NCBI GenBank assembly: GCA_963674945.2 | Contig: CAXXWQ010000003.1 | Span: 448,001 to 512,000, forward strand | DNA: 64,000 nt | Direction of reading: 5' to 3' | Source: an uncultured Desulfosarcina sp. | Lineage (GTDB): Bacteria; Desulfobacterota; Desulfobacteria; Desulfobacterales; Desulfosarcinaceae | In this document: positions 1 through 64,000 of the stretch, in pieces | Position numbering within the stretch: the stretch's first letter is position 1 | Layout: every line of letters begins with the position of its first letter | Position numbers and translations under genes: made by a program | Notes under the pieces: generated by a model | Database searches by the model: none | The model's input: the letters and a program-made list of their open reading frames with translations, nothing else | What the model was told of the DNA's origin: nothing

Positions 1-151
1 CAGCCGGATACACACCGGCGCTTTCTTGCTCTGCCCCACGATCGCCATACTGTTCCATCAACCGTTCCATTCGACGCCGCATGTTGGCCATCTCATCCAG
101 GGGGGGGCGAAAACGACGATTGGGGGAACCGAAAAGAGTCCTGTAAATCAT
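1..151 (-). CDS. Hsp20/alpha-crystallin small heat-shock protein, 5' part only (runs off the window)
   Basis: Hand translation from the ATG at 151, which follows GGAGG: MIYRTLFGSPNRRFRPPLDEMANMRRRMERLMEQYGDRGAEQESAGVYPA. The 'MxxMRRRMERL...GVYP' pattern is typical of Hsp20 N-termini. Not in the ORF track. Confidence 0.7.
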   Translation of the reverse strand, partial: MIYRTLFGSPNRRFRPPLDEMANMRRRMERLMEQYGDRGAEQESAGVYPA

Positions 152-333
152 GTCCAAACCTCCCGTTTTTTTAATCATTGCATTGAAGATGATGATTGCT
201 GCCCGCTCTTTTACCGAAACAGTATGAATGGATTTTGCATTGTCAACATTCTACAAATCGTTTTTCCTTGCATTATTTTTTTCCACATACAATAAAAGAT
301 AATATACCAAATGATTCGCGAGCGGAGATGTCC

Positions 334-966
334 ATGGATAGGAATAATACGAAAAAGCAGTCGGGTTCACTGATGCTCATAACGAGTTCCGGTCTTCGCG
401 GAAGGCAATCCGTACGGGCCACTTTCAAGCTGTCATCGAGTTGTATCGATGCGATCAGTATCGTTGCCGCGCAATTGGGCATAAAGCAAAAGTCCCTGTT
501 CGACCACCTGGCCCAAGATAGCGACTTTCTCAACACCATTGCAAGAGAGGTGCAAAACGCACGCATCCCACCGGAAAACAGGGTACAAAAAACCTACGTG
601 ATCAGCAGAAGTTCCCTTACTTTGTTGGATGAAATTTCCAAGGCCTTCAATGCGCCCCGCGACGCGCTGGTGGAGTATTCGGTTCGCCGCCTATTGCCCG
701 TGATCGACAGGGAACAAAAAAAGTATGAACTGCGCAAAACCGCATACGAAAAAATCGAAAATCACCTGGAAAACGGGTTGCGCCTGCTGAGTGAAACCAT
801 CGAGCAGTTGAGTGAGGATGATCCGGTTGTGATCAAACTGGCCTCGGCACTGGACAATTACGCCTCGGCCAGGGATACAATCGCTACCTTTTTGAAACGA
901 ACCCAGGGAATCGAAGATTTCGATCCGGATGACCTCAACCGGTTCGAAGTTCAGTTTGACCGGTAG
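334..966 (+). CDS. Hypothetical protein with two ribbon-helix-helix-like repeats and a helical C-terminus
   Basis: ORF 196..966; ATG 334 follows GGAG. Two strand-helix-helix segments: RATFKLSSSCIDAISIVAAQLGIKQKSLFDHL and QKTYVISRSSLTLLDEISKAFNAPRDALVEYSV. Confidence 0.6.
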   Translation: MDRNNTKKQSGSLMLITSSGLRGRQSVRATFKLSSSCIDAISIVAAQLGIKQKSLFDHLAQDSDFLNTIAREVQNARIPPENRVQKTYVISRSSLTLLDEISKAFNAPRDALVEYSVRRLLPVIDREQKKYELRKTAYEKIENHLENGLRLLSETIEQLSEDDPVVIKLASALDNYASARDTIATFLKRTQGIEDFDPDDLNRFEVQFDR

Positions 967-1039
967 TGGCTTGGTGTGGCATAGTCGTAAACGGCAATAT
1001 TCAGTTCAAAAGGCTGATATCTCTGCCGTGGTATTGCTA

Positions 1040-1158
1040 CAAGAATCCAGAAGTCATACGAGAATCCAGCATTCAGAATCGGTTATTCGCCTTTCGACAG
1101 AGCGAAGCGACATCAAATTTATTCTGGCTCCTCGATTCTGGCTTCCGGCTCCTGTGGT
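1040..1158. repeat. Heptamer-armed palindromic intergenic element, copy 1
   Basis: AGAATCC/AGAAGTC units on the left, TTCTGGC-type units on the right and a central GAGCGAAGCGA. Its reverse complement closely matches 5297-5418. Confidence 0.8.
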
Positions 1159-1270
1159 AGCATGTATTCGCAATGCATTCCCCTTATAAAAAAGCCTAAA
1201 CCGGGCTATCTGTGCCCAGATTTTTACTTGTTTGCCGTTTTCACTTCCCCTTTTCCAGGAGATTGATCCC

Positions 1271-3760
1271 ATGGCCAAGATACTTACTCAGGAGAAAGAC
1301 GATGGAAGGGCGGATGCAAACATCGCCGGTTCGTTGAAGGATCAGATCAAGCGGCACATCCGGTTCACCATGGGAAGGGATCCGGAAAAGCCGAATCGCC
1401 ATGCCTGCTTCATGGGATTGGCCCACAGCGTTCGCGACCGTCTCATCGACCGCTGGATCCAAACACAGCGTTCCCATTACAACACCCTTGCCAAGCGCGT
1501 CTATTTTCTTTCCCTCGAATTTCTGCCGGGCCGGCTTTTGAAAAATTACCTGACAAACCTGCAGATGCAGGACGAGGCCCGGAAAGCGGTCCTGGAGCTG
1601 GGGTTTGATCTGGATGAACTGGAAGAGGAAGAGTGGGATGTCGGGCTGGGAAACGGCGGATTGGGGCGCCTTGCCTCGTGCTACATGGACTCTTTGGCCT
1701 GCCTGCATTTCCCCGGCTATGGATACGGCATCCGATACAATTACGGCATCTTCTTCCAGACCATCGAAAACGGATGGCAGCGGGAACAATGCGACAACTG
1801 GGCCCGCCGGGGAACCCCTTGGGAGATTCGCCGTGGTGAGTACCTCATCCCGGTACAATTTTACGGCCACACGGAACCCTACACCGATGCCGCTGGAAGA
1901 AAATGCTACCGCTGGGTGGGCGGCGAGACGGTCATGGCCATGGCATGCGATATTCTCGTTCCCGATGTAGGAGGCGATTTCGTTACCAACATGAGACTGT
2001 GGCAGGCCCAGAGCAGCAGGGAATTCAACCTGGATGAATTCAATCAGGGAGACTACATCGGTGCCGTCGAGGCAAAAGTGCTCAGCGAAAACATCTCCGG
2101 CGTTCTCTACCCCAGCGACGAGATGGAACAGGGACGGGAACTGCGGTTGAAGCAGCAATATTTCTTCGTGGCGGCGACCCTTGCCGACATCCTTCGCCGC
2201 TTTAAGAAACTCGACCGACCCTTTTCGGATCTTCCCGATTTCGTGGCCATTCAGCTCAACGACACGCATCCTTCCATTGCCATACCGGAGCTGATGCGTA
2301 TTCTCGTCGACATCGAAGGACTGCAGTGGGACAATGCATGGTCGGTGTGTCAACAAACATTTGCATATACCAATCACACCGTACTTCCCGAAGCATTGGA
2401 AACATGGCCCGTTGATCTCGTACGCAATCTTTTGCCCCGTCACATGGAGATCATCTTCGAAATCAATCGCCGTTTTCTGGACGATGTTCGTCTTCGATGC
2501 AAAGACGACACTTCTTTGCAAGAACGCGTCTCCTTGCTGGCGGAAGGCAATCAGAAGCGAATCCGCATGGCAAACCTTGCCATCGTGGGAAGCCATACCG
2601 TAAACGGCGTGGCCGAGCTTCACAGCAACATTCTCAAAAAAACACTATTCAAAGACTTCCACAACCTCTTTCCCCAACGCTTCACAAACGTCACCAACGG
2701 TGTCACACCGCGCCAATGGCTGGCCCAGGCCAATCCGACCCTTTCGGGCTTGATCACCGAAGTCATCGGCCCGGATTGGATCACCGACTTGCAGCAATTA
2801 CAGAATCTGGAATCATTTGCCGATGATGCCGATTTTCGCCGGCGGTGGTTCGAGGCCAGGCGAGACAACAAAAAACGGCTGGCGCGCTATATCCAAAAAA
2901 AAGTCGGAATGGGCGTGGATCCGAAAACCTTGTTTTCCGTCCAGGTCAAGCGGATCCATGAGTATAAGCGTCAACTTTTAAACGCGCTCTTCATCATTAC
3001 CTTGTATCACCGAATCAAGGCCGATCCCACCATCTCCATGGTACCTCGAACGGTGATCTTCGCCGGGAAGGCGGCACCTGCCTATCACCGTGCCAAACTG
3101 ATCATCAAGCTCATCAACGCGATCGCCGAAAAGACAAACAATGATCCCGATGTGCGGGAGAAATTGCGCGTCCTTTTCCTTCCCAATTACTGCGTCTCCC
3201 AGGCCGAAAAAATCGTCCCCGCCGCGGATCTGTCCGAACAGATCTCCACGGCCGGCATGGAGGCCTCGGGGACCGGTAACATGAAGATGTCACTCAACGG
3301 TGCACTGACCATCGGCACACTCGATGGTGCCAATGTCGAAATCATGGAGCAGGTAGGTCGTGAGAATATCTTCATCTTCGGTCTGACGGCCGACGAGGTG
3401 GTCTCCCTGCGAAGAAGCGGTTACGATCCGCGTTCCTATTACGATAGGGACGGTGAACTGCGATTGACATTGGATAGCATCAGCAGGGGAGACTTTTCGC
3501 CGGAGGATCCATATCTTTTCTCACCCATCATCGAGTCGCTGCTTCATCAAGGCGACTTCTACATGGTGCTGGCCGATTTCAGGCCGTATATAGAGGCGCA
3601 GCAGGCGGTCTCCGCCCTGTTTCTGGACAGGGAGGCCTGGTCCCGAAAATCGATCCTCAACACGGCCCGAATGGGAAAATTTTCCAGTGATCGATCGGTC
3701 ATGGAGTATGCAAAAAATATTTGGCACCTTACGCCTTCGGAAACGATCAAAAGCCGATAA
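1271..3760 (+). CDS. glgP: Glycogen/starch phosphorylase
   Basis: Motifs GLGNGGLGRLASC, IQLNDTHP, QVKRIHEYKRQ and the PLP-lysine motif EASGTGNMK. ATG 1271 follows AGGAG. Confidence 0.97.
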   Translation: MAKILTQEKDDGRADANIAGSLKDQIKRHIRFTMGRDPEKPNRHACFMGLAHSVRDRLIDRWIQTQRSHYNTLAKRVYFLSLEFLPGRLLKNYLTNLQMQDEARKAVLELGFDLDELEEEEWDVGLGNGGLGRLASCYMDSLACLHFPGYGYGIRYNYGIFFQTIENGWQREQCDNWARRGTPWEIRRGEYLIPVQFYGHTEPYTDAAGRKCYRWVGGETVMAMACDILVPDVGGDFVTNMRLWQAQSSREFNLDEFNQGDYIGAVEAKVLSENISGVLYPSDEMEQGRELRLKQQYFFVAATLADILRRFKKLDRPFSDLPDFVAIQLNDTHPSIAIPELMRILVDIEGLQWDNAWSVCQQTFAYTNHTVLPEALETWPVDLVRNLLPRHMEIIFEINRRFLDDVRLRCKDDTSLQERVSLLAEGNQKRIRMANLAIVGSHTVNGVAELHSNILKKTLFKDFHNLFPQRFTNVTNGVTPRQWLAQANPTLSGLITEVIGPDWITDLQQLQNLESFADDADFRRRWFEARRDNKKRLARYIQKKVGMGVDPKTLFSVQVKRIHEYKRQLLNALFIITLYHRIKADPTISMVPRTVIFAGKAAPAYHRAKLIIKLINAIAEKTNNDPDVREKLRVLFLPNYCVSQAEKIVPAADLSEQISTAGMEASGTGNMKMSLNGALTIGTLDGANVEIMEQVGRENIFIFGLTADEVVSLRRSGYDPRSYYDRDGELRLTLDSISRGDFSPEDPYLFSPIIESLLHQGDFYMVLADFRPYIEAQQAVSALFLDREAWSRKSILNTARMGKFSSDRSVMEYAKNIWHLTPSETIKSR

Positions 3761-3925
3761 AGCGTAACCTTACTTCCTGATGATACATTCCCCTTTTGCC
3801 TTTTACCGTCTGTCTATGGTAGGGATGATCCGCGTCGACAACAAAGATTCCCGTCTGCTTGCGATGGAAGGTAGAGGGAAAGTGGCAGGCATGGGGACAT
3901 ATCATGGGATCGAGGTGTCATCTTT

Positions 3926-5227
3926 ATGTTTCGAAAAAAAACGCGTATGTCATCGGGTGTCAGCCAGCTGGATCGACAGCTGGGTGGATTGTACATTGGA
4001 GACAACGTCGTCTGGTATGACGACGCCGGAAGCCTGGCATCGATCTTCAGCCTCAATTTCATCCAGGAATCCCTGAACCGAGAAAAACCCCTCATCTACA
4101 TCTCTTTCGACCGTTCGCCCAAGACCCTCATCGAAAATTTGGGGCCCCTTGCCGAAAGCCAGTACCTGTCCATTTTGGACTGTTTTACTCACGGAAAAGG
4201 CGATGGCAGCGAGGTATTTAGCAAATTCTATGAAAAGGACGGGGCCCATTGGCCCTTTCAGATCGTCCGGATCAACGATGCGGCCAATCCGGATGTTGTG
4301 GCAGACGCCATTTATCGTCTCCATGCAACCATGAAGGGGGACGTTCGGTTCGTATTCGACTCCCTTACCGGAATGCAGGAGCTGTGGGGCGGGGAAGAGG
4401 CCATCTTGAAGTTTTACTCCCGTGCCTGTCCCCGATTGTATGAACTGGACACGATCGCATACTGGATCATGGAGAAAGGGGCGCACTCCGAACGGCTTCG
4501 GGCCAGTATCAACCAGATCGCCCAGGTGGCCATCGAATTGTCCATCAGCCGTGGCAAGTCGGCCCTGACCATTTTAAAGGCGGACAAGCGAAAGCCGGAC
4601 GCCTTGAATGTTCCACTGATCTACTGGAACGAAGGCATGGATGTGGCCTTTGAAATGGAGACGGGCAAGGGAGGCAACATCGATATCGGGGGTCGGGTGA
4701 AACAGATCCGCAACCGTCAGGGAATGTCCCAGAAGAATCTGGCGGCCTCGGTGGGTGTTTCCCCCAGCACCATATCCCAGATCGAAAGCGGTACCATCTA
4801 CCCATCGATACCGGCAATCTGTAAAATCGCCAATGTGCTGAATGTGGATGTGGCCGGCTTCTTCAAAGGGCAGACAGAGGTTGCCGAACGCCTGGTTTTT
4901 TCCGGGGGTGGCATCCCCACCAGCCTATCCGACCTTCCCCGACAGGACGTGAATGGCTATCGCCTTTCGCCCCCCGATTTCGATGCCGCTGCACAACCGT
5001 ACATCATCGAAATTCCGGCCGGCAGAAAGCTTGCCTCCCATTTCTTCGTCCACAAGGGAGAAGAGATGGGCTATGTGCTCAGCGGAAGTCTGGAGTTGAA
5101 GGTGGGCAATCGCCTGCACCGGGCTGACGAAGGGGACGTGGTCTACCTGGTATCGGACCTGCCTTCCCAGTGGAAAAATATCGGTGGAAAGATGGCCAGG
5201 TTGCTCTGGATCAAAATAAAGAAGTAA
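3926..5227 (+). CDS. XRE-family transcriptional regulator: degenerate KaiC/RecA-like N-terminal domain, HTH and cupin
   Basis: N-terminus SSGVSQLDRQLGGL...VFDSLT; HTH IGGRVKQIRNRQGMSQKNLAASVGVSPSTISQIESG; cupin HKGEEMGYVLSG. Confidence 0.85.
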   Translation: MFRKKTRMSSGVSQLDRQLGGLYIGDNVVWYDDAGSLASIFSLNFIQESLNREKPLIYISFDRSPKTLIENLGPLAESQYLSILDCFTHGKGDGSEVFSKFYEKDGAHWPFQIVRINDAANPDVVADAIYRLHATMKGDVRFVFDSLTGMQELWGGEEAILKFYSRACPRLYELDTIAYWIMEKGAHSERLRASINQIAQVAIELSISRGKSALTILKADKRKPDALNVPLIYWNEGMDVAFEMETGKGGNIDIGGRVKQIRNRQGMSQKNLAASVGVSPSTISQIESGTIYPSIPAICKIANVLNVDVAGFFKGQTEVAERLVFSGGGIPTSLSDLPRQDVNGYRLSPPDFDAAAQPYIIEIPAGRKLASHFFVHKGEEMGYVLSGSLELKVGNRLHRADEGDVVYLVSDLPSQWKNIGGKMARLLWIKIKK

Positions 5228-5296
5228 AAATCCGGGTACAGAGTGCCCGTATTTGGACTATCCTTGGAAAGGAAGATGCACTGCGATCACTGAAAA

Positions 5297-5418
5297 CCAC
5301 AGGAGTCAGAAGCCAGAATTCAGGAGCCAGAATGAATCTGATGTCGCTTCGCTCCATCGATCTCATAATATGGATCGAGACCTGATTCTGGATTCTGACT
5401 CCTGGATTCTTGTATTCT
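5297..5418. repeat. Heptamer-armed palindromic intergenic element, copy 2 (inverted relative to 1040-1158)
   Basis: ACCACAGGAGTCAGAAGCCAGAATTCAGGAGCCAGAATGAATCTGATGTCGCTTCGCTC, compared with the reverse complement of copy 1: ACCACAGGAGCCGGAAGCCAGAATCGAGGAGCCAGAATAAATTTGATGTCGCTTCGCTC. Confidence 0.8.
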
Positions 5419-5525
5419 ACGTACTTTTTAAAACGCTTTTCCCTCTTTTCCGTCTATCGGCAAAAAAAATAATAACGAGTTTCTTTTATGCGATTGTTTG
5501 GCCATAAATAGCCTGGAAAAGCTTT

Positions 5526-7187
5526 TTATGAGTTGAGTATCTTTCTGGCACTCTCGTCATTTGCATCGGCCATGTGGCGGATTCCTGTCTCTCTTGCCGT
5601 TTCCCGGTTGCCGGCAAAAATGTCGTCCCGGGTCAGTTGGGTGACGGAGAACTTTCGGGAGCCGGCAAGAAGTTGCTGCATGCCGCAGTAAAGTTTGTCG
5701 GCCAGGGTGTAAAAGGCGATCGCCCCATAGGGAATGCGCTTCATTTCGTCCTTGCCCACGATCTTTTCTACGTCGAAGTAGCAGGCAAAGATCTCCTTGG
5801 CCGTGGAGCCCACTTCGAGGACCGATTTGGGCAGCTCGTTCCAATTCCCGTTCAGGTCTCCCCGCTTTTCCGGAAAGAGCGCACCTTCGATGTTGGTCCC
5901 CACGAAGCCGGGAATCATGATGCCGCGGCCCATGCAGATCAACTTGGTAAACGGTGCACCCAGGGCCAGCCCCTTGTATATGCTGTCTTCCAGGGCAAAT
6001 CCGCCGGCAAAGGACATATCCACGACCTTGAGTCCCTTTGCCGCAAGGATACTGGCGTACTCGTACGCCTTGCTGTGCAGGGTGATGGAGGGCACACCCC
6101 AGCTTTGCATCATGTTCCACGGACTCATACCTGTTCCGCCACCCGAACCGTCGATGGTGAGCAGGTCCAGTCCCGCATCGGTGGCGAACTTGATTGCCAT
6201 GGCCAGCTCTTCCATGCCGTAAGATCCGGTTTTCAGGGTAATGCGGGAAAAGCCGATGCTTCGCAGGTATTCCACGCTGCTCATGAAATCCTCTCGCACC
6301 TGGCCCACGGATTTCAGATTGGTAGCGCCCAGGCGGCTGTGGCGGGCGAAGGATTTGATGGAACCGTTCTCAAACGCCTCTTGCACTTCGGGGATGGTGG
6401 GATCCGGATCGACCACGTAGCCCCGCTCTTTGAGGAAAATCGCATAGTCGAGACTCGTCACCTGGATCTCGCCGCCGATGTCTTTGGCGCCCTGGCCCCA
6501 TTTTAGTTCGATGATCACCTTGTCGCCGTATTTGTCGGCCACAAATTCGGCCACACCGTTTCTCGTGTCTTCCACGTTGAGTTGGACGATGATGGCGCCG
6601 TAACCGTTGTAATAACGGAAATAGCTCTCGATGCGCCTCTCCAGTTCGGGAGCCTTCTTGATCTTTCCTTTGCGCTCGGGGCCCGTGGCGATTTCCGATT
6701 CCCGATCCACACCGACCACATTCTCGCCGATGACAACGGGAATCCCGATCAGAGCACCGCCGATGGCAAAAGAGTCCCAATACTTCGCGGCGATAAAGGT
6801 GGACCCCAGGGCGCCGGTCATGAGCGGTATGCGTGACTTGGTTTTCACTTTGTTGCCGAATTCTGTCTCCAGCGTGACGTTGGGAAAAATACAATCGTCG
6901 GCATTGTCGGTCAATCCGCCGGCCATGCCCTGGGCACCGTATGCATATCCCTGGATACGAAGAGAATTATAGGAAACCCCGACGTGGGTCGTGTTGTCGG
7001 CGCCGGCGGTAACAAATCCGAAGCTCCTGGGGTAGAGCAGTTTGCGTCCCACAAGGCTGGAAAGCCAGGTCTCGCATTTGCCCGTACAGTCGGCGCGGCA
7101 CAGGGTGCACAGGCTGGATTCGGTTGGATTGCCACGGTTAGCGGTTCCCAGGGCATCATTTTTCTTGGAAAATCTCATCGATAGCAT
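5526..7187 (-). CDS. FMN-binding glutamate synthase family protein (stand-alone FMN domain)
   Basis: IELKWGQGAKDIGGE, LTIDGSGGGTGMSP, AGGF...KGLALGAP; N-terminal CxxCxxxCxxxC. Confidence 0.88.
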   Translation of the reverse strand: MLSMRFSKKNDALGTANRGNPTESSLCTLCRADCTGKCETWLSSLVGRKLLYPRSFGFVTAGADNTTHVGVSYNSLRIQGYAYGAQGMAGGLTDNADDCIFPNVTLETEFGNKVKTKSRIPLMTGALGSTFIAAKYWDSFAIGGALIGIPVVIGENVVGVDRESEIATGPERKGKIKKAPELERRIESYFRYYNGYGAIIVQLNVEDTRNGVAEFVADKYGDKVIIELKWGQGAKDIGGEIQVTSLDYAIFLKERGYVVDPDPTIPEVQEAFENGSIKSFARHSRLGATNLKSVGQVREDFMSSVEYLRSIGFSRITLKTGSYGMEELAMAIKFATDAGLDLLTIDGSGGGTGMSPWNMMQSWGVPSITLHSKAYEYASILAAKGLKVVDMSFAGGFALEDSIYKGLALGAPFTKLICMGRGIMIPGFVGTNIEGALFPEKRGDLNGNWNELPKSVLEVGSTAKEIFACYFDVEKIVGKDEMKRIPYGAIAFYTLADKLYCGMQQLLAGSRKFSVTQLTRDDIFAGNRETARETGIRHMADANDESARKILNS

Positions 7188-7254
7188 GGTTCGGCTTCCT
7201 TTCTTCGTGTAGTTGATGTTCCGTTTCCGGCGGTACGTACGATTCTTTTTCCTT

Positions 7255-7455
7255 TACAAAAAAACAAAACGGCGCCGCATCGGTGGGCTGTTGCCGACCG
7301 ATGCCAGACGCCGTTGTCTACGAGTCCGGTTACCCCAATACCCCTTTTCCCACGAACCGTGCGCCAATCGTTTGCTAATAACCCGAACTGACGAAAGATC
7401 GTGGGAAAGGCGTACGTCTGTTAACCGTCCAACCGCCGCTCACGCCGTTGTGAGC
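7255..7455 (-). promoter_or_regulatory. ANTAR-type attenuator: two hexaloop hairpins plus an overlapping intrinsic terminator
   Basis: Minus-strand GCUCAC-AACGGC-GUGAGC (7438-7455) and UAGAC-AACGGC-GUCUG (7305-7320). The second overlaps the terminator AACGGCGUC..GCAUCGGU/ACCGAUGC-GGCGCCGUU followed by a U tract. Confidence 0.82.
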
Positions 7456-7623
7456 AGTCGGATAATTGGATCCACACTTGTACGAAACGCCCCTGAAAAA
7501 CAGGAGAAGCATATCTATAGTTTTACTTAATTTTTGTCAACTGATTTTATATCGAATTCTTCAGTTTTAATTAACACGTGGCCCTACGAACCCAATTTCT
7601 GGACAGGGCAGATGGAAGGCAAC

Positions 7624-8346
7624 CTATCGATCCAAGGAGATGTCCTCGGAGAGAATGACCGCTTCGGCAATATACCGAAGTGGCTTTCTGGAGTCCATGC
7701 TGCGCTTTTGGAGCCACCGAAAGGCATCCTCTCCTTTCATCTGGCGGCGATTCATCAGAATCTCCTTAGCGCGATCCACCATCTTGCGTGTCTCCAGCTC
7801 TTCTTGAATCACCTTGGCCTTGACCATGAGTTCCGCGTTCAGGATGGCAAGGGCCGCCTGATTGGCGACGGCGGTAAACATATTGATTTCCGCGTCGGAA
7901 AATGCGTGCGGCGCGGCCGTGAAACAGTTGAGCACACCGATGATGCGATCCTCCTTGACCGTCATCGGAATTCCGACCATGGACACCACCCCTAGCTTCC
8001 TGGCCATCTCTTTTTCCTTGAAGCGGGGGTTCTTCAGCACGTCGCTGATGGCGATGGGTCGCTTGTGGGTTACCACGTAGCCCACCACCCCTTCGTTCAA
8101 GGCCAGGGATCGATCCTTTACATATTCCGGATCGATGGATTGGGTCGCCTTCAAGCGGATCTGGGGCGGCTTCGATTGTTCATCGACGAGCCAGAGGGAG
8201 CAGATTTCCACACCGGTAACCTTGGCCGTAACCATGACGATCAGCTTGAGCAGGTCCTCCAGAAAATAGTCCGATGCAATGGCCTGGCTGATGTCTGTAA
8301 GAGCCTTGAGATAGGCATCATAAGTGGCTTGATCGAGCTTTTCCAT
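7624..8346 (-). CDS. GAF + ANTAR domain RNA-binding antiterminator
   Basis: GAF region (GVVGYVV...IGVLNCF...ANQAALAI) followed by the ANTAR signature LETRKMVDRAKEILM...AFRWLQKRSMDSRKPL..IAEAVI. Confidence 0.93.
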   Translation of the reverse strand: MEKLDQATYDAYLKALTDISQAIASDYFLEDLLKLIVMVTAKVTGVEICSLWLVDEQSKPPQIRLKATQSIDPEYVKDRSLALNEGVVGYVVTHKRPIAISDVLKNPRFKEKEMARKLGVVSMVGIPMTVKEDRIIGVLNCFTAAPHAFSDAEINMFTAVANQAALAILNAELMVKAKVIQEELETRKMVDRAKEILMNRRQMKGEDAFRWLQKRSMDSRKPLRYIAEAVILSEDISLDR

Positions 8347-8517
8347 GATTGCGGATGGTACAACGATTGCTATTTATTTTCAATAATTTGTTTTGGTTAA
8401 TCCTTATTGACACAATTTTTATTGACTTTTAGTTATACTAAACTTAAATCGAAATAATTCATTTTAAATGCACTTGTATTCTCCTACTGTTGTTCCTATG
8501 GATAAATGAGGTAAATC

Positions 8518-9645
8518 ATGTGCCGTTTACTCGCCATCACGAGCAAGGAGTATGTTTCACCGCAAACTGCCGTAGAGGGACTTGCCGCCATGGGGGAAGG
8601 TTACGACGGGTCCGGTGTGGGTCTTCTGCTTCGCGATCTGGGCGGTCCATTTGCCCAAATGACGGATATTCCCATACTAAGCGGCATATTTTCCTCAAAA
8701 GGGCTCAAGCGACTGGACCGGTTCATGATGGACAAGGGGTTTACCACGAAATACAAGATCACCTTCAAGCCACGGCAACCGGTGCCGCCGTCTGTTCCCA
8801 AAAGGGACGTTTACCTCGTTCGGGCCTATGACTATCCCACGCAATGGGAAGAGATGGCGAACCAGGAGCGGCTCGATCGACTGGCGCCCATTCGACTCTG
8901 CCTGCGCGAAATGGGCGAGGCGGAGAAAGACATGATGGTCTTCTCGTTATGGCCGGATACGATTATGATCAAGGAGGTCGGTGATCCGGCGGCGGTCGCC
9001 GACTATCTGCAACTGGATCGAAACGATCTGATGGCCCGCGTGATCATGCTTCAGGGACGGCAGAACACCAATCATGAGATCGACCTGTACGCCTGCCATC
9101 CCTTCTTTTTGGAAGGTTTTTCCACCATGACCAACGGTGAGAACACGGCATTTTCCCAGAACCGTGATTTTCTCATGTCGAGAGGCATCTCGGGATACCA
9201 GGGCTATCTGTCGGATTCGGAGGTGTTCACCCACAGCCTTCATTACATCATCGGCCAGCTGGGATTGGGGCTGGGTTTCTATAAACACGGAATCACGCCG
9301 TTGTCCGACGAGGACATTCGAACGCATCCGGACGGTTCATTTCTCCAACAATTGAAATACTCCTGCCGTAATCTGATCATCGACGGCCCTAATTGCATCA
9401 TCGGCTGCCTTCCGGATACCACCTTATTCATGGTTCAGGATCGCAAAAAACTCAGACCCGGTGTCATCGGCAGTAACAATGGCACATTCGTCTTTTCATC
9501 GGAAATATGTGGCCTTGATGCCATCCTTCCACAAAGGGACAAGTCGAAAGACTTTCAGCCCATGCACCTGGACACCGCCATCGTCGGCCCGTTTCGCAAG
9601 CGGGTCGATATCTTGCAGCAGACTGACCCTGTCTTGGCAAACTAA
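8518..9645 (+). CDS. Class II (Ntn) glutamine amidotransferase, glutamate synthase domain-1-like
   Basis: N-terminal MC nucleophile, GRQNTN, ACHPF, NGEN, SDSEV, DRKKLRP, SSEICG. Confidence 0.88.
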   Translation: MCRLLAITSKEYVSPQTAVEGLAAMGEGYDGSGVGLLLRDLGGPFAQMTDIPILSGIFSSKGLKRLDRFMMDKGFTTKYKITFKPRQPVPPSVPKRDVYLVRAYDYPTQWEEMANQERLDRLAPIRLCLREMGEAEKDMMVFSLWPDTIMIKEVGDPAAVADYLQLDRNDLMARVIMLQGRQNTNHEIDLYACHPFFLEGFSTMTNGENTAFSQNRDFLMSRGISGYQGYLSDSEVFTHSLHYIIGQLGLGLGFYKHGITPLSDEDIRTHPDGSFLQQLKYSCRNLIIDGPNCIIGCLPDTTLFMVQDRKKLRPGVIGSNNGTFVFSSEICGLDAILPQRDKSKDFQPMHLDTAIVGPFRKRVDILQQTDPVLAN

Positions 9646-10061
9646 GTCCTTAGCCGGACGGCATTTCCTGCCTTAGATCATCTCCCGGCAAAGGCTTTAA
9701 TTGTCCTTCCGGATTCTTTGCCCACTCGACTGTTGTCCTGTTCATCGGCTTTTGGGCCTTTGCTTGTCATACTTTTTCATTCGCACTAAAATAGTACAAC
9801 ACTCTTTCGGCTTTGCGTCAATATTGTCAAAGTTTCATTCAGGCAACCGTATTTGGCGCGATTTTATATTTTTCGCGGGCATTGCCCGCTCCTGACTACA
9901 CCAACTAATAATTGGTTATTCGCTATACAATTTTTATTAAAAAGATACCTTTATGATAGCCTGAAAGGGCGGCCGGATTTAGTGATTAAAAGAAAGATTA
10001 GATGAAATAATAGTAGATGCTTTTATAATCCGTTAGAATCTTGATTTCCATTATACCTTTT

Positions 10062-11627
10062 GTAACCGTTCACGGGGCATTTTAGGGCTGACATCATGGC
10101 CTTTAACCCATTGAAAACAAAGCATAAATTGTGTGCACCGTAACTGCCTGAAATAATTTAAAATAAATCTAGATTTTTTCTTTTAACTATGTTAGAGTGC
10201 TTTTCATGGCACTCAAAAGACCATTTTCAGAACTCGATTGGCAACTGACACCAGAGGCGGTGAGAAATTACATCCTATATCTGGAACAGGCGCTTCATGA
10301 TATGCAAAAATGGGTTGAGACCCATGAAAAACGCATAGAGAAACTTGAAGTCCAGACCAAAATGAATTCTCGTAATTCCAGTAAACCGCCCTCATCCGAT
10401 CCGCCTTTTAGCAAGCAGAAAAGAAAACAGAAAAAGAGCAAGCGATCCAAAGGCGGACAAAAAGGACACAAACCGCACCAGCAACAACTGCTCGAGCCGA
10501 CAAAGCAACATTCGTTGATGCCAAAATGCTGCAGTTGTGGTCATTCGGTGTTCGATCAGGAAAAGATGAAGCCTTTTTACACCCATCAACAGATCGAACT
10601 TCCCAAAATCGAAATGGAAGTCAGCCACTATATTCTGCACAAGTGCGATTGCCCCAATTGCGGGAAGGTTGTCAAAGCCAAGCTGCCATCTGCCCTGTCG
10701 AGCGGATACGGTCCCCGATTTACCGCATTTGTTGGTGAATTAAGCGGTATTAAAGGGATGAGCCGAATGGACGTAAAGCAGTTATGCGACTCTGTGTTAG
10801 ACATTCCCATTGCTACGGGGACGATCCAAAAAATCGTTGACCGCACTTCAATGGCGATTTTGCCTGTGTATGAACGTATCGGGGGTATCGCCAGAAGTTT
10901 CTGGTGCAATTATATCGATGAGACCTCCTGGTTTACAGAAAACGATCTGCACTGGCTGTGGGCCATGGTCAACGAGCGGGTTGCTTTCTATCGCATAGAC
11001 CCGCATCGCTCCAAGGTGGCTTTCGAAGCACTCATCCAGGACTGGAACGGCATTCTGGTCAGCGACGGTTACGGCCTGTATCAAAAATGGGTTCACCGCC
11101 AGACGTGCCTGGCTCATCTAATCCGTAAGGCCGATTCTCTGGCGGAGAGAAAGAAGCCGGATTTACGTCGCTTCGGAGAAATCGTCGCCGCTTGGTTGAG
11201 ACAACTGGTATCGTTTGCCAAAGAGCCACCCGACCCAAAGCAATGGTCGGATTTTTATACATTCTTCTTGTTTACCGTGTCCCTTTGGGAACCCGATAAA
11301 ACGGATGCAGGAAAACTCGCTCGGCAGATCATCCGGGAAATGAACAACCTATGGGTGTTTATGGATCACAAGGGCGTCGATCCCACAAACAATCGTGCCG
11401 AAAGAGCGCTACGCTTTGGTGTATTGTGGCGGAAACGAAGCCTTGGCACCCAAAGCGAGAAAGGAAACCGTTGGGTTGAGCGGATATTGTCACTGAAAGA
11501 AACCTGTCGCTTACAAGCAAAGCAGACTTTTCCTTTTCTCGTGGAGTGCATTACTTCCTATTTTCGAAATTTAGAGCCAAACCTTTCCTGGATTTAATCC
11601 AATGGGTGTTACCCTGTGAATGCGTAC
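10062..11627 (+). mobile_element. IS66-family insertion sequence (single-ORF type) with 8-bp target duplication
   Basis: Left end GTAACCGTTCACGGGG (10062); right end reverse complement GTACGCATTCACAGGG (ends 11627). TACCTTTT is repeated at 10054-10061 and 11628-11635. Confidence 0.93.
10197..11597 (+). CDS. IS66-family transposase (TnpC-like)
   Basis: NSRNSSKPPSSD, GGQKGH, zinc finger, IDET, LVSDGY, QTCLAHLIR, PTNNRAERALR. Confidence 0.95.
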   Translation: MLFMALKRPFSELDWQLTPEAVRNYILYLEQALHDMQKWVETHEKRIEKLEVQTKMNSRNSSKPPSSDPPFSKQKRKQKKSKRSKGGQKGHKPHQQQLLEPTKQHSLMPKCCSCGHSVFDQEKMKPFYTHQQIELPKIEMEVSHYILHKCDCPNCGKVVKAKLPSALSSGYGPRFTAFVGELSGIKGMSRMDVKQLCDSVLDIPIATGTIQKIVDRTSMAILPVYERIGGIARSFWCNYIDETSWFTENDLHWLWAMVNERVAFYRIDPHRSKVAFEALIQDWNGILVSDGYGLYQKWVHRQTCLAHLIRKADSLAERKKPDLRRFGEIVAAWLRQLVSFAKEPPDPKQWSDFYTFFLFTVSLWEPDKTDAGKLARQIIREMNNLWVFMDHKGVDPTNNRAERALRFGVLWRKRSLGTQSEKGNRWVERILSLKETCRLQAKQTFPFLVECITSYFRNLEPNLSWI

Positions 11628-13057
11628 TACCTTTTTAATCGGTGGCGTAACGTATTTCGACTAATCCCGAGCATCCGGGCGGCTTTGACCTGATTATTAC
11701 CGCATTCTTCAAGGACTTTCAGAATGATGGTCTTTTCCACGGTCTCAATGATATTGGTATGAATGCCTTCTTTGAATAGCTGGATTACTTCCGGTAGAAT
11801 ATTTTGAATCTTGTCTTTTAAACGACTCATCACCTGCTGTCGGTTTAAGGTCTGAGCACAGAGCTCTTTTTGTTTGTCCAGAAGCTCGATATGCTCTTCC
11901 ATTATAACGTCTCCGGCACAGAGGATAACAGCCCGCCGCAGGCAGTTTTCCAACTCGCGAATATTTCCAGGCCAGGAATAGGTTGTAAAATGATGTAAGA
12001 CCTCTTCCGACACACGACGGATCGGTTTGCTGTATTCGGCCCCGAACCGGCCGATAAAATAATCCATCAGTTCCGGGATATCTTCGGATCTTTTTCTTAA
12101 CGGCGGAAGGTCAATGGCAATGACTTTCAGCCGCCAATATAGATCTTCTCTAAACAATCCTTCCTGAACTGCTATGGAGAGGTCCTTGTTGGTTGCCGCA
12201 ATAATACGGACATCGACTTTGATGGTTTTTACGCCCCCTAACCTTTCAATCTCGCCTTCCTGCAAAACACGAAGCAATTTGGCCTGTAAGGCCATGGATA
12301 TGTCCCCAATTTCATCCAAAAAACAGGTCCCCCCGTTTGCTCGCTCGATTTTACCGATTTTGGTGCGAGAGGCACCGGTAAATGCACCGGGTTCATAGCC
12401 GAACAACTCACTTTCGAAAAGTTGCTCCGGTATGGCGGCGCAATTAATGGCAAGAAACGGTTTTTCCTTTCGTCGGCTGTGGTGATAAATGGCTTTTGCC
12501 GCCAGTTCTTTTCCGGTACCACTTTCACCGGTGAGCAGCACCGCCACGTTTTTTTCTGCAATCTGGCCGATGGTTTTATAGACCGATTGCATAGTTTTGC
12601 TCCGTCCTACCATTTTCAACGTCTTATCCAAAGAAGCCATTTCAAATGGAGAAACCGCATCGGGAATCAAGACAACTTCCTTCATTCGGCGGTTCAATTC
12701 CAAGGCCTCGCTGACAATACGGCTAAGCTCCTTTCTTTCAAATGGTTTGCTTAAATAATCATAAGCCCCCCGTTTTATGGTTTCGATGGCCGTATCGGTG
12801 CTGCCGTATGCGGTCATGATGATAATCGGAGTTTTAACCTGCGCATCTTTGATTCTTTTTAACGTGTCCAGCCCGTTAAGTCCCGGCATCTTATAATCCA
12901 ACAGAATCAGATCGAAACTTTCATCGTTGATTTTCCTGATGGCGTCTTCACCGCTGAGACAAGTGGTCACGTCATACCCTTTTCTCTTGAAAAACCGGTT
13001 GAGAAAATGGTTTAAACCTTCGTCATCGTCAATGAGTAATATTTTTTCCATTTGCAT
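11627..13057 (-). CDS. Sigma-54-dependent response regulator (NtrC family; REC, AAA+, Fis HTH), C-terminus clipped by the IS
   Basis: ILLIDDD/LLDYKMPG, GESGTGKEL, ESELFG..GAFTGA, WPGNIRELEN, NQVKAARMLGISRNTL. Confidence 0.95.
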   Translation of the reverse strand: MQMEKILLIDDDEGLNHFLNRFFKRKGYDVTTCLSGEDAIRKINDESFDLILLDYKMPGLNGLDTLKRIKDAQVKTPIIIMTAYGSTDTAIETIKRGAYDYLSKPFERKELSRIVSEALELNRRMKEVVLIPDAVSPFEMASLDKTLKMVGRSKTMQSVYKTIGQIAEKNVAVLLTGESGTGKELAAKAIYHHSRRKEKPFLAINCAAIPEQLFESELFGYEPGAFTGASRTKIGKIERANGGTCFLDEIGDISMALQAKLLRVLQEGEIERLGGVKTIKVDVRIIAATNKDLSIAVQEGLFREDLYWRLKVIAIDLPPLRKRSEDIPELMDYFIGRFGAEYSKPIRRVSEEVLHHFTTYSWPGNIRELENCLRRAVILCAGDVIMEEHIELLDKQKELCAQTLNRQQVMSRLKDKIQNILPEVIQLFKEGIHTNIIETVEKTIILKVLEECGNNQVKAARMLGISRNTLRHRLKR

Positions 13058-14900
13058 AGGGTTCTTCAGATGTTATCGGGAGAATAAGGGAAATGACGGC
13101 ACCGCCTTTTTCCTGGTTGTTTACATGGATTTCTCCATTATGGCTTTTTATAGTGTTAAATACCATGGGCAGCCCAAGGCCCGTTCCTGCTGATTTAGTA
13201 GTAAAAAAAGGGTCAAAAATAAAATCAATGTTTTCCAGGGAAATCCCTGGCCCCGAATCCATAATATCGATGCGGATAACAGGAACCGGAAATTTGCCGG
13301 CCCCTGTTATTTTCATGGTTTCCGGTTTTACGGTTATCTGGATCATCCCATTCTCCTGCATGGCTTCCAAGGCATTGATAAAAAGATTGATCAACGCCTC
13401 TTCAAGCAATTTCTTGTCCCCGGTTATTTCGGGCAAATTTTGCGCCACATGGGTTTTGACCACACTTTCCTGTTTGTTGGCCAGAGGTCGAATCAGTGAA
13501 ACAACGTCCGCAATCAGTTGCGCCATAGAAATTTTCGAAAAAACCATTTCCTTTGGCTTGGTATAATCCAACAATCGGTTAATAGCAGCTTCGATACGAG
13601 ATATCTGCCCCATACCAATGATAAAATCTTCTGCATATTCCTGTGAAATTTCGATTTCGCCCTGGATGGATTCCAAAAATAGCTTGAGAGAAGTCAAGGG
13701 GGTGCGGATTTCATGAGCAACGGCGGCACCCAAGCGCCCCAAGGCGGCAAATTTCTCCGACCGTTCGGCGATGAGTTTAAATTGTTTCAGCGTCTGATCG
13801 GTTTCTTTAAGTTCCGCGGCTTTCAGGTTGAATTGATGTTCAAGCGTGTTTTGCCTATACTGAATCTTCTGAGCCATGTCTGCAAAAGCACGGCATAAAA
13901 CCCCGATTTCATCCCGACGTTGGGTCTGAAAGATTTCGGTATTGAAATCGGCTACGGCAAGGAATTTCGCTGATCGGCTAAGGTTCCGGACCGGCCTGAT
14001 AACATGGTATGAAAAGACCCAAGTCAGCATGAATGCGCTACTAATGGCCAGAACAATCATAATATAGACGAGGCGTTTCAAACTGTCCATGCTTTGAAAC
14101 GCCTCATCCCTATCCTGTTCAACCACGATGTACCAATCCGTCCCTCCAACCTGACGGGAGGTTCCTAACACCTCGATGTTGCGATAATCCAGATAAGTTT
14201 TTTTTGGCCCCCTGCTCCCGAAAAGGTTTTTAAAGCTTTCCGATTGAGAGATATTTTCCGTTAAAATACGTCCAGGTTCCTTATGAGCGAGAAAGGTCCC
14301 ATTCTTATCTACAAGATAGCATTCACCGGTTTCTCCAAGAGCCACCTGCAAAATAATGGTGATGATATTATTGGTTCCCACAGTACCAAAAACGGTGCCG
14401 ATACGATCGCCGTTGTCAAAAATCGGTGCAGTAATTCGAAAAGTTGATTCCCTTTCCTTTGGGAGATAGGTAATGGGAGAAAGAACAAGGGGTTTGGTAG
14501 AACAGCCGGATAGGTGAGCAGTATCAAATTTTGGATACGTTTCGTTTGTACTCAAAACGAAATCATTTTGAGCAGACAGCACCGAGATATCGTTGTACAC
14601 CCCGTAATGGATTTGTATCAGCTTGAGATATGGGGCAATCAATGCCGGGTCCAACGATTTTAATAGTGATGTACCGGCAATCACCTGCATATCCTGTTTG
14701 CGTTCCTCCAGCCACCGCTCCAGTATGGCAGCCTTGTCTGTGGCAATGTTTTCAAGTTGACGCAATACCAGATTTTCAATTAGCGATTCGGTAGTATTGA
14801 TGGAAAATACGCCAACCACGGCTAAAGGAAAAAGTGCAAGCACCAAAAACAGGAGCACCAGCTTGGTTTTAAGTGCAAAAAACTTTTTAAAGAACCTCAA
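13029..14900 (-). CDS. Sensor histidine kinase (Cache-like periplasmic domain, HAMP, HisKA, HATPase)
   Basis: Two TM segments; AHEIRTPL, NLFINALEA, DSGPGI, FDPFFTTK..GTGLGL. Confidence 0.93.
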   Translation of the reverse strand: MRFFKKFFALKTKLVLLFLVLALFPLAVVGVFSINTTESLIENLVLRQLENIATDKAAILERWLEERKQDMQVIAGTSLLKSLDPALIAPYLKLIQIHYGVYNDISVLSAQNDFVLSTNETYPKFDTAHLSGCSTKPLVLSPITYLPKERESTFRITAPIFDNGDRIGTVFGTVGTNNIITIILQVALGETGECYLVDKNGTFLAHKEPGRILTENISQSESFKNLFGSRGPKKTYLDYRNIEVLGTSRQVGGTDWYIVVEQDRDEAFQSMDSLKRLVYIMIVLAISSAFMLTWVFSYHVIRPVRNLSRSAKFLAVADFNTEIFQTQRRDEIGVLCRAFADMAQKIQYRQNTLEHQFNLKAAELKETDQTLKQFKLIAERSEKFAALGRLGAAVAHEIRTPLTSLKLFLESIQGEIEISQEYAEDFIIGMGQISRIEAAINRLLDYTKPKEMVFSKISMAQLIADVVSLIRPLANKQESVVKTHVAQNLPEITGDKKLLEEALINLFINALEAMQENGMIQITVKPETMKITGAGKFPVPVIRIDIMDSGPGISLENIDFIFDPFFTTKSAGTGLGLPMVFNTIKSHNGEIHVNNQEKGGAVISLILPITSEEPYANGKNITH

Positions 14901-14941
14901 TATGCAAATGCCTCGCTTTTACCTTCAAAATATTTTTCCTG

Positions 14942-17524
14942 TTATATCCAGCAACACACAAGTTCCTGCGTAACCACATCCGACTTGATGACCAATTCCC
15001 GGTTTTTTAAATCATAGACCTTTACCACATGGGCAAATCCCTCATCCTGGGGACGAATTTGAGAAAGCATGTTGGGCAATTCGGAAAGCAATTCCGGCCG
15101 GAACACGACATCCGTATTTTCCGGATAAATCGCAGCATAAAAAATACGTGTCTCGGTAAGATCATGAAAAAAATGGGTGCCGAAGGAGAGGTCTGGAATC
15201 ATGCTGCCGGGCTGATAGCTGATTTCCATCAGGGCGGTAACGTGATTAATTTCGGAAAATTTTACCGGCACACCCATGGCCGGGGTCTGCGTTCCCCAGC
15301 GACCCGGCCCCATGATCATGGTGGGATTTTTTTTCGGGTCCACGATTTCCCTGTTGAGCTTTCCGATGAGGCGGGCCACGCTGTACTTTTCCGATAATGA
15401 TGTGCTTGCGTAGTTTTCCGGTTCCACCCAGATCAGGCTGGTGATGGGAAACGAGACATTGCCCCCCATGAAATTCCCTTCCATCCGTATAAAGACCTTT
15501 TTCGGATCAATTTTTTGCGGAACGGGTATATCGGTGGTGTTGTAAATGGTCTGGAACGGACGGCATTGCAACAGGTTGACCTGGATATCACCCGCTGAAT
15601 TATGGTTAATTGTGAATTCTATTTCAACCGGCGTGGCATAGGCGCGCTCAATGGTTTTAAGCATTCGTCCCATGATGTCGACAAAAGGTGTGTGGGTCAA
15701 AAAATCATCAAAGGTCAATATCCATTGTGCTTCCAGAGATTTATTCATGCCGTAGCTTTTGGCTTTGTCGTCCCGGACGGCAATGGCCGACATATCGATG
15801 TCCCGGACTTTTCTGGCCAGTTCCCATAGTGAAATTGTTTTTACGATGTTTTCCCTAAGATCCAGATAATCCACGTAATGCTGCGAGTATTTTTTGATGT
15901 CCCGCATGCCGGCAAGGGGTTTGATTATGGGATCATCCATCGCCACAATTCGTGGATAGTCATTTTCAACCCGATTCACGGCACGGGTTCCAAGCCCCAT
16001 GACCAGCCTCAGCATTCCGGCCCCGGGGTCCATGTTTTTTTTCCAGACATAGGGGTTATGGGACAACCCTACACCGGCGAGTTCCGGAAAAAAATAGTTA
16101 TGATGATCAGACCCGGACACCCGCTGCACCATGATGGCCATTTGCTCATCCATTTGGTCCAGCCCCCTCTGGCGCCTGTAGGCAAGCGCGTCTTCACTCA
16201 TTGTTCCTGCAAAGATGCGCTTTACCGCATCCTCAAACGCTTCATAGCGTTTTTCCGGAGAAGCCTGATTGACGCAGAAGAAACTGTCATACCGCCCGGC
16301 GAATGCACTGCCGAAGGCGTCTTCCAACAGACTGCTGGAACGAACGATAATGGGAGACTGCCCAAAATAATCCAGCATGAGTCGAAACCGCTCCCGGATG
16401 GATTCGGGGAAAGTCCCTGAAAAAATTTTACGTTCCAGTTCAGCGGCTCTCGAGAAATACCCTTCCGGGGTTTTTTGGGCCATGAAAAGTTTCCACCACC
16501 CATTTTGGACGATATAGGAGTAGAACACATCGGAACCAATATAAAACGAATCATGTGGCTCCAAGGTACGCAGCCAGTCGTATCCCGGATCTTTGAGTAT
16601 TATCTTTCTCGAAAGCACCATGCCAAGCGCCTTACCCCCGACAAATCCCGTACCGATTAATCTCTCCTTGATGAAAAGCAGATCATCGAGGGACAAAAAC
16701 CGTCGAATCAATCCCAAAATCCTTTTATTACGGCTTAACAACAGGCGGCTGAGCTGTTCCACCTTGTCTTCTTTTTCCCTTGGATCTGCGTTGGATACCA
16801 GAAGGTTTTGGGCCTGTATAAAAAGATGGTCCCAGTAATCCAGAATCCGCTGCGCATTTGCGGCTTTTTCCCGCTGAAGATGGGAAAACAGACGTGTGGC
16901 TTCTACACTGTTGATCACCGGAACCAGAGTGGATTTTTCCTTGATATGGGGGAAAAACATGGTAGAGGCATAACGGCCCTGAATCTTGATAGGATGAATA
17001 CAGAGTTTGCGTTCGTAGCTATAGATATCAATGAGGACTTGGGTGGTTTCCCTGATGCCGGCAATGGCTTTGAAGGAATGGCGATTTCGCAAAATCGCGA
17101 AATAGGCAATGGTATTCAGTTCGAAGAGATAAGGACAAGTGACGAAAAAGAAGTTGACGATCATCAGATCCGTGGCCCATTCGTGGAGAAGGTCCGACAG
17201 GGAATCAAACACATAAAATATGTCTTTGCCTTCCCGGGTGATGATGCCGTGAACTTGTGTGGTAAACGATTCAAAGCCCGCTGTTACATCCAAATCATAT
17301 ATCCGGATATTCCGGCGTGGAGCCAAAATCGGGGCATGCCGGGCAAAACGCATATATACCACTCGCTCGTTGGTGGCCACGGCATTGTTTACAAAATATG
17401 ATACTAATTTGCGATAGGCATCAATATCATCCACCTGCCAAACCACATTGTCTCCCCTGCGAAGATGGTCGATGATATTGTCCAGACTTTCCCAACCCGT
17501 ACTGACATGTGAGTAGTATGCCAT
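14942..17524 (-). CDS. PEP/pyruvate-binding (PPDK/PEPS ATP-grasp-like) protein with a degenerate KaiC-like N-terminal domain
   Basis: GGKALG, PIIVRSSSLLED.FG.AFAG.Y, MAIMVQRV, GLGTRAV, VEIEF, LLQCRP. N-terminus VSTGWESLD...GDNVVW...VFDSL. Confidence 0.85.
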   Translation of the reverse strand: MAYYSHVSTGWESLDNIIDHLRRGDNVVWQVDDIDAYRKLVSYFVNNAVATNERVVYMRFARHAPILAPRRNIRIYDLDVTAGFESFTTQVHGIITREGKDIFYVFDSLSDLLHEWATDLMIVNFFFVTCPYLFELNTIAYFAILRNRHSFKAIAGIRETTQVLIDIYSYERKLCIHPIKIQGRYASTMFFPHIKEKSTLVPVINSVEATRLFSHLQREKAANAQRILDYWDHLFIQAQNLLVSNADPREKEDKVEQLSRLLLSRNKRILGLIRRFLSLDDLLFIKERLIGTGFVGGKALGMVLSRKIILKDPGYDWLRTLEPHDSFYIGSDVFYSYIVQNGWWKLFMAQKTPEGYFSRAAELERKIFSGTFPESIRERFRLMLDYFGQSPIIVRSSSLLEDAFGSAFAGRYDSFFCVNQASPEKRYEAFEDAVKRIFAGTMSEDALAYRRQRGLDQMDEQMAIMVQRVSGSDHHNYFFPELAGVGLSHNPYVWKKNMDPGAGMLRLVMGLGTRAVNRVENDYPRIVAMDDPIIKPLAGMRDIKKYSQHYVDYLDLRENIVKTISLWELARKVRDIDMSAIAVRDDKAKSYGMNKSLEAQWILTFDDFLTHTPFVDIMGRMLKTIERAYATPVEIEFTINHNSAGDIQVNLLQCRPFQTIYNTTDIPVPQKIDPKKVFIRMEGNFMGGNVSFPITSLIWVEPENYASTSLSEKYSVARLIGKLNREIVDPKKNPTMIMGPGRWGTQTPAMGVPVKFSEINHVTALMEISYQPGSMIPDLSFGTHFFHDLTETRIFYAAIYPENTDVVFRPELLSELPNMLSQIRPQDEGFAHVVKVYDLKNRELVIKSDVVTQELVCCWI

Positions 17525-17555
17525 GCTTTCTTTCCCATGCACCCACCAACATTCA

Positions 17556-17598
17556 AAAGGATGATTTGAAGGGATAAAATCCCCTCAAATCATCCTTT
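17556..17598. terminator. Stem-loop between gdhA and the PEP/pyruvate-binding gene
   Basis: Inverted repeat AAAGGATGATTTGAAGGGA / TCCCCTCAAATCATCCTTT. Confidence 0.6.
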
Positions 17599-17622
17599 GT
17601 ACTGGTTTGGCCGGGGTTGGAT

Positions 17623-18996
<1,374 letters not shown>

Positions 18997-19539
18997 TTAA
19001 TTTGCATATTTATATTCAAAAACATCATAGTTTCCATCATCTTTAATAGTGTAAATTTTTGCGGTTTTTTGTCTTTGCCAAACCGGCCGTTTCAATTTGT
19101 AATAAGTGACATCATCAGCAGTAAGGCCGTCAATGCCGACAAATTCTCTTTTCAGTTCTGCGAGGCTGTCAAAACCACTTCCGAAAAACGGCAGCTTTGA
19201 AAAATAGGGGCGGGGACTTTGCATGTCCGTTGCGACTGCAAAATGAGTTGGAAATATGGGATCACCAAACACCAGCAGATAACGGTCCGAAGATGTTGCG
19301 ATATGATAGTCGGAGGGGATATCATCTTTCTCAATTTCGTCATAATACTCTTTTAAAATAGCCCCGGCTTCAACATTATCCACATCGTCAACAGCCATAA
19401 GATCGGTGGATGAGAAGTAACCTAAAACATAAAGAGCAATGCTGAAAGAACTGATCTGCTCATAAATGGGCTGTTCTCTATCACAAATCATTATGATTTC
19501 ATCGATTCTTTCTCTGACGAGAATTCCCTCTGCGTCCAT
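18997..19539 (-). CDS. Hypothetical acidic protein directly upstream of gdhA
   Basis: Open frame with GAGGTG before ATG 19539; ends 18 bp before the gdhA start. Confidence 0.7.
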   Translation of the reverse strand: MDAEGILVRERIDEIIMICDREQPIYEQISSFSIALYVLGYFSSTDLMAVDDVDNVEAGAILKEYYDEIEKDDIPSDYHIATSSDRYLLVFGDPIFPTHFAVATDMQSPRPYFSKLPFFGSGFDSLAELKREFVGIDGLTADDVTYYKLKRPVWQRQKTAKIYTIKDDGNYDVFEYKYAN

Positions 19540-19598
19540 AATGCACCTCTTGCTAAGCAAAAAGAAAAACCGTTTTTGTGACATTTGGACTATATCTT

Positions 19599-19615
19599 GT
19601 CAAAAGATATGCCAA
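19599..19615 (-). promoter_or_regulatory. Possible sigma-54 promoter
   Basis: Minus strand TTGGCATATCTTTTGAC, i.e. GG-N10-GA. The -12 position deviates from the GC consensus. Confidence 0.45.
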
Positions 19616-19791
19616 AATAGAGAATGCCTTAAATATTTTTTAAATCTTGATTTAATTAGATAATATAAAGTAACGAGGGGAAACGGAAAATTCAGGGGTG
19701 GTGAAATATCAACTGATGTTCTCGTTGAGAAGAAGAATTGTCCTTCGAAAGGGTTGTGGATATCAAGACCAAAGCGGAAAATACATTAAAA

Positions 19792-19808
19792 TGTTCAAAA
19801 CTTGAACA
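19792..19808. promoter_or_regulatory. Palindromic site, candidate enhancer-binding-protein UAS
   Basis: Perfect 7-3-7 palindrome TGTTCAA-AAC-TTGAACA, about 180 bp upstream of the sigma-54-like site. Confidence 0.45.
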
Positions 19809-19956
19809 AAGATGGTGGAAAACAATCAAATGATACACCGCTCTTTCGGCTCTGCGTTAATAGGGGGCAGATTTTATTGTAACGAAACGAAAATGTGTGT
19901 CTCCTAAAGAATATCGAAAAAATGGGCTACGACCAATCAACTCAGCGGTGATGGAC

Positions 19957-20790
19957 ATGACCATGCGAAAAATCACATCTTTGACGGCAGCCTTGTCGTT
20001 TATCGTCACTATCGTTACGAGCGTTATTCTCTATATCGTTCCCCAGGGTCGTGTCGCCTACTGGGCGGACTGGCGATTGTGGGGCTTATCCAAAGAACAG
20101 TGGGGCAACGTCCACATCAACGTGGGCCTTCTCTTTCTTCTCGCCCTGGGACTGCACATCTATTACAACTGGCGGCCGCTCATGGCCTATCTCAAGAATC
20201 GCTCCCGGCAGATGAGGGTGTTCACCCCCTCCTTCAACGTTGCCCTGGCCATTTGCCTGGCAACGGTATTCGGAACGCTTCTCGTGGCCCCACCCTTTTC
20301 TTGGGTACTGGACCTGAACATTGCCTTCAAGGATTCGGGGGCACGAAAATATGGCGAACCCCCATACGGCCACGCCGAACTTTCCTCCCTGCGTACATTC
20401 GCCAAAAAAGTGGAGCTGGATACGCAGGTTGCCATCCAACGGCTGAAGGATTCCGGTTTTCGTGTTACCGATGGAAATCAAACCTTACAGGAACTGGCTG
20501 GTCTCAACAAAACCACGCCCAAGGCCCTGTTCGAGGCGATGAAAGCCGGTGCGCCACGCGCCACCGAAGAGAAGCGGCTACCCGGCACTCCGCCACCGGG
20601 CACCGGGCGGTTGAGCATTGCCGAACTTTGCACCACCTACGGTCTGGATCCCAATGCGTTGGTTGCTGCCCTGAAAGCCCGTGGAATTGACGCCGCCCCC
20701 ACCGATGCACTGCGCACCATTGCCGAAAACCATAAAATGGGGACGGTCGACCTGTACGAACTGATAAAAACAACAACCGAAAACAAATAA
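19957..20790 (+). CDS. DUF4405-like membrane protein
   Basis: TSVILYIVPQGRVAYWADW.LWGLSKEQW..VH...LHIYYNW, followed by PPYGHAELSSL and repeated helical domains. Confidence 0.75.
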   Translation: MTMRKITSLTAALSFIVTIVTSVILYIVPQGRVAYWADWRLWGLSKEQWGNVHINVGLLFLLALGLHIYYNWRPLMAYLKNRSRQMRVFTPSFNVALAICLATVFGTLLVAPPFSWVLDLNIAFKDSGARKYGEPPYGHAELSSLRTFAKKVELDTQVAIQRLKDSGFRVTDGNQTLQELAGLNKTTPKALFEAMKAGAPRATEEKRLPGTPPPGTGRLSIAELCTTYGLDPNALVAALKARGIDAAPTDALRTIAENHKMGTVDLYELIKTTTENK

Positions 20791-20806
20791 GAAAACCATT
20801 GCCACC

Positions 20807-21001
20807 ATGCCCACGACCGAATGCCGCTGTGACCATTGCGGCCATACCTTTCACCAACTGACCTTCAGCGACGATCCCATCGATCCGGTATGTCCGCGCT
20901 GCAGGCAAAAGAAGGTCGCCGCAAAAAAAGAACCGGACAGATTCATGTCCGGTTCCGGTATGGGCTCCAGATTGGCCGGCATCCCCAAGGGGCCATCCTG
21001 A
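20807..21001 (+). CDS. FmdB-family zinc ribbon protein
   Basis: MPTTECRCDHCGHTF...CPRC. Confidence 0.7.
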   Translation: MPTTECRCDHCGHTFHQLTFSDDPIDPVCPRCRQKKVAAKKEPDRFMSGSGMGSRLAGIPKGPS

Positions 21002-21158
21002 GCCCAATGAGCCGGTGACGGTCGGTCGCCGCCTGAGCAACACGCCCAAAGCATCCCTGTAAGATCTTATTCGTTGGAACGGATAGACACCATAGACGGA
21101 AGATCGTCGATTTCATGGCAGCACCGGCCGTGGTGCTGCCATTTTCGTAATTATCCGT

Positions 21159-21929
21159 CTACTTCTTCCCCTGCCTTCCATTCACCTGCTCCAGACACAT
21201 CAAGGAATGGGCGAAGGCGATAAAACGCTCCAGGTACGCCGGCGAGAGGTCCTCCATGGCTTCGAGGCAGCACGTGGAGATCATCTGACCGTTGAGGTGT
21301 CCGGGATTCTCCGGAAGATTTCGGACGGCGTCCGCAACAATCTTTTTTGCGCCTTGCCTCGCCAGGGTCCGCCGGAAAACCGCAAAGGAACGAAGCCTGC
21401 CGGGATGCCAATCCCCTGAGGCGCTTCCTTTTCGAATAAAGTCGTCAAAGGCGCCGATGATCCGGGCCTCCTGATCTTTGAGCAGGTGGTCCAGAAACAG
21501 GCGATTGTCATCCAGGCTCGCGTTCTCTCCCACCTTTTTCAACTCTTGGATCAAGCCCGGGAGAAAACCCTGGTCCGTATGATTTGATGACGTCCGGACG
21601 GCCTTTTTCAGGGCCTGGAAATCACCCTTTTCCAGAAGTCGATGTATCTTTCTGGCCGATTCCGGGTCTTTCGACCGGATCCGCTCCATGTCCGCCCGCA
21701 CCGCCTCTTGGGCCGCATCCAGCCGTTTCGAAAGAGCGTCCAGCAGATATTTTGCTCTCTCCTCGATTTTCCGGCGAATGGATGGACGCATTTTCGCAGA
21801 CCGCCGGACCAGGGAGGTGACATGGCGGAACCGGACCGGTTCGAATCCATCGGCACCTCGCTCCTGCAAAGCCCGAAGGCGCGATTCCATCGTTCCGGTG
21901 GTTTCCATGGTCAGCGATTCTTTGTCCAT
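21159..21929 (-). CDS. DUF2894-like protein (ZorG-like)
   Basis: GADGFEPVRFRHV..L.RR and PENPGHLN..M....LEAM..LSPAYL.RF, recognised as DUF2894 patterns. Last gene of the four-gene cluster. Confidence 0.75.
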   Translation of the reverse strand: MDKESLTMETTGTMESRLRALQERGADGFEPVRFRHVTSLVRRSAKMRPSIRRKIEERAKYLLDALSKRLDAAQEAVRADMERIRSKDPESARKIHRLLEKGDFQALKKAVRTSSNHTDQGFLPGLIQELKKVGENASLDDNRLFLDHLLKDQEARIIGAFDDFIRKGSASGDWHPGRLRSFAVFRRTLARQGAKKIVADAVRNLPENPGHLNGQMISTCCLEAMEDLSPAYLERFIAFAHSLMCLEQVNGRQGKK

Positions 21930-21936
21930 GTTCGAA

Positions 21937-22572
21937 TCATCGGGCTGACCCACGCCTGTTTTTCGGGACAGGCGCGATTTCCACCCGGCGATTTTTGCTG
22001 CGCCCCGGTTCATCGAGATTGTCGGCGACGGGATGGTTCTCGCCAAAGGCGGCGGCGAAGACCAGTTCACCGGGCATTCCCTCTTCGATCAATGCCCGGG
22101 TGACGGTGAGCGCCCGCTGGGCGGACAGCTCCCAGTTGTCATGAAACAGGGGATTGTCTCCATGAATCGGCAAATCATCGGTAAACCCGCTGACCATCAA
22201 TAGTTCATCCCGGTCGCCGAGATAGGCGCAAAGGGGACGGACCAGGGTTTGAAGCAGTTCCCGTCCTTCGGCCTGGAGCCGATCTGAATTGAGCGCGAAC
22301 AGGACACTTCCACTGATGCCGATTCGGCCATCTTCCAGGGTGATCCTGCCCGTCGCCAGCGGGTCGGCCAAAGCGTTTTCCAGAAGCATGCGGCGCTCCT
22401 GTTCCACCTTTCGTCTCTGCACCTCTGACTTGAGCGACTGTGACAATTCCACCTGGAATCCCATCGTCCAGACGAGCAGCAGGACGAAGACGCCCACCAG
22501 TCCCGACATGAGATCGCCGAAAATCGCCCAGATGGGCGGGTTATCAGAAGGGACGGACGCTAACGGTTCCAT
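21937..22572 (-). CDS. MotB/OmpA-family protein (ZorB-like)
   Basis: TM segment with the conserved Asp (WAIFGDLMSGL); peptidoglycan-binding domain GFTD, NWELSAQRA, NRRVEI. Confidence 0.9.
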   Translation of the reverse strand: MEPLASVPSDNPPIWAIFGDLMSGLVGVFVLLLVWTMGFQVELSQSLKSEVQRRKVEQERRMLLENALADPLATGRITLEDGRIGISGSVLFALNSDRLQAEGRELLQTLVRPLCAYLGDRDELLMVSGFTDDLPIHGDNPLFHDNWELSAQRALTVTRALIEEGMPGELVFAAAFGENHPVADNLDEPGRSKNRRVEIAPVPKNRRGSAR

Positions 22573-24845
22573 TGTTCCCCCCCGGTCTCTTCTCCGTTTC
22601 GTCCGTCGAATCGACCCAGGACGGTTAACATCTCCTGCTGGGAGAGCATGCAGTGGTCGATGATCTCACGTGCCTGGGCCACGTAGTACCCCATCTGTTC
22701 GTCGCTCCGCATCGCCGTCTTGTCGAGGGAGGCCTCGATTCGGGAAAGGTTCTCCATGAGATTGGCGTTGGATGCGTCGAACCGCTCCACGGCGGCAGAA
22801 AAGGCATCCCCGAGACTGGCCAGTTCTACCGCACCGGCGGCAAACGCGTCTGTGACATCGGAAAAATGGTCGGCCTTGCCATCCACCCGTTGGGCGAACC
22901 GGGCGCCGATCTCTTCCAGCATCTGTTCGGACGTTTCCACCATTTGTGCGATGGTCCCGTGGGTATCGGCGCTTGTTTGCACCAGGGCGGCGGAGAGGTT
23001 CGCGAACTCTGTGGCCAGTTGCTTCTGGGCCTGGAAAAGACCGGCGTCTTGCTCCATGCGATGAGCGGACGCCTCTGCGATACGGGCGATGAGGTCCATG
23101 GCTGCCTTCGGGGCTTCCGACGCCGTTTCCACCAATTTCACCATGGGTGAAGCGATTTCCTCTCCCAGGGTGGAAAGATGATCGGCCACCTCGGCTTCCA
23201 GCCGGGTGAGTCGTGTGACCGTGTCCCGGCCCCGAACTGCCTCTTCATCCCGAATCTCGTCCATTGCCGTGGCGAGGGTCCGGATAAGGTCCGCCATTCG
23301 CTCCTGATGCCCGTTGTACCATGCCTCTTCCATTTTCTCGCGCGATTCGATCAGATCTTGTGATGTCTTCACGACCCGTGCCGTCTCTCCTTGTATTTGA
23401 GTTCCGGCCTTCCTGACGATTCCGGTCAGTTCACCGATGTTTTGTTTCAGGGCGTCGCAATGGTCCAATTGCCGATTGAGCGCCTCTCTTTCCGCGGTTG
23501 TCCATGCATCGGCAACGGTTTCGGACGCGGCGAGCAGCTTTCCCGTGGCCGAGGCCATCACCTCATTGTGCATTGTGACGGCCCGATACAAATCATCGAC
23601 ATGGGCCTTCGTGCGTTCATCATACAGCCTGGTGCCCTCTTCCCTGGCCTTGTCCAATGCGTCGATCCACAATTGGAGACGCTGTTGGTCGCTGGTTTGT
23701 TGGTCGGCAATCCATGATTCGGTTCCTTTGGAGAATGCCGACGCCACGGACCGGACCATGGCACTCCACATCTCTTCCAGTCGGGCAAGGGCCGCTTCTG
23801 ATTTTTCAACCAGCCGTGCATTGGAACGATTATGCTCCGAAATACCGTCCTGCCAGGATTTGACAACCGTTTTCGAATGATCCGCCAACAGACGAGAAAT
23901 CGACGACCAACTCTCTTGGTTGGTTTGGGTCAGATGCGTGTGAACCTTGTGTGTCTCTTTTGCGATGCCGGTCATGGCCTTTGCGACGACGGGCTCGATG
24001 GTATCGGACAATCTCGCAATGTTCTCTTCCAGGTATTGTTTGAGGGACCGATCCAAAGATTCCGCAAGGGTTGCAAAACGCTTTTCGGCGGCCAGGTGAA
24101 AGGATTCTTGATGTTGCACCATATTCCCGGCCAAATCCGTCAATCGATCCGCCATTGCCGATAGCCGGCTCGCCACGAGGGGCAGCGCCTCGGTTTGCAC
24201 CTGAAGCGATCGAAACGTTTCCCGTTGGCGATAGGTCCAGGAAAATTGTCTGAAAACCGTGGGAATAAAAGCATCCAGTCTCCGGACGGCAACGATTCGA
24301 TCCCGTCGGCTCAAGGTGGACATGAGTCCCAGCATGGCGGACGTCGCCACGCCGGCAACGGAGGTACCGAAGGCCTGACGCAGCCCATCCATGGGCGCCA
24401 CCAGGCCCTCACGGATCGCCTGGAGTTCCGTGGTTCCCGAAAGGGCGGATACGGCGCCTTTCAATGTGTCGACCATCCCGACGAAAGTACCCAAAATGCC
24501 CAACATGATCAGCAATCCGACCAGATAGGGCGTCAATACCGGTGCGGGAAGGCCGACGCGCTCGCCTTCGACCCGGAGCCGGACTTCGGTTCGCAAAGAC
24601 GGATGGAGGCGTCCGAGCCAGGGTTCAAGGTCTTCGGCGATCCCATCCGTATTGTCCAAGGCAAGGCAAAGCGTCGTGGTCCCGCGCCGGAAAGCAACGA
24701 GTTCGTAAATGCCCACGAGGTAAACACACCCGGTGATCAGGGTGATGGAAAATGCCAACGCATCGGTCTGCAAAAATACCGCACCCATGCCGATGACGGC
24801 CGTGGCACCCAAAAAAAGTGCTGAACCGAATAATACTCTATCCAC
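22560..24845 (-). CDS. MotA/ExbB-like membrane protein with a very long helical tail (ZorA-like, DUF802-type)
   Basis: TM motifs LGILGTFVGM and AFGTSVAGV, followed by about 570 aa of helical/coiled-coil sequence. Overlaps the MotB-like gene. Confidence 0.82.
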   Translation of the reverse strand: MDRVLFGSALFLGATAVIGMGAVFLQTDALAFSITLITGCVYLVGIYELVAFRRGTTTLCLALDNTDGIAEDLEPWLGRLHPSLRTEVRLRVEGERVGLPAPVLTPYLVGLLIMLGILGTFVGMVDTLKGAVSALSGTTELQAIREGLVAPMDGLRQAFGTSVAGVATSAMLGLMSTLSRRDRIVAVRRLDAFIPTVFRQFSWTYRQRETFRSLQVQTEALPLVASRLSAMADRLTDLAGNMVQHQESFHLAAEKRFATLAESLDRSLKQYLEENIARLSDTIEPVVAKAMTGIAKETHKVHTHLTQTNQESWSSISRLLADHSKTVVKSWQDGISEHNRSNARLVEKSEAALARLEEMWSAMVRSVASAFSKGTESWIADQQTSDQQRLQLWIDALDKAREEGTRLYDERTKAHVDDLYRAVTMHNEVMASATGKLLAASETVADAWTTAEREALNRQLDHCDALKQNIGELTGIVRKAGTQIQGETARVVKTSQDLIESREKMEEAWYNGHQERMADLIRTLATAMDEIRDEEAVRGRDTVTRLTRLEAEVADHLSTLGEEIASPMVKLVETASEAPKAAMDLIARIAEASAHRMEQDAGLFQAQKQLATEFANLSAALVQTSADTHGTIAQMVETSEQMLEEIGARFAQRVDGKADHFSDVTDAFAAGAVELASLGDAFSAAVERFDASNANLMENLSRIEASLDKTAMRSDEQMGYYVAQAREIIDHCMLSQQEMLTVLGRFDGRNGEETGGEQWNR

Positions 24846-25012
24846 AATGGTATCTCTTTTGTTCTTGTGTCCGGTGCCGGTTTGAACCGGTACCGGGTAT
24901 GGATTCGTTGTATTCGAACCGGGTGACGTACACCCGGAACCAACCCGAATGATGGAAGTGCTGACGTGCTTTTGGATGTCCGGCCGATGGACCGAATATC
25001 CAAGCCACCCGC

Positions 25013-25810
25013 TTAGCGGGTGTTCGTTGACTCGATGAGTCCCAGCACCGGTTGGAGTCTTGTATCGAGTTCGGCCAAAAGCAGATCACGCATCTTGACG
25101 GTGAACCCGCAAATCCATCCCCCCGTTGCCATCCAGTTGGCAAGGTCGCGGGCAACCGGCTCGTCGGGCAGTTCATGCCAGTGGGCCTCGAGTTGCCGTC
25201 GAAAGTCCGACGCCAGAAGCATTGAAATTCCATCGAAAACACCTATGGATCGGTTGGTAAGCGCCGATTGGATCCCGCGATCCAGGGTTGCAAGCCTGGC
25301 AAGTGCTGGTGAAAGGCCGCACATGGCGTCTCGGATGCGGTCCTGGAGACCTTCGATACGGGCTGCAATCCGGGTCTGTCGGTCGAGGTAAAAGCGTCCG
25401 AACGGTTCGAATGCCGCCTGGTGGTTTTCGGGAAACGCCGAACGTGTTTTCCCGTATACACCGGAAAACCGCAAATGGGCATGATATTCCGCGGCAGAGG
25501 GCAGCCTGTTCTTTGTTTTGGTCCCACCGGCGCCGGAGGCGAAGCCCTGGGCGATGAAGCGCAACAATGCCTCTCGTTCGCGGAAAAAGGCCTTTTCGAT
25601 GACAGATGGTGTTTGCTGTGCCGGTTTCGCGGTTGTCGAGGATAGGTTGTCGAGCATCTTCGACAGGGTAACGCGGCCGGAGAGGTCCAACAGGCTTCCC
25701 AGGCTTTCGTCAAAACGCCCCGCCGGTTCCCGTATATCCAACGCCGCGAATTCCTGCAGGACCGCCATCAGTCGGGAGTCATGGTAAAAGTCAATTGTCT
25801 TTTTCGTCAT
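25013..25810 (-). CDS. DUF3348-like protein (ZorF-like)
   Basis: F.PF.RFY...Q..I...I..L..RIR....SP.LARLA.LD and LLLAELDTRLQPVLGLIE, recognised as DUF3348 patterns. First gene of the cluster. Confidence 0.75.
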   Translation of the reverse strand: MTKKTIDFYHDSRLMAVLQEFAALDIREPAGRFDESLGSLLDLSGRVTLSKMLDNLSSTTAKPAQQTPSVIEKAFFREREALLRFIAQGFASGAGGTKTKNRLPSAAEYHAHLRFSGVYGKTRSAFPENHQAAFEPFGRFYLDRQTRIAARIEGLQDRIRDAMCGLSPALARLATLDRGIQSALTNRSIGVFDGISMLLASDFRRQLEAHWHELPDEPVARDLANWMATGGWICGFTVKMRDLLLAELDTRLQPVLGLIESTNTR

Positions 25811-25855
25811 ACGTGCACATTGCCAGGCACAGGACAGAGAACGGGAGTGTCATCG

Positions 25856-25901
25856 CCCCTACATATTGAGTCTCGACCGATCAATATACAATATATAGTG
25901 C
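25856..25901. promoter_or_regulatory. Tandem NrdR-box-like operators
   Basis: CCCCTACATATTGAGT (25856-25871) matches 12/16 and ATACAATATATAGTGC (25886-25901) matches 14/16 of the consensus acaCwAtATaTwGtgt. Centres are 30 bp apart. Confidence 0.65.
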
Positions 25902-25994
25902 TCAGGCGATATCATACCGATGGTGCCTTTTCAATGGAAAATCATGTTGAGAAGATGGTGAAGAAAGTTTTCGGCAGTGAACGGATACCCGTAC

Positions 25995-26026
25995 AAAAAA
26001 AATGGCGGGGAGCGTCTCCCCGCCAT
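25995..26026 (-). terminator. Intrinsic terminator of the dsrMKJOP operon
   Basis: Stem ATGGCGGGGAG/CTCCCCGCCAT followed on the minus strand by 8 T. Confidence 0.88.
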
Positions 26027-26054
26027 CATCTCTTCTTATCGTCGGCAATGATGA

Positions 26055-27218
26055 TTAGCCGTGAACTTCTTCCTTTACCCCGACGGCCATTTTGTAAAGA
26101 AGTGTCAGTACGAGGGCGCCGACGGCATAAACACCCACGGTGATACCGATCTCCGGCATGGTGGGTGCGTATTCGGTAACCTCATGCAACGGGTTGGGAA
26201 CGAATCCACCGGAAATCATGCCCAGTCCCTTGTCGATCCAGGTTCCCAGGATAATCACCGCGCAGGCGATGGCCAGGCTGGTCTCGTTTTTTCGGGTCGC
26301 CGGCGTAACGGTCATGATGATACCGGCCGCCATCAGGATCATGGATGCCCACATCCAGGGCACCAGCGCACCGTGGCCGTGCACCCCGGCGAACAGGTAT
26401 TGGATATGGATTTTATGTCCGGGGATGTTGCTGTAAAATCCGACGAACACTTCACAAATAAAGAGGAACATGTTGATGCAGATGGCGTAAGCAACGGTTT
26501 TTGCAAGGCTCTGGATCTGCGCCTTGCCCGGATCGAAATTGGTGAATTTTCGGATGAAAAGGCAAAGCAGGATCAGAAGGGCCGGACCGGCTGCGAAGGC
26601 AGATGCGAGAAACCGCGGCGCCAGAACGGCGGTAAGCCAGAAATGGCGACCCGGAAGGCCACAATACAGGTACGCTGTCACCGTATGAATACTCACTGCC
26701 CAGGGGATGGAAATGTAAATCAGCGGTTTGAGCCATCCCTGATAGTGAATGCCGTTTCGCTCTGCTTCCAGCACGTTCCACCCGATGACCAAGTTCAAAA
26801 AGAGGTACCCGTTGAGCACGATCATGTCCCAGAAGAGCACCGAGTTGGGTGTCGGGTAGAGGGGCACGTTGAACAGTCGCATGGGCTGCCCAAGGTCGAC
26901 GACGATAAACAAAAGGCACATGACAATGGAGGCAATGGCCAAAAACTCACCCAGTATGGTAATTTTGCCGTAGGCCTTGTAATCATGCAGGTAGTACGGC
27001 AATACCACCATCACCCCTCCGGCGGCCACACCGACCAGATAAGTAAAGTTGGCGATATAAAATCCCCAGGAGACATCCCGGCTCATACCGGTAATACCGA
27101 GACCGAGCTTGAGCTGCATCATATAGAGCCCGAACGCGGCACCGATCACACCCAATAGGACGACCAACCATCCCCAGTACCATTTATTTCCTTTTACGGC
27201 TAATTCAAGCATGCTCAC
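26055..27218 (-). CDS. dsrP: Dsr complex membrane subunit (NrfD/PsrC family)
   Basis: TGMSRDVSWGFYI, VDLGQP.R, AVSIHTVTA; polytopic; follows dsrO. Confidence 0.93.
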   Translation of the reverse strand: MSMLELAVKGNKWYWGWLVVLLGVIGAAFGLYMMQLKLGLGITGMSRDVSWGFYIANFTYLVGVAAGGVMVVLPYYLHDYKAYGKITILGEFLAIASIVMCLLFIVVDLGQPMRLFNVPLYPTPNSVLFWDMIVLNGYLFLNLVIGWNVLEAERNGIHYQGWLKPLIYISIPWAVSIHTVTAYLYCGLPGRHFWLTAVLAPRFLASAFAAGPALLILLCLFIRKFTNFDPGKAQIQSLAKTVAYAICINMFLFICEVFVGFYSNIPGHKIHIQYLFAGVHGHGALVPWMWASMILMAAGIIMTVTPATRKNETSLAIACAVIILGTWIDKGLGMISGGFVPNPLHEVTEYAPTMPEIGITVGVYAVGALVLTLLYKMAVGVKEEVHG

Positions 27219-27219
27219 C

Positions 27220-28008
27220 TCACACGATGTAGTAGACGGACGGCTCCGTTCCCAAAACCTGTTTCCGCCTGATGGTGTAGTTTTCCTTCAACAGTTCCCT
27301 CACATGGGAATGTTCGTCGTATAGATCGCCGAATGCAATGGCACCGTTGGAGGCCTCAACACAGGCGGGCATCTTGCCAACAGCCAATCGCTCTGCGCAG
27401 AAGTTACATTTTTCGACCACACCCTTCATCCGGGTGGGAAATTCTTTATTTTCTTCCTCGATGAAGGGGCGTGGATCCCTGAAGTTAAAGCTTCGGGCGC
27501 CGAACGGGCAGGCGGCCATGCAAAACCGGCATCCGATACACCGGTGAAAGTCCATCAGCACGATGCCGTCACTCTCCCGTTTGAAGGTGGCCTTGGTGGG
27601 GCAGGCCCGGCAGCATGGGGGATTTTCACAATGGTTGCACAAAGCCAAGAAGGGTTGATGCTCCACCTCTTCGTTGAGGAACTTGTTGACCTTGTCGGTG
27701 AAGGCGTTGTGGTAGTGCGTTTCCCAGATCCATTTGATCTCGTGGTTCTTTTCCGGAATGGCCGTGGGAATGTTGTGGATCTTGTTGCATGCCTCGATGA
27801 TCGGCTCCAGATCCGCAGACGTTTTTAACTTTCGGGTGTCGATGACCATGGCCCACTGTTTGGCCGTCAGCGCATCCTTCCCCTTGGCAATATGGTAGCC
27901 GGGCCCCTTTCCACCTTCCGAAGCGAAGGCATCGAGCACGGGTTTTGCCCCAAGACCCAGCGCGGAAACGCCAGCGATCTGAAGAAAGCGTCTTCTGCTG
28001 TTTTTCAT
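27220..28008 (-). CDS. dsrO: Dsr complex periplasmic Fe-S subunit
   Basis: Tat signal SRRRFLQ; CNHCENPPCCRACP, CIGCRFCMAACP, KCNFC. Confidence 0.93.
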   Translation of the reverse strand: MKNSRRRFLQIAGVSALGLGAKPVLDAFASEGGKGPGYHIAKGKDALTAKQWAMVIDTRKLKTSADLEPIIEACNKIHNIPTAIPEKNHEIKWIWETHYHNAFTDKVNKFLNEEVEHQPFLALCNHCENPPCCRACPTKATFKRESDGIVLMDFHRCIGCRFCMAACPFGARSFNFRDPRPFIEEENKEFPTRMKGVVEKCNFCAERLAVGKMPACVEASNGAIAFGDLYDEHSHVRELLKENYTIRRKQVLGTEPSVYYIV

Positions 28009-28011
28009 TCC

Positions 28012-28398
28012 TTATTCTCCTTTTGGATTATCGATGTGGCAATCCCAGCAATAGGGCCTTACGGATGCGTAGTTGTGGCAACGGTCGCAGAAATTCGCCT
28101 TGTTGGAATGGCAGTCCAAACAGGTGTTGGAAAGACTCATGGTAAATTCCTTGCCTTCGGCATTTACAAACTGGCGCTTTGCCCCGCGGACGACGTTGTG
28201 TCGCCAGGTATCGAGCAGCTGCATATGATTGGCGGTCATGTACGCGGTGTCCATGACGCAGGTCTTTGCGGCTTTGGCCTTCGCGGTCAATTCGAGTTCC
28301 GGCGCAGGTGCGGCTTTGCCCATGTTGAACCAGAAGGGCAAAGTGATGATGGCAATAAAAATGACCAGCCCTGCGAGAATTTTGTTTTTATCCTTCAT
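28012..28398 (-). CDS. dsrJ: Triheme cytochrome c of the Dsr complex
   Basis: CLDCH, CDRCH, CWDCH; M.ANHMQLLD.WR; N-terminal anchor. Confidence 0.94.
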   Translation of the reverse strand: MKDKNKILAGLVIFIAIITLPFWFNMGKAAPAPELELTAKAKAAKTCVMDTAYMTANHMQLLDTWRHNVVRGAKRQFVNAEGKEFTMSLSNTCLDCHSNKANFCDRCHNYASVRPYCWDCHIDNPKGE

Positions 28399-28401
28399 CG
28401 G

Positions 28402-30024
28402 TTACTCCTCCATTCCCGGTAGCGGTTCACCGCGCAAGTCCGTTTCTCTTTCCTTTTCACCGGGTAGAATCAGGGCGTTTGCCACAAGCTCATGCAGGCC
28501 CGTTACCTCGACTTCCGGCACCCAGTATCCCATTGACGCGGGCAGTGCCGCGCGATCGATGGCGCAAACGCAGGCGAGCATATTCACGCCGAACTTCTCG
28601 TGAACATGTTTTACCGCATTTGCCCTCGGAAAACCGCCGGCCATACGAAGTTCCATGTTCTCCCCGGCGTTGAGGCCGGCGCCGCTGCCACAGCAAAAGG
28701 TCTGTTCCCGGATGGTATTGGCCGGCATTTCGTAAAAGTTATTGGCGACATTCTGAATCACGTAACGCGGCTCGTCGAGCATCCCCATTCCACGGGAAGG
28801 GTTACATGAGTCGTGGAAGGTAATGATCTTGTTGTCGTTTCTCGACGGATCCAGCTCCAGCTTGCCGTGACGGATCAGGTCGGCGGTGAACTCGGCGATG
28901 TGCACCATCTTCGTCGATTTGGCGTTTTCGAACTTGGTGCCGGTGATGGGGTTGACCGGTTCTTCGAGAAAGTCCGCAGGCCCGTTCATGGTATCCATAT
29001 ACTGGTGGATGACCCGCCACATGTGCCCGCATTCGCCGCCCAATATCCACTTGACCCCCAGCCGTTTGGCCTCGGCGTACATCTTCGCATTGAGCCGTTT
29101 CATGGTCTCGTGGGAAGTGAAGAAACCGAAGTTGCCGCCTTCGGAAGCGTAGGTGCTCCAGGTGATCTTCAGCCCGTATTTCTCTTTGAGGTAGTGAAAC
29201 AGTATCATGTACCCCATACAGGTATAGGTTCCCGGATCGGCGAAGACGTCACCCGACGGGGTAACAAAGAGGATATCGGCATCCTTTTCCATATAAGCCG
29301 GTTTCACCAGGACACCGGTGATCTCTTCGATGTCTTCGACGAAGAAGTCCAGCATGTCTTTGAAGGCATGGGGCTGGATGCCCAGATGGTTTCCGGTCAT
29401 GTAACAATTGGAAACCGGCGTGGCGATCCAGTCGATATTCAGACCCAGCAGGTTTAAAAGTTCACGGCCCATGATGGTGATCTCGGCCGTGTCGATACCG
29501 TAAGGGCAGAAAACCGAGCAGCGGCGACACTCGGTGCACTGGAACATGTAGTACCACCACTCCTTGAGCACGTCCAATGTCATGGGACGGGCGCCCCCCA
29601 GTTTCCCCAGAATCTTTCCCGCCGTGGTAAAATCGTTCCGATAGACGCTTCGAAGCAATTCGGCGCGAAGCACGGGCATGTTTTTGGGATCACCGGTGCC
29701 GATGAAGAAGTGGCACTTATCGGCGCAGGCGCCGCAGCGAACGCAGATGTCCATGAATATCTTGAAAGAACGAAACTTTTCCAGACGCTCACGGAACCCC
29801 TCGTGCACGATCTGCTGCCAATTTTCCGGCAGCTTCCAGTCCTCGTCCAGGGGATTCCAGGCCCGTGCATTGGGAAGGCCCAGGGTCTCGACGCTTTTTG
29901 GATTGGATGCGTAGCAGTACATCCCTTTGCGAATGTCCACCGGCGTGTCCATCCAACCGGCGCCGGACGGACGATGATCTATCTTTGACAATAGTTCATC
30001 GGGTTTGATCAACTCGTCTGCCAT
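28402..30024 (-). CDS. dsrK: HdrD-like Fe-S subunit of the Dsr complex
   Basis: CVRCGACADKCHFF, CTECRRCSVFCP, GECGHMWR, HDSCN, FCCG. Confidence 0.96.
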   Translation of the reverse strand: MADELIKPDELLSKIDHRPSGAGWMDTPVDIRKGMYCYASNPKSVETLGLPNARAWNPLDEDWKLPENWQQIVHEGFRERLEKFRSFKIFMDICVRCGACADKCHFFIGTGDPKNMPVLRAELLRSVYRNDFTTAGKILGKLGGARPMTLDVLKEWWYYMFQCTECRRCSVFCPYGIDTAEITIMGRELLNLLGLNIDWIATPVSNCYMTGNHLGIQPHAFKDMLDFFVEDIEEITGVLVKPAYMEKDADILFVTPSGDVFADPGTYTCMGYMILFHYLKEKYGLKITWSTYASEGGNFGFFTSHETMKRLNAKMYAEAKRLGVKWILGGECGHMWRVIHQYMDTMNGPADFLEEPVNPITGTKFENAKSTKMVHIAEFTADLIRHGKLELDPSRNDNKIITFHDSCNPSRGMGMLDEPRYVIQNVANNFYEMPANTIREQTFCCGSGAGLNAGENMELRMAGGFPRANAVKHVHEKFGVNMLACVCAIDRAALPASMGYWVPEVEVTGLHELVANALILPGEKERETDLRGEPLPGMEE

Positions 30025-30040
30025 TATCAGCTCCTTTGTC

Positions 30041-31081
30041 TTAGGCCTGTTCTTCGGGCATTTTAACGACCGGCAGGCCGGCTTCTACCATTTTCTCTCT
30101 AAAATCATCTTCATATTCATCATAGGTGTGGACCTTGACCGGATAATTCCAGGGGTTCACGTGCCTAACCTGTCGAGAATTGCCCGTCATGTTGCGGGTT
30201 GGGCTCAGGAAAATTCCGCCCAAGTGCATCAATTTGCTAAAGGGGAAGTAGGCCAGAAGAACGCTGACCAGAAAAATGTGCGCGTAGAAAAGCGCATGGA
30301 CGCCCTCGGGAATCGTGGGATGAAAAGTAACCAATCCCATTGCCAGTTCCTTGATGGCAGTAATGTCCACCTTGGAGACATAACGCATGAAGATACCTGT
30401 GAGAGCGATGGCGATAATCAAGAACAGGGGAAAGAAATCGTTGGCCAGGGAGATGTACCGGACCTGTGGAATGAATACCCGGCGAAGAAACAGGTAAATG
30501 ACGGCAACGAGAAGTACCAGCCCGGACAGGTACACGCCGGGCAGGCCGGCCTGCACGGCGTCATAGAGAACTTCCAGGCGAAAAAACCCGTCTACGTTCT
30601 CCAGTGCCGTGACGAAAAAGGGAACGGGTTCGGTGAAGAAACGAAGGTGCCGCACGATCACGACGAAAAAAGCATAGTGAAAGGCCAGGGCGCCTATCCA
30701 CAGGAAAAGCTCCAGCTGATGGGTCATCTTGCCTTTGGTCAGGTTCATTCGCGTGTTGCGAAACAAGGAGCGAAAGCAGACGATTTCCAGTAGCATCCGC
30801 ACGATGACACCGAAGGTGGTCGATGGATTGTCGATTTTGGCCTGTTTGAAGCCGGGCAGAGATGGCTGCTGACCGCAGGTGGTGGTGATTCGGAACGGAA
30901 CCGCCGATCGCGCCCAGCTCATGACGCGACGGACAAAGCCGACAACGAATAGGATGATTGCCAGATAGGGAACAATAATTCCGAAGACCATCTGCAGGCC
31001 TGCCCCCTGTTGCCCGCCCACATATGCGACCAGAAACAGCACGAGAACCGCTATGAGGCTAACCATGTAATTTTTATTCAT
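30041..31081 (-). CDS. dsrM: NarI-like membrane cytochrome b of the Dsr complex
   Basis: PFRITTTCGQQ, AFH...RHLRFF, H.FL...L..YFPFSKLMH. Confidence 0.95.
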   Translation of the reverse strand: MNKNYMVSLIAVLVLFLVAYVGGQQGAGLQMVFGIIVPYLAIILFVVGFVRRVMSWARSAVPFRITTTCGQQPSLPGFKQAKIDNPSTTFGVIVRMLLEIVCFRSLFRNTRMNLTKGKMTHQLELFLWIGALAFHYAFFVVIVRHLRFFTEPVPFFVTALENVDGFFRLEVLYDAVQAGLPGVYLSGLVLLVAVIYLFLRRVFIPQVRYISLANDFFPLFLIIAIALTGIFMRYVSKVDITAIKELAMGLVTFHPTIPEGVHALFYAHIFLVSVLLAYFPFSKLMHLGGIFLSPTRNMTGNSRQVRHVNPWNYPVKVHTYDEYEDDFREKMVEAGLPVVKMPEEQA

Positions 31082-31246
31082 CGAACCTCACCTCACTCCT
31101 CGGCGCCCGGCGGATTTCGATGGTACGCGAACACTTCTCTCCCAGAACCTGAGGCGACGGGAAGTCACCAGCGAAAAATCTGAAAAAAACGCGTTCCCTT
31201 GCAACCGCTGCCGGATGCCTAAATCAGATATAGTAATAAGGAACCA

Positions 31247-31762
31247 TCAGAGACCGGACCCATCTGCCTCGGTCTCAACAATCAATCCTGCTCGCTTCAA
31301 TGAACCGAAAAACTGTTTTCTGGATTCCGTCGCCTTAAGCTCGAACACCTTTTCCCGGCAGGCCACGTAGATATCGAAGGCGACCAAGGCCATCTCGTCG
31401 ATTCTTTGATCCAGGCCACCCATCTCTTCCTTACGGCCCTTCCCCGGAGAGTGATCCCGGATGATTCGCTTTAACGCAAATACGAAACGAGTTGCTTGGG
31501 AAGGAGACATGGTTTGCACCGCCCTTATCCGCATGATCGGATCGAGAGCGGTCGCCATGGTATCATGCCCTGCCTCGCTGATCAGTGCTTCCACCAATTT
31601 CTCGAGACTCTGGAAGGTAGTCTGCCCCACTGGATTGGCGAAGGGATCTTTTTGGCTTTTGAGGAACCGGGCCGTATCGGCAGGGTAAGTGTCAACAGTA
31701 GCCTGAAACCAGCTTTTGAGAATCTCCTGCTTCTTGGCCGCCAATTGTTGTGATGAACTCAT
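31247..31762 (-). CDS. dsrT: RsbRD N-terminal-domain protein
   Basis: KDPFANPVG, IRAVQ..SPSQA..FVF.LK, AFDIY..CRE; directly upstream of dsrM. Confidence 0.88.
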   Translation of the reverse strand: MSSSQQLAAKKQEILKSWFQATVDTYPADTARFLKSQKDPFANPVGQTTFQSLEKLVEALISEAGHDTMATALDPIMRIRAVQTMSPSQATRFVFALKRIIRDHSPGKGRKEEMGGLDQRIDEMALVAFDIYVACREKVFELKATESRKQFFGSLKRAGLIVETEADGSGL

Positions 31763-31940
31763 CTACGGTTTCACTTTGGTGGCACCCGCGTGAAAACGGC
31801 GGAAGCCACAAATCGACTTCAGTTTATCGGTTCGGATTTCAACGGTGAATACACAGTGCAATGGCCGGAAACCAGCCGATTTCAAACTCGGACCTATAAT
31901 CAAATTGGCCATTTCTGTCAAGGACAAATAAGTCAGGTCC

Positions 31941-32384
31941 TTACGTCCCTATGGGCGATTTGCGGTACATTCTTTTCCACGGAGCGCGCAAATTCTCCCT
32001 TGCATTGGCCAGCGCAAGATAAAGCGTCCCCACGGCCAATTCCGCACAGTGAAAATGATCTTCGGGTAGCGTTTCCAAAAAAGCTGCCACGGCCTCGGGC
32101 GAGATTTCCCACGCGGCATCCATTGATTTTCCCACCACCAAAGAAACGATCGCATTACAACAGGCATTGGTGTTGAGGCATCCATCGATATCGTAGGAGA
32201 GGTTTTGAATCATATCACCTTCCAGGGTCAGGAAGAATTCCACTGTGTCGCCGCAGTCGCCTGTTTTTTTTCCATGACCGTCTGCCTTCGCCAGTCGTTC
32301 CCTGTGATCGGTGCGAAAGGCCATTTCCAGAAAAACCAGGGAGTGGTCCTGCCATAAATCCGAGGTTTCCTTCGTACTGTTCAT
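31941..32384 (-). CDS. NifU/IscU N-terminal-like Fe-S scaffold protein
   Basis: GDCGDTV, DGCLNTNAC, HFHCAELA; AAGGAGG before ATG 32384. Confidence 0.85.
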   Translation of the reverse strand: MNSTKETSDLWQDHSLVFLEMAFRTDHRERLAKADGHGKKTGDCGDTVEFFLTLEGDMIQNLSYDIDGCLNTNACCNAIVSLVVGKSMDAAWEISPEAVAAFLETLPEDHFHCAELAVGTLYLALANARENLRAPWKRMYRKSPIGT

Positions 32385-32588
32385 CCGGTTCCGCCTCCTT
32401 GTAAACACAAACGGTCGCCGATCATAAAAGTCGTGATCGCCTTTGTCAACCGGCATGCCGTGGATACGGCAGATCTCGACCAATTTTTCCTATTTCTGGA
32501 CGAACACCATCCAATTGTGATAGTTTGCCCGAGCAAAAAATCTGCCGGCTGGGCACCAAACACAAGGGATCGATCCTCCAAATGGAAT

Positions 32589-33110
32589 ATGCTGGATATG
32601 AAAACAGTCGCTATTATCGCCAATGCAGCACAACTGGCCATCATCCTGACAATTTTCTTCGTCCGGGGATTTGAAATGGATTTTTGGGCAATCGTTCTTC
32701 TGGCTCTGCTGATCATCGTACCCGCCATTAGCTTCCTGGCCTTTTGTTTCGCCAGGCAATCAGTGTTGAAGGCAGATGTAACCGGCGACAACGATGGAGC
32801 GCCGATAAAGCGATCGGCCATTCGCGTCCGGTATCCCCACGGCCGCGGCGCCGTCCTGGCAATCGGCGATGCCGCCCTTTCCGTGATCGATCTTTCCGAA
32901 TTCGGCGTGCGGGCACTGGCGGGCCGCAAAACCCCCTTTACCGAATCGGAGACGGGGACGATCCGATTGAAAAGCGGAGCGAAAATCGCGTTTCGAGGAA
33001 CCGTGATGCGAAGAAATGATGCGGAAGTGGTATTCCAGTTTTCCGATCCCATTGGCACAGCCGTCATCTTGGAAGAGAACAAGGCAATAAAGGATACGAT
33101 CCATGAATGA
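32589..33110 (+). CDS. Two-TM PilZ-domain protein
   Basis: Two hydrophobic helices, then RxxxR (KRSAIR) and DxSxxG (DLSEFG). Confidence 0.75.
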   Translation: MLDMKTVAIIANAAQLAIILTIFFVRGFEMDFWAIVLLALLIIVPAISFLAFCFARQSVLKADVTGDNDGAPIKRSAIRVRYPHGRGAVLAIGDAALSVIDLSEFGVRALAGRKTPFTESETGTIRLKSGAKIAFRGTVMRRNDAEVVFQFSDPIGTAVILEENKAIKDTIHE

Positions 33111-33777
33111 ACGACCAGATAAAACAAACGGCAACCGGCCTCTTTTTCGAATCCTCGCTTTCCAGCAAGGTGGCCGGGCCGAAAGCAAAGTCAGGGGAAT
33201 CGGCCAATATGGGCAAGAGCGCTTTACCATCTCCCTGATTACCATCGACCAGCCCCTTCCCGAAGTGGTGGACGACACTTCTGAGTATTTGCCCGACTGC
33301 ATCGACGCGGATCTGGTACTCGACTTTCTCAAACACCCCGACCTCTCCCACGATCTGGCCCTGTTATGCCGGCGGCACGACATTCCCATCGTGGCATCGG
33401 GGAAAAAGACAACCGTGGCGGGAACCCACACGCCGCCGGTGTGTTGCGCATTGGCCCGCCACCGGGAACTCGGACCCTATGGCAAACGATTCGGTGCACC
33501 GGAATTCGACGTAACGGTCAAATCAGGCAAAATCGAAACGGTTTCGGTGCGGCGCGGCGCCCCTTGCGGTGCGACATGGGAAGCGGCCCGACGCATTGTG
33601 GGATACGCCATCGAAGAGGCTCCGGTTCGCTTGGGTTTGGACACCCAATTTTTCTGTACAGCCGATCCGTCCAATTGGGATCCCATCTGGGGGAAAAGCC
33701 CGGTCCACCTCGCCGCCGATCTGCACAGGGCCGCATTCACAGCGGCGCTGAAGAAGGCGTTAAAGGAAGATAGATAG
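33103..33777 (+). CDS. DUF166-family protein
   Basis: ADLVL....HPDL, P.VCC.L, FG.PEF.V, V.RGAPCGATW. Confidence 0.72.
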   Translation: MNERPDKTNGNRPLFRILAFQQGGRAESKVRGIGQYGQERFTISLITIDQPLPEVVDDTSEYLPDCIDADLVLDFLKHPDLSHDLALLCRRHDIPIVASGKKTTVAGTHTPPVCCALARHRELGPYGKRFGAPEFDVTVKSGKIETVSVRRGAPCGATWEAARRIVGYAIEEAPVRLGLDTQFFCTADPSNWDPIWGKSPVHLAADLHRAAFTAALKKALKEDR

Positions 33778-34236
33778 AGGGCAAACTGCGCGGGAGCGTC
33801 AAATGACGTATCCGCGCCAAAGAATGGAAAATCAGGGGAAACGAGGGTGTACACGCCGATCCTGTCCGCAGCGGCGGTCTTTTTCCGCCACTCTGCGCTC
33901 CGGGATGTAGTTGTTGTATGTGTAAATTCGTCTCTCTTTTCCGAAACGTCTTCCTCCATTGTCGATGAGTACCCATTTCTTCGAATTCGCAACTTCAGCG
34001 GTGTACATTCGGAATCCTTACTTTTTGGGCAGGACACGGGCCTGATTTCTTTTTTATGGCGCCACCCGCACCCAATTTGTTGAACGTTGACATCGTTATC
34101 GTCCATTTAGCAATATATATACCGAGAAACGAGAAATTCGTTTGTTCTTTCTAAATCAGGGAGTTATTCATCCTCCTTCAAAATAGAAAATCAAAAAGGG
34201 AGAAAGTCACGACACAATTCTTAGGAACATTTTTGC

Positions 34237-36162
34237 TCAATTGTACTTTTTTTCCACTACACCGTGTTTTTTTCCATCGCCTCTCCCCCTCCTTCCGCGG
34301 TGAGCCAAGGAAGAGGGGGGGGGGTCACGGCGCCCCCTTTTTCTTCGTCCCTTCCCCCCTTCGGACGATTTCGACTTTGTGACCATGGCCGCCCCTGCAA
34401 ACCGGCCCGAAAGGTGGTTCGCGTGAAGCGCCGTAAGTGCCTTGCGGATCAGTGGCGCACTGGACGGATTGCGATACTGAATCAATGCCCGCTGCATCTT
34501 TCTCTCGCGAAATGACCTGGCCACGTAGAGGGGCGCACCGGTAAACGGGTGCGACCCCGTGTGGTACATGGCACCGGACATCGTCATGGGCAGGGGGATA
34601 AAATCTTGCACCTGTTCGGGATGAATGCCGTGGTCGATCAGGTATAAGGCCAACTGTAGGGCATCTTTCAGGGTCGATCCGGGATGAGCGCTGATGAAGT
34701 AGTTCACCAGGTAGCACCTGGACGGCAGTTTTGCGTTGATGCGATCGAACCGGTTGACAAAGGCTTCGTAAACGGATCGATGGGGCTTTCCCATGGCATC
34801 GAGCACACCGTCGGAGACATGCTCGGGTGCCACCTTCATCTGTCCGCTGACGTGGTATCGACAAAGCTCTTCCAGCGATGCATCCGTACCCGTGTCGAAT
34901 AGATCGTAACGAAATCCGCTTTGCACGAAGGCGTGCTTCACCTTTTCCATATTCCGGATGCGCCGATACAGGTCCAAGCTTTTTTGTTCTCCGGAATCGA
35001 GGTGGGGACAGGTCTTCGGCACCATGCACCTTCGGTCCGGACAAAAGCCCTTTTTCCTCCAACGCGGACAATCGGCGCCGTAAAGATTGGCCGTCGGGCC
35101 GCCCATGTCCGTAATGGTGCCGTGAAAATCCGGATCTTGAACCAATCGACGAACCTCGCGCGCGATCGAGTCGGCGCTGCGACTTTGCACCATACGCCCC
35201 TGGTGGAAATAGAGGCTGCAGAAATTACACTCCCCCGTACAACCCCGATGGGTGATCAGGGAATGGCGAACCGTCTCCAGTCCCGGAACACCGCCACGCT
35301 GCTCGTATACAGGATGCCAGCGGCGTGTGTAGCCATATTCATAAAACGCATCCAATTCGATACTGGAAAGGGGGCCGGGCGGCGGATAGAGAACGGCAAC
35401 GCGATCGCCGTGGGCCTGCACCACGATCTGCGCCGTCATGGGATTTTGTTCCGCATAATATCTTTGAAAGGCCAGGTTGAATTTTTCGTGGCTGTCGGCC
35501 ACCGCTTCGAAGGATGGCAGCTCGATGAACGCTGACAATCCAGCAGTATCCTTACGAATGACACCTGTTCCCGGAACCGGGCCCAAGGAGTCCAAGGGCA
35601 GGCCGCCTTCGAGATGGCGTGCGACGGTTACCACCTGCCGTTCCCCCATGCCGTATACGAGGATGTCGGCCCGGGCATCGAAGAGGATACTCCTTCGAAC
35701 CCGGTTCTCCCAGTAATCGTAATGGGCCAGACGGCGCATGCTGGCCTCGATGCCGCCGATCACGATGGAGACGTCCTTGAATGCCTGCCGAACCCGGTTG
35801 GCATATACGATAAGGGACCGGTCGGGCCGCAGGCCGACGCGGCCCCCCGGTGATAGGGTGTCGGATTTGCGGGGCCGTTTGTTTGCCGTATAGTTAGCCA
35901 CCATGGAATCCACATTTCCCGACGTAATTCCAAAAAAGAGCCGGGGTCGACCCAAGCGGGTAAAGTCGTCGATCCTGCGCCAATCGGGCTGGGCGATGAT
36001 CCCCACCCGAAAGCCGGCGGCTTCCAGTACCCGGCCGATCACCGCGGCCCCATAGGCCGGATGATCCACATAGGCATCACCGGTGATGAGAATCACGTCT
36101 AGCCGGTCCCATCCACGTCGCCGCATGTCTTCTTTAGATATTGGCAAGAAGTCGGATTTCAT
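34237..36162 (-). CDS. YgiQ-family radical SAM protein
   Basis: GDAYVDHP, GGIEASMRRLAHYDYW, HRGCTGECNFC, YFISAHPG, QVQDFIP.P. Confidence 0.93.
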   Translation of the reverse strand: MKSDFLPISKEDMRRRGWDRLDVILITGDAYVDHPAYGAAVIGRVLEAAGFRVGIIAQPDWRRIDDFTRLGRPRLFFGITSGNVDSMVANYTANKRPRKSDTLSPGGRVGLRPDRSLIVYANRVRQAFKDVSIVIGGIEASMRRLAHYDYWENRVRRSILFDARADILVYGMGERQVVTVARHLEGGLPLDSLGPVPGTGVIRKDTAGLSAFIELPSFEAVADSHEKFNLAFQRYYAEQNPMTAQIVVQAHGDRVAVLYPPPGPLSSIELDAFYEYGYTRRWHPVYEQRGGVPGLETVRHSLITHRGCTGECNFCSLYFHQGRMVQSRSADSIAREVRRLVQDPDFHGTITDMGGPTANLYGADCPRWRKKGFCPDRRCMVPKTCPHLDSGEQKSLDLYRRIRNMEKVKHAFVQSGFRYDLFDTGTDASLEELCRYHVSGQMKVAPEHVSDGVLDAMGKPHRSVYEAFVNRFDRINAKLPSRCYLVNYFISAHPGSTLKDALQLALYLIDHGIHPEQVQDFIPLPMTMSGAMYHTGSHPFTGAPLYVARSFRERKMQRALIQYRNPSSAPLIRKALTALHANHLSGRFAGAAMVTKSKSSEGGKGRRKRGRRDPPPSSLAHRGRRGRGDGKKHGVVEKKYN

Positions 36163-36180
36163 ATTAGGCCATAATCATAT

Positions 36181-36282
36181 AGTGTTAAGTGGTTACATGT
36201 TAAGTTTTAAGTCAATGTATTCTATCGATCAGAATTGATTTTTATCCTTCCCTTAACACTTAACACGTAAAACTTAAAACTT
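36181..36282. repeat. Heptamer-armed inverted repeat
   Basis: AGTGTTA/AGTGGTTA/ATGTTA/AGTTTTA units mirrored by TTAACAC TTAACAC GTAAAAC TTAAAAC. Confidence 0.7.
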
Positions 36283-36363
36283 TTCCGTACGTTGTATCAA
36301 AACCCCTTGAGACACCCTATGCAATGGTGTAACTATTGCCATCAAAAAGTTGAGGAGGTATTC

Positions 36364-37188
36364 GTGGCGATCTACTACATAGATGGTGAATTCATTGAGG
36401 CGGAAAAGGCGGTCATTCCCGTGGACGACCTGGCAATACTGCGGGGCATTGGCGTCTTCGATCTTCTTCGCACCTACGACGGCGAGCCCTACTTTTTGGA
36501 CGCCCACATCGATCGGCTGGTGAATTCGGCCAGAAAGATCGGCATCGACCTGCCCTGGTCCCACGATCAGATCTCCCAGGTGGTAAAACAGACCCTGACC
36601 CAAAACCACATCCCCGAGGCCAATATCCGTATCGTGGTCACCGGTGGCTCCAGCACCGATTTCATGACCCCCTCGGGACCGCCCCGCCTTCTGGTAATGG
36701 TGACGCCGCTGCCCCGCCTTCCATCGCACTGGTACACGAAGGGGGTAAAAATCATCTCCATGGAGGTGGAGCGACCCATTCCCGGTGCCAAGAGCATCAA
36801 CTACATCTCGGCCAGCCTGGCACTAAATAAAGCCGCCGCCGAAGGCGCCATCGAGGCACTCTACATCGATCGAAACGGCCTGGCCTTAGAGTGCACCACC
36901 GCCAATATCTTTGCCTTTATCGGGAATAAACTGGTCACACCGGGCCGGGGGATCCTGTCCGGCGTGACCCGAAAGGTAATGCTGGAACTGGCCGAAGACC
37001 TCTTTCCCATCGACATCCGGGATATCTCGAAAACCGAGCTTTTGGGGGCGGACGAGGTTTTCATTACCGGAACCAGCAAGGGTGTCGTGCCGGTGGTACA
37101 GGTGGATGACCGAATCATCGGAGACGGCCTTCCCGGACGAAATACAAAGCGATTGATGAAAGAAATGAAGCATCATACGAAGCATTGA
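36364..37188 (+). CDS. Class IV PLP aminotransferase (D-amino acid / branched-chain type)
   Basis: RGIGVFD, HIDRL..SA, AKSINY, EC..ANIF, IL.GVTR, ADEVFITGT; GAGGAGG before GTG 36364. Confidence 0.92.
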   Translation: MAIYYIDGEFIEAEKAVIPVDDLAILRGIGVFDLLRTYDGEPYFLDAHIDRLVNSARKIGIDLPWSHDQISQVVKQTLTQNHIPEANIRIVVTGGSSTDFMTPSGPPRLLVMVTPLPRLPSHWYTKGVKIISMEVERPIPGAKSINYISASLALNKAAAEGAIEALYIDRNGLALECTTANIFAFIGNKLVTPGRGILSGVTRKVMLELAEDLFPIDIRDISKTELLGADEVFITGTSKGVVPVVQVDDRIIGDGLPGRNTKRLMKEMKHHTKH

Positions 37189-37209
37189 CAACTTCGATTC
37201 CTCTCCGAA

Positions 37210-37509
37210 TCAAGGACGGGTAGCAACGGGCCGGCCGTCAACGGTCAGAACCGGCAGATCTTCGCCGGTGTCGATCAGCGCAACGCCGGTGGCGCTGTTT
37301 CCCGAAAGATCCTCGTGACGGGTTCGAAGATACGAAAAATCGAATTCGGCCAGGGCCGCCTGAAGCAGTTCCAGTTCTCTCTCCAGCTTTGCTCGTTCTC
37401 CCTTTGCTTTGAAATAGTCCGACAGGGTGGAATTGAAGCGCCGCTTCACTTCTGTTTCGATACAGTGTCGGCTGAGATCCAAGGGGATACGGACCATTTG
37501 GATTACCAT
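37210..37509 (-). CDS. Hypothetical protein downstream of the GTPase pair
   Basis: 99-aa ORF with AAGGA upstream, co-oriented and 16 bp after the GTPase stop. Confidence 0.6.
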   Translation of the reverse strand: MVIQMVRIPLDLSRHCIETEVKRRFNSTLSDYFKAKGERAKLERELELLQAALAEFDFSYLRTRHEDLSGNSATGVALIDTGEDLPVLTVDGRPVATRP

Positions 37510-37525
37510 CCTTCAAGCGGATTTC

Positions 37526-39286
37526 TCAGCGCCCCAGTTCCAGAACCGTCTTCACCTGTTGCCACACCGGACTGTCGGACAGATTGTGCTGGTGGTCCAC
37601 CGCCTTTTGGACGCGACCGAAGACACGTTCGATCAGGCGCCCTTTCCCCGCCGCCATGCGCACCACTCCCTGCAAAAGAAAAAAGCTGAGCAGCAGAATC
37701 AGAAGTATGGTCCAGAAGGCGTGGAGGAAAAAGTCACCGGAAAGAATCGTGCCGGAGAAAAACTTGGTGGCGGTCAGCCATGCCGAATAGCCCAAAACGA
37801 CTAATACGGGAAGGTTGAAGAGAAGTTGGAGGAAACCGTTGCTCAACCTGCGGGCGACCCTTGTCAACTCCGATTCCAGTGCATCGTTCCAGATCTGGTA
37901 AAGATGTGCACCGATTTTCTCCTTTTGCCCCAAAACTCGGTCGTCGCCGCGTGTAGCGGCGGAAAACCGGGCCCGAACCAGGGTCTCGGCGATATCGGGC
38001 CACCTGCGGGAAATGGCGCTATCGTATCGATAAAGGGCCATATCCGCACCCTCCCCTCCATCCGCGGCCGCAACCGCTTTTTTGGATTCGGAAAATTGAC
38101 GGAGGACGGACACGGCACCGAAAATCTGATGAAATGGATTGCCGAACCGAAACAGGGAAGCCAGACCGGTGCCGAAAACCAGAATGCGGCTCCATATGGC
38201 CACCATCCAACCGACGGGTCCCAGCCATCGTTGGGCAAGCTGCTGGTAAAGACGGACATTGAGGCCGGATGCCAGTGCATCGCCATCGGTACGAAATGTG
38301 GCTACTGCCTGCCCCAGGGCCACAGACTCGGTCTCCTCCATCTGTGTCAGGGCCGATTCCAGCAATGTACGCTCTTTTCCCGCTTCCTGGGAAATGGTTT
38401 GCGTAAGATGCGCGGCGAGATTACGCGCGTTTTCAAGCCGTCGATCCACGGAGTAGCCTGATCGGTTAAAGGTCTTTTCGATCAGGGTGCGAAGCTGTTC
38501 GAACTGGTTTCGGTCATGTTTGGGCATGGCGGTTTCCGCCCAGGACGGATCATGGAGTCGGCTTCGGGCGGAAACGCACAGCACTGCGGCGGGCTTTGCG
38601 GACCATGCCTCTTTGATGTACCGGTCGAATTCGGGCATGATGGTCTCTGTCAGCTCGGATACCTCCAATCGATCGCACTTGTTGACCACGACCACCAGAC
38701 TGGCACCGGAAAACAGTCGTACGTAAGGCGCCAGGAAATCGGTATGGTCCCGACGTTTGGGATTCTCCCCGTCGAATACACAGATCAGGACATCCGACAG
38801 GCCGATGGCCTGGTGGATGATGGGAATGTGCCTCTCTTTTCGAGTGCTATCCGTATCCGGAGTGTCGATGAGGATGACGTTCTCCAGTCGGTCTGCCGCC
38901 TCACTGGCATGAATCCGAATATTCTCTCCCCCCAACTTCTCCACCAACTGGTCTGCATCCGCACGTTCCCGACAAAAGGCGACCACATGTTCGGTGGTGG
39001 GCCGTCGATGGCCGGCGGGAGACAGGTCGTCCTGGCCGGCCAGGGCGTTGAGCAGTGTGGACTTTCCCGAGCCGCTGGGACCGACTAGGGTGACCACCAG
39101 TTTCCTGTCGAACCTTTCGGCCAGTCGATCCAGCATCGCCAGGGCCGCATGGCAGCTCTTTTGAAGCCCGGACGCTGGACGCCACAAATCCAATCCGGCC
39201 AGCATCTTTGCGAGGCCTTGAATATCCGTTCGTACGGTTTCCAGTTCGGCCATGGCCCGAAGGCGGGTAATCTGTGAGTCCATCAT
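37526..39286 (-). CDS. Dynamin-like/Era-like GTPase with C-terminal TM hairpin
   Basis: G1 GPSGSGKS, G2 RPTT, G3 DTPD, G4 NKCD; helical stalk; two hydrophobic helices near the C-terminus. Confidence 0.85.
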   Translation of the reverse strand: MMDSQITRLRAMAELETVRTDIQGLAKMLAGLDLWRPASGLQKSCHAALAMLDRLAERFDRKLVVTLVGPSGSGKSTLLNALAGQDDLSPAGHRRPTTEHVVAFCRERADADQLVEKLGGENIRIHASEAADRLENVILIDTPDTDSTRKERHIPIIHQAIGLSDVLICVFDGENPKRRDHTDFLAPYVRLFSGASLVVVVNKCDRLEVSELTETIMPEFDRYIKEAWSAKPAAVLCVSARSRLHDPSWAETAMPKHDRNQFEQLRTLIEKTFNRSGYSVDRRLENARNLAAHLTQTISQEAGKERTLLESALTQMEETESVALGQAVATFRTDGDALASGLNVRLYQQLAQRWLGPVGWMVAIWSRILVFGTGLASLFRFGNPFHQIFGAVSVLRQFSESKKAVAAADGGEGADMALYRYDSAISRRWPDIAETLVRARFSAATRGDDRVLGQKEKIGAHLYQIWNDALESELTRVARRLSNGFLQLLFNLPVLVVLGYSAWLTATKFFSGTILSGDFFLHAFWTILLILLLSFFLLQGVVRMAAGKGRLIERVFGRVQKAVDHQHNLSDSPVWQQVKTVLELGR

Positions 39287-41244
39287 CCTCTCTTTTCCAA
39301 AATGCGGTCGAGTCCTGCCAGCGTCTCATCCATGGCCGCGATTCGGCCATCGGCCTCTTTGACGAGGTTACCGCCAAAGTCCAATAGGGGGGCGGTGATG
39401 GTATCGTGGAACATGGTGTCGATGGCCTTTAATTTGTGTGTCAGCCATGCCCGGGCCACGGGCGCCAAAAGCGCCTCCAGTTGTCTCACATCTGCTTTCT
39501 TCATCCCGGCCGTGGCGGGTATGGCAACAAGGGCGTACAGATCGTTGAGACCGAAAAGCCCTGCCAGCTTTACTTTGATGCCCGTTGCCCCCACGGGGTC
39601 ACCGGTATGCAGAACGTACGTAACGGCTGCCGTGGCGGGGATGATATTGAGCATGGCGGAGAAGGTCTGCCGAATCTGGTCAAAGGTGGTCATCCGGGCG
39701 CGCTGTTCGTCCACCAGTCGTTTAAGTTCGTTTTCCAGTTGAAGGGTAAGGTCCAGGGCTTGATCCCGATTCGCCATCATCTGTTCGATGGTCGCCTCCC
39801 AATTCAACGATTGAACACGTTTCCGGGCGTCCGAGAGGGCCGGATGCGCGGGAACGGTCAATTCAATCATCCCCGATTCGGTCCTTCGCTCCGAGACGCC
39901 GGGCAAGCCGGAAAGTCGCCGGACCGATGTGCAAAGGGAATCGATACCGGGAGTGGCAGTCGATAGCCGGACAGTAATTGTCTGGTCCACCGCCGCACGG
40001 CGCAAACGGTTGGCTGCCCGGACGAAATCGGCCTCCATGGTCGCCGCCATTTTTCCGCCGGACGGATCCTTCGCCCGCCCCTTGCCTTTTCCGCCGACCC
40101 ACCTTCCCACACCCATCAACAATCGGACCGGTGTTTCCACCACCCGTCCGGTGGTCCGCATGATCTTTACATGGGAGGGGTCCGCCTCCTGCCAAATCTC
40201 TGAAAACCGACGGATCACCGCATCCATGGGCAGGTGCCCCAGCGCATCCTGCACGCATTTTTTTTGCATGGCATCCAAAAGGTCGAGGTAGGTGGCAAGA
40301 TGGTCCTTCGATGCCCGCGCCGATTGGACGAACCCATGGCCTTTTTCAATCACGTCGGCAAAAACCGAACGATGGAGTTCGCCGCGAAGCTTTCGCGGGT
40401 CGATTTGTTCCAGCGCCTCCAAAAGACCGGGCTGTGCCCCATCGACCGGTGTGATGGCCATGGACTTTTGACCGGCCGCCACACGGTTGTCCTCATCGGC
40501 ACGAAATATTCCCAGTACGTGCCTGTCGGTGTCTTCCCCGTAAAGGTTTCGGGCTACCGTCTGGGCATGGGACCGGACCTCCGCGGCGGTAAAACTGGGA
40601 TACACCCGGTAGACCAGCATGCATTTTCGAATCCCTACGGTGGTGAGCATGCGGGCGATGAAATCGGTGTTGTCCCGATTGTTGTAGTTCGCGTTGGTAA
40701 AGATGTAGATGAACACGTCGGCTGCATGCAAAGCTCGCTCTGCCATGTCGCGGTTCTGATAGCTGCCCTTGGACCCGGTATCGAAATCCGGCGTATCCAT
40801 CAGGGCCAGACCCGCCGGTAACGCCGTGCTGTAGGAAAGAAGCGGATCGCCGACGGTGGTCAACTGATCCATGTGGGCCATCTCTTTCGGAGGGTACCCC
40901 AGGGGCTCGAAAAGCACTTCGGCGATTTGTGGCGTATGGCGGTAACTGGCACGGATGGAAACGAGAAGTCGCCGGTTGATACCGGCCCTGCCGCCCGTGG
41001 GCGAAATAGCATGACCGACGAGGGCGTTGAACAGTGTTGACTTGCCCGAGGAGCCACCGCCACAAATGGCCACCGCCAGGGGAAACGATGCCATGAGGCG
41101 GGGAATCAGGCGCGCGTCCACCGCCGCCGTCCACTCCCGGATATCCGGTTGCAGTGCCGGCATCAACCCGTCGACCAGGGCGCCCGTCTCTTTTTTCAGA
41201 GACCTGAGCCCGTCAATGGTCTCTTCACTGTACAATGGGTCCAA
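39283..41244 (-). CDS. Dynamin-like GTPase with atypical G4
   Basis: G1 GGGSSGKS and G3 DTPDFD; no NKxD (LVYRVY instead). Overlaps the partner gene by 4 bp. Confidence 0.8.
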   Translation of the reverse strand: MDPLYSEETIDGLRSLKKETGALVDGLMPALQPDIREWTAAVDARLIPRLMASFPLAVAICGGGSSGKSTLFNALVGHAISPTGGRAGINRRLLVSIRASYRHTPQIAEVLFEPLGYPPKEMAHMDQLTTVGDPLLSYSTALPAGLALMDTPDFDTGSKGSYQNRDMAERALHAADVFIYIFTNANYNNRDNTDFIARMLTTVGIRKCMLVYRVYPSFTAAEVRSHAQTVARNLYGEDTDRHVLGIFRADEDNRVAAGQKSMAITPVDGAQPGLLEALEQIDPRKLRGELHRSVFADVIEKGHGFVQSARASKDHLATYLDLLDAMQKKCVQDALGHLPMDAVIRRFSEIWQEADPSHVKIMRTTGRVVETPVRLLMGVGRWVGGKGKGRAKDPSGGKMAATMEADFVRAANRLRRAAVDQTITVRLSTATPGIDSLCTSVRRLSGLPGVSERRTESGMIELTVPAHPALSDARKRVQSLNWEATIEQMMANRDQALDLTLQLENELKRLVDEQRARMTTFDQIRQTFSAMLNIIPATAAVTYVLHTGDPVGATGIKVKLAGLFGLNDLYALVAIPATAGMKKADVRQLEALLAPVARAWLTHKLKAIDTMFHDTITAPLLDFGGNLVKEADGRIAAMDETLAGLDRILEKRG

Positions 41245-41338
41245 AGCTACAAAGGCCTCCTCTCATGACCAGGGAAATCCACATGGTGTATGGTTTGATG
41301 AAACCCCTTCGAAGGGGGAAAGAAAAATTATACCGCTA

Positions 41339-41500
41339 AACGTTGAACACCGAACGTCCAACATCGAATAAGGAATTCTGCCGTTTTTTGATAAAATCGC
41401 ACCTCGCGGATGGAGACTAATGATATATCGATTTCTTTATCAAACGACGGAGCGAAGCGATCTTCTCATTCAGCGTTGGACGTTCAATGTTCAATGTTTA
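41339..41500. repeat. Heptamer-armed palindromic element related to 1040-1158
   Basis: AACGTTG AACACCG AACGTCC AACATCG ... GGAGCGAAGCGA ... GCGTTGG ACGTTCA ATGTTCA ATGTT. Confidence 0.75.
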
Positions 41501-41665
41501 CAAACTTCTTTATCATCCAATGTCTCGCCGGATAGGTCCCGACCTCTTCGTTTCGCTCGGTCACATCCCTGGGTGTTAATAAACTGCACATATCATTGAC
41601 AAGGCGCTATTTGTTGCCATCTTACCCAATATGCCATTTCCTTCATTTTTTCTCGGAGGCAAGCC

Positions 41666-41881
41666 ATGGGATGGATCCGTATTCCCGGCCTGGCCGGAAG
41701 GGTGTATGTGCCGGACGATGACGACCGTTTCGTGAAAAAACACCCCTGTAAAACCTGCTTCTCCTGCCAATGGTGCGACGAAAACCGATGCCGCGTGTGC
41801 CGACAAGACAAAAAAGTAACGACCATCATCTCATCTCGACGATGCGCCACCACCTCTTATACACCCAAGGGAAGTGGTTAG
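41666..41881 (+). CDS. Small cysteine-rich protein
   Basis: GGAGG RBS; CKTCFSCQWCDENRCRVC. Confidence 0.62.
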   Translation: MGWIRIPGLAGRVYVPDDDDRFVKKHPCKTCFSCQWCDENRCRVCRQDKKVTTIISSRRCATTSYTPKGSG

Positions 41882-42022
41882 CCGTTAGCACTTAGCTCTT
41901 ATCTGTTTATTATGGAACAATAATAATTTGTTATCATATTTGGTCGCACGCAAAGGTTGTTAATTTTCAAAATATGCTGCCGCTCGCCAACAGCTGAATG
42001 CTTGTTGCGCAACTCAATTTCC

Positions 42023-42958
42023 TCACCCATCGCTCAACTTGTCCCAAAACGCTTTTCCAGCATCCTGCTGCCGGTTCACGCCGGGAGGCGGCGGCGGAAC
42101 ATCACTTTGCGGACGGCCTCCCCGGAGACGACGAATGCGTTCTTCCATGGGGGGATGAGTGGAAAACAGGTTCTGAAGGCTTTTTCCCGACAGCGGGTTG
42201 ACAATAAACATGTGGGCCGTCGATGGATTGGCATTCATGGGAATCTGCCGGGCGTAGGCACCCAATTTTTCAAGTGCCGTCGCCAGACCTTCCGGACTTC
42301 CGGCGATCTTCGCACCGGTGGCATCGGCCAGGTACTCCCGGCTGCGGGATACGGCCATCTGAATGATCATGGCAGCCATGGGAGCGATGATGGCCATGAC
42401 GATGGTTCCGATGGCCCCCATCCCACCGCCGTTGTCATCGTCCCGGCCCAATCCACCGAACATTGCGGACCATCGTGCCATGGAGGCAAGCATCATGATG
42501 GCACCGGCCATGGTGGCGGCAACAGTGCCGATGAGAATATCCCTGTTCTTCACGTGGGCCATCTCATGGGCCAGCACCCCCATCACCTCGTTGGGATTCA
42601 TCCGGTTGAGGAGACCCTGGGTGACGGCCACCACGGCATGATCGGGATTTCGACCCGTGGCAAAAGCATTGGGCGCTTCCTGGGGGATGATGTACACCTT
42701 GGGCATGGGCAGACTCGCCTGCCGTGCCAGCGTCTGCACCATCCCATACAGTTCGGGCGCCTGTTGGGGTGTCGCTTCCCGTGCCTGGTACATCCGCAGT
42801 ACAATTTTATCCGAGTACCAGTAGCTGAAAAAATTCATTCCCGCGGCCAGCACCAGAGCGATGACCATTCCCTGGCGTCCACCCAGAAGGTTGCCGATAA
42901 TCACGATAAAAACCGTCATGACGGCCAACAAGAGTGTGGTTTTTAACTGGTTGCCCAT
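42023..42958 (-). CDS. htpX: Zinc metalloprotease HtpX
   Basis: [32 protein letters not shown]. Confidence 0.96.
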
Positions 42959-42983
42959 GGATTTTTCCCTCCTTGCCGATATT

Positions 42984-43029
42984 GACGGCTTCGTACAAAG
43001 TCCGATATCTGACTTTTTACGAGTTCGCC
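42984..43029. repeat. Short copy of the CGGCTTCGTA-ended palindromic element
   Basis: GACGGCTTCGTACAAAGTC...GACTTTTTACGAGTTCGCC; ends similar to those of 52807-52931. Confidence 0.65.
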
Positions 43030-43236
43030 AATCAGTTCAGTATCTTTGCATGTCCACCAAATATAACGCCGAATGGACCGAAGGCAATAGATACCTTACT
43101 TTCGGCAAATGCGATTACCCTGTAAACAAACGGTGTGAGACTTTACAACCACCTGTTTTGGTGTTAGATTTAGCGATCTGAACATTTGTGCCGCGCGAAT
43201 TCTAATCGAAACAGCAACAGGTTTTGGGGAGTCATC

Positions 43237-43689
43237 ATGGACTACATCAAAATTAAATTTGGCGGAAGTTTTGACCCCACCGGCAAAGGGCTGGGCAAAA
43301 CCATGCAGGATATTTTCCGGCCCCGCCCCGTTAATCCGATGTTTTCATCTCGAGAACACATGTGGACGCCACAGATGGACATCTACGAAACTCCGGAAGA
43401 AATCATGATATGGGCAGAAATCTCCGGTGTAGAGAAGGAGGACCTGGATCTGGAGATCAACTCCAGAGCAGTAAAAATCTCCGGTATTCGCAAAGAGATG
43501 CCCAGGGTTTCCAACGGCACCTATCGCCTCGCCGAAATTCAGTACGGCCGGTTTGAACGAATCTTATACCTGCCCTCGCCCGTTGACACGGATGTGGTCT
43601 CCTCCACGTACACCAATGGGCTGTTAAAAATCAGGATCGCCAAACTACGATTGGACCAGGTGCATCAGATTCCCATTAGCGACGAGTAG
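43237..43689 (+). CDS. Hsp20/alpha-crystallin protein
   Basis: WTPQMDIYET, EIQYGRFER, Y.NGLL.I; directly upstream of lon. Confidence 0.93.
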   Translation: MDYIKIKFGGSFDPTGKGLGKTMQDIFRPRPVNPMFSSREHMWTPQMDIYETPEEIMIWAEISGVEKEDLDLEINSRAVKISGIRKEMPRVSNGTYRLAEIQYGRFERILYLPSPVDTDVVSSTYTNGLLKIRIAKLRLDQVHQIPISDE

Positions 43690-43772
43690 ACAAGCCATTG
43701 ATTCCTCTCATGGGGCCATCGATGCAAACAGACGGACATGGCCTCTTTCCATAGACCCTATAGGAGGGCGAA

Positions 43773-46124
43773 ATGAAAGACAAACAACCATCTTTGGACT
43801 ACAACACTGAAAATATACCGAAAGTGCTTCCCATCCTGCCGCTTTTCGATGCGACGCTATTTCCCAAAATGGTTCTTCCACTGGTGGTGATGAAAGGCGA
43901 GTCGGTCCAGCTGATCGATGAAGCCATGGCCAAGGATCGAATGATCGGTCTGGTGGTGGCGAAAAAGAAGGAAGACGTGAAACCGGATCCCGAAAGCGAC
44001 GATTTGGCCAAGGTAGGAACGGCTGCACTGATTCTAAAGATGGCCAAAACCGAAGATGACCGGGCCCAACTTCTCGTACAGGGCTTAAGCCGCTTCCGAG
44101 TGAAGTCCTTCATGGACGACAAACCGTATCTGATGGCAGAGGTCGAACACTTTTCCGACATCGATCACACAAATAAGGAAACCGAAGCGCTGATGGCCAA
44201 TGTCATCAAGCAGTTCGACCGCATTGTACAACTCTCTCCAGGCCTGCCCCAGGAGATGGGAGCCATGGCCAACTCCATCAAAGAACCCGGGACACTGGCT
44301 GACATGGTGGCGTCCACCATCAACTCTACGCCCGAGGAAAAGCAGCAGATTCTGGAAATTCAGGATTCCACAAAACGCCTCAAGGCGGTGACAAAACTGG
44401 TTCACCATCAATTGGAGATATTGGAGCTGGGCAACAAAATCCAGTCACAGGTGAAAGGTGACATGGACAAGCGCCAGCGAGAATACTACCTTCGCCAGCA
44501 GCTCAAGGCCATAAAGGAAGAGCTGGGTGAAACCGACGAGTCCACGGTGGAACTGGATGAGTATCGTGCAAAAATTACCGAGAAGAAACTACCGGAAGAA
44601 GCCGTAAAAGAGGCGGAGCGAGAACTGGACCGTCTGTCCCGCATGCATCCCTCGTCCGCCGAGTACACGGTTGCCATGACGTACCTGGACTGGCTCACCG
44701 AGCTTCCCTGGGCGGAAAGCACAAAGGATAATCTGGATATCAAAAAGGCACGGAAAGTACTCGACGATGACCACTTCGGATTGGAAAAACCGAAGCGGAG
44801 AATCATCGAGTACCTGGCGGTGAGGAAATTAAAACCCGACTCCAAAGGCCCAATCCTCTGCCTTGTGGGTCCTCCGGGAACCGGCAAGACCTCCTTGGGC
44901 AACTCCATTGCCCGTGCATTGGGGAGAAAATTCCATCGCATCTCCCTGGGCGGGGTCCGGGACGAGGCGGAAATTCGAGGACATCGGCGAACCTATGTGG
45001 GTGCCATGCCCGGCCGGATCATCCAGGGCCTGCGGCGGGCCGGCTCAAACAACCCCATCTTCATGCTGGACGAAATCGACAAGGTGGGATCCGATTTCAG
45101 GGGAGACCCCTCCTCGGCGCTTTTGGAGGTATTGGATCCGGAACAAAACTTCTCTTTTTCCGACCACTACCTGGATGTTCCCTTCGATCTGTCAAAGGTC
45201 ATGTTCATCACTACGGCCAATGTCCTGGACACCATTCCCTCGGCACTTCGGGATCGAATGGAGGTAATTGAACTGCTGGGCTACACGGAGGACGAGAAAG
45301 TCAAGATTGCAACCCGCTACCTGATTCCCCGGCAACGGGAGGCCCACGGACTCAAGGCCAGTCAGATCAGCATCACCACCGGTGCCATTCGACGCATCAT
45401 CTCCGGCTACACCAGGGAAGCCGGCCTTAGAAATCTGGAACGGGAGATCGCCACGATCTGCCGGGGTGTTGCCGCAAAAATCGCCGAGGGTAAAATCAAG
45501 AAGGCGACCATCAAAATCGACGACGTGGCCGAATTCTTGGGGCCTGTGAAGCTTCAGCCGGAAACCAAAGCCCGAATGACCACGCCCGGGGTTGCCATGG
45601 GGTTGGCCTGGACCCCCACCGGCGGCGATCTCTTGTTCATCGAAGCCACGGCCATGAAAGGCAAAAAGAACCTCACCCTGACCGGTCAATTGGGCGATGT
45701 GATGAAAGAATCGGCCACGGCGGCCTTGAGTTTCATCCGCGCCAATGCAAAGCGCCTGGGAGTGGATGAGGCTTTCTTCGAAAATCACGATCTTCATATA
45801 CATGTACCCGCAGGCGCCATTCCCAAGGATGGACCATCGGCCGGTGTTACCATGCTCACGGCACTCACCTCCCTGCTGAAGAACAAACCCATACAAAAGG
45901 ATCTTGCCATGACCGGAGAGATCACGCTGCGGGGTCAGGTGCTTCCCGTGGGTGGAATCAAGGAGAAAGTGCTGGCCGCACACCGGGCCGGTATCAAGAC
46001 CATCTTGCTGCCGCAGTGGAATGAAAAGGATTTGATGGACATCCCCAAAAAGGTTCGCGACGATATCCAATTCCATTTTCTCAGCAAAATGATGGATGTG
46101 CTGAAGATCGCCATCAAGGAGTGA
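43773..46124 (+). CDS. lon: ATP-dependent protease La
   Basis: [39 protein letters not shown]. Confidence 0.98.
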
Positions 46125-46182
46125 TCCGGATCCGATACGGCACCCAGACACGGTACACCAAACACAGTACAATCGATCGACG

Positions 46183-46956
46183 ATGAATCAAAAAGACTGG
46201 CGACCCGATATCCGGCAGGAAGACGACAACCGATCCTTTTGGATGATCGCCTGGTGTCTGCTGGCCCTATTCATGATGCAGGCCTGCGCCGCGCCGCCGC
46301 CGCCCCCAGAAACGCCCAAGGACCACCCCAAACCCTATCGGGTGTATGGAACCTGGTACAAGCCCATACCCCATGCCAGGGGGTTTTCCCAGCGTGGCGT
46401 CGCTTCCTGGTACGGCGAGAAATTCCATGGACGCAGGACCTCAAGTGGCGAAATCTATAATATGTATGCCATGACGGCGGCCCATAAGACCCTGCCGCTG
46501 GGCACATGGGTCCAGGTTCGCCATATCGACAGCGGCCAGACCATCAAGGTCCGCATCAACGACCGGGGGCCCTTTGTTCACGGCCGTATCATCGATCTCT
46601 CCTATGCCGGTGCAAAAGCCTTGAACATGGTGGGCCCCGGCACGGCCGAGGTGGAGATCGTTGCCCTGGGGCAGCGCCAATCATCGGCATCCGGAGACAC
46701 CTTCGTACCCATGGACTATTACACAGGAAAATTCACCTTCCAGGTGGGAGCCTTTTCCAGCCGGGAGAATGCGGAACGTCTTCGGGCGAAACTGGACGGA
46801 GTTTTCGAAAATACCCATGTGACCGCCTATGACCGCGGCGATGCCATCTTTTACCGGGTCCGTGTGGGCAGATGCAACGATCTGGAATCCGCCGATAATA
46901 TGGAACGGCAACTGATCCGCAGCGGTTATCCCGATGCGTTTATTGTTGCCGAATAA
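46183..46956 (+). CDS. rlpA: Septal ring lytic transglycosylase RlpA lipoprotein
   Basis: Lipobox MQAC, GVASWYG, AAHKTLP, NDRGPF, RIIDLS, C-terminal SPOR domain. Confidence 0.93.
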   Translation: MNQKDWRPDIRQEDDNRSFWMIAWCLLALFMMQACAAPPPPPETPKDHPKPYRVYGTWYKPIPHARGFSQRGVASWYGEKFHGRRTSSGEIYNMYAMTAAHKTLPLGTWVQVRHIDSGQTIKVRINDRGPFVHGRIIDLSYAGAKALNMVGPGTAEVEIVALGQRQSSASGDTFVPMDYYTGKFTFQVGAFSSRENAERLRAKLDGVFENTHVTAYDRGDAIFYRVRVGRCNDLESADNMERQLIRSGYPDAFIVAE

Positions 46957-46959
46957 ATA

Positions 46960-47038
46960 TTCGGTTCTCAGTTCTCGGTTCTCAGTTCGTGGACTCTTGA
47001 ACCTTGAACCGAGAACTGTGAACGGGGAACCGTGAACC
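46960..47038. repeat. Heptamer-armed inverted repeat
   Basis: GTTCTCA GTTCTCG GTTCTCA GTTCGTG mirrored by TGAACCT TGAACCG AGAACTG TGAACGG GGAACCG TGAACC. Confidence 0.75.
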
Positions 47039-47601
47039 CCATGCCTGGTATTTCAACCGTTTTTTTGGACCGCGACGGCGTCATCAACGTCGATTCACCT
47101 GACTTCATCAAGTCCTGGGCCGAATTTCATTTCATCCCGAAAAGCATAGAGGCCATCCGTCGCCTCACCGAAGCCGGAATCAGGGTGATCGTCATCACCA
47201 ACCAATCGGCAGTCCACCGGAGAATGATCACACTTGCAAGTCTGGAAGAAATGCATCGAAATATGTGCCAGGCCGTAGAAGAGGCGGGTGGCCGCATCCA
47301 GGATATCTTTTTCTGCCCCCATCTCCCCGACGAGGGGTGTGACTGCCGGAAACCTGCGCCGGGAATGATCCTGGCCGCCTGCCATCGCCATGGAATCGAT
47401 ATTGCCGAAAGCGTCATGGTCGGCGACAGCGCCAAGGATATCCTGACCGCAAAAACCGCCGGATGCGGCCTTTCCGTCCTGGTTCAGACCGGAAACGGCA
47501 AGCGGGCCGAACAAATTTTACGGGATCAAGGCCGGCAGCCCGATCACATCGCCGCAGATTTAGACCAGGCGGTCGACTGGATCATCGGGTATCATCCATG
47601 A
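47032..47601 (+). CDS. gmhB: D-glycero-D-manno-heptose 1,7-bisphosphate phosphatase
   Basis: FLDRDGVIN, ITNQS, CPH....CDCRKP.PGM, MVGD...D. Confidence 0.92.
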   Translation: MNPMPGISTVFLDRDGVINVDSPDFIKSWAEFHFIPKSIEAIRRLTEAGIRVIVITNQSAVHRRMITLASLEEMHRNMCQAVEEAGGRIQDIFFCPHLPDEGCDCRKPAPGMILAACHRHGIDIAESVMVGDSAKDILTAKTAGCGLSVLVQTGNGKRAEQILRDQGRQPDHIAADLDQAVDWIIGYHP

Positions 47602-49784
47602 CATCACCCCCGACCATCACCCTCACCGGCCGAATCCAGAAAATCACCTATTACAACCGCGACAACCATTTTGCCATCATTCGGTTGCGCACCGATGAGA
47701 ATGAGAGCACCATCACGATCAAGGGAACCATGCCCGATCCCAAGGCCGGAGAATCGGTACGGGTGAGCGGAGTCTGGGAAAACCACTTTCGCTATGGACA
47801 GCAGTTTCGCTTCTCGCATTTCACCGAGGCGCTTCCGGCAACGGTGGCGGGCATCCGCGGTTATCTGGCATCGGGTTTCATAAAGGGCATCGGCCCGCGC
47901 TTGGTGGAACGAATCATCGACCGTTTCGGTGCCGAGACCTTGACGGTGATCGAGACGGCCCCGCATCGTCTTACCGAGGTAAACGGCGTCGGGAAAAAAA
48001 TATCGGACCGCATCGCCGATGCGTGGCAGTCCCACCATGTGGCAAGACAATTGGTCCGTTTCCTTGAGGAAATCGGAGTGGACACCGCCCACGCCGCCCG
48101 CCTTCTCAAGACCTATGGTAAACATGTGATCGACATCTTGTGTGGCGATCCCTACCGGGTGGTGGAGGATCTTCCCCGCATCGGCTTTCCCATCGCGGAC
48201 GCCATCGCCCGCAGGGCCGATACGCCGTTGGATGAGACGGATCGTGCCAAAGCGTGCATCCTGCACCTGTTGGAACGTGCCGTGGACCGGGGCCACGCCT
48301 TCATGGCCCAAGACCGGCTATTGGATCGATGCGGATCCGAATTTCACATTGATCCCGAGACGGCAGCGGCCGCCCTGGACCACCTGGTCCAGGGCGGCGA
48401 ACTGGTGGTAACGAAGGCAGGCGAAGAATCCGCTTCACCACTGGTTTATCCCAGAATGCTTCACGAATCCGAGTTGATTATCGCCCGCCGCATCGGTGCC
48501 ATGCAGACCGTTACCGCCACGATCTCTTTGCCGGATCAAAAATGGATACGAAAAGAGATCACCAAGAAGCTGTCCATCTCCCTGTCACCTTCGCAACAGG
48601 AGATCCTTTTCCAATTGCTGACCCACAAGGTGTCCATCGTTACCGGCGGTCCCGGTACGGGAAAGACCACATTGATCCGCTCCATCAACGCAGTCATGGA
48701 ACGCATGGGGCATCGTGTGGCGCTGATGGCGCCCACGGGTCGTGCCGCCCGTCGTCTTGCCGAAGTGGCCCGCAGACAGGCGGTGACCCTGCACAAGGCA
48801 TTGGGGTACAACTTGTCCGATGGAAGGTTCGATCGCTCCGAAGATTCGCCCCTGGAGGCCGACGTAGTCATCGTGGATGAAGCCTCCATGGTGGACACGA
48901 TGCTCATGGCGCAACTTCTCCGGGCTGTTCCCGTTTCCTCCATCTTCATCCTCGTGGGCGATGTGTGTCAACTTCCTTCCGTGGGTCCGGGCAGCGTTCT
49001 GGCAGACATGATCCGCTCCCAATGCATTCCCACCTTCGAATTGACGCAAATCTTTCGCCAGGACGAACAAAGCACCATCGTGATAAATGCCCATCGGGTT
49101 CGAAATGGTGCGCCACCGATCCTCGTGCATCCCGAAAGCTCCGATGAACCGTCCGATTTTGTATTTATCGAACAGCCCCATCCGGACCGGATTGTTGAGA
49201 CCATCGTCGATCTGTGCACAAGGGAGATCCCCCACCGTTTCCGATTGGATCCCATCCGAGACATCCAGGTGCTCACCCCCATGCACCGTGGCTCGGTCGG
49301 TACGATGAACCTCAACCGCCGTCTTCAGGAAGCGCAGAACACCTGCGGTACGCAGGTGACCGTCATGGGCAATCGTTTCAAGGTGGGAGACAAGGTGATG
49401 CACCTGAAAAACAACTACGCCAAGGAGGTGTTCAACGGCGACATCGGCATCCTTTACGGCGTGGATCCGGATCACGAACGGGCGGAGGTGGACTTCGACG
49501 GCCGCATCGTCGGTTATGATTTTATCGAAATGGAGGAGTTGGCCCTGGCTTATGCCATCAGCGTTCACAAATCACAGGGATCGGAGTACCCGGCGGTGGT
49601 GATCCCGCTGGTGACCCAACACTACATCATGCTCCAGCGGAATCTGCTTTACACGGCGTTGACCCGGGGCAAAAAACTGGTGGTTATGGTGGGCACGACA
49701 AAGGCCCTGCACATTGCCTTGGAAAACAATCGCCCCCTTGAGAGGCGTTCCATGCTTTCCCAGCGGTTAAACCGGCAAGAATGA
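47598..49784 (+). CDS. recD2: RecD2-like ATP-dependent helicase
   Basis: N-terminal OB and HhH domains (IKGIG), GGPGTGKT, DEASM, GD..QLPSVG, HKSQGSE, YTALTRGK. Confidence 0.93.
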   Translation: MTSPPTITLTGRIQKITYYNRDNHFAIIRLRTDENESTITIKGTMPDPKAGESVRVSGVWENHFRYGQQFRFSHFTEALPATVAGIRGYLASGFIKGIGPRLVERIIDRFGAETLTVIETAPHRLTEVNGVGKKISDRIADAWQSHHVARQLVRFLEEIGVDTAHAARLLKTYGKHVIDILCGDPYRVVEDLPRIGFPIADAIARRADTPLDETDRAKACILHLLERAVDRGHAFMAQDRLLDRCGSEFHIDPETAAAALDHLVQGGELVVTKAGEESASPLVYPRMLHESELIIARRIGAMQTVTATISLPDQKWIRKEITKKLSISLSPSQQEILFQLLTHKVSIVTGGPGTGKTTLIRSINAVMERMGHRVALMAPTGRAARRLAEVARRQAVTLHKALGYNLSDGRFDRSEDSPLEADVVIVDEASMVDTMLMAQLLRAVPVSSIFILVGDVCQLPSVGPGSVLADMIRSQCIPTFELTQIFRQDEQSTIVINAHRVRNGAPPILVHPESSDEPSDFVFIEQPHPDRIVETIVDLCTREIPHRFRLDPIRDIQVLTPMHRGSVGTMNLNRRLQEAQNTCGTQVTVMGNRFKVGDKVMHLKNNYAKEVFNGDIGILYGVDPDHERAEVDFDGRIVGYDFIEMEELALAYAISVHKSQGSEYPAVVIPLVTQHYIMLQRNLLYTALTRGKKLVVMVGTTKALHIALENNRPLERRSMLSQRLNRQE

Positions 49785-49793
49785 TGAAGACCA

Positions 49794-50255
49794 TCATCCT
49801 TTGTCGGTATCGCCCTTGTCGGTATCGCCTTTGTCCGAATCGGTGGAATTTGCCGGTGGGACGGGAAATTTGTAGAAATTGATTCCTTCGGCCCGAAGGG
49901 TCTCTTCTTCCTGGGGCGTGCTGACGCCACGAATGTTTCTTCGTTCACTCACCCCGTAATGCATCTTCAGCGCCTCCTCGGCGAAATCGGCGCCGACATT
50001 GTCGAAATTTTTCTCCACATATTCGACGATCCGTTTTCCCATGGCCGCATAATAATCAATATTTCTATTCGTCACAGAAGGGCTTGTGGTTGCCCCTTTG
50101 ATGGCAAAAGTGGAAGGAATTTTCGAAACGATATTGCAATCACAGACCGGGCATGCAATAAAACCTTGCTCCTGTTGCCGATCGAATGACTCACTGTCTT
50201 CGAACCAACCTTCGAACCGGTGTCCATTTTCACATTGTAGGTCGTAAGCGATCAT
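49794..50255 (-). CDS. DUF1178-family protein
   Basis: MIAYDLQC..GH.FEGWF, CPVC, VG..FAEEALKMHYG....R.IRG. Confidence 0.88.
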   Translation of the reverse strand: MIAYDLQCENGHRFEGWFEDSESFDRQQEQGFIACPVCDCNIVSKIPSTFAIKGATTSPSVTNRNIDYYAAMGKRIVEYVEKNFDNVGADFAEEALKMHYGVSERRNIRGVSTPQEEETLRAEGINFYKFPVPPANSTDSDKGDTDKGDTDKG

Positions 50256-50411
50256 GAATCCTTCACCTGCCTGTTTCTGTTACGCTTTTTGAATTATCAC
50301 AGCCGGTGGCGTTTGAAAAGAAATTATTGACAGACGATCGTATTTCAACTCAAAATGGATTCGTTTTTTCCCTTACCAATTAACAACAACGCAAGACGGA
50401 TGGAGTGAAAA

Positions 50412-51083
50412 GTGGCGAAGAATACCTTGAAGGTGATGTCTTGGATCGTTCCCATCGTTCTATTGATAACCATAACAACCGGATTTGCGGAAAACTATTA
50501 CGTGACGGACGATTTCGAGATCACCTTGCGATCGGGTCCGGGAACGGATCGAAAGATCCTGTCTCTCATAGATAGCGGCAAGGCATTGACATTAAAAGAA
50601 AAAGGGGATGATTGGTCCCTGGTTCAAACCTCCACGGGCAAAGAGGGATGGGTACTCAACCGATACCTCACCACCAAAGAGCCCTGCGCCATGGTATTGG
50701 AACGGGTAAGACAGGACTACGATGTCATGTCCGCGAAGTTTCAGGACTTGAAGTCGAATTTCGACGAACTGAACAAGGAAAAGAAATCCACAGACACGAA
50801 TCTGTCCCAAAGTCGCCAGGAACGCGATGAACTCGACGTCGCCTATCAAAAGTTGAAAAAGGAGTCCGCCGATTACCTGAATCTGAAAAAACGACACCAG
50901 CAGATGGTGTCCGACCTGGAGGCCGAGAAGACACGTTCCGCCAAACTGGAGGAGGAGAACATGCAGATGAAGAGAAGCCGCATCATCCAGTGGGTACTCA
51001 CCGGAGGCGGGATCATGCTCGTGGGCTTTTTCATCGGCCTCTTCAGTTCCAGCCGACGCAAACCCCGATCCTCACTGTACTGA
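50412..51083 (+). CDS. SH3-domain membrane protein (TIGR04211-like)
   Basis: Signal peptide, YVTD...ITLRSGPG, EGWV, coiled coil, C-terminal TM helix. Confidence 0.88.
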   Translation: MAKNTLKVMSWIVPIVLLITITTGFAENYYVTDDFEITLRSGPGTDRKILSLIDSGKALTLKEKGDDWSLVQTSTGKEGWVLNRYLTTKEPCAMVLERVRQDYDVMSAKFQDLKSNFDELNKEKKSTDTNLSQSRQERDELDVAYQKLKKESADYLNLKKRHQQMVSDLEAEKTRSAKLEEENMQMKRSRIIQWVLTGGGIMLVGFFIGLFSSSRRKPRSSLY

Positions 51084-51084
51084 T

Positions 51085-52725
51085 ATGGACTCTCAAACCG
51101 ATTTTCTGATCATCGGCAGCGGAATCGCCGGATTGATGTTCGCACTGAAGGTGGCCCGGGACAGAACGGTTGCCATCGTCACGAAAAAACAGGCCGTGGA
51201 CAGCAACACCAATCTGGCGCAAGGCGGCATCGCCTCGGTATTCGACCGGGATGACTCCTTCGATCTGCACATCCAGGACACCTTGAATGCCGGGGACGGG
51301 CTTTGCAATCCGGACGTGGTTCGACAGGTCGTGGAAGGCGGTCCCGAACGGATTCGGGAACTGTTGACCAAGGGCGTTCAATTTAACGCCCGTGGAGACG
51401 AAGCGTTCGATGAGAAGAGCGCTGTATTTCATCTGGGGCGCGAGGGGGGACATTCGCGCAACCGCATCGTCCACGCCCACGACATGACCGGCAAGGAGGT
51501 AGAGCGGGTATTATTGGCCGAGGCCAGAAAAAACAAGAATATCCGGTTTTACGAAAACCACATGGCCGTTGATTTGATCACCTTTTCCACCCGCATCAAA
51601 CGAGGCCTGGTCACCACAACCCATGAGGATTACTGTTGCGGAGCGTATGTCCTGGATCGCAAAACCCGCCGGGTGAGGAGCTTCGGTGCCGGCATCACCC
51701 TTTTGGCCACCGGCGGCGCGGGCAAGGTCTACCTGTACACCAGCAATCCGGATATCGCCACCGGCGACGGCATCGCAATGGGGTATCGTGCCGGTGCGAC
51801 GGTGGCCAACCTGGAGTTCGTCCAGTTCCATCCCACCTGCCTCTTTCACCCGGCTGCGAAAAATTTCCTTATATCGGAGGCGGTCCGCGGTGAAGGGGGA
51901 TGCCTGAAGGATGCCGAAGGAAATCCCTTCATGGGAAGATACGATTCCAAAAAGGACCTGGCCTGCCGGGATGTCGTGGCCCGGGCCATCGACAACGAGC
52001 TCAAGCGAACGGGTCAGGACAGCGTGTTTCTGGACATCTCTCACAGGCCCGCAGACTTCATCACCAGCCGTTTTCCAAACCTGTATGAAAAGTGTCGCAC
52101 CTTTGGCATCGACATGACCAAAGAACCGATACCGGTTGTACCGGCCGCCCACTACATGTGTGGCGGCGTGGTCACGGACATGTTGGGTCGAACGGATATC
52201 AATCGTCTCTACGCCGTGGGAGAAACGGCGTGTACCGGTCTTCACGGCGCCAATCGCCTGGCAAGCAACTCTCTGCTGGAAGCGCTGGTCTATGCAGATG
52301 TCGGGGCCCGAAAGGCCCTTACGGATCTTGGCGAAAATGGTAACGGCGCCCTTCCGGACATTCCTGACTGGGATGATGTGGGCACCACGGACAGCGACGA
52401 AGAGATCATGGTTGCCCACAATTGGGACGAAATCCGCCGTCTCATGTGGAACTACGTGGGCATCGTCCGGTCGGACAAGCGCCTGGCACGTGCCAAACGC
52501 CGGATCGATACCATTCAGAATGAAATCCGGGAATATTACTGGAATTTCAAGATCTCGCCCGATCTTATCGAACTGAGGAACATCGCCACGGTCGCCGAGT
52601 TGATCATTGAATGCGCGATCCACCGAAAGGAGAGCCGCGGTCTTCACTATAACATCGGCTATCCGGATCGGGACGATTCCCGGTGGCGTAAGGATACGGT
52701 GATCCGGCGGCAGATCGTCGGATAA
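51085..52725 (+). CDS. nadB: L-aspartate oxidase
   Basis: GSGIAG, AQGGIA, EGGHS..RI.H, QFHPT, AHY.CGG, GLHGANRLASNSLLE. Confidence 0.96.
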   Translation: MDSQTDFLIIGSGIAGLMFALKVARDRTVAIVTKKQAVDSNTNLAQGGIASVFDRDDSFDLHIQDTLNAGDGLCNPDVVRQVVEGGPERIRELLTKGVQFNARGDEAFDEKSAVFHLGREGGHSRNRIVHAHDMTGKEVERVLLAEARKNKNIRFYENHMAVDLITFSTRIKRGLVTTTHEDYCCGAYVLDRKTRRVRSFGAGITLLATGGAGKVYLYTSNPDIATGDGIAMGYRAGATVANLEFVQFHPTCLFHPAAKNFLISEAVRGEGGCLKDAEGNPFMGRYDSKKDLACRDVVARAIDNELKRTGQDSVFLDISHRPADFITSRFPNLYEKCRTFGIDMTKEPIPVVPAAHYMCGGVVTDMLGRTDINRLYAVGETACTGLHGANRLASNSLLEALVYADVGARKALTDLGENGNGALPDIPDWDDVGTTDSDEEIMVAHNWDEIRRLMWNYVGIVRSDKRLARAKRRIDTIQNEIREYYWNFKISPDLIELRNIATVAELIIECAIHRKESRGLHYNIGYPDRDDSRWRKDTVIRRQIVG

Positions 52726-52763
52726 TTCCTATCCAGAAATGACCTATTTCCGGATAGGAATTA
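52723..52763. terminator. Stem-loop after nadB
   Basis: Inverted repeat TAATTCCTATCC...GGATAGGAATTA between convergent genes. Confidence 0.6.
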
Positions 52764-52806
52764 TATCCCGTTCAATTATGATGAATTCTTAGGATGATGG
52801 GTTCCG

Positions 52807-52931
52807 GGCGGCTTCGTAAAGAGTTCGAGATCAAGGATTGCGAGCCCTTAAGGAATGAGGCGTATCTATAATACGTCGCAGTGACGAGGGGTGAGGCGTA
52901 ACGCGGATATCGGGCTCTTTACGGAGCCGTC
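52807..52931. repeat. About 125-bp REP/MITE-like element with terminal inverted repeats
   Basis: GGCGGCTTCGTAAAGAGTTCGA ... TCGGGCTCTTTACGGAGCCGTC, with internal hairpins. Confidence 0.75.
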
Positions 52932-52933
52932 CA

Positions 52934-54004
52934 TTATAACGATTGCATCTGGGTGGTGACGAGTATGGAAGTGCCCCTCGGGTTTTCCAATCGAACCTGT
53001 TTGTCCTCTACCAGTCGCAGGCATGTATCCACCACATCGACATCGTAGAGACGACCGCTATTGGTGATCAATTCCCCCATGGCTTTCTTCACTCCCAACG
53101 ACGGACGATAGGGCCGATGAGAACCGATGGTTTCGAATACGTCGGCGACACTTAAAATTCGCGCCTCCAACATAATGTCTTCCCCGGCAAGCCCGTTGGG
53201 ATATCCCGATCCATCCATCCGCTCATGGTGCTGCATGACGATCTCCGCAACAGGCCAGGGGAAATCGATCTTCTTCAGGATATCGTATCCGGACTGTACG
53301 TGGGTCTTGATCATCTGGTACTCCGGATCGGAAAGGCGTCCGGGTCTGCACAGGATCTCCCCCGGAATGGTAATCTTGCCTAGATCATGAATCACGGCGG
53401 CCATGCGAAGTCCGTAGATTCGATCCTCGGGAAGTTTCATCTGGGATGCGATGGCACAGGAAAGGTCGGCCACGCGAATCTGATGACCCGCCGTATAGGG
53501 ATCACGCATCTCCACGGCCAGTGCGATGGCCTGTACGAACCCTTCCAGCGCGTTTTGAAAACGGGTGACATTGCTGCGAAGTTCACTGGCCGTCGCCTTG
53601 AGCTGACCGCGCGTCTTTCTTTCATGGAAGACCCGCTTGAGCCGTGCAACGATCTCGGCCAATCGTATCGGTTTCTCGATAAAATCACTGGCCCCCTGGG
53701 CGATAATCTCCTCGTAGGCAAAGTTGTTCACCAGGCCTGTGATGATGATCACGTCCGCATCGTACTGGTGCTTGATCTCGCGGCACAACTGGATGCCGTT
53801 CATCCCCTTCATCTGAACGTCTGAAATGACCACCTCGATGGGATGCGACGGAAATAGGGTCAAGGCGGTCTCGCCGCTGTCCGCGGTAAGACACCGATAG
53901 CCGGAAGCCGTTATGCCATAGGAAAGAATGTCCCGGATATCGTCATCGTCGTCCACCACCAGCACGAGTGGTGACAATGGTTCTTCGTTCGTTTCGGACT
54001 TCAT
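52934..54004 (-). CDS. Response regulator with HD-GYP c-di-GMP phosphodiesterase domain
   Basis: REC domain (LVVDDD, ISDVQM), HDLGK, HHERMDGSGYP, ADVF...RPYR. Confidence 0.92.
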   Translation of the reverse strand: MKSETNEEPLSPLVLVVDDDDDIRDILSYGITASGYRCLTADSGETALTLFPSHPIEVVISDVQMKGMNGIQLCREIKHQYDADVIIITGLVNNFAYEEIIAQGASDFIEKPIRLAEIVARLKRVFHERKTRGQLKATASELRSNVTRFQNALEGFVQAIALAVEMRDPYTAGHQIRVADLSCAIASQMKLPEDRIYGLRMAAVIHDLGKITIPGEILCRPGRLSDPEYQMIKTHVQSGYDILKKIDFPWPVAEIVMQHHERMDGSGYPNGLAGEDIMLEARILSVADVFETIGSHRPYRPSLGVKKAMGELITNSGRLYDVDVVDTCLRLVEDKQVRLENPRGTSILVTTQMQSL

Positions 54005-54084
54005 ATAAGGCCTCCTTAACAGGGTCCAGGGCCTATGAATGCATACGTGTCTGGCCATCGTGCCGGCAATGGAAAAGGAAAGAC

Positions 54085-55068
54085 TTACGATTTGGAAATG
54101 AGAAAAGCCAAATAGCCAACATAACATCCAAGTAGAATCAGACCTTTTCTACGTGAAATTGTCAAGTCCTGTCTCATCAAAAACCAGGGTAGCGCGCTGA
54201 TGACCATCATCGCCAAATAATCCACCACCAGACCACTTTGGAAAAATCCGTCGGATATGACAATGGGTCTCACCATTGCGGTGGCACCGACGACACTGAG
54301 GATGTTGAAGACGTTGCTCCCCACCAGATTCCCCAATGAGATATCCATCTCCTTCTTCATGGCCGCCACCACCGACGTGGCCAGTTCCGGAACCGAAGTG
54401 CCGAAGGCGACGACGGTCAGGCCGATGAATTTTTCATCGACCCCCAATCTGGACATGATACTCACCGCAGCATCCACCAAAAGATCCGCGCCGACGATCA
54501 CACCGGTCGTCCCCAATACGATCATCAGAACCTGCATCCATGTCTTTTGGAGAAGACCGGTCGAGGGGGGCGGCAGGTTCGGCGTCACGGGAGCGGCCCC
54601 CGGCAATACCCGGGTGGTAACCACCGTTACCTTGTAATTGAACCATGTATAAGCAATGACGCCACCAAAAAGCGTTGCTCCCTCGATCCTCCCGATGAAT
54701 GCGTTCAGGGAGAGAAGAAACAGATAGACGGAAATCGCCAGCATGAGGGGAATGTCACGGGTGATAACGGTTCGGCTCGTCGTGACCGGCTGGAACAGGG
54801 CCGTCAGTCCCAAAACAAGGGCGATATTGCAGATATTGCTGCCCACCACGTTGCCCAGGGCGATCATGCTCTTTCCCTTGACGGCCGAGACCAGACTCAC
54901 CACCAACTCCGGCGCAGAGGTGCCGAAGGCCACGACGGTGAGTCCGATCACCATGGGTGTCAGTCCCAGGCTTCGCGCCAGGGTCGAAGCACCTCGAACC
55001 AGCCAGCCGGCGCCATAGTAAAGCAGCAGCAATCCGGCGATGAATGAGACAAAGTGAATGAGGGTCAA
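54085..55068 (-). CDS. Calcium/sodium antiporter (CaCA/YrbG family)
   Basis: Duplicated alpha repeats GTSAPE/GSN and GTSVPE/GSN; TTG start after AGGTG. Confidence 0.92.
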   Translation of the reverse strand: MTLIHFVSFIAGLLLLYYGAGWLVRGASTLARSLGLTPMVIGLTVVAFGTSAPELVVSLVSAVKGKSMIALGNVVGSNICNIALVLGLTALFQPVTTSRTVITRDIPLMLAISVYLFLLSLNAFIGRIEGATLFGGVIAYTWFNYKVTVVTTRVLPGAAPVTPNLPPPSTGLLQKTWMQVLMIVLGTTGVIVGADLLVDAAVSIMSRLGVDEKFIGLTVVAFGTSVPELATSVVAAMKKEMDISLGNLVGSNVFNILSVVGATAMVRPIVISDGFFQSGLVVDYLAMMVISALPWFLMRQDLTISRRKGLILLGCYVGYLAFLISKS

Positions 55069-55099
55069 GATCGCACACCTTTTTGATGAATTGCGGTTG

Positions 55100-56041
55100 C
55101 TATCCGCCTCCAGCGCCGAAAAATCGAATCGTCGCCGGTTTGCGTCCGGCCACACGCTGGTAGGTCTCTTCGGGCCATCCCAGAGCGATGACGGCGTAGG
55201 GGGTCTCATGGTCGGGAATGCCCAGCATCCGGACAATGTTGGGGTCTCTTTTCATCGCCTCGACGACGAATCCGATAAGACAGGTGCCCAGTCCCATGGC
55301 ATGGGCGGCCAACAGCATGTTACCGGTGGCCAGCATGGCATCTTCGGCCGGACAGGATGCCTGTTTGTCTGCGGCCACGACGATTGCCGCGGTGGCACCG
55401 TGAAAGAGAAGATCCCGTCCGTCACGCTCCCAGGCAATCAACCCTTTTGTAACGGTATCAAAGTGCTGGATGTAGTATCTGTCCAGCTCCGGTTTGCCCA
55501 TCCATCGAAGAACCGATCGAAGCCAGCTCTTTCCGGCCATTTTGTTTATTTTTTTGAAAAAATCCCCAACCCGTCGCCCCAGTCCGTCCAGGGCGGCGCG
55601 ATCCGGCAGGATGGTGAAGGTCCAGGGTTGACAATTGGAACCGGAAGGCGCGGTGATGCCCGCATTTACCAGATCCGTGAGCAGTGTTCGATTCACCGGT
55701 CGATTGCTGAAGTTGCGGCAAGAACGCCTGGAAGCCATGAGATTGACCAGATCCGCCCTATCGTATCGACCGAAGGGCAGCCATCGGATGTCCGGACAAA
55801 ACGTATGGAACATGGAAGATAACGGCCGGACCGCATCGACCCGGATGGCGTTGGATGGGCATACCGCCGCACAATGATCGCATGCCATGGATTCACTGCC
55901 GGTGACCACCGCCTTTCCGGCGGCGATGGATATCGTCTCTTTGGGACAAACCAAAACACACATGCCGCAACCGATGCATCGGGCCGCATCGATCGTCGTG
56001 GTTACTTCGCGGCGCGTGCGCTCTTTTCCGGAATCGGACAT
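55100..56041 (-). CDS. Nitroreductase with N-terminal 2x[4Fe-4S] domain
   Basis: CIGCGMCVLVCP, CDHCAAVCP, RRSCRNF, APSGSN.QPW, GLGTC.IG. Confidence 0.92.
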   Translation of the reverse strand: MSDSGKERTRREVTTTIDAARCIGCGMCVLVCPKETISIAAGKAVVTGSESMACDHCAAVCPSNAIRVDAVRPLSSMFHTFCPDIRWLPFGRYDRADLVNLMASRRSCRNFSNRPVNRTLLTDLVNAGITAPSGSNCQPWTFTILPDRAALDGLGRRVGDFFKKINKMAGKSWLRSVLRWMGKPELDRYYIQHFDTVTKGLIAWERDGRDLLFHGATAAIVVAADKQASCPAEDAMLATGNMLLAAHAMGLGTCLIGFVVEAMKRDPNIVRMLGIPDHETPYAVIALGWPEETYQRVAGRKPATIRFFGAGGG

Positions 56042-56056
56042 TTTGTTCCGCTCGTG

Positions 56057-56275
56057 TTACTCACGGTTGGTATCATCATTGGATGGATCGGTTGAATCCG
56101 GCCACTCCCGCTGGAACACGAATCCACCGTCCTCACCGGAAAACAAGCCCGGTCCGGGTTTCTCCTCCCTGCTGTCCTCGTATACGAAGGGTTGGTGGGA
56201 AGATGCACAGCCGGCGCCCAAAAGTCCCAGCGTCACCGCCAGGTATATCCAGATCCATTTGAACCCATGCATCAT
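56057..56275 (-). CDS. Small lipoprotein
   Basis: Lipobox GAGC; KPGPGLFSGEDG; translationally coupled to the porin. Confidence 0.7.
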   Translation of the reverse strand: MMHGFKWIWIYLAVTLGLLGAGCASSHQPFVYEDSREEKPGPGLFSGEDGGFVFQREWPDSTDPSNDDTNRE

Positions 56276-57549
56276 TAGAATTTTACCCGCATACCTGCCA
56301 TGATGGCGTTGATGTTGTCATAATCGGTGCCGTTTCTGTCAAGGGAATGGAAGCGGTAGCCCACGTAGGCTTCCGCCCCCCACGATTCGAGATCCTGGGC
56401 CATCTGGAAGCCGATCATATCCGCCTCGTCACCGTCTTGATCGATATCCGTGGATCGGCAGTAATCCATGGACAGAGAGGTCACCCCCATGGGACACCAG
56501 TTCGCCCGGTAGCCGAATTTGGTGTAGAAAAATGTGCCGTCGTCACGCCCGTCCATTTTGGGGTCCCGGGTTCCCATGGCGAAGGTTCCGTTAAACCCCG
56601 TATCGTGAAGCACGGAGACCGATCCGGCCAACTGTTCGTCCACCGTATCCGAGGTACCTCCTGGATTGGAAAAGGCCGCGGCTGCGGCCACCTTGAATGC
56701 ATCGATCCGTGCTGAATAGCGAATGGCGATGTCTCCGCCGCCATCGGCAATATATGATGCCGATCCCATAAAGCCATTGAAGGTGGGAGTGTCGTATCGA
56801 ATCCGCTCGTCACGGCCGAGACCGTCCATATTCGTGAAGACATTTGAGATGCGGGTACCGGAGAGGCGATTGGTATTTTTGTCGTAAAACAACTGGCCAC
56901 CGGCCATGTCAACGATGCTCGAATATCCCACCACGGAGGTACCGGACAAATCCATTTCAGACGTCCCATCCGAGGCGGTGGAACCCCATCCCATGGAAAG
57001 CTTTCCATAGATCATGGCATCTACCCAAAGGTCCAGATGCCGTTTTCGGAAGTGATTGTCTCCCACGTCACGCCTTTCGATCCGGCTGACGAGATTGCTG
57101 TCATTGGATTGAAACTCGACCTCGATCTTCGAACCGATTTCGTAACGCTCATTGGGAATGACGGTTCCCGTTAGGCCCATGCGGGTCGACGAATTGTCAT
57201 TGTCCACCAGGTACAAATTTCCATCGTCTCCATCGTCACTGTACAAAACGGCCTTGTTGACCTGACCGTAAATCCGAACCGTGGCCTTTGATTTGGTTTT
57301 GACGGTTGTCTCATCACCGGCCGTCGACCGGCCCGTGGTTTTCTCTTCCTGTAAGGCTTCCACCTGCTTTTGCAGCCGGTCGATGTTTTCCTGCTGTGTC
57401 TGAATCTGATCCTGTTGCTGTTGGAGTATTGTCTCGAAACGCTTCGTCTCTTCCACCTGTTCACCATAGGCCGAAGAGGCTGTGAAAACGCCGATTACGG
57501 TGAAAAGTAAAAAAAGTTCCTTGCATCGCATCCATCTTTCCCTTCTCAT
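56275..57549 (-). CDS. Outer-membrane porin with N-terminal coiled coil
   Basis: Signal peptide, Gln-rich coil, VRIYGQVN, NSSTRMG, IRYDTP, C-terminal GMRVKF. Confidence 0.85.
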   Translation of the reverse strand: MRRERWMRCKELFLLFTVIGVFTASSAYGEQVEETKRFETILQQQQDQIQTQQENIDRLQKQVEALQEEKTTGRSTAGDETTVKTKSKATVRIYGQVNKAVLYSDDGDDGNLYLVDNDNSSTRMGLTGTVIPNERYEIGSKIEVEFQSNDSNLVSRIERRDVGDNHFRKRHLDLWVDAMIYGKLSMGWGSTASDGTSEMDLSGTSVVGYSSIVDMAGGQLFYDKNTNRLSGTRISNVFTNMDGLGRDERIRYDTPTFNGFMGSASYIADGGGDIAIRYSARIDAFKVAAAAAFSNPGGTSDTVDEQLAGSVSVLHDTGFNGTFAMGTRDPKMDGRDDGTFFYTKFGYRANWCPMGVTSLSMDYCRSTDIDQDGDEADMIGFQMAQDLESWGAEAYVGYRFHSLDRNGTDYDNINAIMAGMRVKF

Positions 57550-57593
57550 TTTCACCTCCCTGATTTTCTGCCCCCCTTTCCTTGGGGATATGG

Positions 57594-57917
57594 TTATTCG
57601 ATATAATCCACCCGGGGTGGTGCAAACACCTCGACGGCCACCGACGCTTCCAAAGCACGGGCGCCATGAAGAACATCCGCCCCGATGCACCAGCTATCGC
57701 CCGGAGAGACGTCGTATTCGGTACCATCGACAATGAGCACAATATGCCCGGAGAGTAACAGGCCCGTTTGCTCGTGTGGATGATCGTGGAGGGGAATGTC
57801 GTACCCTTTCTTCAGCTTGAATTGTGCCATGAGCGTCTCATCGCCATGGACCATCGTACCCAGTTCCACGCCGTCAATCATCTTTCGAAATGTGAGTTGT
57901 TCCGCTTTTTTAAACAT
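57594..57917 (-). CDS. Cupin-domain protein
   Basis: HDHPHEQ, GDSW.I..DV.H, VFAPPR.DY. Confidence 0.9.
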   Translation of the reverse strand: MFKKAEQLTFRKMIDGVELGTMVHGDETLMAQFKLKKGYDIPLHDHPHEQTGLLLSGHIVLIVDGTEYDVSPGDSWCIGADVLHGARALEASVAVEVFAPPRVDYIE

Positions 57918-57949
57918 GTTTTGCTCCTTGCCAGAAGAGAGAGAGGTAT

Positions 57950-59449
57950 CTATTCAACGGCATTCGTGCCCTTTTCACCTGCCTCGAAATCCCCGTCTGT
58001 CTCATAGGCGGACGGAATCGTCTTATTGCTCTTTACCCCGAGAACTTTAAGTTGTTCGGCCCGCCGGATCAGATTGCCCCTGCCGGTGGCTAAGCGATCC
58101 CGGGCAGTGTGATACGCCTGCCTGGCCCGATCCAATTGTCGCCCCACATCCTCCAGCGCCTCGGTAAAACCCACGAATTTATCGTACAACGCTCCCGCCT
58201 GCTTTGCGATCTCCAATGCATTTTCGTTCTGATCCGCAAAGCGCCAGAAGTTCTGAATCGTCCGCAAGGTGACCAGAAGCGTGGATGGTGAAACCAGTAC
58301 GACATTTTTATCGAATGCTTCGGTAAACAATGTTCGGTCATGTTCGAGCGCCAGGAAAAAGGCACCTTCAATGGGAACGAACATGAGAACGAAGTCCAGC
58401 GTTCGCAATGCATCGATCCCTTCGTACTGCTTTCCGCGCAACCCGTTGATATGGTTGCGAACGGATGACAGATGAGCCTTGGCGGCCGTTTGCCGTTCCT
58501 TTTCATCGGTTGCACTGTGAAATCGTTCATAGGCGACAAGGGACACTTTGGAATCCACGACCACATCTTTTCCCTCGGGCAGCCGTATGATGACGTCTGG
58601 CTGGAGCCGTTTCCCGTCGCTATTGGTCATGCTCACCTGGGTTTCGTAAATCCGCCCCTTTTGCAATCCCGATCCTTCGAGGATCCGGGAGAGGATCACC
58701 TCCCCCCAGCCGCCCAGCGTCTTGACATCCCCCTTTAGTGCCTGGGTCAGATTCAACGCATCCTTTCCGATGCGTTCGTTGAGGTTTTTCAAATTGCCGA
58801 TTTCGTGCAAAAGGGTGGCCCGATCCCTTGATTCCTTGTCATAGACGTCTTCCACCCGCTTTTTGAACCCTGCGAGTTGTTCACGAAGCGGTGTGATCAA
58901 CCCGTCCATCTGGATCCGGTTCTGGTCGGTAAATGTTTTCCCCTTCTCATCCAGAATCCGTTGTGCCAGCACCTGAAACGCATGGGTCATCTGTTCCTTT
59001 GCATCTTGCAAAAAAGTGATTCTCTCCTGATCCTGTCTTCGTTCTTCCTCCAAAAGGACGGTCATTTCCGAAAGGCGCTTTTCCAATGCCAGGTTTTCGG
59101 CATTGCATCGATCCTTTTCCCGCCCAACTTGTTCAAGGGCCCGTTCGAGCTGTGGAATTCGCTCGACGGATCGAACCAGGGCGGCGTTTCGCGCTTCGGA
59201 TTCGGCCATGGCATCCCGGCGTTTGTCCAGTGCATCGGTTGTGGCCTTCAACTCTTCGCTGACTGTCTGCAACTGGTGGCGCGTGTCGGCCAATTTATCC
59301 GACAGGGACGCTTTCTCCATGTCCGCCAGTCGGACCAACGCATTCAATTCGCCCTTGCGTCGCACTCGAGACAGGACCAACACAAGTATGGTCACCAAAA
59401 GAAGGCCGACAACCACTCCGAGCAGGCAGGCAATCTCAATTAGCGTCAT
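57950..59449 (-). CDS. rmuC: DNA recombination protein RmuC
   Basis: WGE..L, QPDVII.LP, DSKVSL, DFVLMFVPIE, SPSTLL.TL. Confidence 0.95.
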   Translation of the reverse strand: MTLIEIACLLGVVVGLLLVTILVLVLSRVRRKGELNALVRLADMEKASLSDKLADTRHQLQTVSEELKATTDALDKRRDAMAESEARNAALVRSVERIPQLERALEQVGREKDRCNAENLALEKRLSEMTVLLEEERRQDQERITFLQDAKEQMTHAFQVLAQRILDEKGKTFTDQNRIQMDGLITPLREQLAGFKKRVEDVYDKESRDRATLLHEIGNLKNLNERIGKDALNLTQALKGDVKTLGGWGEVILSRILEGSGLQKGRIYETQVSMTNSDGKRLQPDVIIRLPEGKDVVVDSKVSLVAYERFHSATDEKERQTAAKAHLSSVRNHINGLRGKQYEGIDALRTLDFVLMFVPIEGAFFLALEHDRTLFTEAFDKNVVLVSPSTLLVTLRTIQNFWRFADQNENALEIAKQAGALYDKFVGFTEALEDVGRQLDRARQAYHTARDRLATGRGNLIRRAEQLKVLGVKSNKTIPSAYETDGDFEAGEKGTNAVE

Positions 59450-59814
59450 AGGGTTTTCCGAAGGGCATCGATACGATTATGTTCAACCGACACTGAGCGT
59501 TTCAAATTTTTGGAAAGAAAGAATACCTTGAAATTATAAAACGATGGTTCAATTCTTTCCTCGAATAGGTTTAATAGTGGTTATACGCGAGTTGGAAAAA
59601 CAAATCCAGTCCATACCAACAAAGGGATGGAAACGCGACCGGCAAAATATGGCGGTGGCGTAAGCGAATTTTTCGGTGGGTATTGTTTTTTATGGAACGT
59701 TGGCTGCCAAAATCAGCGATATTTCCAAACCTTATCGAAAATATCGGTGGTCAGGGAGGAATGCCTATGGATCGGCGTCGATCATGAATTCAAATGACCG
59801 GGGCAGGATTTCAT

Positions 59815-60104
59815 TCATGAGTGGTACTGGATACCATGGTCGGTGGGCCGGTGAACCATTGCCCCCAAATAAGGCCTTGCAACCCATGCATTCCCCCTGC
59901 AGTCACACCAGCCGCCGTTTTTCATGCATTGTTTGCAGATCACGGCACCACAATTGATACACTGATAGGCGCGCCGCTGCAACGATGGCCCTTCCAAAAA
60001 AGCGGCGAGGCACGGTTGTGATCTTTAAGAAGACGAATGGAGCGCCCGCAAACGATACAGGTTTCCCGGTGAGGACTTTTGACATCGATGCGTGTTTCCG
60101 TCAC
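59815..60104 (-). pseudogene. Eight-cysteine zinc-finger protein gene split by a frameshift in a T6 run
   Basis: AAAAGGAGGT then GTG 60104: MTETRIDVKSPHRETCIVCGRS...RASPL. It continues in another frame as LEGPSLQRRAYQCINCGAVICKQCMKNGGWCDC. Confidence 0.62.
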
Positions 60105-60283
60105 TGGTCCACCTCCTTTTCCAGGAAAATATTTGAAATCTTGATCTTCAGCCCAAGCCGTTTTCCACATTTACGATCCGAGCATCCATCGACCCGTCGC
60201 AATGGAAGACGACGAGTGGATTCGGGGGATGAAATAGAATCATACGCGTTGGATAAAAGGTAAAACAGTATATCAATCCAAGA

Positions 60284-60322
60284 TGTGATGGGATTCACAC
60301 GCAGCGTGTGACTGTGCTCACG
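60284..60322. promoter_or_regulatory. Two tandem CRP-type boxes
   Basis: TGTGA-TGGGAT-TCACA (60284-60299) and TGTGA-CTGTGC-TCACG (60307-60322). Confidence 0.8.
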
Positions 60323-60390
60323 ATCACTTCGAAAGGTTGACGGATTCGAGCAACGAAAAAAGCGAGGAGGGGGTAAATTTTCCTTCGGCG

Positions 60391-61026
60391 TCAAAATGTG
60401 TAGGGTAGCTTTTTATTGATTTTCATGCGCCCCATCGTTTTGGAGATGTAGCCGCCGTCGACCAATTCATTGTAGATACGGCACACGGTTTCCCGGGAGG
60501 ATCCGACGATGTCGGCAAGCTCCTGATGGGTCAGCTTCTCTTCGATGACGCCGTCGGCATTCTTGTTTTCGATCAAAAAGCGGGAAAGGCGACCATACAC
60601 GTCGAGAAAAGCCAGTTCACCAATCTGATCGGTCGCTTTTCTCAGTCTTTCCAACAGCGTTTTGATCATGTTTTGATAGATCTGGGGATGCATGGCGGCA
60701 AATTCAAAAAAAGTCTTACGGGGCAAAATCTTGAACGTACACTTCTCCTTTGTGACAACAGTGGCACAACGGGCCTCGTGATCGAACAGGCTCATCTCTC
60801 CGAAGTAGTCCAAGGGACCGAAGCGGTTGACGACGAACTGCCTTCCCGACTCATCGCTGCGCAGGGCCTTGGCCCGGCCTCTCACCACGATGAAAAGGCA
60901 GTCCGTATCGTCACCCTCGTTGATCACCAGGCTGTTTTTCGGAAACGATCGATCCAGGCAGATCGTCTCCAGTGCTGAAATATCCTCTTGGCCTAAATTG
61001 GAAAAAAGTGGAACCTTCTCGAGCAT
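60391..61026 (-). CDS. Crp/Fnr-family regulator with cNMP-binding motif
   Basis: YFGEMSL...ARCATV; HTH THQELADIVGSSRETVCR. Confidence 0.93.
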   Translation of the reverse strand: MLEKVPLFSNLGQEDISALETICLDRSFPKNSLVINEGDDTDCLFIVVRGRAKALRSDESGRQFVVNRFGPLDYFGEMSLFDHEARCATVVTKEKCTFKILPRKTFFEFAAMHPQIYQNMIKTLLERLRKATDQIGELAFLDVYGRLSRFLIENKNADGVIEEKLTHQELADIVGSSRETVCRIYNELVDGGYISKTMGRMKINKKLPYTF

Positions 61027-61107
61027 GTTCTTGACCTCGATCGGTGCCGGCGGACTGCCCCGATCCCCCAATCGAGAATATGGGCGTCGTTGGCGGCCAC
61101 CGGCTTC

Positions 61108-61284
61108 TTACTCCTCGCAGGGACCTACATCCTCACAATCCGGATGGGTGCTGCAGTCTTCCAAGCATTTGTAGATGTACTCCGCGCTGCCGCTGACGAT
61201 GATCTTACACTTACATCTCCGTTTGTTGCATCCGGCGGCGAATACCAGGAAAAGCGCCAATAAAATCAGGACAAACCTTTTCAT
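61108..61284 (-). CDS. 58-aa cysteine-rich lipoprotein
   Basis: Hand translation: MKRFVLILLALFLVFAAGCNKRRCKCKIIVSGSAEYIYKCLEDCSTHPDCEDVGPCEE. GAGGAGG RBS. Too short to appear in the ORF track. Confidence 0.78.
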   Translation of the reverse strand: MKRFVLILLALFLVFAAGCNKRRCKCKIIVSGSAEYIYKCLEDCSTHPDCEDVGPCEE

Positions 61285-61306
61285 TTTGCTTCCTCCTCAA
61301 TCAGGG

Positions 61307-64000
61307 TTAAAAGGACAATGCAACCTGAGCAATGATCAAACGATCCGGAACGTATAACGGTGACAATGGCTCGCTGGTATTAAAATTTACGTCTTGAAAT
61401 GAAAATCGTTTATCGAATAGATTTTTGGCGCTGAACGTAACGGTCCCCAGCCTTTTGGGCAGACGATAGCCAAGGGTGATGTCGGCCACCCAGAAGCGAT
61501 CCTTTTGCGTCTCGCCGGCATCGTCAAGCTTCTGGTTCACATGGGTTCCGACAATCTTGGAAAAGATACCACAGTCAAAATAATAGGCAAGGGTAATCGG
61601 GAACCGATATGTCGTCAGGCGTTTCGGCGTCACGGTAATATATTCGAATTTCTCGACGAAGGCTTCCCCGCTCACGGAAAGATTGCCCCAGGGGATCCAA
61701 TTCAGATAGGCACGGTGCAATTTTTCCTCCTGGTCCTCGTAAACCGTGGCCTCCGAAGAGGTGTCATAGTTGGGAATATCGAGATCGCGCCAGGACAGTT
61801 CGATGCCGCCGAAAAGTGTGTCGAGAATCTGGACATCGGCGGCCACCCCGTATCGTGTCACCTGGCTGCCGTCGATATCATCGAAAAACTGGTTGAACCC
61901 CGCGACCTGTGTCGGCTCCAGGGTCTCGGCAACCGCAAAGGGCCGCTTGACATTCTGAAACCATGCGGCGCGCAAGGAAAGGAAATCCAGCGGCGACCAC
62001 AAAAGGCCACTTTTCAAACGGAACCATTCATCATCGACCACATAATTGTTGATTGCATCATAAGCGGCCCCGACCACACCGACCAAGCCACGGACGATGG
62101 TCGTGTTTGCGTAAAGGTATGCATTGGCATGGTAGGTGTTGCGATCGTATCTGGCCGATGTCGTAGATATATCATCCGGAAGGGAAGGATTCATGGTTAC
62201 TGCGGAAGAAGAATCGATTCGAATCTGATCCATGTGAAAGGCTCCCATTCCCGCAATGATGGCCGTTTTCGTTGACTGATGGATCCATTGAACTTCCCCG
62301 CTGAATGCATTTGCATCCGTTGCGATCAGCTGGTCTTCGTAGGACGGATTTTCGATTCGACTCACCTCGAAGCGATCCGACAATCGTTCGGCCGCATCAC
62401 TTCCGATGAGGGAAACGATCAGATGATCGCGGGGACCCATGCACACGTTTCCTCCCAGGCGAAGACTCTTTTTCGTCTCTTCGGTGCGTTTGTCGGGCGC
62501 GAATCGATCGGGACCGAACAGCATGCGCACATCGCCCCTGTCCGTATCCCGATACCGATATTCGGCTTGAATGCCATGCCTTTTTGGCAGGGACACCTGG
62601 GCGAAGACGTTATAAATATCGTGGGTGAGGTCGTTGTTTTCCCGAAACCCTTCGGTCTGGTGATGAAATTGGCCGAGTGCGTAGGAGAAATTCCGGTAAA
62701 TGCCGGACAGCGTCAGTTCATCACCGAACGTCTCGTTGTTGCCCACCACACCGGACGCCTGGAAGGTATGGCCGTCGCTTACGAACAACGGATTGAATTC
62801 GTTAAACGCCATCCGGGATGGCCCCGTTCCCTGGAGAATCAGAAGATTGGTCTCGTTCTGCTGCGACTGCAGCGGATTCACGTTGACGGGTTGCAACAAC
62901 TTGGCCTGTAACAGCTCACTGGAACGGGCGATCTCATGTCGACGAAGCCGCACATAGGTATCGGACAGGAACCGATGCCCCGCATGTTCGCCGTAGTTCG
63001 TGTTGACTGCCTTCCACCCTTGCACCAGTGCCATCTGTTCAAATCCGAGATCGCTGTAAATCCGTCCCAGGTTTGCGCTACGCGCGGCGAGGTCCTGGTC
63101 CAGCAGCAGTCGAGAGCGGTATATGGCGCGATTGTCGTTCAATTCAATGGATTTTTGCAAATCCAGTAATGCTTCCACGGGCCGGTTGAGGCTCTGCTTG
63201 CGGATGGCGTCATAGAACCAGGGGGTGGGATCGTTGGGATCCAGTTCCTTTGCGATTTCAAACTGCTCACCGTCCTTTGGACCCCGCTTCTCATCGAAAT
63301 AGGCCTTTCCCAGATAACTTCGAATGAGCGAATTGTGCGGATCCAGGCCGGCGGCAATCTCGATCTCCTTTCGTCCCTGCGCCAGGTCTCCATCGCGAAT
63401 GGTTGCCAGCCCGAGACCAAGGCGCGGCAAGGGGGCTGACGAGTCTATGTGGATGGCCGTGTTGAATGCCTTTCGCGCCTCATCGGTTTCTATGCGGGTC
63501 AGATGGGCAAACCCCAGTAAAGAGTGGGCATTGCCATTGTAGGGATCGCGCCGGATAGCCTCTTTGGCGGCTGCGACGCCTTGGTCCAGGTTCCCGAAAG
63601 AGAGCCGCAAGTCAGCCAAACGGGCCCAGGCGATGCTGTTTTCAGGAGCCTGTTCCACCGCCTCCATTGCGATGTCCAGTGCGGCATGAAGTTGAAACGC
63701 GGCTTGGAGGGCATAGGAGAGGGCAATCTTGGTGGCTGCCGATCCGGGGGAGAGACGAACCGCTGCCCGGGCGGTAGACAGGGCGATGGTTGGACGGTTC
63801 TGGACGATATCGATAATGGCCAGAAGCGCCATCGCATCGCCATCTTCCGGCGCCATCGCCAGGGCGCGACCGATATCGGAGCGCGCCTCGACAACACGGC
63901 CCACGTGGAGCAGGAGTCCTGCACGAAGCAAAAAGTATCGTTCATCTTGATCCTGCGGAGCCGTGCTGCCGAGATGATCAATGGCTTCGTCGATCCGACC
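61307..64000 (-). CDS. TPR-repeat plus TonB-receptor-like beta-barrel outer-membrane protein, 5' end outside the window
   Basis: Frame is open to position 64000. Multiple TPRs (RSYLGKAYFDEKR, DPNDPTPWFY), then amphipathic strands, KNLFD and a terminal F. Confidence 0.85.
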   Translation of the reverse strand, partial: GRIDEAIDHLGSTAPQDQDERYFLLRAGLLLHVGRVVEARSDIGRALAMAPEDGDAMALLAIIDIVQNRPTIALSTARAAVRLSPGSAATKIALSYALQAAFQLHAALDIAMEAVEQAPENSIAWARLADLRLSFGNLDQGVAAAKEAIRRDPYNGNAHSLLGFAHLTRIETDEARKAFNTAIHIDSSAPLPRLGLGLATIRDGDLAQGRKEIEIAAGLDPHNSLIRSYLGKAYFDEKRGPKDGEQFEIAKELDPNDPTPWFYDAIRKQSLNRPVEALLDLQKSIELNDNRAIYRSRLLLDQDLAARSANLGRIYSDLGFEQMALVQGWKAVNTNYGEHAGHRFLSDTYVRLRRHEIARSSELLQAKLLQPVNVNPLQSQQNETNLLILQGTGPSRMAFNEFNPLFVSDGHTFQASGVVGNNETFGDELTLSGIYRNFSYALGQFHHQTEGFRENNDLTHDIYNVFAQVSLPKRHGIQAEYRYRDTDRGDVRMLFGPDRFAPDKRTEETKKSLRLGGNVCMGPRDHLIVSLIGSDAAERLSDRFEVSRIENPSYEDQLIATDANAFSGEVQWIHQSTKTAIIAGMGAFHMDQIRIDSSSAVTMNPSLPDDISTTSARYDRNTYHANAYLYANTTIVRGLVGVVGAAYDAINNYVVDDEWFRLKSGLLWSPLDFLSLRAAWFQNVKRPFAVAETLEPTQVAGFNQFFDDIDGSQVTRYGVAADVQILDTLFGGIELSWRDLDIPNYDTSSEATVYEDQEEKLHRAYLNWIPWGNLSVSGEAFVEKFEYITVTPKRLTTYRFPITLAYYFDCGIFSKIVGTHVNQKLDDAGETQKDRFWVADITLGYRLPKRLGTVTFSAKNLFDKRFSFQDVNFNTSEPLSPLYVPDRLIIAQVALSF

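Follow-up and report, generated by a model that had tools for sequence, protein, structure and literature searches.

The window analysed here, a stretch of 64,000 nucleotides from an uncultured Desulfosarcina sp., carries the following genes and features, given with their coordinates and strand.

3926..5227, + strand: iKaiC-XRE-cupin transcription regulator, 433 aa (Pfam, NCBIfam)
3926..4639, + strand: inactive KaiC-like domain of the regulator, without Walker A (hhalign to the dikinase N-domain, 99.95%)
5526..7187, - strand: FMN-binding glutamate-synthase-like gene (GltS-like; PF01645, E 1.3e-11)
7265..7320, - strand: ANTAR-type hairpin GAC-AACGGC-GUC; it overlaps a terminator-like stem in the 5' arm, and a U run follows the stem
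7439..7454, - strand: second ANTAR-type hairpin, CAC-AACGGC-GUG (hairpin scan)
7624..8346, - strand: GAF-ANTAR antiterminator (Pfam GAF and ANTAR)
8429..8441, strand not assigned: palindrome TTAGT-N3-ACTAA, a candidate operator found in XRE loci
8518..9645, + strand: putative class II glutamine amidotransferase subunit with N-terminal Cys; a paralogue heads a glutamate-synthase-like cluster
10197..11597, + strand: IS66-family transposase, outside the system (PF03050, PF20042, PF13005)
11627..13057, - strand: NtrC/AtoC-like sigma-54 response regulator (Pfam/NCBIfam)
13029..14900, - strand: dCache_1-HAMP histidine kinase (Pfam)
14942..17524, - strand: dikinase-like protein, 860 aa, arranged as iKaiC, helical linker, ATP-grasp and His-swivel (PF01326, E 7e-50)
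16910..17524, - strand: inactive KaiC-like domain of the dikinase-like protein, residues 1-205 (VIA, Foldseek)
15545..16654, - strand: PPDK_N ATP-grasp of the dikinase-like protein, with K298, R395, E634, E636, Q653 and R655 (VIA)
14945..15541, - strand: C-terminal predicted swivelling beta/beta/alpha domain of the dikinase-like protein, with GPGRWG and G-[TS]-H784-F-F
15173-15175, - strand: H784 codon of the dikinase-like protein
17623..18978, - strand: gdhA, NADP-specific glutamate dehydrogenase (GDH; NF006929, over the cut-off)
18997..19539, - strand: orf180, a conserved 180-aa gene upstream of gdhA (DUF7689-like lead)
19601..19614, - strand: sigma-54 promoter-like site for the orf180-gdhA operon, with one mismatch at the -12 element

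The 860 residues of the dikinase-like protein are counted from the ATG at 17524, and its closest database protein is likewise 860 aa long. The motifs quoted in the original prediction (GDNVVW, FVFDSLT/YVFDSLS and others) are all present in the two translations, and the flanking genes match its description of a glutamate-synthase-like gene, a GAF-ANTAR protein, a sigma-54 two-component system and an adjacent gdhA. The IS66 transposase at 10197-11597, which had been overlooked, divides the locus into two modules; with IS66 in between, the XRE and dikinase modules happen to be neighbours here.

The two proteins had been proposed to have alignable N-termini that share an inactive RecA/KaiC fold, and both points hold. 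BLASTP of the regulator against the dikinase-like protein gives 55/228 identities (24%, E 1e-14), and a profile-profile comparison (hhalign) of 44 dikinase with 31 XRE N-domains gives a probability of 99.95 over 193 columns (E 4.4e-38). The N-domain of the dikinase-like protein matches KaiC 9ofh (VIA Z 19.7, rmsd 3.1, 210 aligned) and FlaH (VIA Z 17.2), Foldseek returns KaiC/FlaH/RecA matches for it, and residues 9-204 of the regulator match ATPase/KaiC PF06745 over the cut-off (E 1.1e-6). The GK[TS] of Walker A, reported missing from both proteins, occurs in 0/80 aligned domains and in 0/444 GDNxxW motifs among 508 stored proteins. A Walker B-like hhhhD-S and a C-terminal K/R pair are retained (D107 86/86, K180 82/86, R184 85/86), and we take D107 to correspond to the Walker B-like motif of KaiC and K180/R184 to a pair like its trans-acting motif. 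A surface formed by G24-D25-N26, W29, W116, C130-P131, H149, Q162, K180 and R184 is kept in all three fusion types. The signalling fusions of the domain comprise XRE-cupin, PAS/GAF histidine kinases and the dikinase core; it heads five PAS/GAF proteins (P0373, P0388, P0391-P0393), with a histidine kinase domain in 3/5, and would thus be a mobile input module like MEDS/iKaiC. This genome has two copies only, one in each of the two proteins.

Signalling domains of the iKaiC kind (MEDS, DUF835, iKaiC-REC) are described in PMC5847659 as KaiC/RecA folds without ATPase motifs that serve as modules on kinases and regulators. The domain here is like them in its KaiC fold and in its kinds of fusion. 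Unlike MEDS and DUF835, it has a signature of its own (GDNVVW, CPxL), and Pfam gives no match on it to MEDS (PF14417) or DUF835 (PF05763) at E up to 0.05, 1 or 5; the DUF835 of P0393 forms a domain of its own at the C-terminus. It also differs from the known modules in being mostly bacterial, in sitting on a dikinase core or XRE-cupin protein and in its linkage to nitrogen genes, and domain sharing between this enzyme and the XRE regulator was not found in the literature searched. The domain could instead be a homo-oligomerisation scaffold that binds no ligand, leaving sensing in the regulator to the cupin. RecA folds oligomerise, the domain is structurally close to the inactive Elp456 ring (VIA Z 16.4), and a PuuR-like cupin is a plausible ligand site. 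We nevertheless hold this to be the least probable of the readings considered here, since three XRE members (L135-L137) keep the iKaiC domain and lack the cupin, the polar N26, H149, Q162, K180 and R184 are conserved over three fusion types, and the domain stands at the sensor position in histidine kinases. Its putative role is probably to sense nitrogen status for each protein separately.

The ATP-grasp motifs noted earlier in the dikinase-like protein are confirmed by PF01326 (E 7e-50), and the PPDK_N ATP-grasp contains the catalytic K, R, D/E-x-E and Q-x-R, whose roles we presume to be those of PPDK. In 86 full-length rows, K298 and R395 are present in 86/86, E636 and Q653 in 85/86, and R655 in 84/86. 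In the structure model (AlphaFold2, pLDDT 88; tail domain pLDDT 94), the best match of the ATP-grasp is rifampin phosphotransferase (RPH) 5hv1 (VIA Z 26.5), and comparison with HpeI gives VIA Z 18.9. The PEP/pyruvate-binding TIM barrel PF02896 is absent both from the Pfam search, which found PF01326 alone, and from the model, in which all 199 residues after the ATP-grasp lie within the tail domain. Because it has no PEP-binding barrel, the protein is not an ordinary PEP synthase, in keeping with the original prediction. Like PEP synthase (PpsA) and PPDK, it has a PPDK_N ATP-grasp followed by a predicted His-swivel; unlike them, it scores 51 bits with TIGR01418 vs a cut-off of 740, its tail is unrecognisable by sequence and an N-terminal input domain is added. 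It shares with RPH and PigC/RedH an ATP-grasp and a predicted C-terminal His swivel without a barrel, but NCBIfam scores for these are 21-43 bits vs cut-offs of 999-1700, and the central substrate domain of RPH is absent, the model leaving no room for it between ATP-grasp and tail. The family carries a wrong annotation as PEP synthase; when 8000 candidates were scored, at least 7940 clusters reached E<=1e-20, a number that may include distant paralogues.

A TSHAA phospho-histidine motif had been noted as missing, which implied a lack of phospho-histidine. The literal motif is indeed missing, but the implied lack is not supported, because H784 is conserved in 123/125 rows within the G-[TS]-H-F-F motif of the C-terminal domain. 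Most VIA matches of the tail are swivel-fold domains, including the tail of pyruvate kinase (Z 5.8, rmsd 3.1, 108 aligned), 2fm4 as the phosphoryl carrier of PPDK (Z 5.2, rmsd 3.8, 117 aligned) and the His domain of RPH (Z 5.1, rmsd 3.7, 105 aligned), Z values of 5-6 being middling and the swivel fold occurring also in non-phosphorylated enzymes (RraA, cyclases). In the model, H784 begins a helix after a strand and loop, and its spacing, H-x6-E-x2-I, is the same as in T[SC]HAAIVSRELGI, the residue equivalence being based on the order of elements compared by eye. Against these fold matches (Z 5.1-5.8), Pfam and profile searches give no match of the tail to the phospho-His swivel domain PF00391, hhalign to PEP-utiliser His domains gives a probability of 0.3, no better than shuffles, and Foldseek on the tail gives no match at E<=0.001. 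On the structure model, we predict that the tail has a swivel fold with H784 at the phospho-histidine position. At ~200 residues vs ~110 it is enlarged, and P740-G741-R742, E767 and S780 are also near-invariant.

The original prediction placed both families in glutamate and nitrogen metabolism, and the genomic survey agrees. Among 151 phylum genomes, GDH is present in 31/31 with the dikinase core (any of three N-termini) vs 48/120 without. Among XRE loci, 21/30 contain nitrogen genes. As the genomes are related, such counts overstate significance. The dikinase core usually adjoins a GDH gene, which is found in 56/77 dikinase loci (iKaiC type 13/18, third type 7/8, REC type 4/5; 15/20 in the phylum of G151 and 2/3 Bacteroidota records) and in 0/20 canonical PEPS/PPDK control loci. 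Among the copies with no GDH nearby are the genome's own C3 paralogue, L139, L142, L144, L148 and L153, and several copies adjoin glutamate synthase genes instead of GDH. The 77 loci also contain an NtrC/AtoC-like regulator in 41, a dCache_1-HAMP kinase in 39 and orf180 in 43, while NrpR is found in 7/18 iKaiC-dikinase loci. The orf180 product has an ESM Atlas score of 0.96 to a cluster whose members carry DUF7689 in 15%. The sigma-54 promoter-like site, which in this window taken alone is not above chance, lies upstream of orf180-gdhA in 37/43 loci vs 0.26 expected. PMC5847659 lists a 'Bacteroides-like REC + pyruvate phosphate dikinase' among domain architectures, and its available part gives no function, His tail or GDH link for it. 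The REC-type paralogues share the ATP-grasp, GPGRWG and G[ST]HFF tail and adjoin GDH; the window's version differs in having iKaiC where REC stands. We consider gdhA the likely, putative target of the dikinase-like protein, and the position of the family beside GDH genes in several phyla makes control of GDH by phosphate transfer likely.

Two other readings of the large protein have to be weighed. First, it could be a dikinase or ligase that acts on a small molecule of nitrogen metabolism, in the manner of rifampin phosphotransferase or PigC, with GDH as a pathway neighbour, the enlarged GPGRWG tail as the acceptor site for, e.g., glutamate or 2-oxoglutarate, and iKaiC still as the sensor. The nearest structures (RPH and HpeI) are small-molecule phosphotransferases, the extra near-invariant tail residues would suit an acceptor site, RraA-like aldolases and cyclases use swivel folds for catalysis, and the GDHs have no shared acceptor site: in 44 linked vs 20 unlinked sequences, no acceptor residue is common to the dikinase-linked GDHs of both GDH subfamilies. 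This reading is to be taken seriously but is doubtful, as the three swappable N-termini, one of them REC-like, fit a regulator, the RPH-type substrate domain is absent and the queries used found no further pathway enzyme conserved beside the dikinase across phyla. Second, it could control GDH or glutamate synthase by binding, either as an allosteric subunit or as a counter-enzyme; ATP binding or autophosphorylation would then be a switch within the protein, and no phosphate would pass to the partner. Proteins that bind GDH have precedents in Thermus APRTh-GDH, Bacillus GltAB-GudB and mycobacterial GarA, the same linkage data fit, and the partners belong to two subfamilies that are about 35% identical with no common acceptor residue. 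A common binding surface on two such distant subfamilies is not obvious either, and the fully conserved ATP-grasp residues and H784 fit transfer to an outside acceptor; we therefore regard control by binding as unlikely.

The regulator has HTH_3 at 258-310 and Cupin_2 at 360-429. Its C-terminal half is like that of PuuR-type regulators (NF007408 E 1.9e-14), from which it differs in its score (54 vs a cut-off of 211) and in the added 240-residue iKaiC domain. The GltS-like gene, found in 17/30 XRE loci and in 35/37 XRE genomes vs 24/44 others, is the likely, putative target of both the XRE regulator and ANTAR. The MFE fold of its leader has z -3.4, with the hairpin overlapping the terminator-like 5' arm, although a simple terminator scan did not call this stem. 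Of the features set out for ANTAR sites in PMC3369931, the leader has a hexaloop hairpin with A1/G4 that overlaps the terminator 5' arm, and it is otherwise ordinary; the same source reports ANTAR hexaloop sites before Desulfotomaculum glutamate synthase genes. In 15 loci that also carry GAF-ANTAR, 34 ANTAR-type hairpins occur vs 5.1 expected. The window's two clear hairpins are ~130 nt apart and do not form a close tandem pair; in L112, L209, L125 and L202 the pairs lie closer. In an independent set, the palindrome TTAGT-N3-ACTAA (<=1 mismatch) is present in 12/25 GltS-like upstream regions vs 1.3 expected and in 1/25 downstream regions; its presence in 11/21 XRE-positive vs 1/4 XRE-negative genomes shows no statistical tie to XRE, and the regulator is its natural candidate binder. 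The gene at 8518-9645 has no Pfam/NCBIfam match and is 64.5% identical to the head gene of another glutamate-synthase-like cluster in the same genome; it is likely to supply a split glutamate synthase with its class II glutamine amidotransferase subunit.

It had also been proposed that the two iKaiC domains hetero-oligomerise, coupling enzyme and transcription factor in one module. The K180/R184 pair, resembling the KaiC trans-acting motif, is kept in both, and the genes are clustered in the window, L049, L125 and L281. However, both proteins occur together in 4/151 phylum genomes vs 4.9 expected, and a sample at order level has the XRE regulator in 5/10 dikinase genomes vs 4.6 expected; this absence of enrichment makes an obligate hetero-oligomer unlikely. 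Furthermore, 37/41 XRE genomes are without the iKaiC dikinase and 14/18 dikinase genomes without the XRE regulator, a full XRE gene lies <=10 kb from the dikinase in 1/77 dikinase loci, and the N-domains, at 24% identity, form separate clades with a long branch between. We consider hetero-oligomerisation very improbable; each protein has its own nitrogen partner, the GltS-like gene for the regulator and GDH for the dikinase-like protein.

Our preferred reading, to which we assign a probability of roughly 0.45, is that the dead KaiC domain is a separate nitrogen sensor in each protein and that the large protein is a putative ATP-driven His phosphotransferase regulating GDH. The ATP-grasp would phosphorylate H784 in the way known from rifampin phosphotransferase, PPDK and PEP synthase, and the swivel would pass the phosphate to a protein, since there is no small-molecule acceptor domain of known kind; this protein would most likely be GDH, whose activity would thereby be switched. 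Swappable N-terminal inputs (iKaiC, REC-like and a short third type) would gate the phosphotransfer, and orf180-gdhA would be under the sigma-54 two-component system. The iKaiC domain of the XRE-cupin protein would gate binding to the palindrome before the GAF-ANTAR and GltS-like genes, with the GltS-like leader controlled by ANTAR antitermination.

Post-translational tuning of GDH is poorly known in anaerobes (Desulfobacterota, Planctomycetota, Bacteroidota). Reversible inactivation of B. fragilis GDH was reportedly observed in the 1980s, and, according to the title of a 1996 paper, GDH activity in Bacteroides is dependent on trans-acting genes that lie downstream of gdhA. It is possible, if rather uncertain, that a widespread and unrecognised class of protein kinase made from dikinase parts switches GDH in anaerobes from sulfate reducers to gut Bacteroidota, with swappable inputs; one of these would be a new dead-KaiC nitrogen sensor, which would control a transcription factor and histidine kinases as well. 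If so, the dikinase-like kinase would account for the missing 'trans-acting gene' near gdhA in Bacteroides and would provide a PII-independent route of nitrogen sensing. The family offers a concrete candidate for a GDH regulator with a single testable residue, H784, and the shared domain is a small soluble target for ligand screens and would bring inactive-KaiC signalling, hitherto reported chiefly from archaea, into the nitrogen control of bacteria.

The iKaiC domain, an inactive KaiC-like N-domain, occurs in just two copies in the source genome, and both lie in the window:

3926-5227 (+), XRE regulator, 433 aa; Pfam matches to KaiC-ATPase, HTH_3 and Cupin_2
14942-17524 (-), dikinase-like protein, 860 aa; Pfam match to PPDK_N alone

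The original prediction held that the two N-termini can be aligned, and this is now established at BLAST level: over the N-terminal 200-240 residues they share 24% identity across 228 columns (E 1e-14), and aligning a profile of 44 diverse members with one of 31 gives a probability of 99.95 (E 4.4e-38). The nearest named relatives belong to the Desulfobacterales, for example Desulfosarcina, and a search of a plasmid collection for the iKaiC type gave no match. In the AlphaFold2 model of the dikinase-like protein (pLDDT 88), residues 1-205 match KaiC with a Z of 19.7 (rmsd 3.1, 210 aligned), with FlaH, PH0284 and Elp456 as further structural matches. GDNVVW-x-x-D/E stands in the place of the P-loop, and the predicted loss of the Walker A GKT/S is complete, GK[TS] being found in 0 of 80 aligned domains and 0 of 444 motifs from 508 stored proteins. 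A third fusion type consists of five PAS-containing signalling proteins; a histidine kinase domain is present in three of them, and an archaeon is the named source of one. G24, D25, N26, W29, W116, C130, P131, H149, Q162, K180 and R184 are common to all three types.

Inactive KaiC-fold modules on signalling proteins (MEDS, DUF835 and iKaiC-REC) are listed in PMC5847659. The domain studied here resembles them in fold and setting; it differs, however, in that neither the MEDS nor the DUF835 Pfam model matches it, and judged by these models it is thus a new family among the inactive-KaiC input domains. No title or abstract that we found describes the sharing of the domain or the function of the enzyme family, with subscription papers mostly outside reach; the supplements of PMC5847659 may list such architectures, and the accessible parts of PMC12596196 and bioRxiv 2023.05.11.540287 contain nothing on the dikinase-like family.

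While the observation behind the original prediction is confirmed, its interpretation is supported only in part. Both proteins had been proposed to form a single, possibly hetero-oligomeric signalling module, and the genomic distribution does not bear this out. The phylum sample comprised 151 genomes: at E<1e-25, the XRE type was detected in 41 of them, the full iKaiC-dikinase (E<1e-40, two fragments excluded) in 18, and both in 4, against 4.9 expected. Among 81 genomes of the order, in which dikinases were detected with the XRE query only and some may be missed, XRE occurs in 5 of 10 dikinase genomes against 4.6 expected. A quick tree (80 rows) places the XRE, dikinase and kinase copies apart from one another, each in its own group (support 100, 88 and 97). 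The co-occurrence counts and the tree together make an obligate hetero-oligomer unlikely, and on this quick tree a recent local duplication is rejected, since each copy clusters with its own fusion type. Of the 77 dikinase loci, many of which end early at contig ends, 56 contain GDH, 41 a response regulator and 39 a kinase; a full XRE gene occurs at one. Dikinase-GDH and XRE-glutamate synthase are two modules, clustered at times, as in the window and at three further loci (L049, L125 and L281). In the window, they are separated by an IS66-family transposase (10197-11597 (+)), which has no obvious accessory genes and lies in a lower-GC stretch.

The XRE module follows glutamate synthase. The FMN-binding GltS-like gene is present in 35 of 37 XRE genomes against 24 of 44 others, and 30 XRE loci include a nitrogen gene in 21 and the GltS-like gene in 17; there is no link between XRE and GDH (GDH in 21 of 41 XRE genomes). 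ANTAR-type hairpins with a hexaloop are found in the GltS-like leader: the 15 loci that also have GAF-ANTAR contain 34, where 5.1 would be expected, and the 15 that lack it contain 14, where 4.9 would be, in agreement with the ANTAR motif and glutamate synthase targets given in PMC3369931. No Rfam family reaches its gathering score between 3700 and 20000 of the window. A palindrome first seen in XRE loci recurs in an independent set (25 loci kept of 29, four with short flanks excluded), being present upstream in 12 of 25 cases, where 1.3 would be expected, and downstream in 1 of 25, and the window contains a perfect copy:

8429-8441, palindrome, candidate operator

We infer that the XRE regulator may bind this site. 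The palindrome occurs at 11 of 21 XRE-positive and 1 of 4 XRE-negative genomes, numbers too small to show a tie to XRE, and no palindrome common to the upstream regions of the XRE genes themselves was found. In one XRE subgroup (L124, L125, L127-L130), the gene lies directly upstream of a NuoE/NuoF/2Fe-2S cluster of electron-bifurcating type, often with the GltS-like gene divergent; the cluster is possibly the electron donor module for that gene. At L135-L137, iKaiC-XRE proteins without a cupin domain adjoin glutamate synthase or MTHFR-like genes.

The dikinase module, on the other hand, follows GDH. GDH is present in all 31 phylum genomes with any dikinase type against 48 of 120 others, although kin are not independent in this count. 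At the level of loci, it accompanies 13 of 18 fetched iKaiC-dikinases, 15 of 20 regions (fetched for 23 matches) in the phylum of another genome, G151, and, among Bacteroidota, 2 of 3 records; in Parabacteroides distasonis, the annotated gdhA and the dikinase-type gene are divergent. In hand-picked control loci of canonical PEP synthase/PPDK, GDH is found in 0 of 20. NrpR occurs in 7 and some nitrogen-assimilation gene in 16 of the 18 iKaiC-dikinase loci. A small gene, orf180 (18997-19539 (-)), DUF7689-like by language-model features only, comes first in the sigma-54 operon with gdhA (17623-18978 in the window) at 43 of the 77 loci, and 37 of these 43 carry a sigma-54 site upstream of orf180-gdhA against 0.26 expected, which fits the adjacent NtrC-like system. 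The core and His tail of the dikinase occur with three N-termini, namely iKaiC, a REC-like region of ~400 residues and a short third type, with GPGRWG-like and G[ST]HFF motifs kept in all three; GDH is in the locus for 7 of 8 of the third type, 4 of 5 of the REC type and 4 of 6 metagenome REC cases. The source genome has two REC-like paralogues: that at G000:C4:481578-485938 lies immediately upstream of a second gdhA, and that at G000:C3:1739050-1742037 has no GDH nearby.

Elsewhere in the window, a three-gene cluster (21159-24845 (-)) encodes a 761-aa membrane/coiled-coil protein with no Pfam match at 1e-8, an OmpA/MotB-like protein and DUF2894, which we take to resemble MotAB/ZorAB-like pairs. 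Dynamin-like GTPase genes form a tandem pair at 37526-41244 (-), and a 256-aa gene upstream of glycogen phosphorylase (196-966 (+)) has no match in Pfam or NCBIfam.

After iKaiC, the dikinase-like protein is modelled as a helical linker (~206-290), an ATP-grasp (~291-660) and a tail of 199 residues. Rifampin phosphotransferase is a structural match to the ATP-grasp (Z 26.5), and K298, R395, D/E634, E636, Q653 and R655, whose roles we assume from PPDK, are kept in 84-86 of 86 full-length rows (of 95, nine shorter ones excluded). With PPDK_N its sole Pfam match and the PEP-binding barrel absent, an ordinary PEP synthase is rejected; in addition, the source genome carries separate genes with PF01326, and PF00391 domains follow these. 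Modelled alone, the tail reaches a pLDDT of 94 and is predicted to be a phospho-His swivel. Swivelling beta/beta/alpha domains head its VIA matches, all at middling Z, among them the pyruvate kinase tail (5.8) and the phospho-carrier domains of PPDK (5.2), RPH (5.1) and enzyme I (4.6); a DRTGG domain (6.0) is the best row. Foldseek returned nothing at E<=0.001 and ESM Atlas nothing usable for the tail; comparing its profile with that of 25 canonical His domains gave a negative result, and sequence-profile searches yielded no His swivel. A phospho-histidine motif had been reported missing, which is correct for the literal TSHAA spelling; H784, however, is conserved in 123 of 125 rows, lies at the start of a helix preceded by a strand and loop, and matches the canonical spacing H-x6-E-x2-I. 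Two proteins of 1461-1472 aa, P0029 (named Geobacter) and P0027, are tandem fusions in which a catalytic core and His tail precede a full iKaiC-core-tail unit, one iKaiC domain being common to two catalytic units.

In the proposed mechanism, the ATP-grasp would pass phosphate to H784 and from there to an outside acceptor. The main rival is a metabolite acceptor, and the dikinase-linked GDHs of both subfamilies share no phospho-acceptor residue that we could find, which counts against a GDH kinase; the differences between linked and unlinked GDHs in the second subfamily follow clade. Second-subfamily GDHs at L129, L149, L198-L204 and L222-L231 differ from unlinked ones in many columns, as if a clade of their own. 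We nevertheless favour a protein acceptor, which would be GDH. First of all, the inputs are interchangeable signalling domains. Second, the enzyme has no known substrate domain. Finally, GDH alone among the partners is retained in three phyla. In B. fragilis, inactivation of GDH is reversible, and APRTh, GltAB-GudB and GarA offer precedents for control by binding. The iKaiC domain would sense nitrogen status, since both of its carriers independently track ammonium-assimilation genes. The GDH-linked dikinase-like protein is widespread, and it is likely to be a regulator.

Follow-up and report, generated by a model that had tools for sequence, protein, structure and literature searches.

The window, a 64,000-nt stretch of DNA from an uncultured Desulfosarcina sp. 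(genome G000), carries on its minus strand a GAF-ANTAR antiterminator gene and a glutamate-synthase-like gene separated by a gap of 436 nt, and a leader element with two hairpins, P1 and P2, lies within this gap (Table 1). A sister species (G016) carries a counterpart of the insert that separates the two hairpins.

Table 1. Features of the leader and its flanking genes in window positions
Feature	Positions	Strand	Properties
GAF-ANTAR antiterminator gene	7624-8346	-	240 aa; PF01590 and PF03861
Predicted sigma-70 -35 hexamer TTGACA	7535-7540	-	91 nt 5' of loop 1
P1 hairpin	7470-7428	-	core of 8 bp (about 16 bp with its extension); AACGGC hexaloop with A1 and G4 at 7449-7444
Insert	7427-7327	-	101 nt; single long imperfect hairpin with about 34 predicted pairs
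Residual single-stranded linker from insert helix to P2	7321-7326	-	6 nt, after predicted fold-out
P2 hairpin	7320-7305	-	stem of 5 bp; AACGGC hexaloop at 7315-7310; marginal in protein-free RNA
Predicted intrinsic terminator	7258-7315	-	U-tract after a stem at 7315-7268; cannot form together with P2
Regulated gene, glutamate-synthase-like	5526-7187	-	553 aa; PF01645 on residues 299-414; no NCBIfam family

In both loops the first base is A and the fourth is G, as in ANTAR hexaloops, and both stems are longer than the required 3 bp. The twin AACGGC hairpins recognised by the first-pass annotation are thus present on the minus strand, and the distance of 117 nt given there corresponds to the gap between the two stems (115 nt for stems of 8 and 5 bp), whereas the distance from the start of loop 1 to the start of loop 2 is 134 nt. 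The GAF-ANTAR gene lies upstream as annotated, and its end at 7624 is 154 nt from P1. Hairpins with AAYGGY loops number 516 in the genome, including five neighbouring pairs no more than 250 nt apart. A looser P2-terminator pattern has four matches in the genome, and inspection finds a leader with hairpin and U-tract at the ANTAR locus only. Judged from its sequence, the leader is an ordinary Desulfobacterales ANTAR attenuator of the glutamate-synthase-like gene, an identity supported by the hexaloops, the stems, the overlap with the terminator and the adjacent GAF-ANTAR gene. The linker of a canonical ANTAR target is short, and since the linker here is about 115 nt from stem to stem, the leader is classed as a variant and not as a canonical member.

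Transcription is predicted to start near 7505. All 55 leaders examined have a TTGAC 5' of loop 1, and the consensus promoter scan does not list the TTGACA at 7535-7540. The predicted promoter is upstream of P1 and not beyond the loop 1 region, the position that had been named as incompatible with a switch. No promoter common to G000 and G016 was found between the insert and the start codon; a weak sigma-70-like site in the G000 insert is absent from G016. No substitute hexaloop with A1 and G4 was found within the insert.

The terminator hairpin, which precedes the U-tract, takes up loop 2 together with the 3' arm of P2, and the mutual exclusivity of P2 and the terminator is seen in both free and constrained folds. 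The annotated overlap between the second hairpin and a strong terminator therefore holds as an overlap. The strength of the terminator is unsupported, because the consensus terminator scan omits it and the terminator fold is favoured over the antiterminator fold by 4.2 kcal/mol in G000, compared with 9.8 kcal/mol in G016. P2 alone is marginal, with a closing-pair probability of 0.03-0.19 in G000 and 0.48 in G016, as expected if the protein must hold P2.

The insert region has a predicted folding energy of -42.7 kcal/mol (z -4.7; none of 500 shuffles equally good), and the whole leader has a z of -5.3. All three pairings by which the spacer had been described as self-complementary occur in the minimum-energy fold. 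At three transcript lengths the G000 insert forms 33-34 pairs internally against 0.8-2.4 externally, and the G016 insert 44 against at most 0.04; the pairing probability of the base helix is mostly 0.8-1.0. No alternative pairing of the insert with P1, P2 or the terminator is predicted. The path from loop to loop through the fold graph takes 28 steps in G000 and 21 in G016, within the span of 14-35 in 56 short leaders. Since shuffled linkers score about as well (9 of 25 at or below the observed path in G000 and 1 of 25 in G016), this test does not discriminate. The predicted fold-out is compatible with function, and the path measure gives no sign of selection for it.

ANTAR attenuators in the Desulfobacterales and elsewhere

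The pattern of loop 1, loop 2 and terminator is found in 142 of 401 Desulfobacterales genomes, and a reversed-pattern control gives one match. Among 30 homologous loci fetched through the downstream protein, 27 have a leader; one of the other three has a terminator variant, one has lost the leader and one lies at a contig end. The loop spacing is 28-37 nt in 24 of the 27 homologous leaders and 33-34 nt in 14 of those 24, and the longer-spaced ones are G007 (57 nt), G000 (134 nt) and G016 (145 nt). Over 55 distinct leaders, from 60 loci, the spacing is below 50 nt in 48. Regulation of the glutamate-synthase-like gene is in itself usual for the order.

A pair of A1/G4 hairpins, an overlap of P2 with the terminator and a cognate ANTAR protein are shared with Enterococcus faecalis EutV/eutP, Klebsiella oxytoca NasR/nasF and Pseudomonas aeruginosa AmiR/amiE, as described in the available parts of PMC3369931 and PMC8934654. 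According to the same portion of PMC3369931, eut linkers are 5-12 nt long, linkers of 3 or 14 nt cripple induction in E. faecalis, and ANTAR targets are predicted before glutamate synthase genes in Desulfotomaculum; the hit tables of that study could already include short Desulfobacterales leaders. In E. faecalis a linker extension of 20 nt abolishes antitermination (PMC8934654, available part), and curated actinobacterial ANTAR linkers are 2-25 nt long in the accessible text of PMC8164766. The G000 leader differs from both the eut and the curated set in its linker of about 115 nt and its long P1, and its sensor, in contrast to the EutV, NasR and AmiR systems, is a GAF domain with no signal assigned. 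GnfR of Geobacter sulfurreducens, from a related group, controls nitrogen-fixation genes by ANTAR antitermination, and a similar conserved loop-2 sequence overlaps the terminator there; unlike the G000 system, it is a phosphorylated response regulator acting with sigma-54 promoters, and the available part of PMC2995071 mentions no inserted hairpin. The first-pass annotation had stated that ANTAR dimers bind dual hexaloops. A target with two loops agrees with the available part of PMC8934654, and joint contact does not, since the structural model given there has the dimer contacting the loops successively and not simultaneously, with a single hexaloop as the minimal binding unit. Structured linker inserts are not mentioned in the available parts of PMC3369931 and PMC8934654, nor is a long linker in that of PMC12591593, and no account of long or repeat-bearing ANTAR linkers was found in the literature searched, which mostly excluded subscription journals.

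Boundaries, age and origin of the insert

Subtraction of the insert gives a loop spacing of 33 nt in both species (134-101 in G000 and 145-112 in G016), which is the genus norm. The spacer is therefore a discrete insert, as had been proposed, and its removal restores the spacing of the relatives. On one side it directly adjoins the extended P1, and on the other 6 nt remain before P2. In a tree of the downstream protein with 20 rows, G000 and G016 are sisters (100/100). Since both nest among short-linker relatives, the insert entered once, before the two lineages split. These two species are its only carriers. Contigs of one sample span the stretch without a difference, and this sample may be the source of the assembly; two other sequencing runs cover the insert incompletely, and no RNA data set is listed among the runs that contain the stretch.

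Between the two species 180 of 267 four-fold sites are identical (87 differ, 67%), and dS is 0.62. P1 has kept 39 of 46 bases and 15 of 16 pairs since the split, and its loop is altered only at a position that varies across the order. This conservation has a P of 0.006 against a background of 67%, 0.03 against 72% and 0.11, which is not significant, against 76%, and pair retention by itself is not above the null. The distal hairpin P1, whose dispensability would have spoken against a dual-loop switch, is thus conserved. P2 and the terminator have kept 53 of 61 bases. The insert base has kept 18 of 18, in a stretch picked after being seen, the arms 53 of 70, and the whole insert 73 of 112 columns, near the neutral level; the tip has diverged in length and sequence. 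Flanks for comparison are identical at 50 of 66, 50 of 70 and 37 of 58 positions. When the G000 fold is applied to G016, 22 of 25 pairs survive and two pairs have changed on both sides (P 0.007 under one null and 0.047 under another), whereas the G016 fold applied to G000, in a hand-chosen register, keeps 18 of 26 (P 0.5). The covariation looked for across orthologues is therefore mixed in these two species and depends on which fold is applied. Arm-to-arm correction of DNA palindromes can also imitate compensatory change.

The insert ends in a perfect 6-bp terminal inverted repeat, CGGTTA/TAACCG, plus imperfect arms; the G000 genome has 19 such 6-bp pairs, which share no family. A GGAC direct repeat overlaps both insert ends (7430-7427 and 7327-7324) and flanks both ends in both species, and the comparison that would mark it as a target duplication lacks an exact empty site. 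No copy of the insert was found elsewhere in G000 by blastn, nhmmer or a covariance model, so that the multiple copies typical of a MITE are lacking, and no copy above chance was found in the 401 genomes of the order. The G016 insert has no match in 65 family genomes besides its G000 counterpart, and a covariance model built from the two sequences recovers only its two seeds in 31 genus genomes. Twelve repeat-family profiles built from G000 give no score, an Rfam search of window positions 5000-10000, up to an E of 10, leaves the leader without a match, and no conserved unpaired core recurring across loci or lineages was found, the tip having diverged. A likeness of the insert to hammerhead or c-di-GMP-I RNA was rejected by eye against the consensus of each, in agreement with Rfam. 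The insert-end pattern has one record over the genome collection (L142), which is not counted as a further case. Short repeats, most of them palindromic, form at least eight families in the G000 genome, with 60-142 segments in the four largest clusters, and one short-repeat member lies at about 5290-5410 of the window.

The insert resembles MITE-like Desulfobacterales repeats in the same linker of G521, G222 and G424, which are 100-190 nt long, non-coding and able to fold back. It differs from them in being single-copy, outside those families and perfect over only 6 bp of its terminal repeat. Since three of the four other long inserts are multicopy repeats, the analysis prefers the origin in which the insert is probably a decayed palindromic mobile repeat; local inverted duplication is the alternative.

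Long linkers in other lineages

Among the matches listed from wide-gap pattern searches, a loop spacing above 100 nt recurs in four more leaders of the same gene family, which belong to genomes of four other families. The loop spacing is 218 nt in G521, 161 nt in G222, 171 nt in G424 and 125 nt in G523. Matches of the inserted sequence in its own genome, which include partial and both-strand hits and so are not copy numbers, amount to 10 by blast in G521, 41 in G222 and 64 in G424, and the G523 insert is single-copy with one match. At the G521 site TAT is duplicated relative to empty congeners, and the repeat family of G222 is also present in G000 and in G016, with about 40 matches per genome. 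The inserts in these four lineages are independent, and three of them are multicopy palindromic repeats.

In each of the six leaders with a loop spacing above 100 nt, only 0-4 of 100 shuffled linkers fold as well as the real one, and z is -2.1 to -11 in the four other lineages. The P1 hexaloop hairpin is kept in all four; in three of them its core was compared with that of relatives that have an empty site, and 18-22 of 22 bases agree. The ANTAR gene is kept in all five other long-linker genomes; it is no longer beside the leader in G016 and G424. Among eight leaders with moderate linkers of 52-83 nt, two fold well (G007 and G094), one is marginal and five equal shuffles. Three of the last group, L151, L152 and L153 (in G201, G272 and G093 of genus g64), have linkers of 70-83 nt that fold no better than shuffles, suggesting that moderate lengthening is tolerable without a special hairpin. 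In L151-L153 a palindromic repeat follows directly after the terminator, and upstream there is only a distant GAF-ANTAR-like gene (34-36%). A phylum-wide long-gap scan with a pattern tuned to Desulfobacterales finds, besides G000, one of 401 genomes (G743, moderately long).

Several other matches were rejected as linker inserts. The second G084 match has no P1 or gene context, and the long G039 match contains a normal leader. Two metagenome loci with the P1 pattern lack P2, the terminator and both genes and were taken as chance.

Function of the split leader

It is reasonably probable that the leader is a working ANTAR attenuator whose insert folds out passively, probably as a decayed palindromic mobile repeat, and brings the loops back to the 33-nt spacing. 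Transcription would start about 55 nt before loop 1, and an activated GAF-ANTAR dimer would load onto P1. The insert would then close on itself just before P2 leaves the polymerase, so that P1 comes to lie beside P2 and the protein could be handed to the weak P2; the base of the terminator would be blocked and the glutamate-synthase-like gene read. Without active protein the terminator would prevail. The insert would not act as a sensor; it would be carried along passively, under no constraint other than pairing at its base. The fold-out geometry put forward by the first-pass annotation is thus borne out in so far as the insert is discrete and its removal leaves 33 nt; it would presumably also restore function, a point on which the geometric test does not discriminate.

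This preferred reading has to be weighed against published linker experiments. The available parts of PMC3369931 and PMC8934654 report loss of EutV antitermination once the linker is a few to 20 nt longer, and the insertion may accordingly have broken or weakened the switch by placing P1 too far away in time or space; the gene would then be leakily read or largely off, with P1 kept for another reason such as RNA stability. The small terminator margin of G000, the longer branch of its ANTAR protein (0.24 against a median of 0.09 in close kin) and the separation of the ANTAR gene from the leader in G016 and G424 point the same way. However, loop identity, closing pairs and stem of P1 have been kept across a dS of 0.62, a dN of 0.019 shows the target gene to be strongly constrained, and the GAF-ANTAR gene is intact in G000 and G016 with dN far below dS. 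The adjacent gene is the only ANTAR-domain gene found in the G000 genome, no further ANTAR target was found in G000 or G016 besides the leader of the glutamate-synthase-like gene, and no shared bypass promoter has appeared, so that a broken switch is unlikely. There is a similarly small chance that spacing does not matter to the GAF-ANTAR protein, P1 serving to raise its local concentration or P2 sufficing alone, and that the fold-out is incidental. The single hexaloop as minimal binding unit (PMC8934654, as far as available), the unstructured 70-83 nt linkers in three genomes of one genus and the tendency of any RNA to bring its own ends close, as in the shuffles, agree with this, whereas the tight spacing of most leaders, the better-than-shuffled folding of all six leaders beyond 100 nt and the invariance of the insert base beside a variable tip do not.

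The insert may also have been co-opted as a second input that gates the hand-off from P1 to P2, for example by being cut by a double-strand nuclease, by pausing the polymerase or by binding a ligand or protein. RNase III can cut stems of more than 30 pairs, and the insert stem is of that size; it has escaped deletion through a dS of 0.62, with two compensatory arm changes in one register. Against this stand the diverged tip, near-neutral conservation, the absence of an Rfam match and of a further instance among the 31 genus genomes searched with the covariance model, the lack of a competing fold with P1, P2 or the terminator in the predictions, and the unrelated sequences, repeats among them, that occupy the same slot elsewhere. 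The second input suggested by the first-pass annotation consequently finds no backing and is rather improbable. An assembly artefact or a chance pairing of two common motifs could draw on the abundance of AAYGGY hairpins, and is refuted because G016 has a diverged insert at the same site; the single reversed-pattern match beside 142 genomes with the real pattern also argues against it, and it is extremely improbable.

A broader reading, tentative and less likely than not, is that the ANTAR linker is a landing site for repeats. Palindromic elements of 90-190 nt would have inserted there on separate occasions in at least five Desulfobacterales lineages with the switch surviving, the linker rule would be one of distance in folded space, and the insert of the G000 lineage, with its invariant base and compensated arms, may be a domesticated timing or processing element. 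If so, every published covariance search would lack a class of 'split' ANTAR targets. Two studies find that linker lengthening blocks antitermination, and protein hand-off from P1 to P2 during transcription is the current model; the available parts of PMC3369931 and PMC8934654 do not separate a limit in space, by which the loops must be near, from a limit in time, by which P2 must follow soon after P1. Long-linker leaders are natural tests of space against time, because 90-190 nt of transcription are added and folding keeps the loops near. The value of the finding lies in this clean test of the ANTAR linker rule and in the recurrence of the inserts. If long-linker leaders work, real regulons escape target searches in which the linker may not exceed about 25 nt, and a second RNA input could be engineered into ANTAR switches at the linker.

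Several further observations concern the genes around the leader. The GAF-ANTAR proteins of G000 and G016 are 81% identical (dS 1.8) and not sisters, the target genes are 96% identical and sisters, and the G016 ANTAR gene (L162, G016:C254) lies at a separate locus with no hexaloop leader after it; the sequences suggest that the regulator was replaced or transferred. The target protein falls into two subfamilies (about 77-96% and about 52% identity), and an ANTAR leader precedes both. A 375-aa gene at 8518-9645 of the plus strand, divergent from the ANTAR gene and with no Pfam or NCBIfam match, has a homologue directly divergent from the leader in G016; its product begins with MCRL, presumably pointing to a class II glutamine amidotransferase. 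A palindrome TTAG-N5-CTAA lies in the promoter spacer just after TTGAC (7530-7515, minus strand) in most of the homologous leaders L001-L030 and is likely a repressor operator. The gene at 3926-5227, encoding a KaiC-like ATPase, XRE helix-turn-helix and cupin protein, is convergent with the target gene and similarly placed in G016, and its product is a candidate to bind this palindrome. At L010 (G025) the leader and the ANTAR gene are absent and short ANTAR-gene-like scraps abut the target start, reflecting either a natural deletion or a mis-assembly. Tandem units occur in G184 (L116, G184:C238) and G076 (L149, G076:C397), where a second loop 2 and terminator follow a complete attenuator, for which reason neither was taken as a linker insert, and L052 (G432:C24) has two dual-loop matches about 180 nt apart.

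Follow-up and report, generated by a model that had tools for sequence, protein, structure and literature searches.

The promoter of a Zorya type III operon in an uncultured Desulfosarcina sp. carries a pair of 16-bp boxes that, judging by their sequence, very probably form a functional operator for NrdR. A known operator would here serve a new class of target. The boxes are located in the window, i.e., the whole stretch of 64,000 nucleotides that was analyzed. Taken as a whole, the findings are probably best explained by repression of the Zorya genes by the NrdR of the host via this pair and by their release when dATP falls or NrdR is titrated, maybe during phage replication.

The Zorya operon and its promoter

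Four minus-strand genes beside the boxes make up a complete Zorya type III system, with best PADLOC matches to ZorG3, ZorA3, ZorB3, and ZorF3. The description of this motor operon as Zorya-like in an earlier note on this DNA is thus borne out by matches of all four genes to type III models. The first gene of the operon (25013-25810, 265 aa) encodes a DUF3348 protein (ZorG3, E 1.5e-42; Pfam PF11828). It is followed by zorA (22560-24845, 761 aa; ZorA3, E 3.8e-193), by zorB (21937-22572, 211 aa; ZorB3, E 3.4e-102), whose product is MotB/OmpA-like (PF00691), and by a gene for a DUF2894 protein of at most 303 aa (21159-22070; ZorF3, E 4.1e-35; PF11445). Hence, zorA and zorB are flanked by DUF3348 and DUF2894 genes in four open frames on one strand, the arrangement by which Zorya type III is recognized. 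The same components, i.e., ZorA, ZorB, DUF3348, and DUF2894, are described in one operon by Payne et al. (2021; PMC8565338), whose text calls DUF3348 ZorF and DUF2894 ZorG, opposite to the PADLOC models. In that paper, phage protection by Zorya type III is shown only for a Stenotrophomonas system, with inducible expression in E. coli. Unlike this published system, the clade represented in the window comes from sulfate reducers and carries the operator; by its gene content, it is a putative anti-phage system.

The zorG-zorA gap of 167 bp (window 24846-25012) contains a 17-pair hairpin at 24865-24902, which could affect expression of the downstream genes. Elsewhere in the window (37526-41244), dynamin-like GTPase domains are found in the products (586 and 653 aa) of two adjoining minus-strand genes.

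Upstream of the Zorya promoter lies a dsrMKJOP-type operon, the last gene of which belongs to the NrfD family (PF03916) and is presumably dsrP. On its 3' side, a terminator-like hairpin on the minus strand (26001-26027), consisting of a 12-pair stem and then a T run, separates the two transcription units, in agreement with the earlier proposal that the dsr operon ends upstream of the Zorya operon. The boxes are found within the 244-bp gap between this hairpin and the Zorya genes.

Box 1, which is promoter-proximal (25886-25901, minus strand; 15.3 bits), and box 2, which is promoter-distal (25856-25871, minus strand; 13.6 bits), are separated by a 14-bp linker. The earlier note had placed two 16-mers with 14/16 and 12/16 matches to an NrdR consensus at exactly these sites, 30 bp apart and 46-91 bp upstream of the minus-strand start at 25810, and both the sites and the distances were confirmed. 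Six highly conserved positions of NrdR boxes, C4, A6, A8, T9, T11, and G13, are defined in PMC13584703, and each box has all six, i.e., 12/12 over the pair. Between C4 and G13, 8/8 and 7/8 positions are A or T, above the threshold of at least 63% given in the same paper.

To score the pair, as the earlier note had proposed, a matrix was trained on the box pairs that precede nrdD in 28 relatives; the own genome was excluded, as was one locus where the upstream DNA was too short. When the 7.1-Mb genome was scanned with this matrix for boxes 30-32 bp apart, the pair of the Zorya promoter came third, with 28.9 bits. It is bracketed by the pairs of the genome's own nrdD (30.4 bits) and nrdJ (26.6 bits) and so scores like genuine nrd operators. 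With the consensus of the earlier note, just two pairs (both boxes at least 12/16, 30-33 bp apart) are present in 7.08 Mb, one before the Zorya operon and one before a CBASS type II operon. Pairs of at least 17 bits occur 10 times at 30-32 bp vs. 0-6 times at each of 11 control spacings. It is very improbable that the match is a mere by-product of an AT-rich promoter with no regulatory role. The consensus is indeed AT-rich, and acquired defense loci often have AT-rich promoters, but none of 3000 dinucleotide shuffles of the intergenic region reached 18 bits (maximum 12.3). Furthermore, a pair of at least 18 bits is present in just 9 of 4558 upstream windows and in 4 of 1000 AT-rich ones, and the boxes are conserved between homologous promoters, whereas the linker is not (see below).

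The linker of 14 bp in the window, vs. 15-16 bp in homologues, is inside the range of 14-17 bp given in PMC12051234. According to Table 5 of that paper, boxes with a 14-bp linker are still bound by NrdR in vitro, although binding was weaker than with 15 bp, ~2-fold for the protein of E. coli, 3-fold for that of S. coelicolor, and 13-fold for that of S. pneumoniae, i.e., for three of the four proteins tested. A 30-bp period is also found at the nrdD promoters of three of the 28 relatives. We have little doubt that the pair in the window is a real NrdR operator, to which NrdR is predicted to bind.

A regulator that could occupy these boxes is available. Absence of nrdR would have spoken against the earlier note, but an intact gene without stops is present in the genome (TIGR00244, 194 bits, above the cut-off). 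Its product contains the Zn-ribbon cysteines, the RRRR motif, and Asp15 and Arg17, which are described as the base-reading residues in PMC13584703; the same paper reports that NrdR proteins bind heterologous boxes. The reductase loci of the genome are three class I/II-type large-subunit loci and one nrdD. A small subunit of a class I reductase was not found in this genome, which is 98.7% complete, and hydroxyurea, suggested earlier as a probe, is therefore a poor test in the native host.

Upstream of box 1, a sigma70-type promoter is predicted on the minus strand, with the -35 sequence TTGAAA at 25929-25934 and an extended -10 element at 25906-25914, which consists of TG, one base, and the hexamer at 25911-25906. 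The earlier note had pointed to TATGAT at 25911-25916 as the -10 hexamer. This sequence is present, but as a -10 element it is probably 5 bp off. It is just 12 bp from the conserved TTGAAA, vs. 17 bp for the shifted element, and its A is lost in 3 of 15 box-bearing homologous promoters (L263, L284, and L126), whereas TG-n-TA, with TTG(A/T)AA 17 bp before the TA, is kept in 15/15. For these reasons, the -35 and -10 elements were assigned to 25934-25929 and 25911-25906, respectively. Box 1 starts 4 bp past the predicted -10 element in the window and 4-5 bp past it in 14 of the 15 promoters, and the predicted position of this element would place the transcription start site within box 1.

Conservation among ZorG homologues

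Homologues of ZorG were collected by an alignment search, from which the best 80 of 431 and the best 80 of 436 matches were used; a single-protein search of the genome contigs had given no matches. Because a phylum-wide sample of 401 genomes contained just one in which ZorG was found, searches were made at the order and genus level, and a family search covered 301 genomes of the same order and 31 of the same genus. One locus (L285), a weak match below the cut-off, was left out, and two loci from the family search with promoters identical to those already in the set were counted once. In a quick tree, 16 ZorG sequences of sulfate reducers (L284 and L359 not included) form one clade with an SH-aLRT support of 100; pairwise identities within the clade are 26-75%.

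Of 18 distinct promoters in this clade, including that of the window, 15 share the promoter and box 1, in the order TTG(A/T)AA, 17 bp ending in TG-n, a TA-hexamer, and a box 1 with the six key positions. Over the box pair, at least 11 of the 12 key positions are present in 14 of the 18 promoters and all 12 in five. Box 2 is the more variable of the two: C4 is absent from it in 9 of the 15 box-bearing promoters, and that of L279 lacks two key positions. According to PMC13584703, NrdR may no longer bind when a critical C or G is lost. Both promoter and boxes are missing at three loci (L281, L283, and L125), which can be explained by two changes on the tree. These counts should be read with the relatedness of the loci in mind, since six of the 15 box-bearing promoters form one close group, which leaves ~10 independent sequences. 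For two loci, L252 and L263, there is some circularity, since they were originally picked by the box pattern. However, the subsequent protein-family search revealed four Zorya type III loci in the 31 genomes of the same genus, all with 12/12 key positions, one of which (L359) was new and came to light after the matrix had been fixed. In 90 between-group pairs, mean identity was 0.72 in box 1 and 0.56 in box 2, vs. 0.33 in the linker and 0.30 downstream; the boxes are thus preserved, unlike linker and flank, at ZorG identities of 30-75%. As the neighboring genes vary between the Zorya loci of the clade, the operator travels with the Zorya cassette.

Outside this clade, the picture is different. 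Among 122 distinct promoters of distant homologues, mostly beta- and gammaproteobacterial, none has at least 11 of 12 key positions at spacings of 30-33 or 41-43 bp. Thus, conservation of paired boxes upstream of DUF3348-led operons, as anticipated in the earlier note, holds for one ZorG clade (14/18) but does not extend to the other promoters (0/122). From the sequences compared, NrdR control looks ancestral for the Zorya clade of the window and sporadic for other defense systems.

In betaproteobacterial Zorya type III promoters, a GCTGACC-like element is shared, followed by TTTGTAGTAG ~55 bp before the start; examples are found upstream of zorG in L056, L081, L085, L122, L151, L173, and L188. 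The TTTGTAGTAG-like motif was considered as half a box and rejected, because a partner is absent at both 30-33 and 41-43 bp; it is probably a promoter element. A search of viral contigs with the Zorya promoter pattern gave two matches and was uninformative; the one examined is inside a coding region.

Box pairs before other genes

The 10 best pairs of the genome precede nrdD, nrdJ, the Zorya type III operon, a CBASS type II operon, an SspBCD-Pbe operon, a PDC-M48B-type operon, two min operons, a gene for a sigma54-type activator, and the aprBA/CxxCxxCC-gene region. Four of these 10, i.e., Zorya III, CBASS II, SspBCD-Pbe, and one candidate, are defense-type operons, which corresponds to a binomial p of ~0.001 if 5% of the promoters are defense promoters, an assumed figure. 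The CBASS operon comprises genes for a cyclase, E1-E2, JAB, and a 2TM effector, and its pair (22.7 bits) is located ~130 bp upstream (G000:C3:2017025-2017072; 7026-7073 in L002). A capP-like gene is oriented divergently near this pair, and two layers of control may meet there. A pair of 22.4 bits (G000:C4:2405584-2405630; L205) precedes an sspB-sspC-sspD operon with PbeA- and PbeC-like genes behind it; further upstream, this locus has a third box-like sequence. The candidate has a pair of 25.4 bits (G000:C3:2374726-2374772; L204) before an unannotated gene of 219 aa and a gene encoding a metallo-beta-lactamase fold; the latter, second gene of this two-gene operon matches the candidate defense model PDC-M48B.

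In relatives, Gabija, TIR, and cyclase loci with pairs were encountered as well. A strict pair pattern matched 113 sites in 55 of 61 genomes, 75 of which were listed, vs. one site in 61 genomes for a control pattern with the wrong spacing (27-29 bp period). Among the matches listed, 39 sites not belonging to nrdD were examined: four precede defense genes (two Zorya III, one Gabija, and one TIR/ThsB-like), four precede nrdJ, seven belong to the aprBA region, and at the others the downstream genes are varied or unclear. A pair of at least 15 bits directly upstream was found at 2 of 15 cyclase loci. None of 11 other sspB promoters has a pair, nor has any of 24 GajA-like loci from a family search. 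The two cas1 loci of the own genome and its helicase/methylase candidates are likewise without a pair, save for one artefact at an IS end and the CBASS pair itself. The link of NrdR pairs to defense is selective, and most other defense loci tested have no pair.

Pairs and boxes are also found at genes for housekeeping functions. Two of the 10 best pairs belong to the min operons (G000:C4:1640747 and 1556146). At smc-like genes, a box of at least 14 bits is present in five of six loci of relatives (L349-L354), and the own smc has a weak pair of 12.2 bits ~200 bp upstream (G000:C3:208836). These sites suggest a link to chromosome segregation and division. A conserved pair is situated between aprBA and a divergent gene, mostly of the CxxCxxCC family (L244, L247, L259, L260, L261, L272, and L275; G000:C4:2772537), and a box-like site is present upstream of dsrA (G000:C4:2283227), so sulfate-reduction genes may be part of the NrdR-type regulon. 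The min, smc, and apr genes are what we take them to be from their protein sequences. The top-scoring pair of the whole genome (32.3 bits; G000:C4:435282-435329, L206) precedes the gene for the sigma54-dependent activator. Several genomes of the same genus contain sequences similar to the nrdD promoter (box, TTGACA, box) without a nearby reductase gene (L255, L257, L258, L264-L267, and L273). Such copies, three of which are near an FHA-GGDEF gene, may drive a short unannotated transcript. In the panel for NrdR in a regulon study of 196 genomes, the targets are nrd genes, yfaE, trxA, topA, and four locus tags (PMC5343134).

The housekeeping sites bear on the main rival explanation, according to which the operator is real but belongs to an expanded housekeeping NrdR regulon that couples Zorya to growth and chromosome replication and gives no phage alarm. 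Zorya would then be on in dividing cells and off when DNA synthesis halts and dATP accumulates. The pairs or strong boxes at min (2 of the 10 best pairs), smc, and the aprBA/CxxCxxCC region (7/39) fit this explanation, as does the statement in the introduction of PMC13584703 that dATP rises and NrdR represses when DNA synthesis is halted. The accumulation of defense-type operons among the 10 best pairs, with the p-value given above under the assumed 5%, argues against it, and we consider it unlikely, though not negligible. Growth coupling and a phage alarm are not mutually exclusive.

A further alternative is that the boxes are bound by another protein with a similar target, such as an autoregulating Zorya subunit or a lineage-specific repressor. 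Strong boxes without a partner occur by the dozens in the genome. Among them are the ends of an IS1595-family element, whose terminal repeats each contain one strong NrdR-like box (G000:C3:2019368 and 2020348 in L002, and other copies), with 24 such ends counted in the genome. Apparently, sequences of this 16-mer shape also serve in other contexts, and the frequent absence of C4 from box 2 is also in line with a different binder. However, the matrix was derived from nrdD promoters, the spacing of three helical turns is specific for NrdR, and the same pair precedes unrelated operons without any Zorya protein. Moreover, a site for autoregulation would be expected to accompany the system, yet none of the 122 distant Zorya III promoters has the pair. 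Binding by another protein is, hence, improbable, and NrdR remains the preferred regulator.

Predicted control by dATP and its meaning

The published biochemistry of NrdR suggests how the operator may work. With ATP alone, NrdR does not bind DNA, whereas in the presence of both dATP and ATP it occupies the two boxes as a tetramer and causes repression (PMC9110341). By analogy, as long as dATP is plentiful, NrdR would occupy both boxes over the predicted start site, where the tetramer in its dATP/ATP state would block RNA polymerase, and the Zorya operon would be off. When dATP falls, NrdR would be released and the operon would be switched on; such induction of Zorya by falling dNTPs is likely, given the known mechanism of NrdR.

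Phage DNA replication could drain dATP and thereby derepress Zorya. A second route to derepression would be the titration of NrdR by phage-borne operators. At least 120 viral stretches match the strict pair pattern at a 31-bp period, vs. 10 at 26 bp. Phage infection may be the cue for which the operator was selected, although this is the least certain step. During infection of S. pneumoniae with the lytic phage SpSL1, the operons with NrdR boxes were reported as the most upregulated host genes (PMC6755750), and expression of Zorya III genes of Stenotrophomonas was reported to rise with phage present (10.64898/2026.01.02.697320). Replication stress, which the earlier note had named as a cue, can have either effect, because dATP rises when synthesis halts and the operon would then be repressed. 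Also, where a phage breaks down the host DNA, the dNTP pools could grow and the operon could stay silent.

The operator resembles those of reductase promoters, such as nrdAB, nrdHIEF, and nrdDG of E. coli and nrdRJ of S. coelicolor, as described in PMC9110341, PMC12051234, and PMC13584703: two 16-bp partial palindromes with six key positions, approximately three helical turns apart, over the site of RNA polymerase, which is a predicted one here, with nrdR in the same genome. It differs from them in its target, which is a putative anti-phage operon, in its linker of 14 bp instead of the usual 15-16 bp, and in its binding by NrdR, which is predicted. An NrdR target outside reductase operons has a precedent in topA of P. 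aeruginosa (PMC4409342), but topA has one box and is activated, whereas the pair over the predicted start site in the window has the geometry of repression. Operators at a defense promoter and repression, which is predicted here, are also features of the defense-island repressors BrxR/CapW, CapR, C proteins, and RptR as presented in PMC12255303. Those regulators are encoded with the defense system, whereas the predicted regulator of the Zorya operon is a core nucleotide sensor of the host that is encoded elsewhere and responds to dATP/ATP. A literature search, with subscription papers mostly outside its scope, yielded no description of NrdR control of a defense system; in PMC13670838 and PMC13756637, NrdR is mentioned but given no role in the regulation of defense genes.

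Tentatively, and with more doubt than confidence, NrdR could be a shared infection alarm in this group of sulfate reducers, with the operator acquired independently by Zorya III, CBASS, SspBCD-Pbe, Gabija, and TIR systems. If so, a phage that drains dATP or titrates NrdR would turn on the defenses together with the reductases it needs. Little is known about how defense systems are turned on at the right time, and most regulators reported to date have their genes within the defense locus. With a core metabolic sensor as the switch, immunity would be linked to a quantity that a phage can hardly leave unchanged when it replicates. Zorya type III is the least studied of the subtypes, and the predicted operator would offer a first handle on its native regulation.
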